Source of the DNA: an uncultured Bacteroidales bacterium
GTDB lineage: Bacteria > Bacteroidota > Bacteroidia > Bacteroidales > VadinHA17
Assembly (NCBI GenBank): GCA_963780735.1
Contig: CAWADB010000012.1
Coordinates: 69,354-133,353, forward strand
Reading direction: 5' to 3'
Length of the DNA stretch: 64,000 bases
This document shows positions 1 to 64,000 of this stretch, in pieces (the first letter of the stretch is position 1; each line of letters begins with the position of its first letter). The position numbers and the translations under genes were made by a program. Below the pieces are notes generated by a model. That model searched no databases. It saw nothing but the letters and a program-made list of their open reading frames with translations, and was not told the origin of the DNA.

Positions 1-48
1 GGCGGTTATATACCGGCCGATAAAAGGATGTTTATAAACGCCGTATTC

Positions 49-1491
49 TCAGTCAACGTCTACGGCACCGTACTGGGCAGAAAGCACTGAAGCACAATCC
101 TTTATCATTTCCCAGGCATTCAGCACATGCCGTTCTGCCACGGTGGTCTGAGCGGTGACCATACGCAGCACATAACGTCCGGCAACGGTTGTGTGAGTAA
201 GATAAATCCTGCCGGTGTCGTTAAGTGTGTGATTGATCTTTTCATTCAGCCTGTTCGCCTTTTCAATGCTCATTCCTTCGGGCCGGAAGTAAAAGCATAC
301 GGTATTAAGATTCACCGGCGCCACCACCGTGAAATTCTTTTCAGCTTCAATCAGTCCTGCCAGCATCTTCGCCAGCCTGATGTGTTCCCTGATCATTTCC
401 TGAAGCCGTTCGACGCCGTATGTGCGTATTACAGCCCACAGTTTCAGTGCCCTGAAACGCCTGCCGAGGGGTATTCCCCAGTCGCGGTAGTCATTGACCA
501 GCCCTCTTGTTCGGGTTTTCAGATACTCGGGGAGTATTTCAAAGGTGCGTATCAGTGAGGCAGCGTCACGGACAAAGTACGCCGAGCAGTCAAAATTGGT
601 AAACATCCATTTGTGCGGATTGAATACCAGGGAATCAACATACTCCATTCCGTCAGCCATCCACCGCATTTCAGGCAGCAGCAGGGCCGTGCCGCCGATG
701 GCGGCGTCGACATGCAGCCAGATTTTCTTTTCACGGCATATTTCGCCCACAGAGCGCAACGGGTCAATGGCAGTCGTACCTGTTGTACCCATCGTTGCCA
801 CCACGCAACAGGGTATATATCCTGCTGACAGATCCTGGTCAACGGCGATTCTCAGGGCATCAGTATCAATTGAATAATCATCCTTCACCGGCACTCTTAC
901 AATATTCTCCCTGCCGATGCCCGCCACCCCTGCACCTTTGTCAACAGATGAGTGAGCCTGGGCTGAACAGTAGACACGCAGTCTGCCGCCGGCAGAGAGT
1001 CCTTCTTTGTTTGAAGCGTGCCCTGTCACCTTCTCCCGGGCAGTAATGATGGCTGCCAGCGTGGCAGATGAAGCGCTGTCCTGTATCACCCCTTCGAAAT
1101 ATGATGGCAGACCTGTCATCTCACGGAGCCACTCCATCATACGCTCTTCGAGTTCGGCGGCGGCAGGAGAGGTCTCCCATATCATGCACTGCGCGCCAAG
1201 GGCTGCAGTAAGCATCTCGGCAAGTACAGACGGAGGACTTGAATTAGCGGGGAAATAGGCAAAGAAATTAGGGCTCTGCCAGTGCGTTATGCCCGGCATG
1301 ATTATCTCATCAAAGTCTTTCAGGAAGAGATCGAAAGATTCGCTGCCCGTGGGAGGTACCGGCGGAAGAGCCTCTTTAACAGAGCCGGGCGTTGATTTCG
1401 ATTTAACCGGGTACTGTTCAATATTCTCGTAGTACCGGGCGATCCATTCGACAATCTCGTGGCCGTATTTCCGGAACTCGTTGCTGTCCAT
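49..1491 (-). CDS. PLP-dependent group II decarboxylase (aromatic-L-amino-acid / tyrosine decarboxylase-like)
   Basis: 480 aa. It has the 'FNPHKW' PLP-lysine motif and the overall DDC/TDC-like sequence 'HWQSPNFFAYFP'. The start ATG overlaps the atpC stop (TGATG). Confidence 0.85.
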   Translation of the reverse strand: MDSNEFRKYGHEIVEWIARYYENIEQYPVKSKSTPGSVKEALPPVPPTGSESFDLFLKDFDEIIMPGITHWQSPNFFAYFPANSSPPSVLAEMLTAALGAQCMIWETSPAAAELEERMMEWLREMTGLPSYFEGVIQDSASSATLAAIITAREKVTGHASNKEGLSAGGRLRVYCSAQAHSSVDKGAGVAGIGRENIVRVPVKDDYSIDTDALRIAVDQDLSAGYIPCCVVATMGTTGTTAIDPLRSVGEICREKKIWLHVDAAIGGTALLLPEMRWMADGMEYVDSLVFNPHKWMFTNFDCSAYFVRDAASLIRTFEILPEYLKTRTRGLVNDYRDWGIPLGRRFRALKLWAVIRTYGVERLQEMIREHIRLAKMLAGLIEAEKNFTVVAPVNLNTVCFYFRPEGMSIEKANRLNEKINHTLNDTGRIYLTHTTVAGRYVLRMVTAQTTVAERHVLNAWEMIKDCASVLSAQYGAVDVD

Positions 1492-1748
1492 CAGCTCCGG
1501 CTTTCTGAGACCGAATCGGCGAGAAGGATGATCCTGTTCTTTTTCACCTCGATGACACCGCCGGTAATTTCGTATCTGATCACAAGTCCTTTTTCGTCTT
1601 CGATGATTACGGGGCCGTGATCGAGGGTTGAAATGATTGGGGCATGGTCCTTCAGTACCTGGAAGGATCCCTTTTTCCCGGGTACTCTGACTGAGAGTAT
1701 TTCTCCGGAATAAACTTTACTGCCCGGTGTGATAATTTCAATTTTCAC
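1491..1748 (-). CDS. atpC: F1 ATP synthase epsilon subunit, short form with only the N-terminal beta-sandwich
   Basis: 85 aa, lying 18 nt downstream of atpD. The epsilon-like N-terminal domain reads 'ITPGSKVYSGEI..VRVPGKKGSFQVLKDHAPIIS'. Confidence 0.85.
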   Translation of the reverse strand: MKIEIITPGSKVYSGEILSVRVPGKKGSFQVLKDHAPIISTLDHGPVIIEDEKGLVIRYEITGGVIEVKKNRIILLADSVSESRS

Positions 1749-1766
1749 GTCTGCTCACATTTGGCC

Positions 1767-3284
<1,518 letters not shown>

Positions 3285-3331
3285 TTAAATATATTTCAGT
3301 GTCCTCTTAATATTTCATTCAGTGAATCTGT

Positions 3332-4306
3332 TCATCTAATTCTTCCGATCAGGTTCACTGCCAGTTGTTTGATCTCTTTCTTCCGTTCAGCCTGCACTGA
3401 TACCTGATCAAGAAAACCGAAAGCCTTGTTAAAATACTCATACGCCAGATTCTCGGCCTGGAGTTGTATCTCGAGGTCGTCATAGATGGCTTTCACGCCC
3501 CTTATTTTCTCTTCAGGGTCAGGGTCCTTCTCTTCAATCAGTTTTCTGAGATCGCGAAGTTTTCCGCCGCCAGCCATCTCAAGAGCCTTTACCAGGAGGT
3601 AAGTCTTTTTGTTGGTGACGATGTCGCTGCCGGTTTTTTTGCCAAACATCTTTGCGTCGCCGTAAGTATCGAGCACATCATCCTGTATCTGGAAAGCTAT
3701 TCCCAGGCAGCGTCCGAATTCATAAAGAAGATCCTGATCTTTCTCTGAAGCTTCGCCTATGATGGCTCCGGTCTTAAGTGAAGCTGCCACCAGGACAGCA
3801 GTCTTAAGCTCTATCATTCTCATGTATTCGGCTTCGGAGACCAGCGCTTTCTTCTCATAGTCGATGTCAAGCTGCTGTCCGGTACATACCTCTATGGCGG
3901 TACGGTTAAAGAGCTTCAGTGTCTTTGCCAGCACCTTCTCCGGCGCCTGGCCGATGCATTCCGTTGCCACAAAGGCCATCACGTCACCTGACAGGATAGC
4001 CTGCTCTGTGCCAAACTTTGAATGCACTGTGGAAGAACCCCTCCTCATGCCGGCCTTGTCAATAATATCATCATGTATCAGGGTAAAATTGTGAAACACC
4101 TCGATACCGACAGCCGGCATCACGGCCTCATCTATTTTATCCTTGAAAAGATTGCAGGCAAGAAGGCACATGACCGGCCTTACCCTCTTGCCGCCCAGTG
4201 CCATTATATATCTCACAGGGGCAAATAGCTTCTCAGCTTCGGGCGTGAAGCCCAGGTTGGTGATAGCCTTGTCTGAAAGTTCCCTGAGGTATTCGCTGTT
4301 GAACAT
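3332..4306 (-). CDS. Polyprenyl diphosphate synthase (short-chain, FPP/GGPP-synthase-like)
   Basis: 324 aa. It has the two Asp-rich motifs 'IHDDIID' and 'IQDDVLD' and the typical 'GKRVRP' box. Confidence 0.9.
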   Translation of the reverse strand: MFNSEYLRELSDKAITNLGFTPEAEKLFAPVRYIMALGGKRVRPVMCLLACNLFKDKIDEAVMPAVGIEVFHNFTLIHDDIIDKAGMRRGSSTVHSKFGTEQAILSGDVMAFVATECIGQAPEKVLAKTLKLFNRTAIEVCTGQQLDIDYEKKALVSEAEYMRMIELKTAVLVAASLKTGAIIGEASEKDQDLLYEFGRCLGIAFQIQDDVLDTYGDAKMFGKKTGSDIVTNKKTYLLVKALEMAGGGKLRDLRKLIEEKDPDPEEKIRGVKAIYDDLEIQLQAENLAYEYFNKAFGFLDQVSVQAERKKEIKQLAVNLIGRIR

Positions 4307-4317
4307 TTCTTAATTTA

Positions 4318-5205
4318 TTATCCTTTAAGTGCTTCTGCACCGCTGACTACTTCCAGCAGCTGGTTGGTGATCGAAGCCTGTCTGGCATTGTTATACTGCA
4401 GGGTAAGATCTTTGATAAGCTCTGTGGCGTTATCTGTAGCCTGATGCATTGCTGTCATGCGGGCGCCATGCTCCGCAGCAAATGAATCAAGCAGGGCCCT
4501 GTAAAACTGAATGCGCAGTGTTTTTGGTATCAGTTCGCTGACAATACTCACCTGGTCAGGTTCATAAATATAATCTGTCAGCACTGAGCCTGCCTTGCCG
4601 GCGGGGGCAGTCGATACAGGAAGATAAACCTCTTCAGTGAGCTTCTGCACGGCGGCATTCCTGAACTGGTTGTAAATGATCTCTATTCTGTCGTACTCTT
4701 TTGTGAGCCAGAGGTTCATCAGTCTGTCGGCTATCAGTTTGGCCTTGTCGAATGTGAGGCCCAGATACAGATCATTATGTTCCTCGAGAATATTGCATTT
4801 CAGCTTTTTTACAGCATCGTATCCCTTCTTCCCGACAGGCATGAACCAGAGGTCTCCCCTGCGAAACTCTTCGCTGTACTTCTCCTGCATCAGGCGTCTG
4901 ACGTCCCTGATTACATTGGCATTGAAACCGCCGCAGAGGCCCTTGTTTGAGGTAACCACTACAAGCAGCACCCGTCCGCGGCCGTTTTTTCTTTCAGCAA
5001 AAAGGTTTTCAGTCTCGGTATCACGGAGGGCCGTATTGAGCCCGATCAGTATCTCATTAAGCTTATCCGCATAGGGCCTTAACTGCACTATGGCGTCCTG
5101 TGCCTTACGCAGTTTGGCTGCCGCTACCATCTTCATTGCAGAAGTGATCTGGCGGGTGGATTTCACCGAACTGAGTCTGACCCTTATTGCCTTGAGATTA
5201 GCCAT
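4318..5205 (-). CDS. atpG: F1 ATP synthase gamma subunit
   Basis: 295 aa. The N-terminus 'ANLKAIRVRLSSVKSTRQITSAMKMVAAAKLRKAQ' and C-terminus 'ARQASITNQLLEVVSGAEAL' are typical of gamma. Confidence 0.92.
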   Translation of the reverse strand: MANLKAIRVRLSSVKSTRQITSAMKMVAAAKLRKAQDAIVQLRPYADKLNEILIGLNTALRDTETENLFAERKNGRGRVLLVVVTSNKGLCGGFNANVIRDVRRLMQEKYSEEFRRGDLWFMPVGKKGYDAVKKLKCNILEEHNDLYLGLTFDKAKLIADRLMNLWLTKEYDRIEIIYNQFRNAAVQKLTEEVYLPVSTAPAGKAGSVLTDYIYEPDQVSIVSELIPKTLRIQFYRALLDSFAAEHGARMTAMHQATDNATELIKDLTLQYNNARQASITNQLLEVVSGAEALKG

Positions 5206-5229
5206 CTTCCTTTACTGATTTTCAGCTTA

Positions 5230-6813
5230 TCACGACTTAAAACGGCTTACCACATCAGCGGCCGCGCTGTTAAGCACACTGATAACATCATCATTGATAA
5301 CCCCCTGCTTTATTGTTTCGAGCGTATCGCTGTGATGATCCCTCAGGAAATCGATATAGTCCTTTTCAAAAGCCCTTACCTTTTGTACCGGAATATCCTT
5401 CAGAAGTGCATTTGTTCCGCAGTAGATTATGGCCACCTGCTCCTCAACCTTTACCGGTGAATACTGGTTCTGTTTAAGTATCTCCACGTTCTTTGCGCCT
5501 TTGTCAAGAACAGCGAGGGTAGATGCATCGAGGTCAGAGCCGAACTTTGAAAAGGCCTCAAGCTCACGGTACTGTGCCTGGTCAACCTTCAGGGTGCCGG
5601 CTATCTTTTTCATTGACTTGATCTGAGCGTTACCACCCACCCTGGATACCGATATACCAACGTTGATAGCCGGTCTTATACCTGCATTGAAAAGACTTGA
5701 CTCAAGGAATATCTGTCCGTCAGTGATCGAGATCACGTTTGTGGGAATATAGGCTGCCACGTCACCTGCCTGTGTCTCAATAATGGGCAGCGCTGTCAGG
5801 GAGCCTCCCCCCTTTACAAGGTGGCGGATTGATTCGGGTATGTCATTCATTGCCCGGGCCACTTCATCTGATTCAATGATCTTTGCAGCCCTCTCAAGGA
5901 GGCGTGAGTGCAGATAGAAGACGTCGCCGGGATAGGCTTCGCGGCCAGGCGGACGACGCAGCAGGAGTGATACTTCGCGGTAAGAAACAGCCTGTTTTGA
6001 CAGGTCGTCATAAATAATCAGTGCATCGCGGCCGGAATCGCGGAAGAACTCCCCGATGGCAGCCCCGGCAAAAGGAGCGTAAAACTGTGCGGCAGCGGAG
6101 TCGGCGGCAGTGGCACTTACAATAACCGTATAGTCCATTGCACCATAGGTTTCAAGCGTGCTGGCTATGTTTGCCACTGTTGATCCCTTCTGCCCGATTG
6201 CAACGTAAATACAATATACGGGTTTGCCTTTTTCGTACTCGCTTTTCTGGTTTATGATTGTGTCAATTGCAATAGCGGTTTTGCCTGTCTGGCGGTCGCC
6301 GATGATAAGCTCACGTTGCCCTCTTCCGATGGGTATCATTGCATCTATTGCCTTCAGGCCTGTCTGCACCGGCTTTTTAACAGGCTGCCTGAAGATTACG
6401 CCCGGGGCTTTTCTCTCAAAAGGCATCTCATACAGCTCACCCGTAACCGGTCCCTTGCCGTCGATGGGTTCGCCCGTAGTGTTGATGACCCGGCCCAGGA
6501 GGCCCTCTCCCACCATTATTGAAGAGATCCTGCCAGTCCTGCGGGCTATATCACCCTCCTTGATCCTGTCAGAGGCACCAAGGATAACAACTCCGACATT
6601 GTCTTCCTCGAGGTTGAGGACGATGGCCTTGATGCCGGTTTCGACAAATTCGATAAGCTCGTTCGACCCGACGTTCCTGAGGCCGTAAATATGTGCGATC
6701 CCGTCTCCGACCTGCAGTACCGTTCCTACTTCCTCGACATCGATGGCAGTAGTGACACCCTCAAGCTGTTGCTTTAAAATCTTTGATACCTCTGAAGGTT
6801 TAATATTAGTCAT
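5230..6813 (-). CDS. atpA: F1 ATP synthase alpha subunit
   Basis: Walker A 'GDRQTGKT' is present. The ORF track starts at a TTG at 6834 that abuts the atpH stop. I prefer the ATG at 6813 (MTNIKPSEV...). Confidence 0.95.
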
Positions 6814-6834
6814 ATCATTAAATCTTATATACAA

Positions 6835-7383
6835 TCATTCGGCATATCCTGCCAGTGAAAATTCCTTTCTGAATCTGTTCAGCCTGGTCCTTACGCTTGC
6901 GTCAATATAAGCATCGTCGACCCTGATGATGAAACCACCCATGACAGAGCTGTCAACCTGTTCAATGAACTCGACAGTGCCATTGCTTACCCCGGTGACC
7001 ACCGCCCCCAGTTCCTCCTTGATTTTACCGCTTACAGGCACGGCGGTGGTAATTGTAACCTGTCGTATTCCCCGGTGACGGCGGGTGAGGTCAAGATAGT
7101 TTCTTGCCGCTGCACCAAGATAATCACCGCGGCCGTGGTTAAACATAAGTTCAATAAACTTTACGGTCAGCTTATTTATACCGTCACCTGCAAGAGCAAC
7201 AATGATTTCGTTTCTTTTTTTCTGTGGAATTACCGGGTTGCTTATAATTTCCTTCACCTCCGGCATCGCACACATGCGGTCAATAACTTTCATATCCTCA
7301 TACAGAGCGTCAATGGACTTCTGCTCCCCGGCAAGGTCAAAAAGGGCCTTTGCATATCTTACCGCTATCTTGCTGTTGTTCAT
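6835..7383 (-). CDS. atpH: F1 ATP synthase delta (OSCP) subunit
   Basis: 182 aa. It sits between atpF and atpA and has the OSCP-like start 'IAVRYAKALFDLA'. Confidence 0.8.
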   Translation of the reverse strand: MNNSKIAVRYAKALFDLAGEQKSIDALYEDMKVIDRMCAMPEVKEIISNPVIPQKKRNEIIVALAGDGINKLTVKFIELMFNHGRGDYLGAAARNYLDLTRRHRGIRQVTITTAVPVSGKIKEELGAVVTGVSNGTVEFIEQVDSSVMGGFIIRVDDAYIDASVRTRLNRFRKEFSLAGYAE

Positions 7384-7388
7384 CAGGA

Positions 7389-7901
7389 TCAGTTACTGGT
7401 TGTTTCGATCTCCTTCAGGTATCTTCCGATCAGTTTTTGCTGTTCAGCATCGTTCTTAAGGGTTTCGCTTACCACTTTTGACGCCACCTCAATTGCCAGT
7501 CCTGCCACTTCACGCTTAACTTCAGCAATGGCTGAATTTTTTTCACGTTCAATGAGCTCCATGGCGCGTTTAACCATTGCGTCTGCCTCCGACTGACTCT
7601 TCTCCTTGGCTTCTGTGAGCATTCTCTCGGTGGCAGTGCGGGCATCGCGGATAATTTTATCTCTCTCCTCGCGGGCTTTCCGAAGAATTATTTCATTATC
7701 CGCCTGGAGCACCTTCATTTCTTCGCGGGCTTTTTCTGCTGAATCAAGGGAATTACGGATCGTCTCTTCCCGTGACCTGACGGCCTTCATGATCGGTCCC
7801 CACGCAAACTTCTGAAGCAAAAGCAGCAGAAGGAGGAAGATCAGTGTGGTCCAGAAAACTGTTCCGATGGCGGGGCTTGCCAGACTGCTTGATAGTAACA
7901 T
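7389..7901 (-). CDS. atpF: Fo ATP synthase b subunit
   Basis: One N-terminal TM segment followed by a long charged helix. The track's TTG start (7940) lies inside the 7933-7955 hairpin, so I prefer the ATG at 7901. Confidence 0.8.
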   Translation of the reverse strand: MLLSSSLASPAIGTVFWTTLIFLLLLLLLQKFAWGPIMKAVRSREETIRNSLDSAEKAREEMKVLQADNEIILRKAREERDKIIRDARTATERMLTEAKEKSQSEADAMVKRAMELIEREKNSAIAEVKREVAGLAIEVASKVVSETLKNDAEQQKLIGRYLKEIETTSN

Positions 7902-7932
7902 ATTTCGTTTTTCTTTGTGATTACTGAGTAAG

Positions 7933-7955
7933 GCCTGCAACCAACCGTTGCAGGC
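7933..7955 (-). promoter_or_regulatory. Intercistronic stem-loop between atpE and atpF (9-bp GC-rich stem, 5-nt loop, no U-tract)
   Basis: On the plus strand the sequence reads GCCTGCAAC-caacc-GTTGCAGGC, a perfect 9-bp inverted repeat. It begins 14 nt after the atpE stop. Confidence 0.5.
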
Positions 7956-7968
7956 TTTGCTGTTCTGC

Positions 7969-8187
<219 letters not shown>

Positions 8188-8221
8188 TTAAGTTGAATAA
8201 AATGAATTACTATTATATGTT

Positions 8222-9298
8222 TTAATGATGTTCCTCTTCCGCTGTTGCCATGCCTATAAAGAGAGCCGACAGCAAGGTGAAAACGTATGCCTGCAAAAAC
8301 GCCACCAGCAGCTCAATACAGTCCATGAACAACACAAACAGGACTGATGCCGGGGCTACAATTAAAGACTTGAAAATAAAGATCAGCGATACCAGGCTGA
8401 GTACTATTATATGACCTGCGGTGATATTGGCAAAGAGACGTACCATGAGTGCAAAAGGCTTGGAAATAAGCCCTATAAGTTCTATAGGAATCATTATTGG
8501 CAGCAGCCATACCGGCACGCCGGGTGCTGCAAAAACATGTTTCCAATGCGATTTGTTGGCGCTTAACTGGGTTATCAGAAAAGTGCATAAAGCAAGAACG
8601 AAGGTCACGTTGATGTTGCCTGTCACATTGGATCCGAACGGGAAAATCGGAATCAGCCCCAGGAGATTATTAATGAGGATAAAGAAAAATACAGTCAGCA
8701 GGTAAGGCATGAAACGGGCGTACTTTTTCTCTCCGATGTTTGGCAATGCAATATCATCCCTGACAAAGAGAATGACCGGCTCCATAAATCCCTGAATGCC
8801 TCTGGGCGCTGCGACGCCGCTCTTCCTGTATGATCTTGCTGTGGCAAGCATCAGAAGGAGAAGTACGATGGCAGCCACCATCATTCCGAACACGGCCTTG
8901 GTAATTGAAAAATCAAGCGGAATGCTGGTTTCATCGGGATGGCCAGCTGCATCGAGGCGCACTATCCTGCCTTCATATTTTCCTTCGTGGGCCAGTGCAA
9001 AGCCATCATAGTCATGACCGTGGGCAATTTTCTTCGATGAGAAGAGATGCAGGCCGGTACCCTTGTCGTAGAGTATTACCGGCAGGTAAATCGCAACTGC
9101 GGAGCCGTCTTTATTTGTCCAGAGATGCCATTCATGAGAGTCGGCAACATGGTCCAGGATAAACGTACTTGCGTCAAATGCCTCGCCTTTATCGGCGGGG
9201 TGATTCTGTTTTCCTTTTTCGTCTGCGGCCTGGGCATGCATAGTGCCGGCCATAAATCCAAACAAAAAGATCAATAAATATATATACCTGATTTTCAA
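8222..9298 (-). CDS. atpB: Fo ATP synthase a subunit
   Basis: 358 aa. It has a signal-like N-terminus, an extended N-terminal domain, and the conserved 'RLFANITAGH' arginine motif. Confidence 0.92.
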   Translation of the reverse strand: MKIRYIYLLIFLFGFMAGTMHAQAADEKGKQNHPADKGEAFDASTFILDHVADSHEWHLWTNKDGSAVAIYLPVILYDKGTGLHLFSSKKIAHGHDYDGFALAHEGKYEGRIVRLDAAGHPDETSIPLDFSITKAVFGMMVAAIVLLLLMLATARSYRKSGVAAPRGIQGFMEPVILFVRDDIALPNIGEKKYARFMPYLLTVFFFILINNLLGLIPIFPFGSNVTGNINVTFVLALCTFLITQLSANKSHWKHVFAAPGVPVWLLPIMIPIELIGLISKPFALMVRLFANITAGHIIVLSLVSLIFIFKSLIVAPASVLFVLFMDCIELLVAFLQAYVFTLLSALFIGMATAEEEHH

Positions 9299-9309
9299 GC
9301 TACCTGTCT

Positions 9310-9702
9310 TTAAACCGACTTCCTTTTAGCGATCCTGAAAAAAGTAAGAAATATATAAAAAGTGAAAACCAAATATAGGATAAAAAACAATATTACCGAA
9401 CCGGTTTCTTTGTTTTTAAAGACCACAATAAATAACAGAGCCAGAACAAATGACAGCAGCATTTTGACACCAATAGCAATCAGCGTGGTGAACACTCTTT
9501 TTTCCCCGCTTCCTTCCGTTCCGTGGAAAAAGATTACCAGGGCTGCCATTGAGATAATGGCAAATCCGCCGGTAAGCAGCAGGATATTATTAACCGGGAA
9601 AAATGAAGGTGAAATTTTGTTCAGGCCCGAGAGCAGCAGAAAGATCACAAGGGCAAAGGCCAGAAGTAAAATATAGTGTTTTATTGCCCTGTGCGTTATC
9701 AT
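9310..9702 (-). CDS. Small four-TM membrane protein of unknown function in the atp operon leader
   Basis: About 130 aa of purely hydrophobic helices. The ATG at 9702 lies 2 nt after the stop of the AtpZ-like gene. No family was recognised by eye. Confidence 0.5.
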   Translation of the reverse strand: MITHRAIKHYILLLAFALVIFLLLSGLNKISPSFFPVNNILLLTGGFAIISMAALVIFFHGTEGSGEKRVFTTLIAIGVKMLLSFVLALLFIVVFKNKETGSVILFFILYLVFTFYIFLTFFRIAKRKSV

Positions 9703-9704
9703 TA

Positions 9705-9953
9705 CTATTTGTTCCTGACAGCTTCCTTTATTATGAGCCACATGGCTGCAGCCACGCCGAGCAGGGAGAGTATGACCGTGAATACCGGTTTCGTGCCGGC
9801 CAGCTTATCAAGTTTAACTCCTCCCAGGGATGTAATAACTATTATCACCACCATCTGGATGGCGATGGTAGTGTATTTTGAATAAGCCGAAAGGCCTTCC
9901 TCCGGATTATTTTTCTCCTTCTTTTGATTTGATTGCCGGTCCGCCATTGTCAC
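9705..9953 (-). CDS. AtpZ/AtpI-like small membrane protein
   Basis: 82 aa. A basic N-terminus is followed by two TM helices ('YSKYTTIAIQMVVIIVITSLGGVKLD'), in the position upstream of atpB. Confidence 0.6.
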   Translation of the reverse strand: MTMADRQSNQKKEKNNPEEGLSAYSKYTTIAIQMVVIIVITSLGGVKLDKLAGTKPVFTVILSLLGVAAAMWLIIKEAVRNK

Positions 9954-10305
9954 CGTCCTTCATTGTGCAGTTACCGGTAAAGAGGGCTCCGGGTTCAATC
10001 GAAAGCTTGCTGGTAACGATTGTACCATTGATTTTTGAGGAAGCCTTCAGGTTAAGCAATTGTGTCACGGTTAATTTACCGTCTATCAGTCCTGACACCT
10101 CTGAATTTTTACATTCGACTTCGCCTTTCACCCGACCGGTGGGTCCGATAACCACCTTTCCCTTGGTTACCATGTTACCATTCAGGGTGCCGTCAATTCG
10201 AATATCGCCAACGGATTTTATGTCGCCGGTAATTTCGGTACCCTGACTTATAAGGTTAACTGCAGCACTGTTATCTGTCTCGTTCATTTTTGCCATAGTA
10301 ATCAT
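9907..10305 (-). CDS. Bactofilin (polymer-forming cytoskeletal protein, DUF583)
   Basis: 132 aa with the beta-helix repeat pattern 'ITGDIKSVGDIRIDGTLNGNMVTKGKVVIGPTGRVKGEVEC...'. Confidence 0.8.
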   Translation of the reverse strand: MITMAKMNETDNSAAVNLISQGTEITGDIKSVGDIRIDGTLNGNMVTKGKVVIGPTGRVKGEVECKNSEVSGLIDGKLTVTQLLNLKASSKINGTIVTSKLSIEPGALFTGNCTMKDGDNGGPAIKSKEGEK

Positions 10306-10352
10306 TGTTAATTCCCCGGAAAGCGTAGCATACTACGTCCCTTTATTAACCC

Positions 10353-10360
10353 ACAAATAT
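10353..10360 (-). promoter_or_regulatory. Candidate Bacteroidota -7 promoter box (TATATTTG) for the bactofilin/atp operon
   Basis: Exact match to TAnnTTTG on the minus strand, 48 nt upstream of the bactofilin ATG, in the only sizeable gap upstream of the operon. Confidence 0.4.
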
Positions 10361-10435
10361 ATAAAGTATTGTGTACCTCCGACAAAAATAGAATTTTTTA
10401 ACAGGCACAGAGGCAGGATGCTGCTTCTCTGTTTA

Positions 10436-11443
10436 TTATTCCACCGGCTTCGGGTCGTAGGCCCACTTCAGCCAGATGCTTCCCCAGGTGAATCCGCCTC
10501 CGAAAGAAGCAAGAATAAGATTATCTCCCTTTTTCAGCTTGTGTTCGAACTCCCATATACAGAGTGGTATGGTTGCTGCGGTTGTGTTTCCGTAGTTCTG
10601 AATGTTGATCATCACCTTTTCGGGAGAGAGTCCCATTCTGCGCCCGGTAGCATCAATGATTCTGAGGTTTGCCTGGTGGGGAACAAGCCATGCGATATCT
10701 TCGGATTTCAGATTGTTTTTTTCCATGATCTCCGCTGCCACGTCAGCCATATTGGAGACTGCAAATTTAAAGACCGACTGACCCTCCTGGTAGACATAGT
10801 GTTCCCGTGCACTTACCGTTTCATGTGATGCAGGCCTTAGTGATCCGCCCGCCTTCATGTGCAGGTATTTCCTCCCTGAACCGTCAACCTTGAAAATATG
10901 GTCCATTATCCCATACTCCTCTTCAGTGGGCTCGAGCAGCACGGCGCCGCCGGCATCTCCGAACAGGGTACAGGTTGTTCTGTCGGTATAATCTGTTATT
11001 GACGACATCTTGTCGGCTCCGACGACAATAACTTTTTTGTATCTGCCAGTCTCCACATAGGCGGCAGCCGTCTCCAGGGCAAAGAGAAAGCCCGAGCAGG
11101 CAGCGTTCATATCAAAGCTGAATGCGTTTTTTATGCCTGTTTTATCGGAGATGATATTTGCTGTTGCCGGGAAGGCCATGTCGGGGGTTACCGTGGCACA
11201 GATGAGAAGGTCTATTTCACCGGGTGATGTATTTGTCTTTTCAAGCAGGCCTCTCACAGCCTGTTCACCCAGGTCGGATGTTGCCTTTCCCTCGCCTTTC
11301 AGTATCCTTCTCTCTTTTATACCTACGCGCTGCATTATCCACTCATCAGTGGTCTCAACCATCGTTGACAGCTCACTGTTGGTAAGACGGTATTCCGGAA
11401 CCCATCCGTTAATACCTGTTATTGCAGCTCGTATTTTTGTCAT
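10436..11443 (-). CDS. fabH: 3-oxoacyl-ACP synthase III
   Basis: 335 aa with the active-site motifs 'NAACSGF', 'VPHQANLRI' and 'GNTTAATIP'. Confidence 0.94.
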
Positions 11444-12384
11444 GCTCCGACAGCCTCTTTGATCTTTCTTGCAAGGTCAGCGTGAACCACATCCCTTGTC
11501 TGGAGTATCATGCTGGTGATTGCCTTCCTGTTTGAAATGCCATGACCGACAACGACGTTCGCGTTGATACCCACAACGGGCGTGCCTCCGAAAACCTCAA
11601 AGTTCAGCCTGTCAAAAAAGGTATCACTGATGCCTTTTGCCTTTGCGATCAGGTAGAATTTCTCCGCCATTTTGAGTACGATATTTCCCACAAAACCGTC
11701 ACAAACGATGACGTCGGTCATCTCACGGGAAAAGAGATCGTGACCTTCAATATTGCCCTTGAAGTTTACCTCGGAACTCTCACGCAGAAGTTCGTATGCA
11801 GCTTTTACGGCGGCAGAGCCTTTTGATTCCTCTTCTCCGATGTTCAGCAGGCCGACCTCCGGATTCTCGATGCCAAGGACATATTTTGCATAGACGCTTC
11901 CCAGTATCCCATACTGCAGGAGCACATCGGGTTTAGCGTCAGGATTAATACCTACGTCAAGTATTATGGATGTTCTCCCGCTTACGTCAGGGATGAAAGC
12001 CGTAAGTGCAGGTCTGAAAACACCGGGTATAACGTTAACGGTATAGCTTGCGCCCACCATCATAGCGCCTGTATTGCCTGCGCTTGCGAAACCGTCTATC
12101 AGTCCGCTCTTAAGCATCCCGAAGCCCACGGCTATAGACGAATCTCTCTTCTGTGAAAAGGCTTTTGCAGGGTGATCGGACATTTCAATCACCTGTGTGG
12201 CAGGAACGATTTCGAAAAGGGAGGGTTCCACTTCCATGGAAGCCAGTTTTTCCCTTATGATACGATTGTCGCCAATAAGTACCAGCCGGTCACCGGCCGG
12301 AAGCTGTCCGAGGGCATCAACCGCCCCCTCAATGACAGCATCGGGGGCATAGTCACCCCCCATGGCATCCAGTCCTATTTTCAT
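11440..12384 (-). CDS. plsX: Phosphate acyltransferase PlsX
   Basis: The '[11 protein letters not shown]' start region is present. I prefer the ATG at 12384 ([10 protein letters not shown]); the track extension overlaps rpmF. Confidence 0.93.
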
Positions 12385-12413
12385 TGCCTTTCTGATTTGG
12401 CACGTATGACAGG

Positions 12414-12599
12414 TCAGGCTGTCGCCTTCTTCTCTACGGCAAGCTTGCCTCTGTAGTATCCGCACTCAGGGCATACCCTGTGGTACAGATGAGCTGATCC
12501 GCAATTGGAACATGCAGCTACTGTCGGAACAACAGCTTTGTCGTGTGTTCTCCTCTTATCCCTTCTGGTACTCGAGTGTCTGTGTTTTGGATTTGGCAT
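12414..12599 (-). CDS. rpmF: 50S ribosomal protein L32
   Basis: 61 aa. It begins 'PNPKHRHSSTRRDKRR' and has a CxxC...CxxC zinc ribbon. Confidence 0.93.
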   Translation of the reverse strand: MPNPKHRHSSTRRDKRRTHDKAVVPTVAACSNCGSAHLYHRVCPECGYYRGKLAVEKKATA

Positions 12600-12617
12600 C
12601 GCAGTAATGTATTGTGT

Positions 12618-13139
12618 TTAATTGTTTTCTGTCAGTTTTTTAAGCTCATCCCAGCGTGGGTCTGTTTTATTTTCACCTGCAGCAAGATGTTCTTCAAGTT
12701 TCCTGATCATTTCAGGGTCGCAAGTTGACCGTCCCTGTTTGTCTTCAGGATGAATTCGCTTTAAAGGTAACGCAAGATGGATGTATTCATAGAAATACTG
12801 ACTTAAATCTATCTCGTGTTCATCCAGCGGCATTGTAATCATATCGGGATCTGTCTCCTCCCATTCCTTGCCCTGTCTTACAAACAGCCTGTTGTCACAT
12901 GACAGCGGCAGGTAAAATTTTTCCAGGCATCTGTCACACACAACTTCAGCATTCCCCTTAATGGCAATGTCAAGCTGCAGATGTGTGGAGCACTTCTCCA
13001 TCACCACCTCCGCATTAAGCTCTCCCCTCCTGATCTCTGTACCTTCAAATGCCTCAAAGAAGTCGTTTCCTATTGTAAATCCGTAGGTATGTCTGCCTTC
13101 TTTAAGACCGGCCAGAGGTATGGAATACAATCCGGGCAT
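12618..13139 (-). CDS. yceD: YceD/DUF177 family protein
   Basis: It occupies the conserved position upstream of rpmF-plsX-fabH. A 'CDRCLEKF' motif is present. I prefer the ATG at 13139, which has a -7 box 18 nt upstream. Confidence 0.8.
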   Translation of the reverse strand: MPGLYSIPLAGLKEGRHTYGFTIGNDFFEAFEGTEIRRGELNAEVVMEKCSTHLQLDIAIKGNAEVVCDRCLEKFYLPLSCDNRLFVRQGKEWEETDPDMITMPLDEHEIDLSQYFYEYIHLALPLKRIHPEDKQGRSTCDPEMIRKLEEHLAAGENKTDPRWDELKKLTENN

Positions 13140-13157
13140 CTCCTTTTTTTCGGTCTG

Positions 13158-13165
13158 CAAAATTA
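13158..13165 (-). promoter_or_regulatory. Candidate -7 promoter box (TAATTTTG) for yceD-rpmF-plsX-fabH
   Basis: Exact TAnnTTTG match on the minus strand, 18 nt upstream of the preferred yceD ATG. Confidence 0.4.
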
Positions 13166-13319
13166 TAAATCCTCTTCCAATAAAAAAAATTATCAACAAA
13201 AAAGTAACATCCCCGATTTTCTTCGCCGCTTGCCGATATAATTCCGCAGCCTGCCGGAAATGACTGTCGGGCATGGCAGGTATGTCATAATTTTGAAGCG
13301 TAATAATATTTTGTACGTC

Positions 13320-13652
13320 ATGAAAGAAAAGAACAATCCTTTTAGCGGCATCGCCAAACTCCTCATCACGCTTGGCCTGGTGATGATAATTGCAAAACTG
13401 GACCTGCTCAGAATAGGATCAATCTCCGACTATTTTACCTGGGAGATGCTGCTGATCTTTTTTGGCATTTTCAATTTATTGAACCTCGACCTGGTTTTCA
13501 GTGTCTTTCTTTTCGCGGCCGGGTTCTGGTTCCTGATGCCTGAAATGAGTATTCAGCTCTCTCCGTTCTATAAGGAGATATTCTGGCCTGCCGTGCTGGT
13601 CCTTGCCGGCATCGCTTTCATGATAAGACCATTCACTAAAAGCCTGAAATAA
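13320..13652 (+). CDS. Small LiaI/LiaF-like transmembrane-domain protein
   Basis: About 110 aa with four hydrophobic helices. It lies immediately upstream of a LiaF-like gene. I prefer the start MKEKNNPF. Confidence 0.5.
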   Translation: MKEKNNPFSGIAKLLITLGLVMIIAKLDLLRIGSISDYFTWEMLLIFFGIFNLLNLDLVFSVFLFAAGFWFLMPEMSIQLSPFYKEIFWPAVLVLAGIAFMIRPFTKSLK

Positions 13653-13675
13653 ATAACCGTCAAACAAATACTGAA

Positions 13676-14419
13676 ATGGAAAACGAAACAAACAAACCGG
13701 CAAAAAATCCTGCTGAAACCTCCAACAGGTTCATAATAGGCATTTTACTTGTTATTGCAGGATTTATCCTTATTCTCAGAAAGACCACTGTGCTTCCTGA
13801 ACCTCTTGATCATTTTATTGATGACATCATCTTCAGCTGGCAGATGCTGCTGATAGCGATAGGCGTGATCATACTTGCAGGGTCGGATAACAAGACTCCC
13901 GGCGTTGTGCTTATTTCAGTCGGAGGTTTTTTCATGATACCCGAGCTTTTCACCGATTTCTTCAGGTCATTTAACTTCTTCTGGCCTGCCATGTTCATCG
14001 TGATAGGTGTCGTACTGCTGATCAATTCCAAGCGCCTGGGGAAGACCCTGAACTATACCAGCGGAAGCAAAGCTGATATGATAGATTATGTCAATATCTT
14101 CAGCGGCGCTGAACGGCAGCTTATTACGAATAATTTTCTCGGAGGGAAGATAACCTCAATATTCGGCGGCGGCGAGGTAGACCTGACAAGATCATCACTG
14201 GCTCCCGGCGATAATGTAATTGAAATTACCTGTATATTTGGAGGAACAACGATCATCATTCCCGAAAACTGGAATGTCATTCTTAATGTCACACCCGTTC
14301 TTGGAGGCTTCACAGACAGCCGCAGGATAGGCAGTGATGTCATCAAGGACACTACAAGGTCACTGACAATAAATGGAACGGTGATTTTCGGGGGAGGAGA
14401 GCTTAAAAGCCACAAATAA
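13676..14419 (+). CDS. LiaF-like cell-envelope stress protein (TM region plus C-terminal DUF2154/toast-rack-like domain)
   Basis: 247 aa. The N-terminal TM helices are followed by a Gly-rich beta repeat domain: 'GGKITSIFGGGEVDL...TCIFGGTTIIIPENW...VIFGGGELK'. Confidence 0.65.
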   Translation: MENETNKPAKNPAETSNRFIIGILLVIAGFILILRKTTVLPEPLDHFIDDIIFSWQMLLIAIGVIILAGSDNKTPGVVLISVGGFFMIPELFTDFFRSFNFFWPAMFIVIGVVLLINSKRLGKTLNYTSGSKADMIDYVNIFSGAERQLITNNFLGGKITSIFGGGEVDLTRSSLAPGDNVIEITCIFGGTTIIIPENWNVILNVTPVLGGFTDSRRIGSDVIKDTTRSLTINGTVIFGGGELKSHK

Positions 14420-14422
14420 AAT

Positions 14423-15481
14423 ATGAAGCATCCGATACTGGAGGACCGGTCAAGGGTACTGATATGGTGTCTGGCCTGGGTTATATTAGCCGCAGGCCAG
14501 GCATCTGTCATTCATTTCGTATATGGCAGCACCCTGGATATCGCGGTAGCTGACAGTATTATTGCCATGTTTCTTTACTGTGTGCTCGGAATCGCCATCT
14601 GGTTCCCGGTCAGGTATATGCTGCGCAGCAACAATAAGGTCCTGTCGACAACCATTAACGTCATCCTGACGGGGTCCGTAACTATTGTCCTTTGGCTGTT
14701 CATTACCAGGCCTCTTGTCAGGGCTATGGTTCCCGAGAAGGAAGATTATGACCTGTTCTGGCATACGGTACTGGTATTCCGTGTCGCCGCCGGGGTGCTG
14801 ATCTTCTTCGTGGTCACCCTGATATATTACCTGTACCTGAGCGCCACACAGCTTGCAGAGAAAGCGTCACGGCAGGCACAGCTGGAGGCCCAGGTACGCG
14901 AGGGAGAACTGAAGATGCTGCGCGCACAGATTAACCCCCACTTCCTGTTCAACAGTCTCAATTCAATGAGCTCCCTGACACTGACAGACCCGATGAAAGC
15001 CAGGGAGATGATTCTGAAACTGTCTGATTTCATGCGGTATTCACTGTCATCACACAACGAGCAGCCGGTGACATTGCAGAATGAAATGGAAAGCCTCCGT
15101 CTTTACCTTGAAATCGAGAAAGTCAGATTTGGCGAACGGCTCATCATCGAGGAGGACATTCAGCCTGAGTGCCTTACGGCATTATTGCCAGGGATGCTCC
15201 TTCAGCCTTTATATGAAAACGCCGTCAAGCACGGTGTATATGAATCAACTGAGAAGGTGGTGATCAGAACCTCAGCACACAAGGAAAACAGCCTTGTGGT
15301 AATATCTGTCTCAAACAACATTGACCCTGACTCTGTGGTGACACGCAAGGGAGCAGGGATAGGACTGATAAATGTGCGTTCCAGGCTGGAGCTTTTCTTT
15401 GGTGAAAAGGCTGATCTTACAGTAACCCGGAATGATGACAGCTTTAATGTGACGGTGAAGTTTCCTTACAGAAAATCATAA
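14423..15481 (+). CDS. LytS/YehU-type sensor histidine kinase
   Basis: 352 aa. It has a multi-TM N-terminus, the His_kinase motif 'INPHFLFNSLNS', and an HATPase C-terminus 'GAGIGLINVRSRL'. Confidence 0.87.
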   Translation: MKHPILEDRSRVLIWCLAWVILAAGQASVIHFVYGSTLDIAVADSIIAMFLYCVLGIAIWFPVRYMLRSNNKVLSTTINVILTGSVTIVLWLFITRPLVRAMVPEKEDYDLFWHTVLVFRVAAGVLIFFVVTLIYYLYLSATQLAEKASRQAQLEAQVREGELKMLRAQINPHFLFNSLNSMSSLTLTDPMKAREMILKLSDFMRYSLSSHNEQPVTLQNEMESLRLYLEIEKVRFGERLIIEEDIQPECLTALLPGMLLQPLYENAVKHGVYESTEKVVIRTSAHKENSLVVISVSNNIDPDSVVTRKGAGIGLINVRSRLELFFGEKADLTVTRNDDSFNVTVKFPYRKS

Positions 15482-15495
15482 AATCAAAATACAGC

Positions 15496-16248
15496 ATGAA
15501 AAACATCAGGGTTCTGATCATTGAAGATGAAACTCCTGCCCGGGAGCTCATAAAGTACATGCTGAAGGATCATCCCGGAATTGAGGTGATCGGTGAGTGC
15601 GCTGACGGTTTCTGCGGGGCACGTGAGATAAAGGAAAAACGCCCCGACCTGATCTTTCTTGATATTCAGATGCCCAAACTCACCGGTTTTGAGCTACTGG
15701 AGGTTCTCGATGAAAAGCCTGAGGTGATCTTCACCACAGCTTTCGACCAGTATGCCATCAGGGCCTTTGAACTCAATGCGGTGGATTATCTTCTCAAGCC
15801 TTACTCAAAAGAACGATTTGACAGCGCCCTTGCCAAGGCTGTAAGCAGGATAGGCAAAGAGACACAGGAGCCGGACAAGGTAGAAAAGCTTGTCACCGCA
15901 GTGACTGAAGCGGAAGGGTATCTGACAAGGATCGTATTCCGGAAGGGGGCCGGTATAAAGATAATTCCGCTGAACCTGATCTCGTACCTTGCCTCCGAGG
16001 ATGATTATGTAATGATTTATTACAGCGAAGGCAAGGCCCTTAAGCCCAAAACGATGAAATACTATGAAGACCACCTGCCGCCCAGTCTCTTCATGAGAGT
16101 GCACAGGTCGTACATGGTGAACATCGAGCAGATTACCCGCCTTGAACCTTACAGCAAGGATAATTATGTTGCTGTTCTCAAATCAGGGGAGAAGATACCT
16201 GTCAGCCGGACAGGTTATAAAATGCTTAGGGAAAAACTTAATTTTTAA
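15496..16248 (+). CDS. LytTR-family response regulator
   Basis: The receiver has 'DLIFLDIQMPKLTG'. The C-terminal LytTR domain has 'RVHRSYMVNI'. Confidence 0.9.
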   Translation: MKNIRVLIIEDETPARELIKYMLKDHPGIEVIGECADGFCGAREIKEKRPDLIFLDIQMPKLTGFELLEVLDEKPEVIFTTAFDQYAIRAFELNAVDYLLKPYSKERFDSALAKAVSRIGKETQEPDKVEKLVTAVTEAEGYLTRIVFRKGAGIKIIPLNLISYLASEDDYVMIYYSEGKALKPKTMKYYEDHLPPSLFMRVHRSYMVNIEQITRLEPYSKDNYVAVLKSGEKIPVSRTGYKMLREKLNF

Positions 16249-16559
16249 TCTCTCTCTTTCAGCCTGTTGCACCGTGGAAGCCGGCGAAACAGTTGCCCTG
16301 CCGGCCTGTACCTTCTGAACAGGAACATGGGAACCGGATCATACCCGTGTGTTCCGCCAGGCCTGCACCGCAGTATTCGTCCTGTGGATATGACCAGTCC
16401 TGTAAAGGGACCGTGAATCTTAATCGCATCAATTGTAAACTGCGAACAGGTTGGTACATGCCGGCATGACTGCGGAGTCCACGGAGATATTAATCCGCGG
16501 TATAACCAAACCGGTATAAGGAGTAAAAAAGATAATATCTTTGTGACCGTATTCTGCAT
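16245..16559 (-). CDS. yidD: Membrane protein insertion efficiency factor YidD
   Basis: 'ISPWTPQSCRHVPTCSQFTIDAIKIHG' and 'RCRPGGTHGYDPVP' are present. I prefer the start MQNTVTK. The C-terminal tail is about 25 aa longer than usual. Confidence 0.8.
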   Translation of the reverse strand: MQNTVTKILSFLLLIPVWLYRGLISPWTPQSCRHVPTCSQFTIDAIKIHGPFTGLVISTGRILRCRPGGTHGYDPVPMFLFRRYRPAGQLFRRLPRCNRLKERD

Positions 16560-16672
16560 CGGCTTCAAAGATAAGGTGAATCGTTCTGACAAAATGACCT
16601 GTCTGATTAACAAAATGACAATGGCAGATATTTTGAAGTAAAGGGAGTAACTATTTAAGAGAAAGAAAACAA

Positions 16673-17377
16673 ATGGAAACAACGTATTTAAATAACGGAC
16701 TGTACTGGATCATTTTTTTAGTATTCATGTTTCTGAGCTGGATTGTCAGCGCAAGATTAAAATCAAAATTCAGAAAATACTCTAAAGTCCCCATAGGCAA
16801 CGGAATGACCGGTAAGGATGTGGCAGAAAAGATGCTTCGTGACAACGGCATTTCGGATGTCACCGTGCACAGTGTTCCGGGCGAGTTGTCTGATCACTAT
16901 AACCCTCTCAAAAAGACCATTAACCTGAGCCACGATGTCTATGCGGGCGCCAGTGTTGCCGCAGCTGCAGTTGCGGCCCACGAAACAGGCCACGCCGTTC
17001 AGCACGCAACCTCGTATGCATGGCTGACTATGAGATCAAAACTTACCCCCGTGGTGAGCTTTTCGTCCAACTGGATTCAATGGGTGCTGATCGCAGGACT
17101 GTTTCTTGTCAAATCACGGCCAGAGATACTTCTGATAGGCATTGTTCTTTTTGCACTCACCACCCTGTTCAGCCTGATAACCCTTCCCGTTGAGGTCAAT
17201 GCATCAAAGAGGGCCCTGGCATGGCTGTCAGATGCGGGCATCACATACTCCGGGACACAGGATAAGGCACAGGACGCGCTGAAATGGGCCGCGTATACCT
17301 ATGTCATAGCAGCGCTTGGATCGCTGGCATCGCTGATATACTACATAATGATTTTCATGGGGGTGAGGAACAGGTAG
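16673..17377 (+). CDS. Membrane zinc metallopeptidase (Zn_peptidase_2 / YpfJ-unrelated 'putative neutral zinc metallopeptidase')
   Basis: 234 aa with an HExxH motif ('AHETGHAVQH') and flanking TM helices. Confidence 0.8.
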   Translation: METTYLNNGLYWIIFLVFMFLSWIVSARLKSKFRKYSKVPIGNGMTGKDVAEKMLRDNGISDVTVHSVPGELSDHYNPLKKTINLSHDVYAGASVAAAAVAAHETGHAVQHATSYAWLTMRSKLTPVVSFSSNWIQWVLIAGLFLVKSRPEILLIGIVLFALTTLFSLITLPVEVNASKRALAWLSDAGITYSGTQDKAQDALKWAAYTYVIAALGSLASLIYYIMIFMGVRNR

Positions 17378-17389
17378 AGCTATTCTATC

Positions 17390-18124
17390 CTATCGTCCCT
17401 CAACATAGAGGAACTTCGTCCTTTTGACCAGGTACCTCACAACAGACCAGAAGATTAGGGCTGCGACAAGCAGTGTGATGTACAGCGGCTCCATATAAAC
17501 CTTTCCGGTCACTGCAATATTCCGTGTCACATCCAGAATGGCAAAGACGATGAAGAGATTTGCTATGCTGTTGTACTCCCTCTTGAGAACATTCCTTAAA
17601 GAGAATTGAAGGTCTGCCCTGGTAAAATTCCTGAAACGTGGAATCACGGACCTGACCCTGAAGGCCCATGTATCATAATCCTCACCGAATTTCCGGCGGA
17701 GATATTGCTCTTCTGCAAAAATAATCCGCTCATAATAGATCCAGAAGGCAAGCACAAATATGATAATGCACCAAACCGACCTGAGAAAGAGAACGGGGCC
17801 CAGCCACATCAGGAAGTTACCCACATAGAGCGGATGACGGACAATCGAATATATTCCCGAGGTATTCAGTTCATCAGCCATCTGGTCAATAACATTGCGG
17901 CCTGAGGTGTTTCTCGGCACATGACCGACAGTGTACGACCTGACCATCTCACCTGCAACCGAGACAATAACGCAGGTCAGTTCCCATGTCAGATTGAAGT
18001 AAATAACGCTTCTGTTGGCAATGAAGAGATAACCGGCAGCCAGAACCAGAACAATTACCGGTAACCAGCTTCTCCTTCTGAATAACCAGTTTCCGGATTT
18101 TTCCAGTTCATGAACGAGTGACAT
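17390..18124 (-). CDS. Integral-membrane methyltransferase (ICMT / phospholipid methyltransferase-like family)
   Basis: 244 aa polytopic protein with the core 'GIYSIVRHPLYVGNFLMWLG' typical of ICMT/PEMT-type enzymes. Confidence 0.6.
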   Translation of the reverse strand: MSLVHELEKSGNWLFRRRSWLPVIVLVLAAGYLFIANRSVIYFNLTWELTCVIVSVAGEMVRSYTVGHVPRNTSGRNVIDQMADELNTSGIYSIVRHPLYVGNFLMWLGPVLFLRSVWCIIIFVLAFWIYYERIIFAEEQYLRRKFGEDYDTWAFRVRSVIPRFRNFTRADLQFSLRNVLKREYNSIANLFIVFAILDVTRNIAVTGKVYMEPLYITLLVAALIFWSVVRYLVKRTKFLYVEGR

Positions 18125-18159
18125 AGTTTCAGGGTTAATGCCGTAAAAATAGGAAAATT

Positions 18160-19312
18160 TCAGAAACTATACTTAATCCTGACGAAACCCAGGTTTATCT
18201 TTGTCACTTCTCCCGATATGACATTGTCGAAATGCTGCATTACAAGTGAAAAATCAACATTCTCAGCCATTGAAAAATCAACAGTGGCATCTGCAAAATA
18301 ACCTTTCAGGTCAGGATACCAGATTGCAGACACTGAGATGTTAAGCAGCGGAACCGGGGTATAGGTAAGCTGCCCTATGGCGCTGAACTCCGACAGAGCC
18401 AGCTGGTCCGCAGTAATGGCTCCCTTGTAAAGCTCGGTGAAGTTGTCAAGTGCGAACGGGTTGTTTGAATACATCATCTGCACAAGTGCCGAAATCTTAT
18501 CTGTGAAGGTCTTATCGACGCCTGCCGTTGCGATGAAGGTCGTCTCTTTCACGGATGAATTTCCGAGCGGAGTGAACAGGGTGGCTTCGCCGCGGATTGA
18601 ATATGAGCCTAATGCACCTGACCATCCTGTACCCGCGGTGAAGAGCTCCTCATTTGTCTCGCCGGCAAAGAACTGGAGATCGGTATTAAGAACATTGAAG
18701 CGGTAAAGGGCAGCAACAGTTACCCTGTTGGCGCTGTCGAGCTTGACGACCATTTCGGCTGCCGATGACGGGCCGGTGGAGTAAACGGCTCTCAGGGCAT
18801 CGCTGCCGGGCCGTTCCATATAGTCAAAATCAAAAAAAGAATAAGTGTTGAAAATGTCATTGGGGTTCCATACCAGTGCCTGGCTCCAGTTGATCCGCTG
18901 CCGGCCCAGGGTGAGCCTGAGCTTCCCTGATGTGTAGTCGATCCAGGCCCTGTCGATGAACGTATTAAGCACGAAAGACTGCTCACTCAGGAGGTTCCAT
19001 GACATGTCAACCCAGCCCGGATCAGCAGCCAGGCCCGTGCTGTATGTCGGGGTCAAGCTGTACCATGTCGCCCAGCACAAACCTGTTTCTTATTTCAAGA
19101 GCCATTGTTATCCGGGTGCCGGGGTATGCCCTGAAATTAAGCCTGTTATGCAGCATGCTGCTGTTGAGCCATTCCTCTGCAGGGTCTTCAAATACGGAGT
19201 TATTGAGCCATGTTGCATAGCCTCCGGCAGAAAATCTGCCCGGGGCATCCTGTGACAGTGATGTGAAAGTGCAAATCATCACTGCAGAGAGCAACATGAT
19301 GGCTTTTTTCAT
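18160..19312 (-). pseudogene. Beta-barrel outer membrane protein, interrupted by a 1-nt frameshift
   Basis: The N-terminal piece (19022-19312) carries a signal peptide. The C-terminal piece (18160-19080) has 'RLTLGRQRINW' and ends '...VRIKYSF'. Removing one G from GGGG at 19049-19052 joins them as '...GDMVQLDPTYSTGLAADPGW...'. Confidence 0.65.
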
Positions 19313-20004
19313 GAAATATTGTTTGTCCTTTCATCGGAGACAACACGTCCGTCCTCTATCGTTATGACCCTTCGGGCCCTTTTCATCACCCGTATGTCAT
19401 GTGTCGAAAAGATGAATGTCATCTCCTCCTCACGGTTCAGCTTTTCCATTATATCGAGGAGGGTTTCGGCCGATCTGGAGTCGAGGTTTGCCGTCGGTTC
19501 ATCAGCCAGTATGAATTCCGGACGGGGCGCCAGGGCTCGTGCCACTGCCACCCTCTGCTGCTGTCCGCCCGACAGCTGCGAGGGTCTGCTGTTATGCCTG
19601 TCGGAGAGACCCACTGACTGAAGCAGCTCATCGGTGCGCGCCTTGCGCTTTTCCTTTGGCCACTTCTGGAGGTTCATTATAAATCCGATATTCTCTTCGG
19701 CGGTCAGCACGGGAATAAGGTTGTAGGACTGAAAGACGAAGCCGACATGCTCCATCCTGAAATCTATCAGTTCCGACGGTTTTAGCTCCGAGAGGCGGTG
19801 ACCTGCCACAATGATCTCGCCTCCTGTAGGCTGATCAAGGCCGCCGATGAGGTTCAGAAGCGTGGTCTTGCCTGATCCGGAAGGGCCAACCACAACTGCA
19901 AAATCACCTTTTTCAAAGCTGAGGGTGACACCGTTTATTGCCTTCACCTCAACTTCGGTATCATGATAGGTCTTATACACATCGTTTATTTCAACTACTT
20001 TCAT
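19309..20004 (-). CDS. ABC transporter ATP-binding protein (LolD/MacB-type)
   Basis: Walker A 'GPSGSGKTT', signature 'LSGGQQQRVAVARAL' and Walker B 'ILADEPT' are all present. Confidence 0.94.
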   Translation of the reverse strand: MKVVEINDVYKTYHDTEVEVKAINGVTLSFEKGDFAVVVGPSGSGKTTLLNLIGGLDQPTGGEIIVAGHRLSELKPSELIDFRMEHVGFVFQSYNLIPVLTAEENIGFIMNLQKWPKEKRKARTDELLQSVGLSDRHNSRPSQLSGGQQQRVAVARALAPRPEFILADEPTANLDSRSAETLLDIMEKLNREEEMTFIFSTHDIRVMKRARRVITIEDGRVVSDERTNNIS

Positions 20005-20020
20005 GACTGTGTCGATTTTA

Positions 20021-21464
20021 TTATTTTTCGCCTCTTAATGCTTCCACCGGGTTTAATTTCAATGCCTTGCGGGCCGGATAGACTGATGCAAGAATTCCTG
20101 TAAGAATAATCAGCACAGCGGTCGTTATAAAGAACTGTGTATCGATTGAAGGAAACAGGTGTGCGGAATAACCGAATGCCTCCATCCCCTCTGAGTATTT
20201 CACCAGGTTAATGCCCTTTCTTGCCGTCAGAGCTATAACCGCTTCCCCGATACCCATGCCTGCTATCCCGCCCACGAATGAAAGGAAAATTGATTCCAGC
20301 ATAATCATGGAGAACATTTTTCTCCGGTTCATGCCAATGGCGGCAAGCATCCCCAGTTCCCTCGTCCGTTCAAGCACGGCCATGAGCATTGTATTGACAA
20401 TTCCAAATGCCAGCGCTGCGAGAATTAGTCGCCATGAAAATGCCATAGATCTGCTGCATCATGTCTGCTATCATTGCAAGGTCAGGAGATATCTCCTTCC
20501 AGTTAAGAACTTCATAAGCGGGAAGTTTCATCCTTAACTCCCCGGTGGCTTTTTCAGTCAGATCATTGTCTTCGAGCCTGGCAATAAACCTGTGATAGAT
20601 TCCGTCAGGCATCCCGGTCAGTTTTCTCAGCTCATCCATAGGAACAAACAGTGAGGTAGCCTCGAACAGATCATTATTGGTCCTGAATATTCCGCATACG
20701 CGAAAGGCTGCACCGGTCTGCACATTGTTCATGTCAAGAAACGAAAGGATAATTTTAGATCCCTCCCGGTATGACCAGGCTGCCTCCTTTACCTGAAGGC
20801 TGTATTTCTTTATTTCCCGCGGAGAGAGAAGCCCGTCGATAGCCCTGCTGAATTTCTTGTCTGATGTGAAGCGCTGGTCCTTCAGTGGCACCAGCTTTGC
20901 CATGACTTCGGCAGGAACGCCCTTCTCTTCGAGTTGTTTCAGGGCATCGGCAGAGAGGATGTACCTGATGATGTTAAGGTCCTTTGCCAGCTTCTCTCCG
21001 ATAAACACCGGCTTGAATATACTGTTCCCCTGTGTTTCGGGCGCGAAGTAGCTCCCTGTGCCGGGTATGAGTTTTTCAGACAGGGTAAACATCTGTTTCT
21101 CCCTTTCTGTATCAACGCCCGTTATCTCCACCCCGGTGCTTTTTGCGGAAGTTGAAGCAACCCCGTGGACAATTATCCGCCCTGTGATTTCAGTGACACC
21201 GGCAGTACCTGTCAGCGCTGAGGCAATTCCTGCCGAATCCGTCATAAAATTCCGTATATCCCCGCTGCTTCGGAAGTCTTTGTTGTTGACCTGAATATGC
21301 GACAGCTCGTCATTGACAGCAGCATCAATCCGCTGAACAATTGAACTGTTGATAGCCGCCATTGTGAACACCCCGGCAAAGACACCGACTGCAACAGAGG
21401 CAATGACGGTCAGGCTTCTGGTTTTGTTTCGCCAGACATTTTTCCATGCAATTTCTGTTATCAT
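20021..21464 (-). pseudogene. FtsX/MacB-type ABC permease, interrupted by a frameshift
   Basis: ORF 20370-21464 holds TM1 and the periplasmic domain. ORF 20021-20446 holds the FtsX TM2-4 ('AFGIVNTMLMAVLERTRELGMLAAIGM'). They overlap in different frames. An A4 run at 20437-20440 sits in the overlap. Confidence 0.75.
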
Positions 21465-21475
21465 ATCATAAAAGC

Positions 21476-22891
21476 TTAAGCCCTGAGTGCTTCAATAACA
21501 TTTATTCTGAATATTTTACGGATGCTGAACGCTATGGCTATCAGAAGGATTATGAAGACCACTACCGTCTGCCAGAGATAATATGTGTCCGGCAGCATTG
21601 TAGGCATGACCGGATCAAATCCGTAATCCTCATACATGCGTCCGATCTGTCCGGTGAACCTCAGCGGGTGAAGATGACCGTAGATTACCACCGGCAGTGA
21701 GGCAACAATTCCGGCAGCCACCCCGAGGAATCCCACCAGGAGCATTTCAATCGAGATCACTTTTGCCAGTTTCCGTTTCTGCATGCCTATTGACACCAGC
21801 ATGCCGAATTCCCTTCTCCTTTCAGCAAGCATCATAAGCATTGTTCCGAATACTCCGAAGGCAATGACAAGGTAAAGTATCCCGATCATGATGGCACCGC
21901 TCTTATTGTCAGCCTCCATCTGGTTCACAAGAAGGGCGTTCAGCTGCTTCCAGTCCCTGACAACAAGAGGATCAGTGATCAGCCTGCCAAGTCTTTCGCC
22001 TGTGGCAAGGACCATTTTATCGCTGTTGTCCTTTACCCCGATGACGGCCGATGTTGCCATCCCCGGAGCGGCATACAGCTCCCGGGCGGCTTCAATGGTT
22101 ATGTAGACAATGATATTGTCGATATCCGGGGCAGGCAGTTTTACTATGCCGCTGACACGGTACTTGCCGGCTGCTGAGGCTCCGTGATAACCCTGACCTG
22201 TCAGAACCAATGTGTCGCCTACGCTTATTTTAAGATATTCTGACAATCCGGATCCTATGATGGCGCTTGTTGTTTCATCTGCAGTGAAGTAATGGTTCAC
22301 GGAAGATGCGTGTTTCCGTATCAGGGGCAGTACGGTTGCTGTGTCCGTATCACTGATTCCAAGGTCAAGCATCAGTCTTCCCGTGCTTGAGTAGGTTTCC
22401 CCGGTGTATAATTCAAGCATTGTCTTAATCCGGTCCGGAAGGGCTTCAGCTTTCAGGGCATCAACAGCAGCAGGACTGAGTCTGAATCTTACGAGCCTGT
22501 TCCGTAGGTCTGAAACCCTGTCCTCCCCTTCAGGGTCGATACCCATGACCATCACTCCCTGTGTGCGGCTCTCTGCTGCTGCCAGGGCAAAAGATTCAAG
22601 CCGCGGTACCACATCATTTACGTTCGGGTCACTCTTCAGGGTCTCACCAAGGGCATCATCATACTCAAAGCTGTTATCAAGAATGGCATCATCAAAATAA
22701 TCGCTGTGCTGAAGCTGCAGGTACCCGGAATATGCTTCAATAACATTTTTAAAGAGCCTGTCATATGCCCCGAGCTGGAAAGAACGCATGACAAGCGCAA
22801 AAAAGACAGCAAAAAACACAGATGCGGCAGTGATCAGTGTCCTCTTTTTATTGCGCCACAGATTTCTCCAGGCCAGCTGATAATCTTTCAT
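21476..22891 (-). CDS. FtsX/MacB-type ABC permease (intact paralogue)
   Basis: 471 aa. It begins 'AWRNLWRNKKRT', has a large periplasmic domain, and carries 'LAERRREFGMLVSIGM' in the FtsX domain. Confidence 0.87.
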   Translation of the reverse strand: MKDYQLAWRNLWRNKKRTLITAASVFFAVFFALVMRSFQLGAYDRLFKNVIEAYSGYLQLQHSDYFDDAILDNSFEYDDALGETLKSDPNVNDVVPRLESFALAAAESRTQGVMVMGIDPEGEDRVSDLRNRLVRFRLSPAAVDALKAEALPDRIKTMLELYTGETYSSTGRLMLDLGISDTDTATVLPLIRKHASSVNHYFTADETTSAIIGSGLSEYLKISVGDTLVLTGQGYHGASAAGKYRVSGIVKLPAPDIDNIIVYITIEAARELYAAPGMATSAVIGVKDNSDKMVLATGERLGRLITDPLVVRDWKQLNALLVNQMEADNKSGAIMIGILYLVIAFGVFGTMLMMLAERRREFGMLVSIGMQKRKLAKVISIEMLLVGFLGVAAGIVASLPVVIYGHLHPLRFTGQIGRMYEDYGFDPVMPTMLPDTYYLWQTVVVFIILLIAIAFSIRKIFRINVIEALRA

Positions 22892-22918
22892 ATGAACATT
22901 CCTTTCTGTTACCCGGAA

Positions 22919-23692
22919 TCACCTTATGGTTTTCATATTCTGCTGTGAAAAGAAGCTCTCATCAATGTCAATATTGAATTTCATCGCGTCAATGAGGAGA
23001 ATGGTTTTATGTCCTTCATTTTCTGCAGGTACAAGTTCGATGCGGGACGGAAGCACCCGCCCGTCAAAGCTTTTCAGCTCCATGCCGCGTTCAGTTCTGA
23101 CAAGGTACCCGTCTTCATCATACAACTCCGCCCTGAGTACAACAAACTCTTTTTTGTCAACCCACCACATCTGGTGACCCCATATTACCTCTGCGTCCGG
23201 CCTGGCAGTGAGTTTAATCCTGTAGCAGGCGCTGCCGTCAATATCTTCGTCACTCTCAAGTGTGTGGGTATAGTCATTTATTACCGATGACTCATTCAGA
23301 ATATCATCATTGGTGTAGTCGGAACCCATCCATCCCTGTGACATCATTGAGGGAGGCAGCTTGATGAGCCTGTTTATTGCAGGGTTCCAGCTCCACATCT
23401 CACTGCCTCGCTTGAGGAAGGTCTGACCCTTTTCACGGGCGGGAGCGGTAATCAGGGCCAGAGAGTAATCATCGCCAAGCGACCATGATTTGATCTCCAC
23501 CGTTCTTTGCCAGGTGGGACGAACGATGGTCATCGTCATAAGGCTGTAGCCTGATTTCTCCCCGTTGAACTTTTCATCTGCCTTTTTTATTATATCTGTC
23601 GCAGTGAGTTGCTGAGCACCTGCGGATTGGGATACAAACAGCAGCAATAAAGCCTGAAGCGACAGGATAAGCGGCCTTGTGATCTTTTTCAT
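22919..23692 (-). CDS. Outer-membrane lipoprotein-sorting (LolA-like) periplasmic protein
   Basis: 257 aa with a signal peptide. Its size and pattern ('TMTIVRPTWQRTVEIKSWS') match the LolA-like proteins found next to FtsX/ABC genes. This assignment is by recognition only. Confidence 0.6.
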   Translation of the reverse strand: MKKITRPLILSLQALLLLFVSQSAGAQQLTATDIIKKADEKFNGEKSGYSLMTMTIVRPTWQRTVEIKSWSLGDDYSLALITAPAREKGQTFLKRGSEMWSWNPAINRLIKLPPSMMSQGWMGSDYTNDDILNESSVINDYTHTLESDEDIDGSACYRIKLTARPDAEVIWGHQMWWVDKKEFVVLRAELYDEDGYLVRTERGMELKSFDGRVLPSRIELVPAENEGHKTILLIDAMKFNIDIDESFFSQQNMKTIR

Positions 23693-24495
23693 CAGAATCC
23701 CTTAAGCTTTTTAAGTAATTTCTCCCTGGCGGTTGTACCCTCCGATTGTCTCATGATCTCATAGAGCCAGTTACCGTACATGGGGTTCGGAAGGATGATA
23801 TACCGGGTTCCGAACAGCTCTTTGTCAGCTTCGACCGCGGCGAATCCAAGGTCGGGCCCTCTTTTCTCATAGGTGCCGCTGTGGTCGGCCAGGTTATCAC
23901 CGATAAGAAGCAGGATTTCATAATTCTTTTCAATAAGGGCCCTGCGGTCAATTTTTGATGAACTGCCCTGCTTAAGAAGGAGGTGGGTGGTGTCAGCATC
24001 GGGGAATCCGCAGGCCGCGAGATTGGAAATGGTGGGGTTCATCTCGGTGACCTTGCGGTTTGAGACATAAAACACCTCCACCCCCAGCGAGTCCGCATAG
24101 AGGGTGAATTCAACAGCTCCGGGAAGAGGTTCGGCCTGTGCCAGATTAACCCACCGGGTCCAGTCCTGATCAGTGAAAGGCTTGTTTTCCAGCACCTGCC
24201 AGGCCTGATACGGACTGTTGTCAAGCACCGTCTCATCTATGTCAAGCACTACGGCTGCGGGTCTGGTCTTATCAGCCCATGCCAGGTTTTCGGAGAGCGC
24301 ATTTTCAGCGTTCCGGAAACACTGGTAACAGAGTGCTTTCATTTCAGCTGACTGCTGGTACCACAGTGTAGCCAGTATAAGCTGATCCTGCGTCTCAGGA
24401 GACGATACTATCACTTCGGGCGGGGCTGTTCCCTTTCTTACAGGGCTGCAAGCCGCCAGCATTATCAGGCCGGTAACAATAATGAGCTTTTTCAT
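23692..24495 (-). CDS. Class C acid phosphatase / 5'-nucleotidase, lipoprotein e(P4) family (HAD)
   Basis: It has a lipoprotein signal 'LAAC' and the HAD motif I 'VVLDIDETVLDNSPY'. Its stop overlaps the LolA-like start (TGATG). Confidence 0.85.
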   Translation of the reverse strand: MKKLIIVTGLIMLAACSPVRKGTAPPEVIVSSPETQDQLILATLWYQQSAEMKALCYQCFRNAENALSENLAWADKTRPAAVVLDIDETVLDNSPYQAWQVLENKPFTDQDWTRWVNLAQAEPLPGAVEFTLYADSLGVEVFYVSNRKVTEMNPTISNLAACGFPDADTTHLLLKQGSSSKIDRRALIEKNYEILLLIGDNLADHSGTYEKRGPDLGFAAVEADKELFGTRYIILPNPMYGNWLYEIMRQSEGTTAREKLLKKLKGF

Positions 24496-24643
24496 GCGTT
24501 TTTATTCTATTGTAAATAAACTATTTGTCAGAATCAGTTCCTTTTTTTTGTTGTCTCCTAAATAACAAATAATTGCCTGATCCTGACCAAAATATTTGAA
24601 ACATTTTTATCTTTAACAGGTTATACTTAAAAAGTTATCTGCA

Positions 24644-26230
24644 ATGTCAACCTTAAAGCTGATGCTGGGGATGATCCCCTCAACTTCTAAACTGGAACTG
24701 GAAGAAAAGGCACTCATCGCTGAATATGAAAAGATGATCTCCTTTGCCGGTTCTGAAACGCTGGCAAAATACAACGTGCTCCATGAAAGCATTAATTCTG
24801 CCGGTTTCAGACAGAAGAAGAAAGAGCTGGAGTCGCTCACCTATAAGGGTTCTGAAGAATTTTCGAGAGAAACGGAATTTTTCAGCCTAAAGAAGGCAAA
24901 GGATATAGCTCTCTATTTCAAAACCGAAGGAAGTGCTCCGCTCAAGAACTTTACCACTCTGGACGGATCAGCCAAAATAAAAGAGATAGAAGACCTGGAA
25001 AGATTTGTCCAGTCGTCTGAGTTCAAGCAAAAAGAGAGACAAAAGCCAGTCACATTTAAGGATACCGAAGAGTACGGCAAATGGCTCGAATATAAGAAAC
25101 TGCTGAAAGACAAGGAGGTAAGAAAAAACCTTAACGCCGCCAAGGTCAAAATATTTGAGGAGCTGAAAATGTACGTGACATCGTCCGCTTTCCTGGTTAA
25201 GAAAAACATGAAACCTGTCACTTTCAAAGATACTCCCGAGTACCAGAAGCTGCTTGATTACAAGAGCAGGAAAAGCGCCGCTGACGTTGCTTCCTACTAC
25301 AAATTCAAGGCTTCAAAGGATTTAGGCAACTACGTACAGGTAAAGGATTCAGCCCGCCTTAAGAGATATTACGAGCTCGAGGCATACCTGAAGAGCAAGG
25401 CGTTCACGGAAAAGAAAGAGTATCTGCTTGACAAACACCGTTTCGAGAAAACAGATATGTTCAAGGAGCTGAATGAATACAACAGCCTTAAAAACACTGC
25501 CGACATCAAATGGTATTTCGCCGTTAAAGACTCAAACAAGTTTGATATTCTTAAAAATCGCTCGCTAACATTCGGTGATGAGTTTGACGGCAGCGAGCCT
25601 GATAAGAAGAAATGGCTCAACAAATATTACTGGGGTGACAAACTTCTGCACGACAGCTACAGTATTGCCACTGACCTTCACAGTTATACTCCCTCGGACA
25701 ATTTTGAAGTTCGCCACGGCGTCCTGCGCATAATCACGAAGCCGCAGAAGGTAACAGGCAAGGTCTGGGATCAGGAGAGAGGTTTTTACACAAAGGAATT
25801 CCCGTTCACATCCGGTATTCTCAACAGCGGAGCTTCCTTCAGGCAGAAATACGGTATTTTCTCCGCCAAGATCAAGCTGACCGACCCGGCAGTGCGCAAT
25901 GCCTTCTGGCTGATCGGGGACCGTATCACTCCTCATATCGATGTCTGCAGATCGGGCAGCGGAAAGGTATGGTTTGACCTGTTCACCGCTCCGGGAAATC
26001 ACTATAAAAAGAGCATCGGTTCAAGATACCTTTCTGATTTCTTCATCTATACCCTTGAATGGCGTCCTGAGAGCCTGGTATGGAAGATAAACGGCATTGA
26101 GGTGATGAAACAGACAAGCGGTGTGCCGCAGGAGGCGATGTACGTTAACCTGGCCGGCGGCGTTGACAAGCCCATCGGAGGCATTTCCTCGATGGAGATT
26201 GACTGGATAAGGGTATATCAGTTCAAATAA
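24644..26230 (+). CDS. Repeat protein with C-terminal GH16-like / concanavalin-A-like domain
   Basis: 528 aa with no signal peptide. There are about 4 degenerate 55-70 aa repeats (e.g. 'KPVTFKDTEEY' / 'KPVTFKDTPEY'). The C-terminus has 'AFWLIGD', 'YTLEWRPESLVWKINGIEV' and 'MEIDWIRVYQ'. Confidence 0.7.
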   Translation: MSTLKLMLGMIPSTSKLELEEKALIAEYEKMISFAGSETLAKYNVLHESINSAGFRQKKKELESLTYKGSEEFSRETEFFSLKKAKDIALYFKTEGSAPLKNFTTLDGSAKIKEIEDLERFVQSSEFKQKERQKPVTFKDTEEYGKWLEYKKLLKDKEVRKNLNAAKVKIFEELKMYVTSSAFLVKKNMKPVTFKDTPEYQKLLDYKSRKSAADVASYYKFKASKDLGNYVQVKDSARLKRYYELEAYLKSKAFTEKKEYLLDKHRFEKTDMFKELNEYNSLKNTADIKWYFAVKDSNKFDILKNRSLTFGDEFDGSEPDKKKWLNKYYWGDKLLHDSYSIATDLHSYTPSDNFEVRHGVLRIITKPQKVTGKVWDQERGFYTKEFPFTSGILNSGASFRQKYGIFSAKIKLTDPAVRNAFWLIGDRITPHIDVCRSGSGKVWFDLFTAPGNHYKKSIGSRYLSDFFIYTLEWRPESLVWKINGIEVMKQTSGVPQEAMYVNLAGGVDKPIGGISSMEIDWIRVYQFK

Positions 26231-26285
26231 TAAATTCGAAAAATCATGCCATAGCACCGCCCAAACCGGGCGGGGTTACAATAAA

Positions 26286-26323
26286 AGCAGAGGCGCCGGC
26301 TATGGTGTCTCTGCTTTTTTTTT
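26286..26323 (+). terminator. Rho-independent terminator after the GH16-like gene
   Basis: The stem AGCAGAG...CTCTGCT is followed by a run of about 9 T. Confidence 0.7.
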
Positions 26324-26331
26324 ATTGAATC

Positions 26332-26358
26332 TGTAACAAAACATATATTACAGCCGTC
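26332..26358 (+). promoter_or_regulatory. Candidate ECF-type promoter (TGTAAC-N17-CGTC)
   Basis: A '-35' AAC and a '-10' CGT are spaced 17 nt apart, about 22 nt upstream of the ECF sigma start. This fits the autoregulation common for ECF sigmas. Confidence 0.35.
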
Positions 26359-26380
26359 TTTATGTTGTCAGTACGGAGGG

Positions 26381-26866
26381 ATGACAGTAAAAGAGTACAA
26401 TAATGCGGTAAGGGAATTTGGCGACCACGTCTACCGCTTTATATACCGAAGTATAAGGGACAGCCACAGGGCCGGAGATATTGTGCAGGACACCTACGAG
26501 AAACTGTGGCGCTGCGTCACGGAGACGGAGTATACGGTAGTTAAGGCATGGCTCTTCACCACGGCCTATAACAGAATGATTGATGTCATCCGTAAAGAAT
26601 CGAGGCTGGTGGATGTTGAGTTCTATGATGACTCCTCCCTTTATGCAGAAGAGAGCAGTACTGATCTGAATGAGGTGCTCCATCATGCGCTGGAAAGGTT
26701 GCCTGCTGTTCAGCGGTCAGTCATCCTCCTGCGTGATTACGAGGGCTACCACTACAATGAGATAGCTGAAATTACCGGGCTTACAGAGCACCAGGTAAAG
26801 ACGTATATCTTCAGGGGGCGGGTAGCATTGAAAAATTATCTTGTAAAAACATCAGTATGGCAATGA
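26381..26866 (+). CDS. ECF-type RNA polymerase sigma-70 factor
   Basis: 161 aa with region 2 'DIVQDTYEKLW' and the region 4 HTH 'YNEIAEITGLTEHQVKTYIFRGRVALK'. Confidence 0.9.
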   Translation: MTVKEYNNAVREFGDHVYRFIYRSIRDSHRAGDIVQDTYEKLWRCVTETEYTVVKAWLFTTAYNRMIDVIRKESRLVDVEFYDDSSLYAEESSTDLNEVLHHALERLPAVQRSVILLRDYEGYHYNEIAEITGLTEHQVKTYIFRGRVALKNYLVKTSVWQ

Positions 26867-27801
26867 ACGATGATACGGATTATCCGCGCCTGACACCGCC
26901 GGATGACAGGTATCCGTCGCCAGGCGACCTGTTCCGGTCTGCAGGTGATCTGACTGATGACCAGTTTGATCTCCTTGCTGCAGCATGGTCAGAGAACGCC
27001 TTGCCTGAAGACAGTCTTGCCGAAATGGAAGCATTGCTGGCGTCCGATCCCGCGAAAAAAGCTTATGCCGAAAGTTTCGGGCAGCTGCGGCTCAGACCTT
27101 TTGATGATAAGTGGAACGGCCGGCACGCTCTTTTACGGACAACACCAGCCGCCAAAATCATCAGGCGAGTGTGGATAACTACGCTGGCAGCAGCGGCAGT
27201 CATTTTTGCAATTCTGTTTCTCAGGCCGGTAACGGACAAACAGACTTCTTTAACAGCACCGGCCAGTTCTCCTGAAGTTGCCATGGCGCCTGAAGCCATC
27301 GAAACGGTTCCCGCGGCTGTAAAAGAAGTGATGCCGGAACCTGAGCTTTCCGTTAATAAAACATCCCTGGCAGCAGTAAAGATAACATCCGTAACAGCAG
27401 TAAAGGAAGAGCTTCCTGCAACGGAACGGGAACAGCCCGTTAAGACTGCACCCGTGACAGTGAGCGCCAGGGCTGCCAGGCCAGCAATCACTGCCGGAAT
27501 TGAATCCCGTGAACTCCTCGCAGTAAATTTCAGCAAGATCCCCGCAACGACGAATATCCCGGAAAAAGAAGAAAACTGGCTCATAAAAGGTATTGCCGGC
27601 CTCTCGAAAACAATCAAAAAGGAAAAAACACCTGTTGACGGATATGTCATTGCCAAATCGTGTATTAAAGGCATCAACAGTGTATTCGGTTCGGATATGG
27701 AACTTGAAAAAATCGTCAGTGCCGCGGGAGACACCGTCGCTGTCAGCTTTAACTCATCCCTGCTTTCATTTTCTGCACCCGTAAGAAAAAGTTCCCAATA
27801 A
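26857..27801 (+). CDS. Putative membrane anti-sigma factor
   Basis: It overlaps the sigma gene by 10 nt. A single TM segment ('VWITTLAAAAVIFAILFL') follows an acidic cytoplasmic N-terminus, and the exterior part is low-complexity and rich in A, P and T. Confidence 0.55.
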   Translation: MAMNDDTDYPRLTPPDDRYPSPGDLFRSAGDLTDDQFDLLAAAWSENALPEDSLAEMEALLASDPAKKAYAESFGQLRLRPFDDKWNGRHALLRTTPAAKIIRRVWITTLAAAAVIFAILFLRPVTDKQTSLTAPASSPEVAMAPEAIETVPAAVKEVMPEPELSVNKTSLAAVKITSVTAVKEELPATEREQPVKTAPVTVSARAARPAITAGIESRELLAVNFSKIPATTNIPEKEENWLIKGIAGLSKTIKKEKTPVDGYVIAKSCIKGINSVFGSDMELEKIVSAAGDTVAVSFNSSLLSFSAPVRKSSQ

Positions 27802-27858
27802 CTGTAACTTTGAAGCCGGTTAATTCGTCCTTGCAATAAACATAAATAACATTAAGCC

Positions 27859-28872
27859 ATGAAAAGAGTAGCAATAACACTGATTATTATTTTATCCTTC
27901 GTCCTGCCTTCAAAAGCCCAGGAAAAACAGGAAAAGCTTAAGGAACTTGAAGAGATGGAACAGAAAGCGGAGGTGACAGCCGCCGGTGACACTCTGATAA
28001 TTATTGAACAGGACACCCTGGCCGCTGAAGATGTAGAAATAATTATTGAAGATGAAGATGCCTATAAGGAGGAAGAGGATTATGATGATGACAAATCAAC
28101 CGTAACTGTCGGAGGTGTTACCGTTGAGGAGAGTGATGATGAGACTGTTATCAGAATCGGGAAGAAGGGCATCAGAATTTCTGAAGATGACAATGACACA
28201 TCAGTCACCTTTGAAGAGTATGATGATGATACAAAATCTTCATTCAGAGGTCATGTCGGAGGCTTTGAACTGGGGTTTTGCGGTTACTTCACAGAGCCAT
28301 TCAGCACCTCTCTGGAACCATCGGAAAACTACATGAACCTCAACACTGCGAAGTCAATGAATTTTAACTTCCTGCTGCCCAATATCAACCTGGGGTTCAG
28401 CCGCCACTTCGGGATAGCTGCTACAGTCGGCCTGAGCTGGAGTGACTACCATTTTGACGGTGATAACTCAATAGCCGAGGATGACAACGGAAATATAATG
28501 CCCGTGTATCCCCCCGAAGACGTCAGCTATGAAAAAACCAAGCTTTCAACAACTTATGCCACCATGCCGATACTTCTTGAAGGACAGATCCCTGTCTCAA
28601 ATCACGGTACAATAAATATCGGCGCAGGGTTTATAGGAGCAATCAAGCTGCACTCCCATACCAAGGTGGTCTATTATGACAACGACAAGATGAAGATAAA
28701 AAACAAGGATGATTTCAGTCTTAATCTCCTGAGATACGGAGTTACTGCACGACTCGGATATGAGATGTTCCAGGCTTACGGCACATACTATCTTTCAAAA
28801 ATGTTTGAAGAAGGGAAAGGTCCCGAGCTGTTCCCCTTCGAGGTCGGCATAGCCCTGACATTCAACAACTGA
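27859..28872 (+). CDS. Outer-membrane beta-barrel protein with a highly acidic N-terminal extension
   Basis: Signal peptide, then about 110 aa rich in D and E, then alternating beta-strand patterns ending '...FEVGIALTFNN'. Confidence 0.6.
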   Translation: MKRVAITLIIILSFVLPSKAQEKQEKLKELEEMEQKAEVTAAGDTLIIIEQDTLAAEDVEIIIEDEDAYKEEEDYDDDKSTVTVGGVTVEESDDETVIRIGKKGIRISEDDNDTSVTFEEYDDDTKSSFRGHVGGFELGFCGYFTEPFSTSLEPSENYMNLNTAKSMNFNFLLPNINLGFSRHFGIAATVGLSWSDYHFDGDNSIAEDDNGNIMPVYPPEDVSYEKTKLSTTYATMPILLEGQIPVSNHGTINIGAGFIGAIKLHSHTKVVYYDNDKMKIKNKDDFSLNLLRYGVTARLGYEMFQAYGTYYLSKMFEEGKGPELFPFEVGIALTFNN

Positions 28873-28894
28873 TATACGCAGTGATACGTTATAA

Positions 28895-28929
28895 GGGCCG
28901 CACAGAACAGGTGCGGCCTTTTGTTTTTT
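28895..28929 (+). terminator. Rho-independent terminator after the OMP gene
   Basis: GGCCGCAC-agaacag-GTGCGGCC followed by TTTTGTTTTTT. Confidence 0.72.
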
Positions 28930-28995
28930 ATATATCTTTGGCGCATCACCGGAGAACACCGGCCCGTTAGTTTTCAATTTCTGAAAAACAGACAG

Positions 28996-29715
28996 ATGAG
29001 ACTTCTTCTTATAAGTAACTCTACAAATTCCGGGGAGGCGTATCTTGACTATCCCAAGAACAACATCAGGGAGTTTCTCGGCAACAAAAAGACAGAGGCG
29101 CTATTCATTCCCTATGCTGCCGTGACCTTTTCCTATGATGATTATGAGGAGAAGGTAAGAACACGCTTCAGGGAGGTGGGTCATGACGTGGTGTCGATAC
29201 ATCACTTCTCCGATCCGGTAAAGGCTGTCATGGAAGCATCTGCAATAGTTGTCGGCGGCGGCAACACGTGGATGCTGCTCAAGTGCCTCAGAGACAACAA
29301 GCTGATAGCTCCTGTCCGGAAGAAAGTCATTGCCGGAACACCATATATTGGATGGAGTGCAGGGTCAAACGTGGTCTGTCCGACAATCATGACCACCAAC
29401 GATATGCCCGTGACGTCGCCGTCATCATTCAGGGCTTTCAGTCTTATCCCCTTCCAGATCAATCCTCACTACCTCGATGCCAATCCTGCCGGTCATGCAG
29501 GAGAAACACGTGAACAGCGGATCCTCGAATTCATTGAAGTAAACAGGGATATTTTCGTGGCAGGGCTGCGCGAGGGAACAATGTTCCTCCTTGAAGGCAG
29601 GAAGCTATCGCTCATAGGCCCTCGTAATGCACGGGTGTTCAGTTACGGAACCGATGCCAGGGAGCTGATGCCGGGCCAGGATCTCTCGTTCCTCCTGAAG
29701 AAAAGAAAAAAATAA
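28996..29715 (+). CDS. pepE: Dipeptidase E (peptidase S51)
   Basis: 'LLLISNSTNSG' and 'VVGGGNTWMLL' are present. I prefer the start MRLLLISN because the track extension overlaps the terminator. Confidence 0.85.
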   Translation: MRLLLISNSTNSGEAYLDYPKNNIREFLGNKKTEALFIPYAAVTFSYDDYEEKVRTRFREVGHDVVSIHHFSDPVKAVMEASAIVVGGGNTWMLLKCLRDNKLIAPVRKKVIAGTPYIGWSAGSNVVCPTIMTTNDMPVTSPSSFRAFSLIPFQINPHYLDANPAGHAGETREQRILEFIEVNRDIFVAGLREGTMFLLEGRKLSLIGPRNARVFSYGTDARELMPGQDLSFLLKKRKK

Positions 29716-29736
29716 CAACGTCAGGGAACCGGCTGA

Positions 29737-32346
29737 ATGAGATGGCTGAAAAAGATAGCGCTGATAACAGCAGGCCTGTTTTTACTGACCGTGACCGGCC
29801 TTGGCCTGTATGCATGGATCAGAAATGACAAGCTGACTGCCGCCCTCGTCCGCAAGGTTAATGAATCCGTCAATACCAAGATATCATACGGCACACTCAG
29901 GCTGACAATATTCGAGTCATTCCCGAATATAACCCTCAGGTTTAATGATCTCCTTGTAACGCCATCGCCATATTACGACAAGACGCAATTCAGGGGTGAG
30001 GATAACGATACGCTTCTTTCCGCTTCTTCCCTTTCCGTGACAGCATCCCTTCTCCAGATGCTTACAGGCACGGTGGCAGTGCGCTCAATAACGGTCAGGG
30101 AGGGGAAGATAAACCTGCTTACGGATAAGAGAGGGGACATAAACTACCAGGCTTTTAGTGGCGGAGATAAAAAGAAAAAAAACAAAAACGTAAGGCTTAA
30201 TAACATCAGCGCCCTGAACATGAAAACGGTCTGGTACGACAGGAGCTCCGGACTCAGGATATCAGGCAGGATAAATGAAGCCACCCTCGATGGGGATATT
30301 TTCAGGGCGGGGATCTTTCTGAACACGACTGTCAGCGTGGATCTTGACTCCGTTAATTTTGGCGATATGAGCATCTCCGGTTTCCCGGTGAATGCATCGG
30401 TCAAAATGCGCAAGACGGCCAACTCGCTGTCTGTGGCAAAAGGAACAATCGATCTGGCCGGCCTGAATTTCGGGGTTGACGGAATGGTAAACTATTCGAT
30501 GTCTACCCTTGATCTGGCTGTTGAGGGAAAGAAGATCAATATCGGATCACTTGTCTCTATGCTGCCTGCAAAATGGATATCCCATACCGGGGGTCTGAGT
30601 CCTTCCGGGATAATGGATTTCAGATGTACACTCAAGGGACCGTACGGAGAAGCCGGCAAGCCTCATATTGAACTTAATTATGCCCTTACTGACGGTCGGG
30701 TCAGTTCGCAGAGAAGCGGACTTAAAGTGAATAACCTCTCATTCAGCGGAGGGCTCACCAACGGGGCACTCAACAGTCCGGAGACCTTCCTCTTCACCGT
30801 TGACAATATGAACGCCACCTACGGTTCGGCAAAACTGAAAGGGTCTTTCAGGCTGAGCAGTCTGACCAAGCCGCACGTCACCCTGGCCCTTGACGGAGAT
30901 CTTAACTTCGATGATCTGCGCAAGATCATGAAAACAGACTATATCCGCGATCAGAAAGGATCAATCAGCGGTCACATAAAACTGTCGGGCCAGCTCCCTG
31001 ACAGCATGAAGCTTGATATGGCAGCGTTGCCCTCACTTCATCCGGATGCATCATTTGTGTTCAGCGATTTCGGAGCTACCATCGCTTCGTCGGGCATAGT
31101 CCTGACAGATGCAAACGGCTCGCTGATCATCAACAGGGATTTTATTGCCGACAGCCTCTCTTTCACGCTGATGGATCAGCATTTCCGGGTAAATGCAGTG
31201 ATGCGTAATTTTACAGGATGGGCATCCGGCGGACCCGAAATCATGGTTGTTACAGGAGATGTAGCAGCTGACAGATTTGTAACAGCCTCTTTCACCGGAA
31301 GTGAGAATGACAGTACGGCAGGTGCCGGCAAGCGGCTTAACATCTTTCCGGCAGACGTCAACATGAAAATCACTCTCACGGCTGACAGTATCATCAGCCA
31401 GGGATTCCGCGCAGCTAACTTCAGAACATCTCTTGCATATGAGCCCTTTATGTTCACTTTCAGTGACATCAGGGCTGAAGGACTTGACGGTCTGCTTACG
31501 GGCGAGTTCAGGCTGGGCAGGCAAAAAGACGGAGTGTATATCACCAGATCAAAGCTCGATGTGACCGGCATTGATATCAATAAGACATTCTCTTCATTCA
31601 ACAATTTCGGCCAGGATTTTATCGTGAGCGACAATCTCTTCGGGAACCTGACAGGCACAGTCACCGTGCTTGCCCCGCTCGACAGCAATTATAATATCAT
31701 CACAAAGGACCTTGTTTCAGATGCGCATCTGGTAATCACTGACGGCAGGCTTGTGCACTTTGCCCTGGCCGAGAGTCTCTCAACATATCTTGACCTCGAC
31801 GAGCTGAGGGATATCAGTTTTTCAAGAATGGAGAACGATGTCTTCATCACCAACCGCACGGTGTCAATACCAAAGATGCTGATCAACTCAACTGCAGTCA
31901 ACTTCACATTGTACGGGACTCACAACTTCGACGAGGATTACTCTTATCATGCAAGGCTGCTGCTGTCAGAGGTTCTGAGCAGGAAAGCAAGGGACCGCAA
32001 CCGCAGTGATGACGTTTTCGGTCAGGTGCAGGTCGACGGCGCCGGTAAAGCTACCATACCTCTGAAGATAGAATGTACCAACGGCATAGTAGATGTTGGC
32101 TATGACTTCGGGCAGGCGAAGGATAATATCAAAGAGGATATCGCGACTGAAAAACAGACACTGAAAGGGATACTGAACGAGGAGTATGGCTGGTATCAGG
32201 CAGATACGCTGAAAAAGAAGCCCGTCGAGAGCAAGCCAAAATTCAAAATAACATGGGAAGAGGGCAAGGAGCCTGCTGCACAGACAGAGGTAAAGCAGGA
32301 AGAAGTGACGGAAAGCCCTCTCCGGAAGTTGCTGAAAAAGAAATAG
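29737..32346 (+). CDS. AsmA-family outer-membrane biogenesis protein
   Basis: 869 aa. A single N-terminal TM anchor is followed by a long beta-rich periplasmic domain and a Lys-rich tail. The family call is by recognition. Confidence 0.7.
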   Translation: MRWLKKIALITAGLFLLTVTGLGLYAWIRNDKLTAALVRKVNESVNTKISYGTLRLTIFESFPNITLRFNDLLVTPSPYYDKTQFRGEDNDTLLSASSLSVTASLLQMLTGTVAVRSITVREGKINLLTDKRGDINYQAFSGGDKKKKNKNVRLNNISALNMKTVWYDRSSGLRISGRINEATLDGDIFRAGIFLNTTVSVDLDSVNFGDMSISGFPVNASVKMRKTANSLSVAKGTIDLAGLNFGVDGMVNYSMSTLDLAVEGKKINIGSLVSMLPAKWISHTGGLSPSGIMDFRCTLKGPYGEAGKPHIELNYALTDGRVSSQRSGLKVNNLSFSGGLTNGALNSPETFLFTVDNMNATYGSAKLKGSFRLSSLTKPHVTLALDGDLNFDDLRKIMKTDYIRDQKGSISGHIKLSGQLPDSMKLDMAALPSLHPDASFVFSDFGATIASSGIVLTDANGSLIINRDFIADSLSFTLMDQHFRVNAVMRNFTGWASGGPEIMVVTGDVAADRFVTASFTGSENDSTAGAGKRLNIFPADVNMKITLTADSIISQGFRAANFRTSLAYEPFMFTFSDIRAEGLDGLLTGEFRLGRQKDGVYITRSKLDVTGIDINKTFSSFNNFGQDFIVSDNLFGNLTGTVTVLAPLDSNYNIITKDLVSDAHLVITDGRLVHFALAESLSTYLDLDELRDISFSRMENDVFITNRTVSIPKMLINSTAVNFTLYGTHNFDEDYSYHARLLLSEVLSRKARDRNRSDDVFGQVQVDGAGKATIPLKIECTNGIVDVGYDFGQAKDNIKEDIATEKQTLKGILNEEYGWYQADTLKKKPVESKPKFKITWEEGKEPAAQTEVKQEEVTESPLRKLLKKK

Positions 32347-32352
32347 TAATAC

Positions 32353-33510
32353 ATGAATATCTACCGTAAAAAACTGGTCTGGCAGGTCCTGCTGTTAATC
32401 TTCGCGGTTGTCATCGGATTCGGATCATTGCTCTACACCCGTGACCTGGTAGGCAAGCTGAAGGAGGAAGAGAGGAAGAAGGTGGAGCTGTGGGCCGAGG
32501 CAACAAGGAGGCTGGTGGGACTTTCGGGCAGTCCTGATGACTTTGACTTCCTTTTCCGGATAATTGAAGACAACACCACCGTCCCTGTCATACTGATTGA
32601 TTCCCGGCAGAATATCATCTCTCAGAGGAATATCCCGGCGGGTATTGCTTCAGACACCACATCCCTTAAGCGCGAACTGAAGCGGATGGATAAGCGTAAT
32701 GAGCCGATTATTGTAGACCTTGGCAACGGCATTGTTAATTATATCTACTACCGTGAGAGCACGCTTCTGCGGCAACTCAGAATATATCCCTATGTTCAGC
32801 TTGGCGTGATCCTGCTGTTCATCGCGATAGCATATATTGCCTTCAACTCATCACGCTCTGCCGAGCAGAACCAGGTTTGGCTGGGGCTGTCGCGGGAGAC
32901 GGCTCATCAGCTTGGCACGCCGACCTCATCGCTGTCAGCATGGGCGGAGATTATCCGCAGCAGATATCCGGGCACAGATATCGCGGAGGAGCTTTCTGTC
33001 GATGTTGAAAGGCTCGGCAGTGTTGTCGAGCGGTTTTCCCTGATAGGTTCAAAGCCGAAGCTGTTGCCGGGTGATCTGCCGGCACTCGCTGAAAAGACAG
33101 TTACATACATGCATAAACGGATAGCATCAACCGTCGATCTTAATATAGCCAACGAAACCACCGGATGTACAAGTGTGCCACTCAATCCTGTCCTCCTCGG
33201 ATGGGTAATTGAGAACCTTGTGAAGAACTCCATTGATGCAATGAAAGGCGCCGGCAGCATAACTGTCAGACTTTCCGAAAATGACCAGGAGGCTATAATT
33301 GACGTGGAAGACACCGGCAAGGGCATACCAAGGAAAGATTTCAAGACCATTTTCAAACCGGGCTATTCAACGCGTGAACGGGGATGGGGTCTGGGGCTGT
33401 CACTCTCAAAGAGGATCGTCGAGGAGTATCACAGGGGGAGGATATACGTGCTTCATTCTGAACCGGGCAAGGGAAGCTGCATGAGAGTGATATTACAAAA
33501 GAAAAAGTAA
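32353..33510 (+). CDS. Membrane sensor histidine kinase
   Basis: Two TM segments, H-box 'ETAHQLGTPTSSL', and the HATPase boxes 'NLVKNSIDA', 'DTGKGI' and 'GWGLGLSLSKRIV'. Confidence 0.87.
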   Translation: MNIYRKKLVWQVLLLIFAVVIGFGSLLYTRDLVGKLKEEERKKVELWAEATRRLVGLSGSPDDFDFLFRIIEDNTTVPVILIDSRQNIISQRNIPAGIASDTTSLKRELKRMDKRNEPIIVDLGNGIVNYIYYRESTLLRQLRIYPYVQLGVILLFIAIAYIAFNSSRSAEQNQVWLGLSRETAHQLGTPTSSLSAWAEIIRSRYPGTDIAEELSVDVERLGSVVERFSLIGSKPKLLPGDLPALAEKTVTYMHKRIASTVDLNIANETTGCTSVPLNPVLLGWVIENLVKNSIDAMKGAGSITVRLSENDQEAIIDVEDTGKGIPRKDFKTIFKPGYSTRERGWGLGLSLSKRIVEEYHRGRIYVLHSEPGKGSCMRVILQKKK

Positions 33511-33525
33511 AAGTCCGGGACCCTC

Positions 33526-34785
33526 ATGAAGAGAAAAGACATAGAAATTATGGCGCCGGCAGGGTCATGGGAATCTCTTCGCGCAGCCATACAGGGGGGG
33601 GCAGACTCAGTCTATTTCGGCATCGGAGAACTCAACATGCGGGCCCGGTCGTCTGATAATTTCACAGCGGAGGAGCTCCCGGCAATCACTGAAATATGCC
33701 GCGAGAACGGAATAAAGAGCTACCTAACGCTGAACATTGTTTTATTCGACGATGAGACGGACACCGTGCGTGAAGTGCTCTCTGCTGCAAAAAAAGCAGG
33801 TGTCAGCGCCGTTATTGCCACCGACCAGGCAGCTATCATGGCGGCCAGGGAAGCAGGACTGGAGGTGCATCTCTCCACCCAGCTCAATATCTCAAACAGC
33901 GGGGCACTGAAATTTTATTCGCAGTGGGCTGACGTGGCCGTTTTGTCGCGCGAACTCAATCTTAATCAGGTAAGAAATATCTACGACACAATTGTCCGTG
34001 ATGATATAAGGGGCCCTGGAGGGGAGCCCGTCAGGCTTGAGATGTTCATACACGGTGCCCTGTGCATGTCGATATCGGGAAAATGTTACCTGAGCCTGCA
34101 TGAGTCCGATGCATCAGCCAACAGGGGCAACTGCTACCAGATATGCCGGCGGACCTATATTGTCACTGACAAGGAGACGGGAGGTGAACTAGAGATTGAC
34201 AATGAGTTCATCATGTCGCCGAAGGATCTCTGCACCATCGGCTTCCTTGACCAGATAATCGATGCCGGCGCCCGGGTGCTTAAAATCGAAGGAAGAGCCC
34301 GGTCAGCCGAGTACGTCAGAACAGTCTCGGAGTGCTACAGCGAGGCTGTCGAAGCAGTGGTAAGCGGCACCTTCGGAAAGGAAAAGGTTGAAGGATGGAT
34401 GACTCGTCTCTCCACAGTCTTCAACAGGGGATTCTGGGATGGATACTACCTTGGACAAAAACTGGGAGAGTGGACCACTACCTACGGTTCCGCTGCGACA
34501 AAAAGAAAAATTTACATTGGAAAGGTCACCAACTGGTTCAGCAGGCTGAGTGTTGCGGAAATAAAGCTTGAGGCAGGTGCCCTCAGCAGGGGTGATACAA
34601 TACTTATTACCGGGCCCACAACCGGGATTATTGAGCATAAAGTCACCGAGTTAAGGGACGACGCCACCAACCCGGCAGAGGAAGTCCGCAAGGGCACTCT
34701 CTGCTCCGTTCATCTGCCGGTTCAGGTAAGACGCTCCGATAAGGTTTTCAGGTGGGTCGATGCCTCAATCCTGAAGAGAGGGTGA
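33526..34785 (+). CDS. Peptidase U32 family protein (Fe-S type)
   Basis: 419 aa. It begins 'EIMAPAGSWESLRAAIQGGADSVYFG'. Four Cys are arranged CX6CX15CX3C at residues 180-207. Confidence 0.9.
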   Translation: MKRKDIEIMAPAGSWESLRAAIQGGADSVYFGIGELNMRARSSDNFTAEELPAITEICRENGIKSYLTLNIVLFDDETDTVREVLSAAKKAGVSAVIATDQAAIMAAREAGLEVHLSTQLNISNSGALKFYSQWADVAVLSRELNLNQVRNIYDTIVRDDIRGPGGEPVRLEMFIHGALCMSISGKCYLSLHESDASANRGNCYQICRRTYIVTDKETGGELEIDNEFIMSPKDLCTIGFLDQIIDAGARVLKIEGRARSAEYVRTVSECYSEAVEAVVSGTFGKEKVEGWMTRLSTVFNRGFWDGYYLGQKLGEWTTTYGSAATKRKIYIGKVTNWFSRLSVAEIKLEAGALSRGDTILITGPTTGIIEHKVTELRDDATNPAEEVRKGTLCSVHLPVQVRRSDKVFRWVDASILKRG

Positions 34786-34786
34786 A

Positions 34787-35851
34787 TTATGCCAGGCTTC
34801 TGGCAGCCTCGCGCACTCTGGCGGCATTTACGGCCACATCATCAGTGTCAGTTTCAAGAAAGATCACCGGCCTGGCCTGAGGCTTTGAAAGGGCATAATA
34901 ATACGACTTGTCATAATACTCGAGTGTAATCCTGATTGCCGTTGCGAAATCACCGTTCCGGATTGCCTCAACAGCCTCCCTGGTTCTGTCTCCTCCCAGC
35001 CGTTTGGATATTTTCATGACGGAAGCGACAGTCTGCTCAGGCGGAAAAGAGGCATATTCGCGGAGCAGCCTGGGCATCCGTGTTTCAATGCTCATCATAA
35101 GAGCAATAACGGGGGCTGATTGCATCATGTCATAGAAACTGTCGGGCATGAAGACAGTGCCTATATTGCGGCTTTCATCCTCAAGCCAGACCGGGTCTTC
35201 TTCTTTTTTTTCGCTCAGGTCGCTGTAAAGCAGATTGGCAAAGTGTTCCGATGAGGGCTGCGGTTGCTGTCCCAGGGCACCGAATGCCGAACCCTTATGT
35301 GAAGCCAGTCCCTCCAAGTCTGTGACCTGCGTACCCGATGACATCATATACTTGAGAATATGCGTCTTACCACTCCCGGTCAGGCCTCCCAGGATAATAA
35401 AATTTCTTTTTCTTCCAAGGTCGGCCAGAATATGATTACGGTAGGCTTTATAGCCTCCTCCGAGCAGCAGCGGAGTCAATCCGCCCATTGAGAACAGCCA
35501 TGCCATTGCCTCTGAGCGCATGCCTCCTCTCCAGCAGTATGTCAGAATGGATTTCTCCGGAGCAAGCGCCACGGCGCTCTTAAGCTTATCCGACATTTCA
35601 GGGGCTGCAAGGTCAATGCCGAGAAGGACAGCTTTAAGGTTGCCTTCTTTCTTGTAAACGGTACCCACTTCCGCCCGCTGGCTGTCACTGAAGAGAGGGA
35701 TGTTCACAGCGCCGGGTATATGTCCGTATGCATATTCACCCGGAGATCTGACGTCAACAACAGGCAGGGACCCACTCAGATCTAGAAACCTTTGTGGCGG
35801 CAGTTTTTTTACATCACCGGGCATGTCACTGTTGCTTGTGATACCTGGCAA
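34787..35851 (-). CDS. selU: tRNA 2-selenouridine synthase (MnmH/SelU)
   Basis: A rhodanese domain carries 'CWRGGMRS', followed by the P-loop 'GLTGSGKT'. An alternative start at 35824 would remove the overlap with the upstream kinase gene. Confidence 0.85.
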   Translation of the reverse strand: MPGITSNSDMPGDVKKLPPQRFLDLSGSLPVVDVRSPGEYAYGHIPGAVNIPLFSDSQRAEVGTVYKKEGNLKAVLLGIDLAAPEMSDKLKSAVALAPEKSILTYCWRGGMRSEAMAWLFSMGGLTPLLLGGGYKAYRNHILADLGRKRNFIILGGLTGSGKTHILKYMMSSGTQVTDLEGLASHKGSAFGALGQQPQPSSEHFANLLYSDLSEKKEEDPVWLEDESRNIGTVFMPDSFYDMMQSAPVIALMMSIETRMPRLLREYASFPPEQTVASVMKISKRLGGDRTREAVEAIRNGDFATAIRITLEYYDKSYYYALSKPQARPVIFLETDTDDVAVNAARVREAARSLA

Positions 35852-38642
35852 TCACCCTTCTGAGGTCTTCAACTGTAACGGGCTTTGACAACAGCTCTTT
35901 CATTCCGGTCTGTTCGGCCCTGACTCTGGTCTCGGGCATGTTGTCGGCAGAAAGGGCAACTATTATTGTGTTTTTGTCGAACTCCAGGATGACCCTGGCC
36001 GCTTCAAAACCGTCTATCTCAGGCATTATGAGGTCCATCAGGATCAGGTCATAAGGTTTTTCCTTCGCCATAGTAATGGCTTCCGTTGCGCCGGAGGCGT
36101 ATTCGGCAGTTACTCCCAGAACCTTGAGCAACGAACCTACCACTTTCCTGTTCAGATAGTTGTCATCAACAACGAGAATGACCGGCAGTGCGGATTTTTC
36201 GGGGACAAGGTTGCCCTTTTCGCTCCTGAGTGACGGAAAATGTTCTTTCAGCACGGCAAACAGGTCCTCTCCGGCAAACGGTTTGACAAGCAGATGGTCA
36301 ATGCCCATGTCAACGCACCGTGAAAAGTGCCCTTTCGGGTCTTTCGATGTAAACATCAGCACTATATGTTCGCTTGTCATGCCTGAATCGAGGAGTGTTT
36401 TTGCAGCCTCAAAGCCGTCGGTGTCAGGTTCATCAAAGATGATCAGGAGCATGTATCTGTCATGCGCGTTCTGCAGATTTGCCTTTATCTGCGATACAGT
36501 ATGCTTCTGGAAGCTTGTGACAGAAACAGGAAGTCCGAGACGGTGTATCACGCCAAGGAAATCGTCATCGCGGCCCTGTGAGCCTGTGATCACCAGGGTG
36601 CGTATTTCGCTCAGCTCACTGTAACCAGTCAGGTCTATGTTTTTAGCGATCTTTTCATTCAGGTGAACACTGATGGTGAAAGAGACCTTCAGCCCTCTCT
36701 CCCTGCCTGAAGAGTCTTTGCCGGCAGGACTCTCTGCCGTCAGTTCTCCACCCATAAGTTCGGTCAGCTGCCTTGCAAGGATAGGACCAAGTCTCAGATC
36801 TTCAGCCCATTCAGACCTCTCGCTCAGGTTGGTAATATAATCGCCGAACAGTTTTTTAATCTCGGCCCTGGTGTAATTGTTTCCGGTGTCGGTGACGGTG
36901 AAGCCCAGAACGAACAGATTACCCTCCGACCGGCTGACACGGCATTCAAGACTGATCTCGCCTGTCTGCGTTCCGGCAAGGGAGTTATACAGCAGGTTCG
37001 TAATTACCTGCCTCAGCCTGTAGGGATCACCGATAAGGTTGTCAGGCACAGCGTCATCGACCTTTGATATTATTTTGACCAGAGTTTCCGGATTCTCCCG
37101 TTTGACAAGGTTGACACAATAGGTTATCTCCTGCCTGAGTTTGAACGGCACCTCATCGAGGATCATCTTACCGGTCTCAACTTTTGAGACATCGAAAATA
37201 TCGTTGATGATTGTCAGCAGAAGATCAGCTGAGCGCCTGAGCAGCCTTGCAACTTCTTTGGACTGCTCCGGCAGTTCTGATCTGTTAAGCATCTCCGTCA
37301 TGCCGATAATACCGTTCAGGGGCGTACGTATCTCAAAACTCATACGTGCCAGGAGTTCCGATTTGGCGATGTTGGCATCTGCCTCCTGCTTACGTGCCGA
37401 TTCAAGGGTTGTAACGTCAATCAGTACCTCCAGGGTTGATTTGTCTCCCCTGAAGTCAACCGGGATGCTGTTCAGAAAGACCAGGCGGTCACCGCTCTGG
37501 CCGGGTAGTCTTATTATCCTTCCCTGTCCCGGCTGCCCGTCCAGGTCGCTTTCATAGTCATTACGTGACATGTCTGGCACTAGCTTGCCGGTCATTTCAT
37601 CCTCGGTAGCGTATGAAAATAGTGTCGCTGCATGCTTGTTTGCTTTCTGAATCTCCCTGTTGCTGTTATAAACAAGCAACCCCACGGGCATCTGTTCAAT
37701 AATTGATAAAAGTGTCGATTCCGAATCGCTTGTCGCGTCGAACTGTTTATGCTTCTTTCGGAGATGTCCCTGGAAAAGCCAGATTATGAAAAGGATGGCG
37801 GTCATCAGCAACAGGAGCATGATGATTGCATTCCGGAAGATGTACTTCTGGAAGAAGTCTGTTGGGGCAGAGAACACCAGTCCGAAATCGAGCCCGAACA
37901 TGTTGATCGGGTAAAAAGCAGAAATTATTTCGTTGGACTTTCCCTCCGTCTCCATCCTGTGGGCGATCCACCCTGCTGTACCTGCGTCAAGCTGCCCCTG
38001 TATTTTTCTTAGCTCAGAATAAGCAACCTCTCCCCCGTGATTGTCATAGACTATCATCCCGGTGTCATTTACCATCCATTGCCACTGGTATTGCTCAAGA
38101 TTATATTTTGCAAAGACCCGTGAAAAGTACCGGTTGAAGTCTATTGTGGCGACAAGGTTTCCAAGTACCTGGCCATCCTTGAGCACCGGGAGATAATATT
38201 TGTACTTGTCGCGATCGGGCTCAAGCTTTTCCACTTTGTAGATAGCGGGGATATTCTGTGCCCTGTATGAACCGTCGAGCCATGAATTCCTCTCCTCATC
38301 CTTGAAGATTGTATAAACATCGCCGGAATTATTGTACAGCATCAGGCCGACAATAATATCCTCGTATTTTGAATAATAAAGCTTGATCTTCTCCTTCGCG
38401 CGTTCATTCACTTCGCGGTCTGTAAAGAAGAGAGCCATGTCCTCCGAAAAGTCGATCTCGGTAAGGTCACTCACAATATACATGCTGGTATTGTCAATAT
38501 CAGACCCTATTACCTTGACCTGCCTGTCGAGGAACTTGACGGAATACTCAATCTGGTTCCTGTAGAGGTTGCGGAAGAATAACACATTGCCCAGCATTAT
38601 CAGCAGAAAAACTGAATATGCAATTATGTTGATCTTTTTCAT
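35826..38642 (-). CDS. Hybrid sensor histidine kinase / response regulator
   Basis: 938 aa. Domain order is periplasmic sensor, TM, PAS-like, H-box 'SFEIRTPLNGIIGMTEML', HATPase, an atypical receiver-like domain, then a canonical receiver 'DLILMDLIMPEIDG'. Confidence 0.9.
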   Translation of the reverse strand: MKKINIIAYSVFLLIMLGNVLFFRNLYRNQIEYSVKFLDRQVKVIGSDIDNTSMYIVSDLTEIDFSEDMALFFTDREVNERAKEKIKLYYSKYEDIIVGLMLYNNSGDVYTIFKDEERNSWLDGSYRAQNIPAIYKVEKLEPDRDKYKYYLPVLKDGQVLGNLVATIDFNRYFSRVFAKYNLEQYQWQWMVNDTGMIVYDNHGGEVAYSELRKIQGQLDAGTAGWIAHRMETEGKSNEIISAFYPINMFGLDFGLVFSAPTDFFQKYIFRNAIIMLLLLMTAILFIIWLFQGHLRKKHKQFDATSDSESTLLSIIEQMPVGLLVYNSNREIQKANKHAATLFSYATEDEMTGKLVPDMSRNDYESDLDGQPGQGRIIRLPGQSGDRLVFLNSIPVDFRGDKSTLEVLIDVTTLESARKQEADANIAKSELLARMSFEIRTPLNGIIGMTEMLNRSELPEQSKEVARLLRRSADLLLTIINDIFDVSKVETGKMILDEVPFKLRQEITYCVNLVKRENPETLVKIISKVDDAVPDNLIGDPYRLRQVITNLLYNSLAGTQTGEISLECRVSRSEGNLFVLGFTVTDTGNNYTRAEIKKLFGDYITNLSERSEWAEDLRLGPILARQLTELMGGELTAESPAGKDSSGRERGLKVSFTISVHLNEKIAKNIDLTGYSELSEIRTLVITGSQGRDDDFLGVIHRLGLPVSVTSFQKHTVSQIKANLQNAHDRYMLLIIFDEPDTDGFEAAKTLLDSGMTSEHIVLMFTSKDPKGHFSRCVDMGIDHLLVKPFAGEDLFAVLKEHFPSLRSEKGNLVPEKSALPVILVVDDNYLNRKVVGSLLKVLGVTAEYASGATEAITMAKEKPYDLILMDLIMPEIDGFEAARVILEFDKNTIIVALSADNMPETRVRAEQTGMKELLSKPVTVEDLRRVIARYHKQQ

Positions 38643-38672
38643 CGGGGCTGATTTATGTTGTAAAAATAAGGA

Positions 38673-39596
38673 TTATCTGTATTTGGGGTCCTCTCCGAGA
38701 ATAATGCTTACATAGCTTTTGTACCGCCAGGGTGCTATTTCGTTGTCAGCAACGGCTGAACGTACGGCACAACCGGGCTCATCGAGGTGCATGCAGTTGT
38801 AAAAACGGCATCCTGACGAGGCCCGGAAAATCTCGGGGAAGAAATGATAGATCTCATTCCGGTCAAAGTCTATTACCCCGAAGCCTCTTATGCCGGGAGT
38901 ATCAATGACATATCCTCCTCCCGGCAGAGGATGCATCTCGGGGAAAGTTGTGACGTGTTTGCCCTGCTCATGGTATTCCGATATTTTTTTTGTCTTGAGC
39001 GATAAAGCAGGGTTCACCCTGTTCAGAAGCGTACTCTTTCCTACACCGGAATTACCGGAAAGGAGCGTGGTTTTGTTCTTCAGTGCCTCTTCTATCAGGT
39101 CAGTGTTGATATCCTTCGTGACAGAGACAATATAGACAGGATAGCCTATCTTTTCATAAACGCTTTTCAGCCTGAGGGCAAGGGTTTCCTCTTCAGGACC
39201 ATGAAGGTCCGATTTGTTTATTATGATCGAGGTTGGTATGCGGTAAGCCTCAGCTGTGGCCAGAAAACGGTCTATAAACTCAATGGGCGTGGCGGGCATT
39301 TTCAGAGAGACCATAAGGAATGCCTGGTCAATGTTTGCAGCAATGATCTGTGATTCTTTGGAGAGGTTTGTGGCTTTGCGGATGATGTAATTGCGCCTGG
39401 GCTCCAGGGCGGTTATCACGCTGTCAGCCTCATCGATGGTCACATTGTCTCCTACGGCTACGGGGTTGGTGGTCCGGATACCCTTAGACCTGAATTTCCC
39501 CCTTAGGGTGCATTCATGAATGTTTCCGGATTCATCACGCACCTTGTAGCGGCTGCCTGTCGACTTTATCACAACGCCACGGGTCAATTGCTTCAC
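38673..39596 (-). CDS. rsgA: Ribosome small-subunit-dependent GTPase A
   Basis: P-loop 'GNSGVGKSTLLN' and a C-terminal zinc finger 'CRFYNCMHLDEPGCAV'. Confidence 0.92.
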   Translation of the reverse strand: MKQLTRGVVIKSTGSRYKVRDESGNIHECTLRGKFRSKGIRTTNPVAVGDNVTIDEADSVITALEPRRNYIIRKATNLSKESQIIAANIDQAFLMVSLKMPATPIEFIDRFLATAEAYRIPTSIIINKSDLHGPEEETLALRLKSVYEKIGYPVYIVSVTKDINTDLIEEALKNKTTLLSGNSGVGKSTLLNRVNPALSLKTKKISEYHEQGKHVTTFPEMHPLPGGGYVIDTPGIRGFGVIDFDRNEIYHFFPEIFRASSGCRFYNCMHLDEPGCAVRSAVADNEIAPWRYKSYVSIILGEDPKYR

Positions 39597-39610
39597 ATTC
39601 AGGGTAAAAA

Positions 39611-39641
39611 TGAAAAAAGTGATGCCGGACCTCTCCCGGCA
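39611..39641 (-). terminator. Candidate rho-independent terminator after the PFK gene
   Basis: On the minus strand: TGCCGG-gagaggt-CCGGCA followed by 'tcaCTTTTTTCATTTTT'. Confidence 0.5.
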
Positions 39642-39672
39642 CCACCTCTTTTATCATCAGGGTAAACCATTT

Positions 39673-40878
39673 TCAATATTCTGCTGCCATGAGGAAGAAC
39701 GGCTTCATCTCAAAGTTTGAATAGTAAGGCCTCAGTCTCTCTGTATTGTAATACTCGGAAACCTTCACCACTTTCTTGGAGGAGGTAACGACATCGATGG
39801 GCACATTGTCATAGCGGCCGTTTTTAAGTACAACAACCCTTCCGTGCACTCCTTTCATTATCAGGTCAAGAGCCAGGTTTCCGTAGGCCATCGGTACAAT
39901 GGAATCAACGGCATCAGGATCGCCGCCTCTTACCATATAGCCAAGCTTCTGATCTATAGTATTGATTGTCTTACCTTTATTGAATTTAGGGGAAAGCTCT
40001 TTGAGTTTGGCAGAGACAATATCGCCTATGCCTCCAAGTTTGGCGTGCCCGTAGGCGTCTTTTTCGGCGTTTGTAAAGATCATTTCACCTCCCTTGAACA
40101 TTGCACCCTCAGAGATAAGCAGAGTTGAATATTTGCTGGGATTTGAGTTACGGTCCTCAACCATCAGCTGTGCCAGCTGTTCGATATCAAACTTGTACTC
40201 CGGTATGACGCATCTGTTTGCGGCGCCGGCCATGGTGGGAAGCATAGCCGTAAAACCGGCATAACGGCCGAAAACCTCCAGAATCATCATTCGTTCATGT
40301 GAGCCGGCTGATGTCCGCAGGCTGTTGGTCATCTGTATTGTGCGGGTGACACAGGTGCTGAAGCCAATGCAATAATCTGTGCCCGGTACATCATTATCCA
40401 TCGTCTTCGGTATTGCCACAACCTTCACTCCCTGCTTGTAGAGATGAACTCCATAACTGAGGGTATCGTCACCGCCTATTGGTATCAGATAATCTATCCC
40501 AAGCCATTCGAGGTTTTTAATAATTTCGGGGGTGAGATCATTCATATCATTCTTATAGACATCCTTCAGGTGTTCCGGAACATATGCCTTTGGAACATGG
40601 CTCGGCCGGGTACGTGAGGTATGAAGGAATGTTCCGCCCGTTCTTCCTGACTTGTTGACAATATCATCTGTCAGCAGCTGAAAGCAGTCGCTGTTGTCAG
40701 CCTTCGGATCCCTGATAATTTCAATGATCCCTCCCCATCCTCTGCGCAGTCCGATTACCTTATATCCTTCCCTGTTTGCCCTGATTGTCACAGCCCTGAT
40801 TGCAGGGTTAAGACCGGGCACATCGCCTCCTCCTGTCAGGATGCCAATCACTCCTTTAATTTTCTTCTGGTTTACCAT
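39673..40878 (-). CDS. pfp: Phosphofructokinase with PPi-type signature residues
   Basis: 401 aa with 'GGGDVPGLN', 'IGGDDT' and 'PKTMDND'. ATP-dependent enzymes have GGDG and PGTIDND at these positions. Confidence 0.88.
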   Translation of the reverse strand: MVNQKKIKGVIGILTGGGDVPGLNPAIRAVTIRANREGYKVIGLRRGWGGIIEIIRDPKADNSDCFQLLTDDIVNKSGRTGGTFLHTSRTRPSHVPKAYVPEHLKDVYKNDMNDLTPEIIKNLEWLGIDYLIPIGGDDTLSYGVHLYKQGVKVVAIPKTMDNDVPGTDYCIGFSTCVTRTIQMTNSLRTSAGSHERMMILEVFGRYAGFTAMLPTMAGAANRCVIPEYKFDIEQLAQLMVEDRNSNPSKYSTLLISEGAMFKGGEMIFTNAEKDAYGHAKLGGIGDIVSAKLKELSPKFNKGKTINTIDQKLGYMVRGGDPDAVDSIVPMAYGNLALDLIMKGVHGRVVVLKNGRYDNVPIDVVTSSKKVVKVSEYYNTERLRPYYSNFEMKPFFLMAAEY

Positions 40879-40976
40879 TTTACCTTGATGTTTTAAGATA
40901 CTTTAATGCAGGCGATAAAAGTAGGGCTTTTCAAAATCATATCAAAAGGTAATTACTCTCACCTTTATTTTTTTGA

Positions 40977-40984
40977 TATTTTTG
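40977..40984 (+). promoter_or_regulatory. Candidate -7 promoter box (TATTTTTG)
   Basis: Exact TAnnTTTG match 12 nt upstream of the preferred ATG of the C_GCAxxG_C_C gene. Confidence 0.35.
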
Positions 40985-40996
40985 AAGAAAAAGCGA

Positions 40997-41419
40997 ATGA
41001 ACAAAAAGGATAAGGCATTAAGCTTTTTCAGGGAAGGCTATAACTGTTCCCAGGCTGTTCTGATGGCATGTGCCGGTGAAAGTGAGGCTACTGCAAAAGC
41101 AGCAGCGGCATTCGGCGGCGGCATGGGCAGGATGCAGAAGACATGCGGCGCCGTCACGGGAGCTTATATCTGGTTCGGATTGAATTACGGCGCTTCCGGT
41201 CTGCCGCAGGAAAATGAGAAGATGCAGGTCTATGAAAGGGTGAAGAGCTTCAATAAGGCTTTTATGGAGAGAAACGGCACCGATCTTTGTTCAGAGCTTC
41301 TTGGAGAAGATCTCAATACTCCGGAAGGAAAGGCAAGAATCAAAGAGCGGGGCCTGCATGAAAAGGTATGCGAAAAATGTATCCTCGATGCCATTGATAT
41401 AATTGAAGAAATCCGTTGA
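40997..41419 (+). CDS. C_GCAxxG_C_C family putative redox-active protein
   Basis: 'YNCSQAVLMACAG', 'TCGAVTGA' and a C-terminal 'CEKC' are present. Confidence 0.8.
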   Translation: MNKKDKALSFFREGYNCSQAVLMACAGESEATAKAAAAFGGGMGRMQKTCGAVTGAYIWFGLNYGASGLPQENEKMQVYERVKSFNKAFMERNGTDLCSELLGEDLNTPEGKARIKERGLHEKVCEKCILDAIDIIEEIR

Positions 41420-41422
41420 GCC

Positions 41423-42337
41423 ATGCGGCGTGTTGTGATAACAGGCGGCGCAGGGTTCGTCGGATCTCATCTGAGTGTCCTGCTGGAGAAAGAAGATTAT
41501 GACGTTGTGCATCTTTCGCGCAGCAGAAAACCCGGGGAAAGATTCAGATCATACCGCTGGGATCCCGAAAGCGGTTACTGCGACAAGGATGCATTCAGAG
41601 AGGGCGATGCGGTTATTCATCTGGCAGGAGCCAATATCGGTGAAAAGCGGTGGAGTGCACGGAGAAAAAGAGAAATCATTGAAAGCCGGACAGCTGCGGC
41701 AGGACTGATTTACAATACTACGGTTGCATCAGGAATCAGACCTGAGGCTTTTATTACAGCATCGGGAAAAGATTATTACGGTACCGGCACATCGGAAAAG
41801 ATATTCAGTGAAACCGATCCTCCGGGAAACGACTTTATGGCTGAGACTTGCCGCTTATGGGAAGCTGCCGCCGTGCCGTTTGAAGCTGCAGGCGTCAGGG
41901 TTGTCAGGATAAGAACGGCCCTTGTGCTGGCCCCGGAGGGGTCTGCAATTTCAAAGCTCACGGCGCCTGCGCGCGCCGGCCTTATCATCAGGCTTGGACC
42001 GGGCACACAGTACTTCCCGTGGATACATATCGATGACCTCTGCAACATATATCTCAGGGCCGTCATTGATAATACGATGTCAGGTGCGTTTAACGCCTCA
42101 GCGCCTGATCATATTACGCATGACATGCTGATGAATGAGATAGCCCGGCAGAAACATCTGCCGGTGTTTCTTCCTCATGTGCCGCAATGGCTGCTGCATC
42201 TGGTTCTTGGAGAAATGTCGGTGGTGCTCACTACGGGGAGCAGAATTTCGCCAGATCGCCTTATCCGTTCAGGATTTGAATTCAGGTATCCGGATATTGA
42301 CCAGGCGCTGAGGGCTATTACCCCCGCTTTGAAATAA
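41423..42337 (+). CDS. TIGR01777/YfcH-type NAD-dependent epimerase-like protein (with DUF1731 C-terminus)
   Basis: Rossmann motif 'ITGGAGFVGSHL', 304 aa, with the family-typical ending 'GFEFRYPDIDQAL'. Confidence 0.85.
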   Translation: MRRVVITGGAGFVGSHLSVLLEKEDYDVVHLSRSRKPGERFRSYRWDPESGYCDKDAFREGDAVIHLAGANIGEKRWSARRKREIIESRTAAAGLIYNTTVASGIRPEAFITASGKDYYGTGTSEKIFSETDPPGNDFMAETCRLWEAAAVPFEAAGVRVVRIRTALVLAPEGSAISKLTAPARAGLIIRLGPGTQYFPWIHIDDLCNIYLRAVIDNTMSGAFNASAPDHITHDMLMNEIARQKHLPVFLPHVPQWLLHLVLGEMSVVLTTGSRISPDRLIRSGFEFRYPDIDQALRAITPALK

Positions 42338-43025
42338 CTTCCAGTTTATTCATATCGATGATCTCTATTGTGCGGCCGTACGATTTGATAATGCCGTCAC
42401 GCCTCAGCTCCGAAAATGTCCGGATGACGTTGGCCGAGCTCATGCTGATAAAATCTGCGATTTCCTTTCTTGAGACAGGCAGATCAAAAATACTTGAATG
42501 ATAAATGTCCCTTGAAAAATAGAGAAGTACATACGCAACTCTCCCGGCAAGGTTCCTGCTGCGTATCTCCAGCCCCAGGGTAATGATGTTCTCCGAAGTA
42601 CGCGAGAGAACAGATATAAGATTCAGGGCAAATTTCCCGTTTTTCTCAATCAGCTCCTGCATTAGGCTTATCCTTATGCAACAGGCTACCGAGTCTTCAA
42701 GCGCTGAGAGAGAGTAGCTGTAACGCCCTTCCGTGAAAACATTTGTATTACTTACAAATTCAAGCGGCCTGGCAATGGCAATTATTTGCTCTTCACCCCT
42801 GATTGATTTTCTGAACAGCTTCACCAGTCCGTTCTTCAGGTACTTGAAATCGTGTACCGGCTCTCCCTCTTCGTTGATGATTTCACCCCTGGAATATTTC
42901 TTTTCTTCCTTGGCATCGCAGATACGATCGATATCCTCCTGGCTGAGGTTTCCGAAAGCAACATCCCTGAGTTCGCAGGAAAAACAATCACATTTTTTCT
43001 TCGCTATTTTTAAGATCGTATCCAT
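42318..43025 (-). CDS. Crp/Fnr-family transcription regulator with an N-terminal Cys cluster
   Basis: cNMP-binding fold plus the C-terminal HTH 'SRKEIADFISMSSANVIRTFSELRRDG'. The N-terminus has 'CDCFSC' (C12, C14, C17), with further Cys at C36 and C115/C116. Confidence 0.85.
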   Translation of the reverse strand: MDTILKIAKKKCDCFSCELRDVAFGNLSQEDIDRICDAKEEKKYSRGEIINEEGEPVHDFKYLKNGLVKLFRKSIRGEEQIIAIARPLEFVSNTNVFTEGRYSYSLSALEDSVACCIRISLMQELIEKNGKFALNLISVLSRTSENIITLGLEIRSRNLAGRVAYVLLYFSRDIYHSSIFDLPVSRKEIADFISMSSANVIRTFSELRRDGIIKSYGRTIEIIDMNKLEVISKRG

Positions 43026-43031
43026 AAAGTG

Positions 43032-43039
43032 CAAATTTA
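43032..43039 (-). promoter_or_regulatory. Candidate -7 box (TAAATTTG) for the Crp/Fnr gene
   Basis: Exact TAnnTTTG match on the minus strand, 6 nt before the ATG, which implies a very short leader. It is one arm of a 9-bp inverted repeat with 43072-43080. Confidence 0.3.
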
Positions 43040-43072
43040 GAACAATCCGGAGATAAATTCGTTCAGCTTTTC

Positions 43073-43080
43073 TAAATTTG
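43073..43080 (+). promoter_or_regulatory. Candidate -7 box (TAAATTTG) for the PHP phosphatase-GH127 genes
   Basis: Exact TAnnTTTG match 27 nt upstream of the ATG at 43108. Confidence 0.4.
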
Positions 43081-43107
43081 ATGAATGGCATTAGCGCCCA
43101 AGGGTAT

Positions 43108-43893
43108 ATGATTTACAAAACTGATTACCACATCCACACCACATACAGTGACGGCAGGGAGGGGCCCGAAGCCTGTATTGCTGCAGCACTCAAAACCGGT
43201 CTCAGTGAGATTGGTTTCTCTGATCATCTCACTCCTGCCGGAGGGCATTTGAAATGGAGTATGGATCGTGACCGTCTGCCTGCTTATGCTGAACACATCC
43301 TCCGGCTTAAGAAGCAATTCCCGGAGATTGCCGTGAGAATGGGTATCGAGCTTGATTATATCCCGGGAAAGGAACAGGAAACTGCTGGTATAATTGACGC
43401 ATTTCCGTTTGATTACATTATCGGCTCTGTTCATTACCTGGGCGACGAAACAGTTGACCTCGGTCCGGAGTTTTATATCGGAAAAGATATCAGCCAGATT
43501 TACGAAAATTATTTCAACCTGGTCTGCGAGGCCGCTTCCACCGGCTTTTTTGATATCATGGGTCATGCTGACCTCGTGAGAATACACCGTTACCGGCCCG
43601 AGGAAGACATTACACATCTCTACAGCATGTTGGCGTCTGCCTTTGAGATCCATGATGTTGCCTTTGAACTGAACACCAACGGACGAAACAAGCCGCTGCA
43701 TGATTTTTATCCCGACAGAAAATATCTCCCGCTCTTTGCCGGACACGGAGTGCCTGTGTGCGTCAACTCTGACGCTCACTACCCCGGGCGTATCGGACAG
43801 TTCTCCGATGAGGCTTATGAACTTCTTAAGCTTTCGGGTTATACTGAAATGGCTGTTTTTAAAGGCAGGGAACGATATATGATACCGTTTTAA
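43108..43893 (+). CDS. PHP-family histidinol-phosphatase-like phosphoesterase
   Basis: 'DYHIHTTYSDG' and 'GFSDHL' metal-binding motifs are present. I prefer the start MIYKTDYHIH. Confidence 0.85.
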   Translation: MIYKTDYHIHTTYSDGREGPEACIAAALKTGLSEIGFSDHLTPAGGHLKWSMDRDRLPAYAEHILRLKKQFPEIAVRMGIELDYIPGKEQETAGIIDAFPFDYIIGSVHYLGDETVDLGPEFYIGKDISQIYENYFNLVCEAASTGFFDIMGHADLVRIHRYRPEEDITHLYSMLASAFEIHDVAFELNTNGRNKPLHDFYPDRKYLPLFAGHGVPVCVNSDAHYPGRIGQFSDEAYELLKLSGYTEMAVFKGRERYMIPF

Positions 43894-43903
43894 GTTTTAA
43901 AGT

Positions 43904-45811
43904 ATGAGAAAACCTGTTTGTGCCATTATTCTGGTTTCGATTCTTGGTGGCGGATGCGCTGACAATAAACCCGTAACCGTTTCCACCGGTAAGCGGGATG
44001 TAATTGAATTCAGGGTACTGCCTTTTGCGCTTAATGATGTCAGGCTTCTTGACGGGCCTTTCAAACATGCAACAGATCTTAATGTGGGTGTGCTTCTCAA
44101 ATATGAACCAGACAGACTCCTTTCCAAATTCAGATCAGAAGCCGGCCTTGAACCGAAAGCAGAACCGTACGGAGGCTGGGAAGCGGAAACACTTGCAGGA
44201 CACAGCCTGGGACACTATCTGAGCGCATTATCAATGATGTATCTCACAACAGGAGACACCCGTTTCCTTGAGAGGGTGAACTATATAGTGAGTGAACTGA
44301 AAGCATGTCAGGATGCCGGCGTATCAGGATATATAGGGGCTTGCCCCGGCGCCAGGAAGATCTTTGAGGAAGAGGTCAGCAAGGGAGTAATCCGCTCCCG
44401 GGGTTTTGACCTGAACGGTCTCTGGGCTCCCTTTTACACTCAGCATAAAATACTGGCCGGATTGCGCGATGCATACCGCCTCTGCGGCAATACTGCAGCT
44501 CTTGAGGTCTCTCAGCGCTTCGCTGACTGGATTTATACGGTGGTTGATGATCTCACACCAGAACAGATTGAGGATATGCTGCACTGCGAATACGGGGGTA
44601 TGCTTGAAGTGCTCACCGACCTCTATGCAGATACGGGCAAGGACAAGTATCTGAATATGTCACGGATTTTCCAGGATAAGTTCATTCTCGAGCCGCTGTC
44701 GCGCGGTGAGGATATCCTTCCCGGGAAACACGGCAATACGAATATCCCAAAGCTCATCGGTCTTGCACGCAGGTATGAACTGACAGGAGATACTCTTGAC
44801 AGGAAGACGGCTGAATTCTTCTGGGAGACAGTTGTAAAACACCATTCCTACGTCACCGGAGGACATGGCAACAAGGAATATTTCGGCGAGGCCGACAAAC
44901 TGCGCGACAGACTTGGTAATGAGACTTCCGAGACCTGCAACGTATACAACATGCTCAAACTGACTGACCATCTGTTTGAATGGACTGCCGATGCCGAAGC
45001 GGCTGATTTTTATGAAAGAGCCCTGTTCAATCATATACTCGCCTCTCAGCACCCCGGGAACGGAAGAGTTGTGTACAACCTCTCACTGGAGATGGGTGGA
45101 TACAAGGATTTTCAGGACCCCGAGTGGTTTACCTGCTGCATCGGTACCGGGATGGAGAATCATGCAAAATACGGCGGGTCAATATACTTTCACAATGAGA
45201 GGGAATTATATGTCAGCCAGTTTATTGCATCGGAACTGACATGGAATGAGAAAGGTCTTAACGTGACACAGATGACACACTATCCCGAGGAACAGGGTAC
45301 GGCACTTGAAATTGCAACCGATGCTCCCGTTAAACTTACAATAAACATCAGGTACCCTTCGTGGGCTGCAAACGGTATTGAAATCGTAGTGAACGGTCGT
45401 AAAGAGCAGTTTAAGAATGATCCCGGAAGCTTTATTCCCATCACCCGCAAGTGGAAAAACGGAGACCGTATTGAAGTAAAAATACCATTTGAGCTCCGCC
45501 TGGAATCTATGCCTGATGATTCGCTCAGGGTTGCTGTCTTTTATGGCCCTGTTGTTCTTGCCGGAGAACTTGGCCCTGTTGATGACCCGGCTGCTCTTGA
45601 TCCGCAGTACGTGCCGGTACTGATGACAACCGACAGATTTCCGGCAGACTGGACCGAGCCTGTTGAGAACAGTATCAGCACCTTTATGACAGATAGCACA
45701 GGACGCCCGCGCGATGTGCAGCTGAAGCCCTTTTACAGGACGTACGACGAACGATATTCAATATACTGGGATATGGTCTCAGGGGGAGCCCGTAAAGATA
45801 TGCCTGAATGA
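43904..45811 (+). CDS. Glycoside hydrolase family 127 (beta-L-arabinofuranosidase-like, DUF1680) lipoprotein
   Basis: 635 aa with the lipobox 'LGGGC'. 'ETSETCNVYN' (E-x-C) and 'WFTCCIG' (Cys-Cys) match the Zn/Cys catalytic centre described for GH127. Confidence 0.85.
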   Translation: MRKPVCAIILVSILGGGCADNKPVTVSTGKRDVIEFRVLPFALNDVRLLDGPFKHATDLNVGVLLKYEPDRLLSKFRSEAGLEPKAEPYGGWEAETLAGHSLGHYLSALSMMYLTTGDTRFLERVNYIVSELKACQDAGVSGYIGACPGARKIFEEEVSKGVIRSRGFDLNGLWAPFYTQHKILAGLRDAYRLCGNTAALEVSQRFADWIYTVVDDLTPEQIEDMLHCEYGGMLEVLTDLYADTGKDKYLNMSRIFQDKFILEPLSRGEDILPGKHGNTNIPKLIGLARRYELTGDTLDRKTAEFFWETVVKHHSYVTGGHGNKEYFGEADKLRDRLGNETSETCNVYNMLKLTDHLFEWTADAEAADFYERALFNHILASQHPGNGRVVYNLSLEMGGYKDFQDPEWFTCCIGTGMENHAKYGGSIYFHNERELYVSQFIASELTWNEKGLNVTQMTHYPEEQGTALEIATDAPVKLTINIRYPSWAANGIEIVVNGRKEQFKNDPGSFIPITRKWKNGDRIEVKIPFELRLESMPDDSLRVAVFYGPVVLAGELGPVDDPAALDPQYVPVLMTTDRFPADWTEPVENSISTFMTDSTGRPRDVQLKPFYRTYDERYSIYWDMVSGGARKDMPE

Positions 45812-45828
45812 AGGTAAATTCAATCTCA

Positions 45829-46395
45829 TCAACCTCCGGACATCAGATGCTCAATAAGGATTTTTGTGCCAATGGCTGCCAGTATAATTCCTCCAAGGAT
45901 CTCCACCCTTGAGCCGAGGCGGCTGCCGGCGGATTTTCCAATGCGTATGGCCGTCATTGACGCCAGGAAAGTCACAGTGCCGATAAGAAGGCCTGCGCTC
46001 CATATTTTCACATTGAGAAAGGCAAAGCTGATCCCGACGGCAAAAGCATCAATGCTCGTACCTACAGCCATGGTCAGAAGTACGGACAGCTTCCTGAAGT
46101 CAGCCGGCTCCCTGTCTTCATCCTTCTTTAGTCCTTCAATGACCATTCTTATACCAAGTATCATAAGCAGCCCGAATGCCACCCAGTGATCAAATTTTTC
46201 GATATACTGGCTGACCGTAGAGCCGAGAAAATAGCCGAGGACAGGCATAGCCCCCTGGAACAGTGCAAGCATCAGGGCAATACGAATGGCATTTTTGAAA
46301 TGCATTTTGGATTCGACAACCCCGCACGAAAGTGAAACAGCAAAGGTGTCAAAAGAAAGCCCCAGGGCGATACCGGTAATTGTTATAAAATCCAT
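45829..46395 (-). CDS. mntP: Manganese efflux pump MntP
   Basis: Duplicated 'SFDTFAVS' / 'SIDAFAVG' motifs in a 6-TM protein. I prefer the start MDFITITG. Confidence 0.85.
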   Translation of the reverse strand: MDFITITGIALGLSFDTFAVSLSCGVVESKMHFKNAIRIALMLALFQGAMPVLGYFLGSTVSQYIEKFDHWVAFGLLMILGIRMVIEGLKKDEDREPADFRKLSVLLTMAVGTSIDAFAVGISFAFLNVKIWSAGLLIGTVTFLASMTAIRIGKSAGSRLGSRVEILGGIILAAIGTKILIEHLMSGG

Positions 46396-46411
46396 GATGC
46401 AAATAAGGCTC

Positions 46412-46419
46412 CAAAAGTA
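46412..46419 (-). promoter_or_regulatory. Candidate -7 box (TACTTTTG) for mntP
   Basis: Exact TAnnTTTG match on the minus strand, 16 nt upstream of the mntP ATG. Confidence 0.35.
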
Positions 46420-46457
46420 GCCAATAATTACTATTTTTACCGCTTCGATTACCAAAA

Positions 46458-46910
46458 ATGAGAGTTCTGGTTCAGAGAGTTAAGGAAGCATCCGTTTCAA
46501 TTAACGGAGAACGCCGTTCGGCTATCGGGCCTGGTCTTCTTGTTTTTCTCGGGATTGAAGAAGCTGACGGGGATGATGATATCGGCTGGCTGGCTGCAAA
46601 AGTGGTAAACCTGCGTCTTTTTAACGACAGCAACGGAGTGATGAATCTGTCGGCATACGAAACCGGCAAAGAGATAATGATCGTCAGCCAGTTCACACTC
46701 CATGCTTCGACAAAGAAAGGGAACAGGCCATCATATATCCGTGCTGCCGGACCGGAGCAGGCTGCCCCGTTATATGATTCTTTCGTTGCCCGGACAGAGG
46801 AGCTTCTGGGCCACACCGTAAGCACCGGTGTATTCGGTGCAATGATGGAAGTAGGCCTGATCAACGACGGGCCGGTAACAATTTTTATTGACAGCAGAAA
46901 CAGGGAATGA
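46458..46910 (+). CDS. dtd: D-aminoacyl-tRNA deacylase
   Basis: 150 aa with 'MRVLVQRV', 'SQFTLHA' and 'NDGPVT'. Confidence 0.94.
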   Translation: MRVLVQRVKEASVSINGERRSAIGPGLLVFLGIEEADGDDDIGWLAAKVVNLRLFNDSNGVMNLSAYETGKEIMIVSQFTLHASTKKGNRPSYIRAAGPEQAAPLYDSFVARTEELLGHTVSTGVFGAMMEVGLINDGPVTIFIDSRNRE

Positions 46911-48283
46911 CGGATAAAGAAGTTAAAAGGTCTGTGCTCACCGTTACAGCCTTTGCATCGTTCCTTACACCATTCATGGGTTCTTCGGTGAACCTGGCAT
47001 TGCCGTCAATAGGTGATGAGTTCGGTGTCAATGCCGTTACCCTTAACTGGATAGTGAGCAGTTACATGCTCTCAACCTCAATTCTGCTCCTTCCGGCAGG
47101 AAGGGTCGGTGATATCCTCGGGCGGAAAAAAATATTCACCGCAGGGCTTGTCATCTTTACCCTGACAATGATCCTGCTAACCTTCACCCCCAATGTAGCC
47201 TGGCTTATAGGAGCGAGGGTGCTTCAGGGCCTGGGAAGCGCCATGCTTTTCGGCACCAGCATGGCTATCCTGACTTCTGTCTTTCCGCCCGGGGAGAGAG
47301 GAAGAGCAATGGGCATCAATGTAACGGCCGTATATATCGGGCTTGCTTCCGGTCCTTTCCTCGGTGGCTTGCTGACACGCTATCTGGGATGGAGAAGCAT
47401 CTTTGCATTCCTGGTGCCGATGGGCATAATAAGCCTCATTCTGATACGTACGAAAATGAAAGAGGAATGGGCAGAGGCCAAAGGCGAAATCTTCGACTGG
47501 CAGGGAGCTGTAATATACGGTCTGTCGCTGGCAGCGCTCATGTACGGGTTCTCGAAACTGCCTTCAGCGACAGGATGGATTATTACAGCCACAGGTCTCA
47601 TTCTCATGCCGCTGTTTGTCCTGAGGGAAAAGAAAACAAAGCACCCTCTGTTTGATATTACGCTTATTTCAAAAAACAGGGTATTTGCCCTCTCAAATCT
47701 TGCGGCTCTGATACATTATGCAGCCACCAGTGCAACAGGTTTCTTTCTCAGCCTTTACCTCCAGTACATTAAAGACCTGGGGCCCCGCGATGCGGGTTTC
47801 ATCCTCATGTGCTGGCCTCTGACCATGGCGCTGATCTCTCCTGCTGCAGGGAAGCTGTCTGACAAGCAGAACCCGGGTGTGCTGGCTTCAATCGGCATGG
47901 CCATTACCTCCGCCGGACTTATCATGTTCTGCTTTTTAACTGCCGAAACATCAATAGTTTTTGTGATTGCAGTGCTGGTCATAATGGGGATAGGCTTTTC
48001 CCTCTTCTCCTCTCCTAATTCGAATGCTGTCATGAGTTCCGTTGAAAAGAAACAACTGGGCAATGCGTCGGGTATGCTGGGCACAATGCGTAACGTTGGC
48101 CAGACATTCAGTATGGCAATAGCTCTGATGCTTCTCGCCCTGTTCATGGGACAGGCCAGGGTGAACCCCTCAAATTACCCACAGCTGCTCGGGGCGATGA
48201 AAAGCGGTTTCATTATATTTTCAGTGCTTTGCATCGCAGGCATCTTTGCCTCCCTGGCCCGTAACAACGGCCTGCGTAAATAG
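46907..48283 (+). CDS. MFS transporter (14-TM DHA2/EmrB-like)
   Basis: 458 aa with the motif 'GRVGDILGRKK'. There is an ATGA overlap with dtd. Confidence 0.85.
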   Translation: MTDKEVKRSVLTVTAFASFLTPFMGSSVNLALPSIGDEFGVNAVTLNWIVSSYMLSTSILLLPAGRVGDILGRKKIFTAGLVIFTLTMILLTFTPNVAWLIGARVLQGLGSAMLFGTSMAILTSVFPPGERGRAMGINVTAVYIGLASGPFLGGLLTRYLGWRSIFAFLVPMGIISLILIRTKMKEEWAEAKGEIFDWQGAVIYGLSLAALMYGFSKLPSATGWIITATGLILMPLFVLREKKTKHPLFDITLISKNRVFALSNLAALIHYAATSATGFFLSLYLQYIKDLGPRDAGFILMCWPLTMALISPAAGKLSDKQNPGVLASIGMAITSAGLIMFCFLTAETSIVFVIAVLVIMGIGFSLFSSPNSNAVMSSVEKKQLGNASGMLGTMRNVGQTFSMAIALMLLALFMGQARVNPSNYPQLLGAMKSGFIIFSVLCIAGIFASLARNNGLRK

Positions 48284-48384
48284 GTTGCTCATTCTTTTTG
48301 TTTGCATTTCATTAAAAACAATTAAATTGACCCCTGTTTGTCTTTAGACAACGAGCGGCTGTTTGTTTAAATATAATACTGATT

Positions 48385-49257
48385 ATGACTAAATTATACA
48401 AGAAACTGCTTAATCCCGACCTCTCTACCGACGAGATGAATGAAGGTGTCGCCGAAGCCAAAATGACGGTCAGCGGGGAGGAAAGGGCTGGTATTCTGAG
48501 AAATATTTTTTCATTCATCGATCTGACCAGTCTTAATACAACAGACAGTGCTCCTGCCATCCGGCGCTTTGCAGAAAAGGCTGCCTCGCTGCATCTGACC
48601 TATCAGGGCATAGACAATGTGGCAGCTCTGTGCGTATTCCCCAATTTTGCAGTACCTGCCCGTCAGGGACTTGGCGCCTGCGGGGTTAAACTGGCAGTGG
48701 TGTCATCCGCCTTCCCGACCTCACAGACCTATCTTGAGGTGAAGGTGCTGGAGACGGAAATGGCTATCAAAAACGGCGCCTCAGAGATCGATATCGTAAT
48801 CCCTGTCGGGGTGTTTCTTGAAAATGACTACCACGGTGTTATAAATGAACTGAGGACCCTGAGGGCTGCCGCAGGTAAGGCAACACTGAAAATCATACTT
48901 GAGACCGGTCTCCTTAAGGATTCCAGGAATATTTACCGCGCAGCAGTTCTGGCTATCGAATCGGGAGCCGATTTCATCAAGACGTCGACCGGGAAGAGCC
49001 AGGTATCGGCCACACCGGAGGCGGCCTGGGTTATGTGCAGGGCCATACTTGATTACTGGAACGAAACGGGAATCATGATAGGCTTCAAAGCCGCCGGAGG
49101 GATAGCTACACCTGACGAAGCTATTGTATATTATAACATCGTCAGTGAGATCCTGGGAGAAAAATGGCTCAGTCCTGAGTACTTCAGGATCGGCGCCAGC
49201 AGACTCGCAAACAGCATTCTCGGCGAACTTTATCCCGGCAGGCCTGCATTTTTTTAA
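48385..49257 (+). CDS. deoC: Deoxyribose-phosphate aldolase (long form)
   Basis: Schiff-base Lys in 'ADFIKTSTGK' and 'FKAAGGI' are present. Confidence 0.85.
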   Translation: MTKLYKKLLNPDLSTDEMNEGVAEAKMTVSGEERAGILRNIFSFIDLTSLNTTDSAPAIRRFAEKAASLHLTYQGIDNVAALCVFPNFAVPARQGLGACGVKLAVVSSAFPTSQTYLEVKVLETEMAIKNGASEIDIVIPVGVFLENDYHGVINELRTLRAAAGKATLKIILETGLLKDSRNIYRAAVLAIESGADFIKTSTGKSQVSATPEAAWVMCRAILDYWNETGIMIGFKAAGGIATPDEAIVYYNIVSEILGEKWLSPEYFRIGASRLANSILGELYPGRPAFF

Positions 49258-49266
49258 AATAGCCTG

Positions 49267-50124
49267 ATGACAGCAGAGCCCGCCGATACCACACTGGTTG
49301 CTGCTGACACTCTTCAGAGCATCAGTGCACATGATGAGTTCAGTATAGGCCGGCTTATCCCCTTTTCTGATACAGGGACCAGCCTGACTGACAAAATATT
49401 TACAGGAAAAGATTACCGGACTGACTACTATGGGCCCTCCGGGCGGGCCGAGGGCCAGCTGCACAGTCCGGATAAGGTGAGCACCGACTTCAGTTTCATC
49501 CTTCTTTCTGTCTGCCTTTTATTCATAACCCTGCTTACGGTCTTCGGAAGGAAAGCCATGATTTCCGGCTTGGCGTCTTTGAGCTTCAGGCGCCAGCCTG
49601 AAAAGTTAGTCCCTGGCACTTCGGATGTTATCTCGTGGCCGCCCATAATCAGAAACCTCTTTACAATATTCAATGTAAGCCTCTTTGCTTCGGTTTCATT
49701 ATTGCTGACAAACACCATCCGGTACGAAAGTACTTCAGCTTCAATTAAACTGACGGCAATTATATCCGGGGCTGTTCTCGCCGCCCTGATGCTCAGGCAT
49801 CTCACAAGCATTATGCTGGCAGAGGCAAGCGGATTGAAATCACTCTACCGTGAATACATGAACATCATCTACAACACCTGGTTCGCAGACTCTTTGATTC
49901 TATTTATTTTGAATGCTGTTATTTTGTTTGCTCCTGTCAATAACCCTGTTCCGTTTATCTGGGCAGGAATAATTGTTACCAGTATATTTCTGATAATGCG
50001 CGCCTTAAGACTCATGACGATTTTTCTAAACAGGCATATTTCAATTTCATATTTCATTTTGTACCTTTGTGCCCTTGAAATCTTACCCGTTCTGGTGATA
50101 ATGAAAATACTCGGTGTTTTCTGA
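49267..50124 (+). CDS. Polytopic membrane protein (DUF4271-like)
   Basis: 285 aa with about 6 TM helices, immediately upstream of hemD. The family call is by recognition only. Confidence 0.5.
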   Translation: MTAEPADTTLVAADTLQSISAHDEFSIGRLIPFSDTGTSLTDKIFTGKDYRTDYYGPSGRAEGQLHSPDKVSTDFSFILLSVCLLFITLLTVFGRKAMISGLASLSFRRQPEKLVPGTSDVISWPPIIRNLFTIFNVSLFASVSLLLTNTIRYESTSASIKLTAIISGAVLAALMLRHLTSIMLAEASGLKSLYREYMNIIYNTWFADSLILFILNAVILFAPVNNPVPFIWAGIIVTSIFLIMRALRLMTIFLNRHISISYFILYLCALEILPVLVIMKILGVF

Positions 50125-50161
50125 TCAGTCGGGCAGGTAGTGGTGGTTGAACTTAAAACTT

Positions 50162-50917
50162 ATGGATTTGAAGATAAGAAGGGTATTAGTGTCGCAGCCT
50201 GAGCCAAACAATCCTAAATCGCCTTATTTTGAGCTCGCTAAAAAATACAACCTGAAAATAGACTTCAAACAGTTTATTCAGGTGGAAGGTATACCTGCAA
50301 AAGACTTCCGGCAGCAAAAAATCAATCTCCCCGATTTTACAGCCGTGGTCTTTACCTCCAAAACAGCCATAGATCATTATTTCAGGGTTTGTGACGAGAT
50401 GCGCCTTACGGTCCCCGACACCATGAAGTATTTCTGCATCACGGAAAACGTGGCATTTTACCTGCAGAAATATATTGTCTACCGTAAAAGGAAGATCTTC
50501 CACGGGAAAGCCAAATTCGAGGATCTTATCGATATTATTGTGAAGCACAAGGATGAAAATTTCTTCGTGCCACTCTCCGATCCTCACAAAGCCGATGTCC
50601 CCGAACTGCTGAAGAAGAACAATGTCAAATTTACGATCGGCACAATGTACAAGACTATTAGCAGGGATTTTGATTCGAAGGAGCTTGACTATGACATTCT
50701 TGTGTTCTACAGTCCTTCAGGGATAAAGTCTCTGAAGGAGAATTATCCAACATTCAGGCAGGGGGAGATAAAGATAGCTGCTTTCGGACCTACTACTGCC
50801 GAGGCAGTGACCAACGAGGGTTTCAGGCTTGACATTCAGGCTCCAAACCCGAAAGCGCCCTCAATGACCATGGCGCTTGACTGTTTCATTCATGATTTTA
50901 ACAGAAACAACAAATAA
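50162..50917 (+). CDS. hemD: Uroporphyrinogen-III synthase-like protein
   Basis: About 251 aa with the pattern 'VLVSQPEP...SPYFELAKKY...VFTSKTAIDHYF'. I prefer the ATG at 50162 over the TTG at 50147. Confidence 0.7.
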   Translation: MDLKIRRVLVSQPEPNNPKSPYFELAKKYNLKIDFKQFIQVEGIPAKDFRQQKINLPDFTAVVFTSKTAIDHYFRVCDEMRLTVPDTMKYFCITENVAFYLQKYIVYRKRKIFHGKAKFEDLIDIIVKHKDENFFVPLSDPHKADVPELLKKNNVKFTIGTMYKTISRDFDSKELDYDILVFYSPSGIKSLKENYPTFRQGEIKIAAFGPTTAEAVTNEGFRLDIQAPNPKAPSMTMALDCFIHDFNRNNK

Positions 50918-50986
50918 GTCTGATTCCGGATAACACCACTGATGAAAGCATCCATCCTGCCGGATCGATGCTTTCTCTTTATCAAG

Positions 50987-51376
50987 ATGAGACAAAAAGG
51001 GGCGACATTCACAAAAGGAGAGAAACTCTGTGGCGTTAAAACCATCAGCGATCTTTTTTCAGGGGGCAGGCCACTTAACCAGCCGCCCCTGAGGGTTATT
51101 TACAGGTTCATGCCGGAAGACCCGTCCCTGGAGCCCGTCAGGGTACTGATTTCAGTGCCTAAAAGATACTTCCGGAAAGCTGTCGACCGGAACCTCATTA
51201 AAAGACGCCTCAGAGAGGCCTACCGGCAGAATAAAATGCCTCTCGTCAGTTCACTTCCCGGCAGTGGCAAACGTCTTGATATGGCAATAATATGGAATGA
51301 CACAGTCATTCAGCCTTATGCTCTGACCGAGAAGTGTGTCAAAGAGGTGATCGGAAAACTGTCACATCTTATGTGA
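50987..51376 (+). CDS. rnpA: Ribonuclease P protein component
   Basis: Basic, about 129 aa, with 'KAVDRNLIKRRLREAYR'. I prefer the start MRQKGATF. Confidence 0.82.
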   Translation: MRQKGATFTKGEKLCGVKTISDLFSGGRPLNQPPLRVIYRFMPEDPSLEPVRVLISVPKRYFRKAVDRNLIKRRLREAYRQNKMPLVSSLPGSGKRLDMAIIWNDTVIQPYALTEKCVKEVIGKLSHLM

Positions 51377-51404
51377 AATATTAACTTTGTGAAAATCTTT
51401 TTTT

Positions 51405-53075
51405 ATGAGCTCCGGAAAAACAAAAAGAATCATATTGCTGTCCCTGACCTTGGTTACGGCCGCACTGACATACGGCTTCCTGGCCGGTGGTCAGGAGAGC
51501 AAGGACTTCAAGCTTACAAAGAATCTTGACATTTATATCTCACTTTTCAGGGAGCTGAATGCCTTCTATGTCGATGAAATTGATCCGGAAAAACTTGTCA
51601 CAAAAAGTATAAACGGAATGCTTTCAACCCTCGATCCGTATACTGTTTATTATCCGGAGGAGGATACCGGGGACCTTGAATTTATGACCACCGGGAAATA
51701 CGGAGGCTTCGGATCACTTATAAGAAAATCCGGTGATTATATCACTGTGACAAATGTTTACAAAGGATTCCCGGCTGATCTCAACGGTATAAAACCGGGA
51801 GATGTCATGATCAGCATTGATGGTATCTCACTCAAGGACGTATCGTCAGACAAGGCCTCCGGCATGCTTAAGGGAGAACCCGGCACAGAAGCTGAAATAG
51901 TGATCAGACAAAATGGCACAGAGCTCACAAAAAAGCTTAAGCGGGAAAAGATTTCAATCTCTGCAGTTCCATATTACGGGATGATAGACAGTAACACGGG
52001 TTATATCCGCTTCACAAATTTCACCCAGAACTGCATCTCGGAAGTGAAGGATGCCCTTGTTGACCTGAAAGAGAAGCAGGGAGCGCAGGACCTCATACTG
52101 GATATCAGAAATAATCCCGGAGGCCTTGTAAATGAGGCTGTTGAAATAGTTAACCTGTTCGTTAAACCCGGACAGGAGGTTGTCAGTACACGCGGCAGGG
52201 CAAAGCAGTATGATGCCGTCTTCCGTACAAACAAAAATCCCGTAGCACCTGACATGCCGGTGGTTGTTCTGATCAACCGTGCGTCAGCCTCAGCTTCGGA
52301 AATAGTAGCCGGGGCGCTGCAGGATCTTGACCGCGGCATTATCGTCGGCGAACGGTCGTACGGCAAGGGGCTGGTCCAGGTGGCAAGACCGCTGAGCTAC
52401 AAGGCACAGGTGAAGATCACCACAGCAAAGTATTACATACCGAGTGGCAGATGTATCCAGGCAGTCGATTTTTCTCATCCCAATGAAGACGGCAGCGTAG
52501 GATATATTCCTGATTCACTGATAAAAACGTTTATGACAAAGAACGGCAGGCCCGTGAAAGACGGCGGTGGTATAATCCCTGACGTTGCAGTGCCGTCAGA
52601 CATGCTCACCCGCTTCACAAGCGAGCTTTATGTCCAGAACATGGTCTTTGACTATTCCACGAAGTATTTCTGGTCCCATCCTGTGCCGTCGGTGATTGAC
52701 AGCCTCAGGGTGACTGAGAGCGACCTCGCAGATTTTGCTTCTTTCCTGAAAGAGAAGAACTTCAGCTATCAGACAGACTCGGAGGCCGCTCTTGAAGATC
52801 TGGTTGCAGTGGCCAGGGAAGAACAGCTGTACGATTCGAATGTTGAAACTATTGACAAGCTTAAGGCAGGGATGAGCCACTCCCTGGAAAAGGACCTGGA
52901 TACACAGAAGCGTGATGTGACTGAATTGCTGGAATCAGAACTTGCAGGAAGATATTTTTACGATGCAGGAATGGTGAAATATTCACTTTCCCGTGACAAC
53001 CAGGTCATGGAGGCTGTCAGGATAGCTGAAGACGGAGCACGTTACAAATCGCTTCTTCTGACACCTGTGAAGTAG
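51405..53075 (+). CDS. ctp: S41 carboxy-terminal processing peptidase
   Basis: PDZ segment ('GFPADLNGIKPGDVMISIDG') and the catalytic region 'RNNPGGLV...NRASASASEIVAGALQD...GERSYGKG'. Confidence 0.9.
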   Translation: MSSGKTKRIILLSLTLVTAALTYGFLAGGQESKDFKLTKNLDIYISLFRELNAFYVDEIDPEKLVTKSINGMLSTLDPYTVYYPEEDTGDLEFMTTGKYGGFGSLIRKSGDYITVTNVYKGFPADLNGIKPGDVMISIDGISLKDVSSDKASGMLKGEPGTEAEIVIRQNGTELTKKLKREKISISAVPYYGMIDSNTGYIRFTNFTQNCISEVKDALVDLKEKQGAQDLILDIRNNPGGLVNEAVEIVNLFVKPGQEVVSTRGRAKQYDAVFRTNKNPVAPDMPVVVLINRASASASEIVAGALQDLDRGIIVGERSYGKGLVQVARPLSYKAQVKITTAKYYIPSGRCIQAVDFSHPNEDGSVGYIPDSLIKTFMTKNGRPVKDGGGIIPDVAVPSDMLTRFTSELYVQNMVFDYSTKYFWSHPVPSVIDSLRVTESDLADFASFLKEKNFSYQTDSEAALEDLVAVAREEQLYDSNVETIDKLKAGMSHSLEKDLDTQKRDVTELLESELAGRYFYDAGMVKYSLSRDNQVMEAVRIAEDGARYKSLLLTPVK

Positions 53076-53082
53076 TCTTCTT

Positions 53083-53484
53083 TCAGAATATTTCTTTTTT
53101 CCAGACGGGAAGTTTCTCCTTCACCATCTCAATGGCGTGCCGGCAGGCCCGTGTGGCATGATCACGGTGCCCGGATGTGATCATTATAAACAATGAAGCT
53201 TCGCCTGCTTTAACTATCCCGGTCGAATGAACAATAATAACCAACTTTACGTCGCTGAACGCTAACTTTATGGTGCTGACGATTTCATCTGCCTCCTTTA
53301 CGGCCATTTCTTCATAGGCTGAATATTCCAGCGCCCTGACCCTCTTTCCGTCAACCTCGTCGTTGCGTACTTTGCCAATGAATACAGAAACTGCACCTGC
53401 GCCCGGATCATTATTACCAGATGTCATCAGTTCAGAAATATGCAGAGGTGTTATTGGACCCCCGACAAAATAGCTGGTTTTCAT
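53083..53484 (-). CDS. moaE: Molybdopterin synthase catalytic subunit MoaE-like
   Basis: 'GAVSVFIGKVRN', 'ALEYSAYEEMA' and 'HRDHATRACRHAIEMVKEKLPVWKKE' are present. Confidence 0.85.
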   Translation of the reverse strand: MKTSYFVGGPITPLHISELMTSGNNDPGAGAVSVFIGKVRNDEVDGKRVRALEYSAYEEMAVKEADEIVSTIKLAFSDVKLVIIVHSTGIVKAGEASLFIMITSGHRDHATRACRHAIEMVKEKLPVWKKEIF

Positions 53485-53494
53485 TTTGCGGTTT

Positions 53495-53731
53495 TTATCC
53501 TCCTTCGAACGGAGGAAGGATTGCAACTATATCATTGTCCTTCAATAGGCCCTCTTCTTTAAGCACTCTGCTGTTCAGAGCCAGCAGGAAGGGTAAGGCC
53601 GCCATGCGGGGATATTTATCCAGTACCATGCTGCGCAGAGACGAGGTATCTCCGGCCGTAAATTCTTCCGAGTCCGTACCCGTTATTCCCCGGGCCGGGC
53701 CGAAATAAAGCACTTTTATCCTGGCTTCCAT
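53495..53731 (-). CDS. moaD: MoaD/ThiS-family sulfur-carrier protein
   Basis: 78 aa beta-grasp-sized protein ending '...ILPPFEGG' (C-terminal Gly-Gly). Confidence 0.8.
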   Translation of the reverse strand: MEARIKVLYFGPARGITGTDSEEFTAGDTSSLRSMVLDKYPRMAALPFLLALNSRVLKEEGLLKDNDIVAILPPFEGG

Positions 53732-53733
53732 TA

Positions 53734-56562
53734 TCAGTGTGCCTCCAGCCAGTTATTGCCGGTTCCAGTATCAACTTCAAGCGGAACGCTGAGTGAAGCG
53801 GCTCCCTTCATTTCTGACGTGACTATCTGCTTCAGCTTGTCAACTGATGAAACCTCAACTTCGAAAATCAGCTCATCATGCACCTGGAGTATCATTTTTG
53901 CCTCAGGCATTTCTTTCTCCAGCCGCCCGGCAATTTTGACCATCGCAATTTTAATGATATCGGCGGCACTGCCCTGCAGGGGCGCGTTGATGGCGTTTCG
54001 CTCGGCGTTGCCTCTCACCACCTGATTTCGTGATTGAATATCAGGAACATAGCGACGGCGGCCAAACATTGTGGTGACATATCCAAGTTCCCTGGCTTTA
54101 CGAATACTGTCATCCATATAAGCCTTGACGCCGGGGTAAGAGTTGAAATACCCGTCGATCAGCTCTTTGGCTTCCTTCCGCCCGATGGTAAGCCTCTCAG
54201 AGAGCCCGAAGGCGGAGATGCCGTAGATAATGCCGAAATTGGCCGTCTTGGCCTTTGCGCGCATCTCACGGGTCACGTCTGTCACAGGAACATGGAAGAT
54301 CTTGGCTGCGGTGGCAGCATGAATATCCTGTCCCGAAAGAAAATCCGAAATCATGCCTTTATCACCGCTGAGGTGCGCCATCAGCCTGAGCTCAATCTGT
54401 GAATAATCAGCGCTGAGGAAGACTTTTCCGGCAGCAGGAATGAAGGCTTTGCGTATCTCGCGGCCTTCCTCATCACGCACCGGGATATTCTGGAGGTTAG
54501 GATTGGTTGAGCTTAATCTCCCGGTGGATGCGACTGCCTGGTTATATGTGGTATGTATTCTTCCGGTTTTCCTGTCGATCAGTTCCGGGAGCGATTCCAC
54601 ATAGGTTGAAAGAAGCTTTTTAAGGCCCCGGTATTCGAGGACCTTGCCCACCACCGGATGCTTTGATGTGAGGCGCTGCAACACTTCCTCGTCAGTACGG
54701 AATTGCCTGGTCTTTGTAAGCCTTGCCTGGTCGTCGAGGTGCAGCCTGACGAACAGTATGTCTCCCAGCTGTTTCGGCGAGGAGATATTGAACTCCTGTC
54801 CCGCCAGGGCATAAATTTCTTTTTCAAGCCTGATTATGGTCTCCCGGAGCCCGACGGCATAATTCTTCAACACCGTCACGTCAATCAGAATGCCTTCCCT
54901 CTCCATGCCTGCCAGTACCCTGATAAGAGGCATCTCAATCTCAGTGGCAAGTTTTTCCAGTCCTTCTTTCCGCAGCTCAGGCTCAAATTTTTCTTTGAGC
55001 TGCCAGGTTATATCGGCGTCCTCCACGGCATATTCCCTGATTTTGTCCTTGTCAACGTCCCTCATTGTTTTCTGGCGGGGCCCGCGTTCACCGATAAGCT
55101 CTTCAATATGTATAGTATTGTAATTGAGGTACTTTAAAGCAAGCATATCCATGTTATGCCGCATGTCAGGTTCAAGCAGGTAATGCGCCAGCATAGTGTC
55201 AAACAGCGGGCCCCTGACGCTGATGCCATAACCCGACAGAACATGGATGTCATATTTCAGGTTCTGACCAATCTTTCCTATTTTTTCGTTTTCAAAAACC
55301 GGGCGGAATGGATTGAGCAGTTTCAGTGTTTCGTTTCTGTCTGCCGGGAGCCAGAGCATTGTTCCCGAACCCTTTTCCCAGCTGAAAGTAACAGCTACCA
55401 GGTCTGCGTTCAGGGGATCAAGAGAGGTGGTCTCGGTGTCAAAGCAAAACTCGCTGAGGCGGCTCAGGGTGAGAGCCAGGGCTTCTGCCTGTTCAAAAGT
55501 CTCTGCAGTGAAATATTCATGAGGTGTGATGCCGGCCGTGGCGGCTGCCTTTTGATCATTTGATACAGTCTCCCCGAAGAGAGTGCCCTGAGCCTGCTGA
55601 GCCAGCTGCGCCGGTTGTTGCGTGGTGAAGGCCGTTACACCCGTGGTTTCAGCAGCGGGTATCTCCTGCTGAGTGTCCGGCCTGCCCAGCCGCGCAGCCA
55701 GGGTGCGAAACTCAAGCTCTTCATATAATTTGCGCAACAATCCTGTATCCGGGCTCTGCCTGTGAAGCAACTCATGCCTGAATTCAACCGGGACATCCTG
55801 TTCTATTGTCGCAAGCCGTTTTGACAGCAGTATCTGCTCACGGTTTTGTTCAAGGATGTCCTTCTGGCGGCCGGAGAGCTCAGAAGTCTTCTGCAGCAGT
55901 GTTTCTATGTCACCGTGTTCTCCGATCAGTTTACAGGCCGTTTTCGGGCCTATTCCGGGGGCTCCGGGGATATTGTCTGAACTGTCGCCCATGAGGCCAA
56001 GCAGGTCAGTGATATGATCGGGGCCGACACCATATTCCCTTATAATTTCATTTTTACCCCATATCTCAGCCTCTCCTCCGCCTCGCCCCGGCCTGTACAT
56101 CAGCACTTTATCAGTCACAAGCTGGGCAAAGTCCTTGTCAGGTGTCATCATGTACGCTGTATATCCCTGTTCGGCAGCCTTGCGGGCAAGTGTGCCGATG
56201 ACATCATCAGCCTCAAAGCCCGGTACTTCCATTACCGGAATGCGGTATGCCTCAAGCAGCCTTTTTATATAGGGAACTGCGATCTTAATATCCTCGGGGG
56301 TTGCATCACGGTTGGCCTTGTAGGCAGGATAGATTTCATTCCGGAAGGCCGATCCTCCGGGCGGATCAAATACGACTGCAATATGCGTCGGTTTCTGCTT
56401 TGCAAGCAGCTCATCAAGGGTAAGAAGGAAGCCGAAAACAGCCGAGGTGTTCATCCCGGCAGATGTGACCCTGGGATTTTTAATAAATGCATAATATGAC
56501 CTGAATATCAGGGCATAAGCGTCAAGCAGGAAAAGCCTTTTATCGTTGTCTGTCTCTGTCAC
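53734..56562 (-). CDS. polA: DNA polymerase I
   Basis: 942 aa. It has a 5'-nuclease N-terminus, a 3'-5' exonuclease domain, and the polymerase motifs 'DYSQIELRLMAHLS' and 'QVHDELIFEV'. Confidence 0.97.
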   Translation of the reverse strand: MTETDNDKRLFLLDAYALIFRSYYAFIKNPRVTSAGMNTSAVFGFLLTLDELLAKQKPTHIAVVFDPPGGSAFRNEIYPAYKANRDATPEDIKIAVPYIKRLLEAYRIPVMEVPGFEADDVIGTLARKAAEQGYTAYMMTPDKDFAQLVTDKVLMYRPGRGGGEAEIWGKNEIIREYGVGPDHITDLLGLMGDSSDNIPGAPGIGPKTACKLIGEHGDIETLLQKTSELSGRQKDILEQNREQILLSKRLATIEQDVPVEFRHELLHRQSPDTGLLRKLYEELEFRTLAARLGRPDTQQEIPAAETTGVTAFTTQQPAQLAQQAQGTLFGETVSNDQKAAATAGITPHEYFTAETFEQAEALALTLSRLSEFCFDTETTSLDPLNADLVAVTFSWEKGSGTMLWLPADRNETLKLLNPFRPVFENEKIGKIGQNLKYDIHVLSGYGISVRGPLFDTMLAHYLLEPDMRHNMDMLALKYLNYNTIHIEELIGERGPRQKTMRDVDKDKIREYAVEDADITWQLKEKFEPELRKEGLEKLATEIEMPLIRVLAGMEREGILIDVTVLKNYAVGLRETIIRLEKEIYALAGQEFNISSPKQLGDILFVRLHLDDQARLTKTRQFRTDEEVLQRLTSKHPVVGKVLEYRGLKKLLSTYVESLPELIDRKTGRIHTTYNQAVASTGRLSSTNPNLQNIPVRDEEGREIRKAFIPAAGKVFLSADYSQIELRLMAHLSGDKGMISDFLSGQDIHAATAAKIFHVPVTDVTREMRAKAKTANFGIIYGISAFGLSERLTIGRKEAKELIDGYFNSYPGVKAYMDDSIRKARELGYVTTMFGRRRYVPDIQSRNQVVRGNAERNAINAPLQGSAADIIKIAMVKIAGRLEKEMPEAKMILQVHDELIFEVEVSSVDKLKQIVTSEMKGAASLSVPLEVDTGTGNNWLEAH

Positions 56563-57008
56563 CGGTTGTCAGTTGCGTGCCATTCGGCAAATGATGTGGC
56601 TGTTTCATAAAGCTTTACACTGTGAAGGGAAATCCCGTCAGGTATCCTCGGGCTGATGATGCCCGCAATATCCGCCACAAGATTTTCACATGTCGGCTGG
56701 TAAGGCGAAACAATGACGTTTCCAAAATGCTTTTTATATACCTCAACTGTCTCTGCCGGCGCAAAACCAGAGACCATAAGCGAATGATCAAACCTGTCGA
56801 CAACACTCTCCTTTACAATTTTCTTCAGATCGCCGAAGTCTATCACCATGCCGTTCCTGGGCTCACCGGGATTGTTCATGGGCTGACCTGTAAGGGTTAC
56901 ATAAAGAATGTATGAATGTCCGTGGACGTTACGGCAGGGGCCGTCATAATTCCACAGCGCATGGGCCATTTCAAAACGAAATTCCTTTGTTACACGGATT
57001 ACAGTCAT
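56559..57008 (-). CDS. queD: 6-carboxy-5,6,7,8-tetrahydropterin synthase (PTPS family)
   Basis: 149 aa with 'FEMAHAL', 'CRNVHGHSY' and 'DHSLM'. It overlaps polA by 4 nt. Confidence 0.88.
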   Translation of the reverse strand: MTVIRVTKEFRFEMAHALWNYDGPCRNVHGHSYILYVTLTGQPMNNPGEPRNGMVIDFGDLKKIVKESVVDRFDHSLMVSGFAPAETVEVYKKHFGNVIVSPYQPTCENLVADIAGIISPRIPDGISLHSVKLYETATSFAEWHATDNR

Positions 57009-57029
57009 TTATTTCAGCATTGGTGGTCA

Positions 57030-57037
57030 CAAAATTA
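57030..57037 (-). promoter_or_regulatory. Candidate -7 box (TAATTTTG) for queD-polA-moaDE
   Basis: Exact TAnnTTTG match on the minus strand, 21 nt upstream of the queD ATG. Confidence 0.4.
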
Positions 57038-57120
57038 AACTATTTAACAAGATTATTGTTTTACAGGGAATTTCACACTGATAATTACGTTGTTAAATGT
57101 CAGTCGTTAGTTTAAAACAG

Positions 57121-57128
57121 TACCTTTG
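57121..57128 (+). promoter_or_regulatory. Candidate -7 box (TACCTTTG) for the acyl-CoA ligase gene
   Basis: Exact TAnnTTTG match 21 nt upstream of the ATG at 57150. Confidence 0.4.
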
Positions 57129-57149
57129 TGCCCAATTCATAAACAATCA

Positions 57150-58790
57150 ATGGAATATAACAAAGTATTAACCATCCCATTCCTTGCCGGGGAAAGCTTC
57201 AGGAAGCATGGCGGTAACAAGGCAATGGGTTTTGTCGGAGAAGAGGTTATTACATATGACCAGCTTAAAGGTACAGTAGAGTCAGTCATGGCTTTACTTG
57301 AAAAATATTCTGTTCAGAAAGGCGATAAAGTGGCAATTCTCAGCGGAGGTATGCCAAACTGGGGCGCCATCTATCTTGCCGTCACCTCGATGGGAGCAGT
57401 TGTAGTGCCTGTTCTTAACGATTTCACGCCCGGAGAAATATCAAATGTTCTGACACACTCAGGAACAAAGATGATTTTTGTCTCGGGTGCGCTTGAGCCA
57501 AAAATTGCTGACTTCACCTCGGATACGCTTACTGCTGTTGTTTCAACTGATGATTTTTCAGTTTTGTCGGGGTTCAACGGAACGGTTTATGACCCTGAAA
57601 TGAAGCCTGTAAAAGAATATCCTGTCGAAGAAGAAGACCTGGCAGCCATAATTTATACTTCCGGAACAACCGGAAAATCAAAAGGGGTTATGCTCACCCA
57701 CAAGAACATCTGCTTTACAGCTGAACAGGTTCTTACCATTCAGCATGTAGTTGAAACTGATGTGTTCCTTTCAATCCTGCCGCTTTCACACACTTATGAG
57801 CAGACGCTTGGCCTGATCCTCCCGCTGTTTAACGGAGCATCAATTTACTATCTGCACAAGGCGCCTACGCCGTCAGTGCTTCTCCCGGCCCTTGAAGTGG
57901 TAAAACCAACCACTATGCTTACAGTGCCGCTCATCATGGAGAAAATATATTTCGGTAAGATCGCCCCAACATTCAATAAAAGCAAAGTATTATCCTACCT
58001 GTATCATACGGCTCCCGGCCGCAAATTTTTCAACCGTTTAGCCGGTAAGAAGCTTTATAAGACCTTTGGCGGAAGACTAAGGTTTTTCGGTATTGGAGGA
58101 GCAAAGCTGAATCCGACTGTTGAGAAGTTCCTGCTTGATGCCAAATTTCCGTATGCCATCGGTTACGGTCTCACCGAAACGGCGCCGATGCTTGCAGGAA
58201 CAAAGGTTGGTTCCACTAAACTGGGTTCAACCGGCCCCGCAATGGAAGGTGTAACCCTTAAAATACACAATCCCGACCGCGTAACCGGCGAAGGAGAAGT
58301 ATGGGCCAGGGGAGACAATGTGATGAAAGGCTATTTCAATGAACCGCAGATGACAGCCGAAGTGATGACTCCCGATGGCTGGTTCCGCACCGGCGACCTG
58401 GGCACAATGGATAAAGACAACTTCCTGAGTATCAAGGGGAGGCTGAAAAACATGATCGTCAGCTCAAGCGGTGAGAATATATATCCCGAAGAGATAGAAT
58501 CTGTCATCAACGACTTCAGCCATGTGATTGAATCACTTGTCGTGCAGCAGAAGGGTAAGCTTGTTGCGATGGTGCATATCAATATCGAGGAGCTGCAGGC
58601 AAAATACCATTCGATGAAGAAAGAGTATTCGGAAAAGGCCGGGGAGATGATAGACGAGTACCTTGAGGAGATCCGCAGGTATGTAAATTCCAAAGTAAAT
58701 AAGTTCAGCCAGGTTCAGCTCGTAGTCTATCAGCCGGAGCCTTTTCAGAAAACAGCAACCCTTAAGATTAAAAGGTTTCTGTATTACTGA
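57150..58790 (+). CDS. fadD: Long-chain fatty-acid--CoA ligase (AMP-binding family)
   Basis: AMP-binding motif 'YTSGTTGKSKGVMLTHKN', plus 'GYGLTET' and 'GWFRTGDLG'. Confidence 0.9.
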   Translation: MEYNKVLTIPFLAGESFRKHGGNKAMGFVGEEVITYDQLKGTVESVMALLEKYSVQKGDKVAILSGGMPNWGAIYLAVTSMGAVVVPVLNDFTPGEISNVLTHSGTKMIFVSGALEPKIADFTSDTLTAVVSTDDFSVLSGFNGTVYDPEMKPVKEYPVEEEDLAAIIYTSGTTGKSKGVMLTHKNICFTAEQVLTIQHVVETDVFLSILPLSHTYEQTLGLILPLFNGASIYYLHKAPTPSVLLPALEVVKPTTMLTVPLIMEKIYFGKIAPTFNKSKVLSYLYHTAPGRKFFNRLAGKKLYKTFGGRLRFFGIGGAKLNPTVEKFLLDAKFPYAIGYGLTETAPMLAGTKVGSTKLGSTGPAMEGVTLKIHNPDRVTGEGEVWARGDNVMKGYFNEPQMTAEVMTPDGWFRTGDLGTMDKDNFLSIKGRLKNMIVSSSGENIYPEEIESVINDFSHVIESLVVQQKGKLVAMVHINIEELQAKYHSMKKEYSEKAGEMIDEYLEEIRRYVNSKVNKFSQVQLVVYQPEPFQKTATLKIKRFLYY

Positions 58791-58889
58791 TCAACATCCT
58801 GCCTGAGTATTTCATTTATCTGATGCTGTGTGATTGTCCTTGCGGGGATTGTCATTTTTTTGCTATTTTGCAGCCAAATAAAGATTCAT

Positions 58890-59498
58890 ATGTCGCTCAG
58901 GAATAAATCTATCCTGCTGATCCTGCTGCTGCTCGTTGCTGATCAGACCTTCAAGATTCTCATTAAAACAAATATGGTCATTGGAGAAGAGTACTCCGTG
59001 ATCGGGCACTGGTTCAGGATCCATTTCCTGGAGAACAACGGCATGGCGTTTGGCATGGAATGGGGCGGCAAGGCCGGCAAGGCGGCCCTGAGTATTTTCA
59101 GGATGGTTGCCATAGCTGGAATCTGCTGGTACCTTATCAGCATCATAAAAAAGAAGGCTCATCCCGGCCTGGTTCTTTCAGTAAGCGTTATTGTTGCAGG
59201 GGCAATAGGCAACCTGATCGACAGCGCTTTTTACGGAATGATATTCAGCGAGAGCTGGCACACGCCTGCGATAATGTTTCCCGAAGGCGGAGGATACTCG
59301 TCATTTCTGCACGGCCGCGTGGTTGATATGCTCTATTTCCCGCTGATCGACACCCACTGGCCCGCCTGGTCACCGATAAGGCCAAATGAAACGTTTGTCT
59401 TTTTCAGACCTGTTTTTAATATAGCCGATGCGTCAATAACCACCGGTGTACTCATCATTCTGTTCTTCCAGAAAAAATTCCTGGGCGAGACAAAGTGA
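58890..59498 (+). CDS. lspA: Lipoprotein signal peptidase II
   Basis: 'NNGMAFG', 'GAIGNLIDS' and 'FNIADASI' are present. I prefer the start MSLRNKS. Confidence 0.9.
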   Translation: MSLRNKSILLILLLLVADQTFKILIKTNMVIGEEYSVIGHWFRIHFLENNGMAFGMEWGGKAGKAALSIFRMVAIAGICWYLISIIKKKAHPGLVLSVSVIVAGAIGNLIDSAFYGMIFSESWHTPAIMFPEGGGYSSFLHGRVVDMLYFPLIDTHWPAWSPIRPNETFVFFRPVFNIADASITTGVLIILFFQKKFLGETK

Positions 59499-59547
59499 AC
59501 ATTATCGACATTTTGTCTTATTTTTGAGATCTCTACCCGCACCAGAG

Positions 59548-60523
59548 ATGTCAACTCTCTCAGATATTAAGAAGCCTGTCGCTGCCGAAATGCGCGAGTT
59601 TGAATCTTATTTCAACCACACACTGAAGAGTGATATCCCCTTTTTCCACACCATCCTGAACTATGTCATCCGCAGGAAGGGCAAGCAGATGCGGCCACTG
59701 CTCGTGTTCCTGGCTGCAAAGCTCAACGGTACCGTCAACGAAACCACTTATGTCGCTGCCACATTCATAGAGCTGCTGCACACGGCAACACTTGTTCATG
59801 ACGATGTTGTTGACGACGCATCCGAGAGGCGGGGCCTGCCTTCCATCAATGCGCTCTACAATTCAAAAATAGCCGTTCTGGTAGGCGATTACCTGCTTGC
59901 GCAGGGACTGCTGATAAGCGTTGAGAAGAACAAGTTCAATATGCTCGGAATCGTCTCGGCAGCCGTTAAGGAAATAGTGAAGGGTGAGCTCGTGCAGCTT
60001 CAAAAGACGCGAAAACTGGATATCAGGGAAAAGGATTATTTCAGGATCATTTCAATGAAAACGGCGACCCTGATCTCAGCATGCACTGCCTGTGGTGCCA
60101 GCTCGGTCACTGATGACCAGGAGACAATTGCCCGGATGAAGTTGTTTGGTGAAAATATCGGCATAGCCTTCCAGATAAAGGATGATCTCCTCGACTATTC
60201 CGGCAACAGTCTTACCGGGAAGAGAGAGGGCAATGATATTAAGGAAAAGAAGATCACCCTGCCGCTCATTCATGCCCTTCGTGAAGCAGGGCCCGTTGAA
60301 CGGAGAAGGATCATCAGGATAATAAGAAAAAAGAAGAAGGGAAGGAAGGAGATTGAAAAGGTAATCGGGTTTGTAAAGGACCACAAAGGCCTGGAATATG
60401 CAGAATCAAAAATGAAGGAGTATTCCGACATGGCTATCCGGCAGCTCGATGCGTATCCTAGAATCAGAAACCAAATCGGCACTTATAGAATTTGTAATCT
60501 TTTCAACACTAAGAAAAACATGA
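59548..60523 (+). pseudogene. ispB: Long-chain polyprenyl (octaprenyl-type) diphosphate synthase with a +1 frameshift 63 nt before its stop
   Basis: 'LVHDDVVDD' and 'QIKDDLLDY' are present. After 'LDAYP' at about 60460, the family-typical C-terminus 'ESETKSALIEFVIFSTLRKT*' continues in the +1 frame and ends at TGA 60521-60523. Confidence 0.75.
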
Positions 60524-60960
60524 AAAGCGTTTCTCGTTTCCTGTCATTGGGCAAGTATGCCGTGGCAGGTGTTTCAAGGGACCCGAAGAAGTTCGGGCAG
60601 GTTGTGTTCAGGGAACTCCGTCAGAAGGGGATGGATGTTGTTCCCATAAATCCGAATGCGGACGTCATTGACGGAGTAAAATGCTTCAGTTCCGTCAGCG
60701 ATCTTCCGTCTGATGTCAGAGGCTTAATTCTTATGACTCCAAAAGGAGAGACTCTTACAGTCGCCAGGGAAGCAATCGCCCACGGAATAAAAGACCTGTG
60801 GGTCCAGCAAGGGGCAGAAACCAGGTCAACGATTGACGAACTGAAAAAGGAAGATATCAACCTGATCTCCAAAGAATGCATCATGATGTTCTGGAAACCG
60901 AACAGCGTCCATTCCTTTCACCGTTTTCTGAAGAAAATCTTCGGGGGACTGCCCGCTTAG
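60520..60960 (+). CDS. CoA-binding domain protein (YccU/YneT-like)
   Basis: 'YAVAGVSRDPKKFG', 'VVPINPN' and 'LWVQQGAE' are present. Its ATG forms an ATGA overlap with the out-of-frame ispB stop. Confidence 0.75.
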   Translation: MKSVSRFLSLGKYAVAGVSRDPKKFGQVVFRELRQKGMDVVPINPNADVIDGVKCFSSVSDLPSDVRGLILMTPKGETLTVAREAIAHGIKDLWVQQGAETRSTIDELKKEDINLISKECIMMFWKPNSVHSFHRFLKKIFGGLPA

Positions 60961-60994
60961 GCGAATATTTTCAATTCTCGCGAAGTTAAGACAA

Positions 60995-61037
60995 CAGATA
61001 ACACAGCGTTTTTCGCTGAAATTCAGGATGTTATCTG
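60995..61037. terminator. Nested inverted repeat between convergent genes (possible bidirectional terminator)
   Basis: The outer 9-bp stem CAGATAACA...TGTTATCTG encloses the inner hairpin CAGCG-ttttt-CGCTG. It lies between the CoA-binding gene and the uvrC stop. Confidence 0.35.
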
Positions 61038-61072
61038 AATTATTAATATTTTATGTTCCACGTGGAAATAAA

Positions 61073-62860
61073 TCATTTTTGAAGAGCTGCGGATAAAACT
61101 GCAGCTTTTTTTGTGCCGACAGCCTTTTCAAGCTCCTCCGGAGAGGCCTCGCTGATTTTTTTCACTGAGCCGAATTTTTTCAGAAGAAGCTCTTTAGTCT
61201 TCTCTCCTATTCCCGGAACTTCATCGAGAAATGACCGGTTCATTTTTGAGCTTCTTTTTCCGCGATGGAAATTTATACCGAATCTGTGAGCTTCGTTCCT
61301 CAGGTGCTGGATGACTTTCAGTGTTATGCTGTTTTTATCAAGGTAAAGCGGAACAGAATCCCCTGGGAAATAAATTTCCTCGAGTTTTTTGGCGATGCCG
61401 ATGACGGTCAGCGTTCCTCTCAGTCCCAGGCCGTCAATACTTTTCATGGCAGAAGAAAGCTGACCTTTTCCACCGTCGACGACTATCAGCTGGGGTAAAG
61501 GTGTTCCCTCTTCAAGCATTCTTTTATACCGTCGGCTGATCACCTCCTCCATCGAGGCAAAGTCGTCAGGTCCGGTAACCGTTTTGATGTTGAAATGACG
61601 GTATTCCCTGTTGCTTGGCCTGCCGTTGCGGAAGACAACACATGCCGCCACAGCCGATTCGCCCTGTATGTTTGAGTTGTCAAAGCACTCAATATGAGCA
61701 GGTAACGACGGCATATGAAGATCTTTTTTAATCTTCTCAAGATTACGTTCCGTGCGGTTTTCCTTAGACTTTTCTGCAGCTTTCTTCTGTCGTTCAAGCC
61801 TGAAGAACACAGCATTACGGTTCGCCAGTTCCAGGAGCTTATGACGGTCGCCACGCTGCGGTACTGAATACTTTACTTTATCTAACTGAATATCAGGCAT
61901 AAAGGGAACAATTACCTCAGGAGAATCGCTTGAAACTCTCTGCCTGATCTCTGTCACTGCAGTTGAAAGGACAGATTCTCTCTCTTCTTCAAGCCTCATT
62001 TTCAGCTCAATGGAATAAGTCTGCACTATGGCCCCAGCCACAACTTTCATGTAGCTGATATACATCGAAGCGTCATCTGATGAGCATCCGAAGACATCAA
62101 CATTCTTTACCGAAGTGTTGACAACTACCGATTTACTGCGGTATTTAGCGATGAGGTCAAGCTTTTCCTTGATCTTTTGCGCCTCTTCAAATTTCAGTTC
62201 GGCAGCGTACTTTTTCATCAGCGTCTCCAGATGCCCCGTCACGGCGCTTACGTCCCCCTTTATGATCTGTTTGATCTTGTCAATCTGCTGATTATGTTCA
62301 TCTTCGGTGACCAGACCTATGCACGGTCCCTTGCAGTTTCCGATATGATATTCAAGGCATACTCTGAATTTACCTTCGGCTATGGATTTCTGGTTCAGGG
62401 GCAGCGAACAGGTTCTGATCTGGAAGAGTTGTCTTATCAGTTCCAGCAGCGTGCGTACAGCCGGCACGGAGGTATATGGTCCGTGATAGGATGAGCCGTC
62501 GGCAATCAGTTTACGGGTCAGGAAAACGCGTGGAAAGTGCTCATTCTTAATGCATATCCAGGGATATGTCTTGTCATCCTTGAGAAGTATGTTGTAACGT
62601 GGCTGATGTTTTTTTATAAGATTGTTTTCAAGCAAAAGGGCGTCAGACTCATTGTCAACCACAACATGCCTGAGGTCTGCGGCGCGGGAGATCATTACCT
62701 GCGTTTTTCCCGACTGGTTAGCGGAGAAGTACGACGTAACGCGTTTTCGCAGACTGCGGGCTTTGCCGACGTATAATATGGTACCCCAGGCATCAATAAA
62801 CTGGTATACTCCCGGGCGGTCCGGAAGGGCATGCAATATGTCTTTCGCCTGTAATGTCAT
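61073..62860 (-). CDS. uvrC: Excinuclease ABC subunit C
   Basis: 595 aa with the GIY-YIG N-terminus ('GVYQFIDAWGTILYVGKA') and a C-terminal HhH ('VPGIGEKTKELLLKKFGS'). Confidence 0.95.
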   Translation of the reverse strand: MTLQAKDILHALPDRPGVYQFIDAWGTILYVGKARSLRKRVTSYFSANQSGKTQVMISRAADLRHVVVDNESDALLLENNLIKKHQPRYNILLKDDKTYPWICIKNEHFPRVFLTRKLIADGSSYHGPYTSVPAVRTLLELIRQLFQIRTCSLPLNQKSIAEGKFRVCLEYHIGNCKGPCIGLVTEDEHNQQIDKIKQIIKGDVSAVTGHLETLMKKYAAELKFEEAQKIKEKLDLIAKYRSKSVVVNTSVKNVDVFGCSSDDASMYISYMKVVAGAIVQTYSIELKMRLEEERESVLSTAVTEIRQRVSSDSPEVIVPFMPDIQLDKVKYSVPQRGDRHKLLELANRNAVFFRLERQKKAAEKSKENRTERNLEKIKKDLHMPSLPAHIECFDNSNIQGESAVAACVVFRNGRPSNREYRHFNIKTVTGPDDFASMEEVISRRYKRMLEEGTPLPQLIVVDGGKGQLSSAMKSIDGLGLRGTLTVIGIAKKLEEIYFPGDSVPLYLDKNSITLKVIQHLRNEAHRFGINFHRGKRSSKMNRSFLDEVPGIGEKTKELLLKKFGSVKKISEASPEELEKAVGTKKAAVLSAALQK

Positions 62861-62890
62861 ATTTGCAAACTATTGCCGATTGCCTGGTAT

Positions 62891-64000
62891 TCAGACAAAT
62901 AGCGGTACGTGTCTGAAAGCCAGGCCGTCAAACAGCCCCTTGTCGCTCAGTTTCAGCTCGGGGATGACGAGCAGGGCCATGAATGAAAGGGTCATGTAAG
63001 GCGCATCGAGCCTGCATCCCAGGCTTTTAACCGTCTCCGTCAGCCGCTCATACCTCTGTGCCATGGCCGTGACCGGCATATCAGACATGATGCCTGCCAC
63101 GGGCAGTTTCAGGATACCGGTTTCATCATCAGATACAACCGACATCCCTCCTTCCGCATCGACAATCATATTAATGGCTTCAGCAATTTCACGGTCGGTT
63201 ACTCCCACCGCAATAATGTTGTGGCTGTCATGCGCAACAGACGTCGCCATGGCTCCTTCCTTCAGCCCGAAACCCTTTATAAAACCAACCGCCGGTATCC
63301 CATCATGATATCTTTCCTTAATAACGATCTTAAGAATATCATCTTCAAGTCTGGGATAAACGACCGGGTCGCTGCCTGCGGATACTATTTCCGAAAACGT
63401 TGCCAGCTCGCCGTTGATTGCCACAATGACCCGCATCTGGTCCCCTTCCCTTTTGACCCGCAGGTCCTCCGCCCGTACTCTTGAACAGTTGAACTTATTG
63501 ATTTTTGACACTGTTCCAGGTGAAAACAGGGCTTTTTCTCCGTCGTAGACACAGGTCCCGTCAATCCATGTCTGCAGAACATTCATGTTTTCAGGATTAT
63601 CAACTACGATGAAATCTGCCGCATCTCCCGGCTTGAGAAGTCCCATTTTAATGCCGTAGTGATCAACTGCATTCACGGAAGCTGCACGCAGTACATCAAA
63701 CAGATTATACCCTTTGCGCACAAGTCTTGAAACTATTTTATTAATATGCCCCTTTGCCAGAGTTTCAGGGTGAAGGTCGTCAGTACAAATCATAACCCGA
63801 TCCGGATACAGGCTGATCAGCTTGTCAAGGGCATCGAGATTTTTTGCGGCGCTTCCCTCCCTTATCAGGATTTTCATTCCACCGGAAATTTTTTCCAGGG
63901 CCTCATCTATATCTGAGCATTCATGATCGGTAGTTATACCTGACTTAATATACTTCTTCAGGTCCTCCCCGGTAAGTCCGGGTGCATGTCCGTCAATCGG
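62891..64000 (-). CDS. ade: Adenine deaminase (5'-partial; continues beyond the window)
   Basis: 'VAHDSHNIIAVG' is present. The reading frame stays open upstream of the listed Met to the window edge ('PIDGHAPGLTGEDLKKYIKSGITTDHEC...'). Confidence 0.85.
   Translation of the reverse strand, partial: PIDGHAPGLTGEDLKKYIKSGITTDHECSDIDEALEKISGGMKILIREGSAAKNLDALDKLISLYPDRVMICTDDLHPETLAKGHINKIVSRLVRKGYNLFDVLRAASVNAVDHYGIKMGLLKPGDAADFIVVDNPENMNVLQTWIDGTCVYDGEKALFSPGTVSKINKFNCSRVRAEDLRVKREGDQMRVIVAINGELATFSEIVSAGSDPVVYPRLEDDILKIVIKERYHDGIPAVGFIKGFGLKEGAMATSVAHDSHNIIAVGVTDREIAEAINMIVDAEGGMSVVSDDETGILKLPVAGIMSDMPVTAMAQRYERLTETVKSLGCRLDAPYMTLSFMALLVIPELKLSDKGLFDGLAFRHVPLFV

Follow-up and report, generated by a model that had tools for sequence, protein, structure and literature searches.

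Gene organization of the locus

Seven tightly packed genes lie on the minus strand at positions 17390–24495 of the window (the 64-kb stretch of DNA analysed here), and the identity of each ORF is confirmed. The spacing between them is −4 to 35 nt throughout, and the operon-like packing is therefore real. The ATG of the barrel gene lies on the ATPase stop codon as ATGA, and the phosphatase stop and LolA-like start overlap as TGATG; together with the tight spacing these overlaps are compatible with co-translation. An initial annotation had listed the same seven genes, including the TGATG overlap, a barrel with a signal peptide and a ...YSF end whose start overlaps the ATPase stop, and a methyltransferase 35 nt past the barrel. 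Its positions, identities and junctions all hold on re-examination, although it overlooked frameshifts in the second permease gene and the barrel gene.

The phosphatase gene (23692–24495) encodes an e(P4)-family class C acid phosphatase/5′-nucleotidase lipoprotein that scores 272.5 bits against TIGR01533, above the cut-off of 216, and has the lipobox LAAC. It is followed by the gene for the LolA-like carrier (22919–23692), which matches Pfam PF17131 (LolA_like/TP_0789-like; E 3.2e-53, 180.5 bits, cut-off 30), bearing out the LolA-like call of the initial annotation, and also matches DUF1329 (PF07044) weakly. Its sequence relatives in the PDB, 3buu (E 9e-20), 4z48, 9tp6 and 3bk5, are annotated as LolA superfamily. 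The protein has a type I signal peptide and lacks a lipobox.

Permease 1 (21476–22891; 471 aa) is an FtsX-type (type VII ABC, Lol-like) permease with matches to Pfam FtsX (E 5e-14) and MacB_PCD (27.7 bits); its best solved relative is LolF (E 3e-13), and it reaches 77.7 bits against TIGR02212 (lolCE), far under the cut-off of 362. Permease 2 (20021–21464), also of FtsX type (FtsX domain, E 9.7e-21), is split in the window and is a paralogue of permease 1 (23% identity). The ATPase (19309–20004; ABC_tran, E 2.4e-34) is a separate polypeptide of the LolD/MacB/DevA group, with LolD (TIGR02211, 225 bits, cut-off 307.75), the MacB nucleotide-binding domain (216 bits) and DevA (213 bits) as its best families. 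With permeases and ATPase far short of the LolCE and LolD equivalog cut-offs, a housekeeping Lol system was rejected as an identity for these genes.

The barrel gene (18160–19312), likewise split here, encodes a protein of 383 aa with a signal peptide and the C-terminus ...KYSF. Its AF2 model (pLDDT 93.6, pTM 0.86) has 18 strands, and the top Foldseek matches are MOMP, ChiP, Occ and AlgE at a TM of about 0.6; the protein is thus confidently modelled as an OprD/AlgE-like, 18-stranded barrel. Profile matches place it at the edge of Pfam DUF1302 (PF06980): the window's protein scores 18.5 bits, under the threshold of 23.2, sub-threshold matches occur in 23 of 66 relatives and fall on the most conserved loop of the barrel, and two relatives either match PF06980 or bear the name DUF1302. 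Of the barrel's invariant residues, most are charged (R57, R121, R137, R139, D152, D163, D171, E242), a pattern that suits a polar channel or a salt-bridged plug no less well than a hydrophobic conduit. The last gene (17390–18124) encodes an LmtA-like membrane methyltransferase of the ICMT/PEMT family (Pfam PEMT, ICMT), aligned over its full length with TIGR04571 (LmtA_Leptospira; E 6.7e-74, 248.8 bits, under the cut-off of 325).

A conserved five-gene module

Synteny was compared across 80 species genomes, with loci anchored on the barrel, and core linkage was counted over the 57 loci with enough flanking sequence. The conserved order is (TetR)–LolA_like (PF17131)–FtsX–FtsX–ABC ATPase–barrel. 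Over barrel identities from 83% down to 37%, the five-gene core is kept in 56 of the 57 loci, Chlorobiota MAGs among them, and the LolA-like gene, the first gene of the module in the window, lies upstream of the barrel in the same proportion (56/57). Its product is the most conserved protein of the module, with the invariant motif PPSMMSQGWMGSDYTNDD. Flanking genes vary among the distant loci. It is this comparison that reduces the seven-gene cluster of the initial annotation to a self-contained module of five genes, or six counting the usual TetR repressor: the five core genes stand, the phosphatase does not, and the methyltransferase is confined to one clade.

The module is widely conserved, and its five genes encode the parts of an envelope transporter, namely the Lol-type ABC pump, the soluble carrier of LolA fold and the outer-membrane barrel with its 18 strands, so that the combination first proposed from the window (an inner-membrane Lol/MacB-type engine, a LolA-fold protein and an outer-membrane barrel) is borne out by linkage. 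The absence of a membrane-fusion protein is likewise upheld, as neither an HlyD-type adaptor gene nor a TolC/OEP gene occurs within about 10 kb, near the window module or that of locus L001. The TetR gene, which the initial annotation overlooked, directly precedes the module in 38 of 52 loci and is absent from the other 14, including the window, where it has been lost. Carriers of the module are uncultured MAGs, with a patchy distribution in uncultured Bacteroidales and Chlorobiota. The module has no conserved biosynthetic neighbours, and no characterised orthologue of it was found.

Frameshifts in permease 2 and the barrel

In the window, permease 2 is broken into ORFs at 21464–20370 and 20446–20021 by one extra base at 20430, as shown by alignment to loci L085 and L006 and by in silico repair; removal of the base restores a protein of 480 aa, and intact relatives have 475–480 aa. 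The barrel is broken in the same manner into ORFs at 19312–19022 and 19080–18160 by one extra base at 19048, the removal of which restores 383 aa with 96% identity over the full length to intact 383-aa homologues. Both one-base insertions are probably consensus or assembly errors.

If both frameshifts were real, the module would be dead in this genome, and the locus could be read as a decaying pseudogene cluster in which the loss of TetR is also genuine and nothing functional is left. Such decay would account for the missing TetR gene and for the position of the two frameshifts, the only ones detected in the 64-kb window, both within the module. It is nevertheless unlikely: both insertions are of a single base in an identical GT[C]G context, both frames are otherwise undamaged and 95–96% identical to intact relatives, and the barrel is intact in assemblies from the same 90%-identity protein clusters, which are probably of the same species. 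In one of these same-cluster assemblies it is permease 1, another gene of the module, that is split, and split genes are scattered through related long-read assemblies (the sigma factor in L001, a GH16 gene and permease 2 in L002, permease 2 in L004).

Flanking genes

The phosphatase had been assigned to the system by the initial annotation, an assignment that synteny does not sustain. It lies within 10 kb of the module in 7 of 52 loci and is absent from 45, one of them a relative with 83% identity (L005). Direct adjacency is seen only in the window and in L001, L006 and L013, and the two are often separated by the TetR gene and up to 3.8 kb. At the distant locus L075 the phosphatase recurs, and so does the flanking sigma factor, which points to inherited regional synteny. 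The phosphatase was accordingly rejected as a module member and is regarded as an inherited neighbour.

Of the 47 loci with a barrel identity of at least 45%, 41 have the methyltransferase next to the barrel, versus 1 of 28 below 45%, and other flanking genes are also conserved in the clade that bears it. It is a clade-specific, co-directional neighbour whose membership in the system is unproven. LmtA itself methylates a lipid phosphate on lipid A, and all seven genes could be read as one system, in which the methyltransferase, and perhaps the phosphatase, would modify a phosphorylated lipid cargo (for example through methylation of a lipid phosphate) and the ABC pump, carrier and barrel would take it to the outer membrane. 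The full-length LmtA match of 248.8 bits, the position of the gene 35–50 nt past the barrel throughout those 41 clade loci, an adjacency that outlasts that of the next flanking gene (ZnPep, 24/38), its presence at one distant locus (L076) and the overlap of phosphatase stop and carrier start in the window all speak for a joint role. We consider it quite improbable, however, as the methyltransferase is not beside 27 of 28 distant and 6 of 47 close modules, its score is under the LmtA family cut-off, and the phosphatase, missing from most loci, is a bona fide e(P4) 5′-nucleotidase equivalog with a known role of its own. Both L075 and L076 also retain the neighbouring sigma factor, and the adjacencies there therefore look inherited rather than independently recruited. 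The suggestion that the two flanking enzymes act as cargo modifiers is thus not established.

Divergent from the module, an ECF sigma factor, an anti-sigma factor and an OMP_b-brl_2 protein (Pfam assignments) are encoded on the plus strand at 26381–28872, with a GH16-like gene and the phosphatase between them and the module. Among the closer loci, 17 of 33 have this trio upstream of the module, as do 6 of 16 distant ones, where it stands directly next to TetR, and the sigma factor of L075 is 49% identical to that of the window. The trio thus recurs as an ancient neighbour and may have a regulatory role.

A putative export route and its relatives

The reading we favour, with somewhat better than even confidence, is that the module is inducible and uses its ABC pump to export a molecule of hydrophobic or amphiphilic character. 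Here we infer the direction of transport, the order of hand-over, the docking of carrier on barrel and the class of cargo. The heterodimeric Lol-type FtsX permease pair and its ATPase would use ATP to pull the molecule out of the inner membrane at its outer face and hand it to the soluble PF17131 carrier, which would then dock on the dedicated DUF1302-like barrel; from there the molecule would pass into the outer membrane or across it. Carrier and barrel together would stand where MacAB-type pumps have an adaptor and TolC, and where the Lol pathway has LolB. Because the module is usually TetR-controlled and lacks conserved biosynthetic neighbours, its most likely role is efflux, under inducible control, of a membrane-partitioning toxicant or lipid-like compound, in preference to housekeeping lipoprotein sorting. 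Set against an export role are the absence of TetR from 14 of 52 loci, the sub-threshold DUF1302 link and the charged invariant residues of the barrel.

The initial annotation had held that no nameable family defines cargo or mechanism, which is partly true; it missed the DUF1302 link. Under the export reading the module may be an ABC-driven counterpart of the RND-driven DUF1302/DUF1329/BNR/HAE3-RND hydrophobe-efflux clusters, of which AmeABCD (Castellaniella defragrans), Sama_1588-1591 and PP_0765/0766 are named examples. Both have an 18-stranded Occ/AlgE-like barrel, a periplasmic LolA-superfamily protein and an energised inner-membrane transporter (PMC13499233, PMC6394551, bioRxiv 10.1101/072470), both lack a classical adaptor or TolC, and weak but recurrent sequence links join barrel to PF06980 and carrier to PF07044. 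For DUF1302 itself an 18-stranded barrel is predicted, and its fold matches are again Occ and AlgE; an AlphaFold-Multimer prediction has it bound to DUF1329, a protein of the LolA superfamily (ipTM 0.84; PMC13499233). The two show cofitness with an RND pump and a BNR protein (bioRxiv 10.1101/072470), and mutants deleted for AmeABCD tolerate monoterpenes less well and accumulate more Nile Red (PMC6394551). The module differs in its engine (two FtsX permeases and an ATPase rather than an RND pump), in lacking a BNR/Ycf48-like protein, in the length of its barrel (about 385 aa and sub-threshold for Pfam, versus about 540–600 aa) and carrier (PF17131, about 257 aa, versus DUF1329, about 450 aa), in its regulator (TetR rather than LuxR) and in its hosts (Bacteroidota and Chlorobiota rather than Proteobacteria). 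The roles of DUF1302 and DUF1329 are themselves disputed, with export of an envelope component, esterase activity and efflux among those put forward (bioRxiv 10.1101/072470; 10.1101/2020.07.04.188060), which weakens the export analogy.

With MacAB-TolC and DevBCA-HgdD the module shares permeases of FtsX/MacB-type fold that have a periplasmic core domain, an ATPase near the MacB nucleotide-binding domain and DevA, and, as predicted for the module, export from the periplasmic side. It departs from them in having no HlyD-family adaptor or TolC/OEP gene, an ATPase that is not fused to the permease, and two different permeases in place of a homodimer.

The LolCDE-LolA-LolB pathway has in common with the module a heterodimer of paralogous FtsX permeases, an ATPase on its own polypeptide and a soluble periplasmic protein of LolA fold, and LolF is the closest solved permease; in contrast, the module misses all equivalog cut-offs by a wide margin, its outer-membrane partner is an integral barrel rather than the lipoprotein LolB, and TetR usually controls it. 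A second Lol pathway, specialised for a subset of lipoproteins (surface-exposed ones, for example), with the PF17131 protein as chaperone and the barrel as an insertase or flippase replacing LolB, would suit the LolF relationship, the lolCE and LolD families that head the NCBIfam matches, the source annotation ('lipoprotein release', 'lipoprotein-sorting'), a comparable proposal for the Borrelia BBJ23-29 cluster with its Omp85 barrel (PMC13078400) and the extra LolA and LolB paralogues of Bacteroidota (PMC11885536), but it is quite improbable, given scores far under the LolCE and LolD cut-offs, a carrier outside the LolA family, TetR control and a patchy distribution ill-suited to an essential sorting route, an OprD/AlgE-like barrel that is no known lipoprotein insertase fold, and the LolA and LolB already present in Bacteroidota (PMC11885536).

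A computational study of the Borrelia BBJ23-BBJ29 cluster has proposed that it uses ATP to bring a non-polar ligand to the outer membrane (PMC13078400). Like the module, this cluster encodes an outer-membrane barrel alongside a LolA-like protein and an ABC transporter, there of MacB-like type. Its barrel is of the Omp85 family rather than the 18-stranded DUF1302-like type and, unlike the module, it has a homodimeric permease and extra chaperone genes and is confined to Borrelia plasmids.

Gene organization and integrity of the cluster

The minus strand of the window carries, between positions 17390 and 24495, seven co-directional ORFs with spacers of -4 to 35 nt. As named in the initial annotation, these encode an e(P4)-type acid phosphatase, a LolA-like periplasmic carrier, two FtsX-type permeases, an ABC ATPase, an outer-membrane barrel and an integral membrane methyltransferase of the ICMT/PEMT type, and profile searches (Pfam, NCBIfam) back all seven identities. 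The overlaps described between the phosphatase stop and carrier start (TGATG) and between the ATPase stop and barrel start (ATGA) are present in the sequence, as is the 35-nt spacer that separates the barrel from the methyltransferase. The genes and their identities thus stand as first described, but not their intactness, since frameshifts in permease 2 and in the barrel had been overlooked.

Each of these two genes is split into two minus-strand ORFs (21464-20370 and 20446-20021 for permease 2, 19312-19022 and 19080-18160 for the barrel) by a one-base insertion. Alignment to L085, a related locus (GCA_049282055.1) that is 95% identical and lacks both insertions, places the extra bases at positions 20430 (permease 2) and 19048 (barrel), and their removal restores a 480-aa permease and a 383-aa barrel. 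Two interrupted reading frames in one transporter could reflect genuine pseudogenization of the module in this genome, a reading that we consider unlikely. The barrel is intact in assemblies that share protein clusters with the window at 90% identity and probably represent its species (one of these assemblies has permease 1 split instead), and scattered split genes occur in related long-read MAG contigs; both observations suggest that the insertions are probably artefacts of the consensus rather than signs of decay. Consistent with this, no further frameshift was found in the window, where the overlapping same-strand ORF pairs that were checked are distinct genes. Both insertions share the plus-strand context GT[C]G, which resembles a systematic error of the long-read consensus, perhaps linked to a motif or to methylation.

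The carrier and the ABC engine

The carrier (22919..23692, minus strand) passes the LolA_like (TP_0789-like) family PF17131 with 180.5 bits (E 3.2e-53; model positions 1-184 of 184) against a gathering score of 30 bits, bearing out its original designation as LolA-like. This is its only LolA-type Pfam match: the LolA family PF03548 is not reached, and a weak match to DUF1329 (PF07044) of 16.7 bits falls under the cut-off of 23.1. A sequence search of the PDB retrieves 3buu (E 9e-20), 4z48, 9tp6 and 3bk5, crystal structures annotated as members of the LolA superfamily, and, as judged from the HMM and PDB sequence matches, the fold of the carrier is settled. The protein has a type I signal peptide without a lipobox, and is the most conserved component of the module, with the motif PPSMMSQGWMGSDYTNDD invariant.

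The two permeases are paralogues that are 23% identical, make up a heterodimer-type pair of FtsX-type proteins with a large periplasmic domain, and have LolF as their nearest solved relative. The ATPase, of the LolD/MacB/DevA group, is encoded as a polypeptide of its own (231 aa). Against the lolCE equivalog TIGR02212 (cut-off 362.45), permease 1 scores 77.7 bits and the two fragments of permease 2 score 30.3 and 55 bits; the ATPase reaches 225.2 bits on the LolD equivalog TIGR02211 (cut-off 307.75), and MacB NBD, DevA and FtsE score nearly equal. A housekeeping Lol system is ruled out by these shortfalls, and the automated labels of 'lipoprotein release' and 'lipoprotein-sorting' on module genes, which the scores do not support, call for correction. 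Neither the 12.6-34.8 kb segment of the window nor the syntenic L001 has a Pfam match to HlyD or to TolC/OEP, in agreement with the earlier remark that a membrane-fusion protein is absent. In most of the distant versions of the module the permeases are shorter (about 405 aa, compared with 471-480 aa in the window), and five distant loci (L054, L059, L065, L068 and L084, about 5.3-9.2 kb per locus) have three FtsX permease genes rather than two.

The barrel

The AF2 model of the barrel (18160..19312, minus strand) has about 18 strands (pLDDT 93.6, pTM 0.86). Its Foldseek matches in the PDB are C. jejuni MOMP, ChiP, OccAB/OccD/OccK and AlgE, with a TM of about 0.6 and an identity of at most 13%; with 18-strand Occ/AlgE/MOMP barrels as the best fold matches, a FadL-, LptD- or Omp85-type barrel is rejected. 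The gathering score of DUF1302 (PF06980), 23.2, is missed by the window barrel (18.5 bits, E 1e-3), and sub-threshold DUF1302 matches occur in 23 of 66 barrel relatives (best E 6.8e-5). A precomputed PF06980 match exists for two relatives, and NCBI gives one the name DUF1302. The sub-threshold matches coincide with the most conserved stretch of the barrel, a loop (residues 136-171) reading GRQRINW...WNPNDIFN...FDFDYxERPGSDA. Charged residues among those invariant in the barrel caution against presuming a purely hydrophobic cargo.

Homologues of the repaired barrel number more than 5,000; all are unnamed or hypothetical, and none has a Pfam domain. An exhaustive search yields about 1,400 clusters at 50% identity (E <1e-30 for 400), and the barrel is present in at least 594 GTDB species genomes, nearly all from uncultured Bacteroidales/Bacteroidota and a few from Chlorobiota.

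Conservation of the module and its flanking genes

Window proteins were mapped by tblastn onto 80 species loci. At 56 of the 57 loci with enough flank, the LolA_like carrier and the ATPase adjoin the barrel, over a range of barrel identity from 83% down to 37%, and the genes are ordered carrier, permease, permease (with a third permease at some loci), ATPase and barrel. A TetR gene lies directly upstream of the module at 38 of 52 loci, and has been lost in the window and in the related loci L001, L005 and L006; in the relative L003 it spans 5006-5638. The sole locus without the module before the barrel is L073 (7730-11167), where the upstream position is taken by a histidine kinase and an OmpR-type response regulator, and where the contig ends 267 nt past the barrel.

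The flanking enzymes behave differently from this core. The phosphatase, a class C acid phosphatase/5'-nucleotidase lipoprotein that scores 272.5 bits on the e(P4) equivalog TIGR01533 (cut-off 216.05) and has the N-terminus MKKLIIVTGLIMLAAC with a lipobox, occurs within 10 kb at 7 of 52 loci, lies up to 3.8 kb off (L007, L014), and is missing from L005, which has 83% barrel identity; this pattern rules it out as a component of the module. The methyltransferase (17390-18124, minus strand) follows the barrel at 41 of 47 loci with a barrel at least 45% identical, and at one of 28 below that value. It is thus retained mostly within one clade, where other flanking genes (Zn-peptidase, GH16-like) are also largely kept, and its membership is unproven. 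In profile searches it matches the Leptospira family LmtA (TIGR04571; lipid A Kdo2 1-phosphate O-methyltransferase) over its full length (248.8 bits, E 6.7e-74, residues 1-244 aligned to 1-252 of 252), as against 46.9 bits for generic ICMT, but misses the cut-off of 325; by sequence it is a relative of LmtA rather than a demonstrated equivalog. This likeness hints that some Bacteroidales may methylate lipid phosphate.

The interpretation first offered for the cluster, in which both enzymes could modify a lipid or lipoprotein cargo, survives with respect to the transporter core and loses the phosphatase. A full seven-gene lipid-modification pathway, to which the tight packing in the window and the LmtA likeness would lend themselves, is improbable given the scattered occurrence of the phosphatase. 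Unbiased clustering of flanking ORFs revealed neither biosynthetic genes nor any further co-directional neighbour that recurs.

Comparison with known systems and a proposed mechanism

Like LolCDE, whose cargo is triacylated lipoprotein, the module has two paralogous FtsX permeases with a large periplasmic domain and a separate ATPase; it differs in having a PF17131 rather than a PF03548 carrier, and an integral barrel in place of LolB, with no LolB-like lipoprotein in the cluster. LolA and LolB are already present in Bacteroidota (PMC11885536). A second, specialized lipoprotein route would fit the Lol-like engine, less well the PF17131 carrier and the barrel, and is judged slightly less probable even than the seven-gene pathway. 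MacAB-TolC differs in its HlyD adaptor and TolC duct, and in that the ATPase of the module is not fused to a permease.

The DUF1302 family is reported to form an 18-stranded barrel with Occ/AlgE fold matches, and is predicted to bind the LolA-superfamily protein DUF1329 with an ipTM of 0.84 (PMC13499233); the modelled barrel of the module is likewise 18-stranded, with Occ/OprD and AlgE as its nearest solved folds. In several Proteobacteria, cofitness links the genes for DUF1302 and DUF1329 to those for a BNR protein and an RND pump (bioRxiv 10.1101/072470). An equivalent Castellaniella cluster, AmeABCD, has a part in tolerating monoterpenes and exporting Nile Red (PMC6394551), and DUF1302/DUF1329-type genes of P. 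putida are important on Tween 20 and on fatty esters (bioRxiv 10.1101/2020.07.04.188060). The locus differs from these clusters in having no HAE3 RND or BNR/Ycf48-like gene and in the sub-threshold PF07044 score of its carrier. A LolA-like protein is combined with a MacB-like ABC transporter and a barrel, there of the Omp85 family, in just one paper found, a computational analysis of Borrelia BBJ23-29 (PMC13078400). A literature search recovered no characterized orthologue and no functional work on PF17131.

The module combines a Lol-like ABC engine with an outer-membrane pair of the DUF1302/DUF1329 type, a hybrid that is widespread but uncharacterized. By analogy, it looks like an ABC-driven counterpart of the RND-driven DUF1302/DUF1329 clusters, with a similar carrier-plus-barrel pair and a Lol-type type VII ABC engine. 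In the mechanism that we propose, the engine would use ATP to pull a hydrophobic or amphiphilic compound out of the inner membrane at its outer face and would hand it to the carrier. The carrier would then dock on the barrel, from which the compound would be released into or across the outer membrane. Since the module is self-contained, commonly under TetR control and set among varying flanks, inducible efflux is somewhat favoured over housekeeping biogenesis. More tentatively, and with the balance leaning slightly against it, Bacteroidota and Chlorobiota may possess a new kind of exporter that runs from a Lol-type ABC extractor through a LolA-fold shuttle to an 18-stranded DUF1302-like barrel, the carrier-plus-barrel pair having become linked over evolution with an ABC or an RND engine.

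Apart from lipoproteins and LPS, little is understood of how hydrophobic molecules get through the periplasm and outer membrane, especially in Bacteroidota, and the module, which is found in at least 594 species genomes, is a compact, testable candidate. If the proposal is correct, it would constitute a general shuttle-and-barrel route for such molecules, apart from TolC-type ducts and LolB-type insertion. It would also join two unexplained families, PF17131 and the DUF1302-type barrels, and suggests an outer-membrane pair that is exchangeable between different inner-membrane engines.

Regulatory and other neighbouring genes

Divergent from the cluster, at 26381-28872 on the plus strand, lies a trio encoding an ECF sigma factor, an anti-sigma factor and an OMP_b-brl_2 protein. 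The trio occurs at 17 of 33 close loci and, right beside TetR, at 6 of 16 distant loci, and may take part in regulating the transporter. The window's ECF sigma factor is also kept at two distant loci, L075, which retains the phosphatase, and L076, which retains the methyltransferase. Independent recruitment of these enzymes in distant lineages is therefore rejected, and their adjacencies at the two loci are best explained by descent.

Three other plus-strand genes are of note. A 528-aa protein (24644-26230), kept beside the module in the closer clade, combines a weak C-terminal GH16 domain with an N-terminal half of K/E-rich repeats bearing the motif KPVTFKDT.EY. An 869-aa protein (29737-32346) has a weak match to DUF748 (28.9 bits, below the cut-off of 50), a family grouped with the AsmA-like proteins, which have been linked to the movement of lipids to the outer membrane. 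Finally, a 504-aa ORF (59446-60960) joins polyprenyl synthetase and CoA_binding_2 domains, usually encoded by separate genes, through either gene fusion or the loss of a stop codon.
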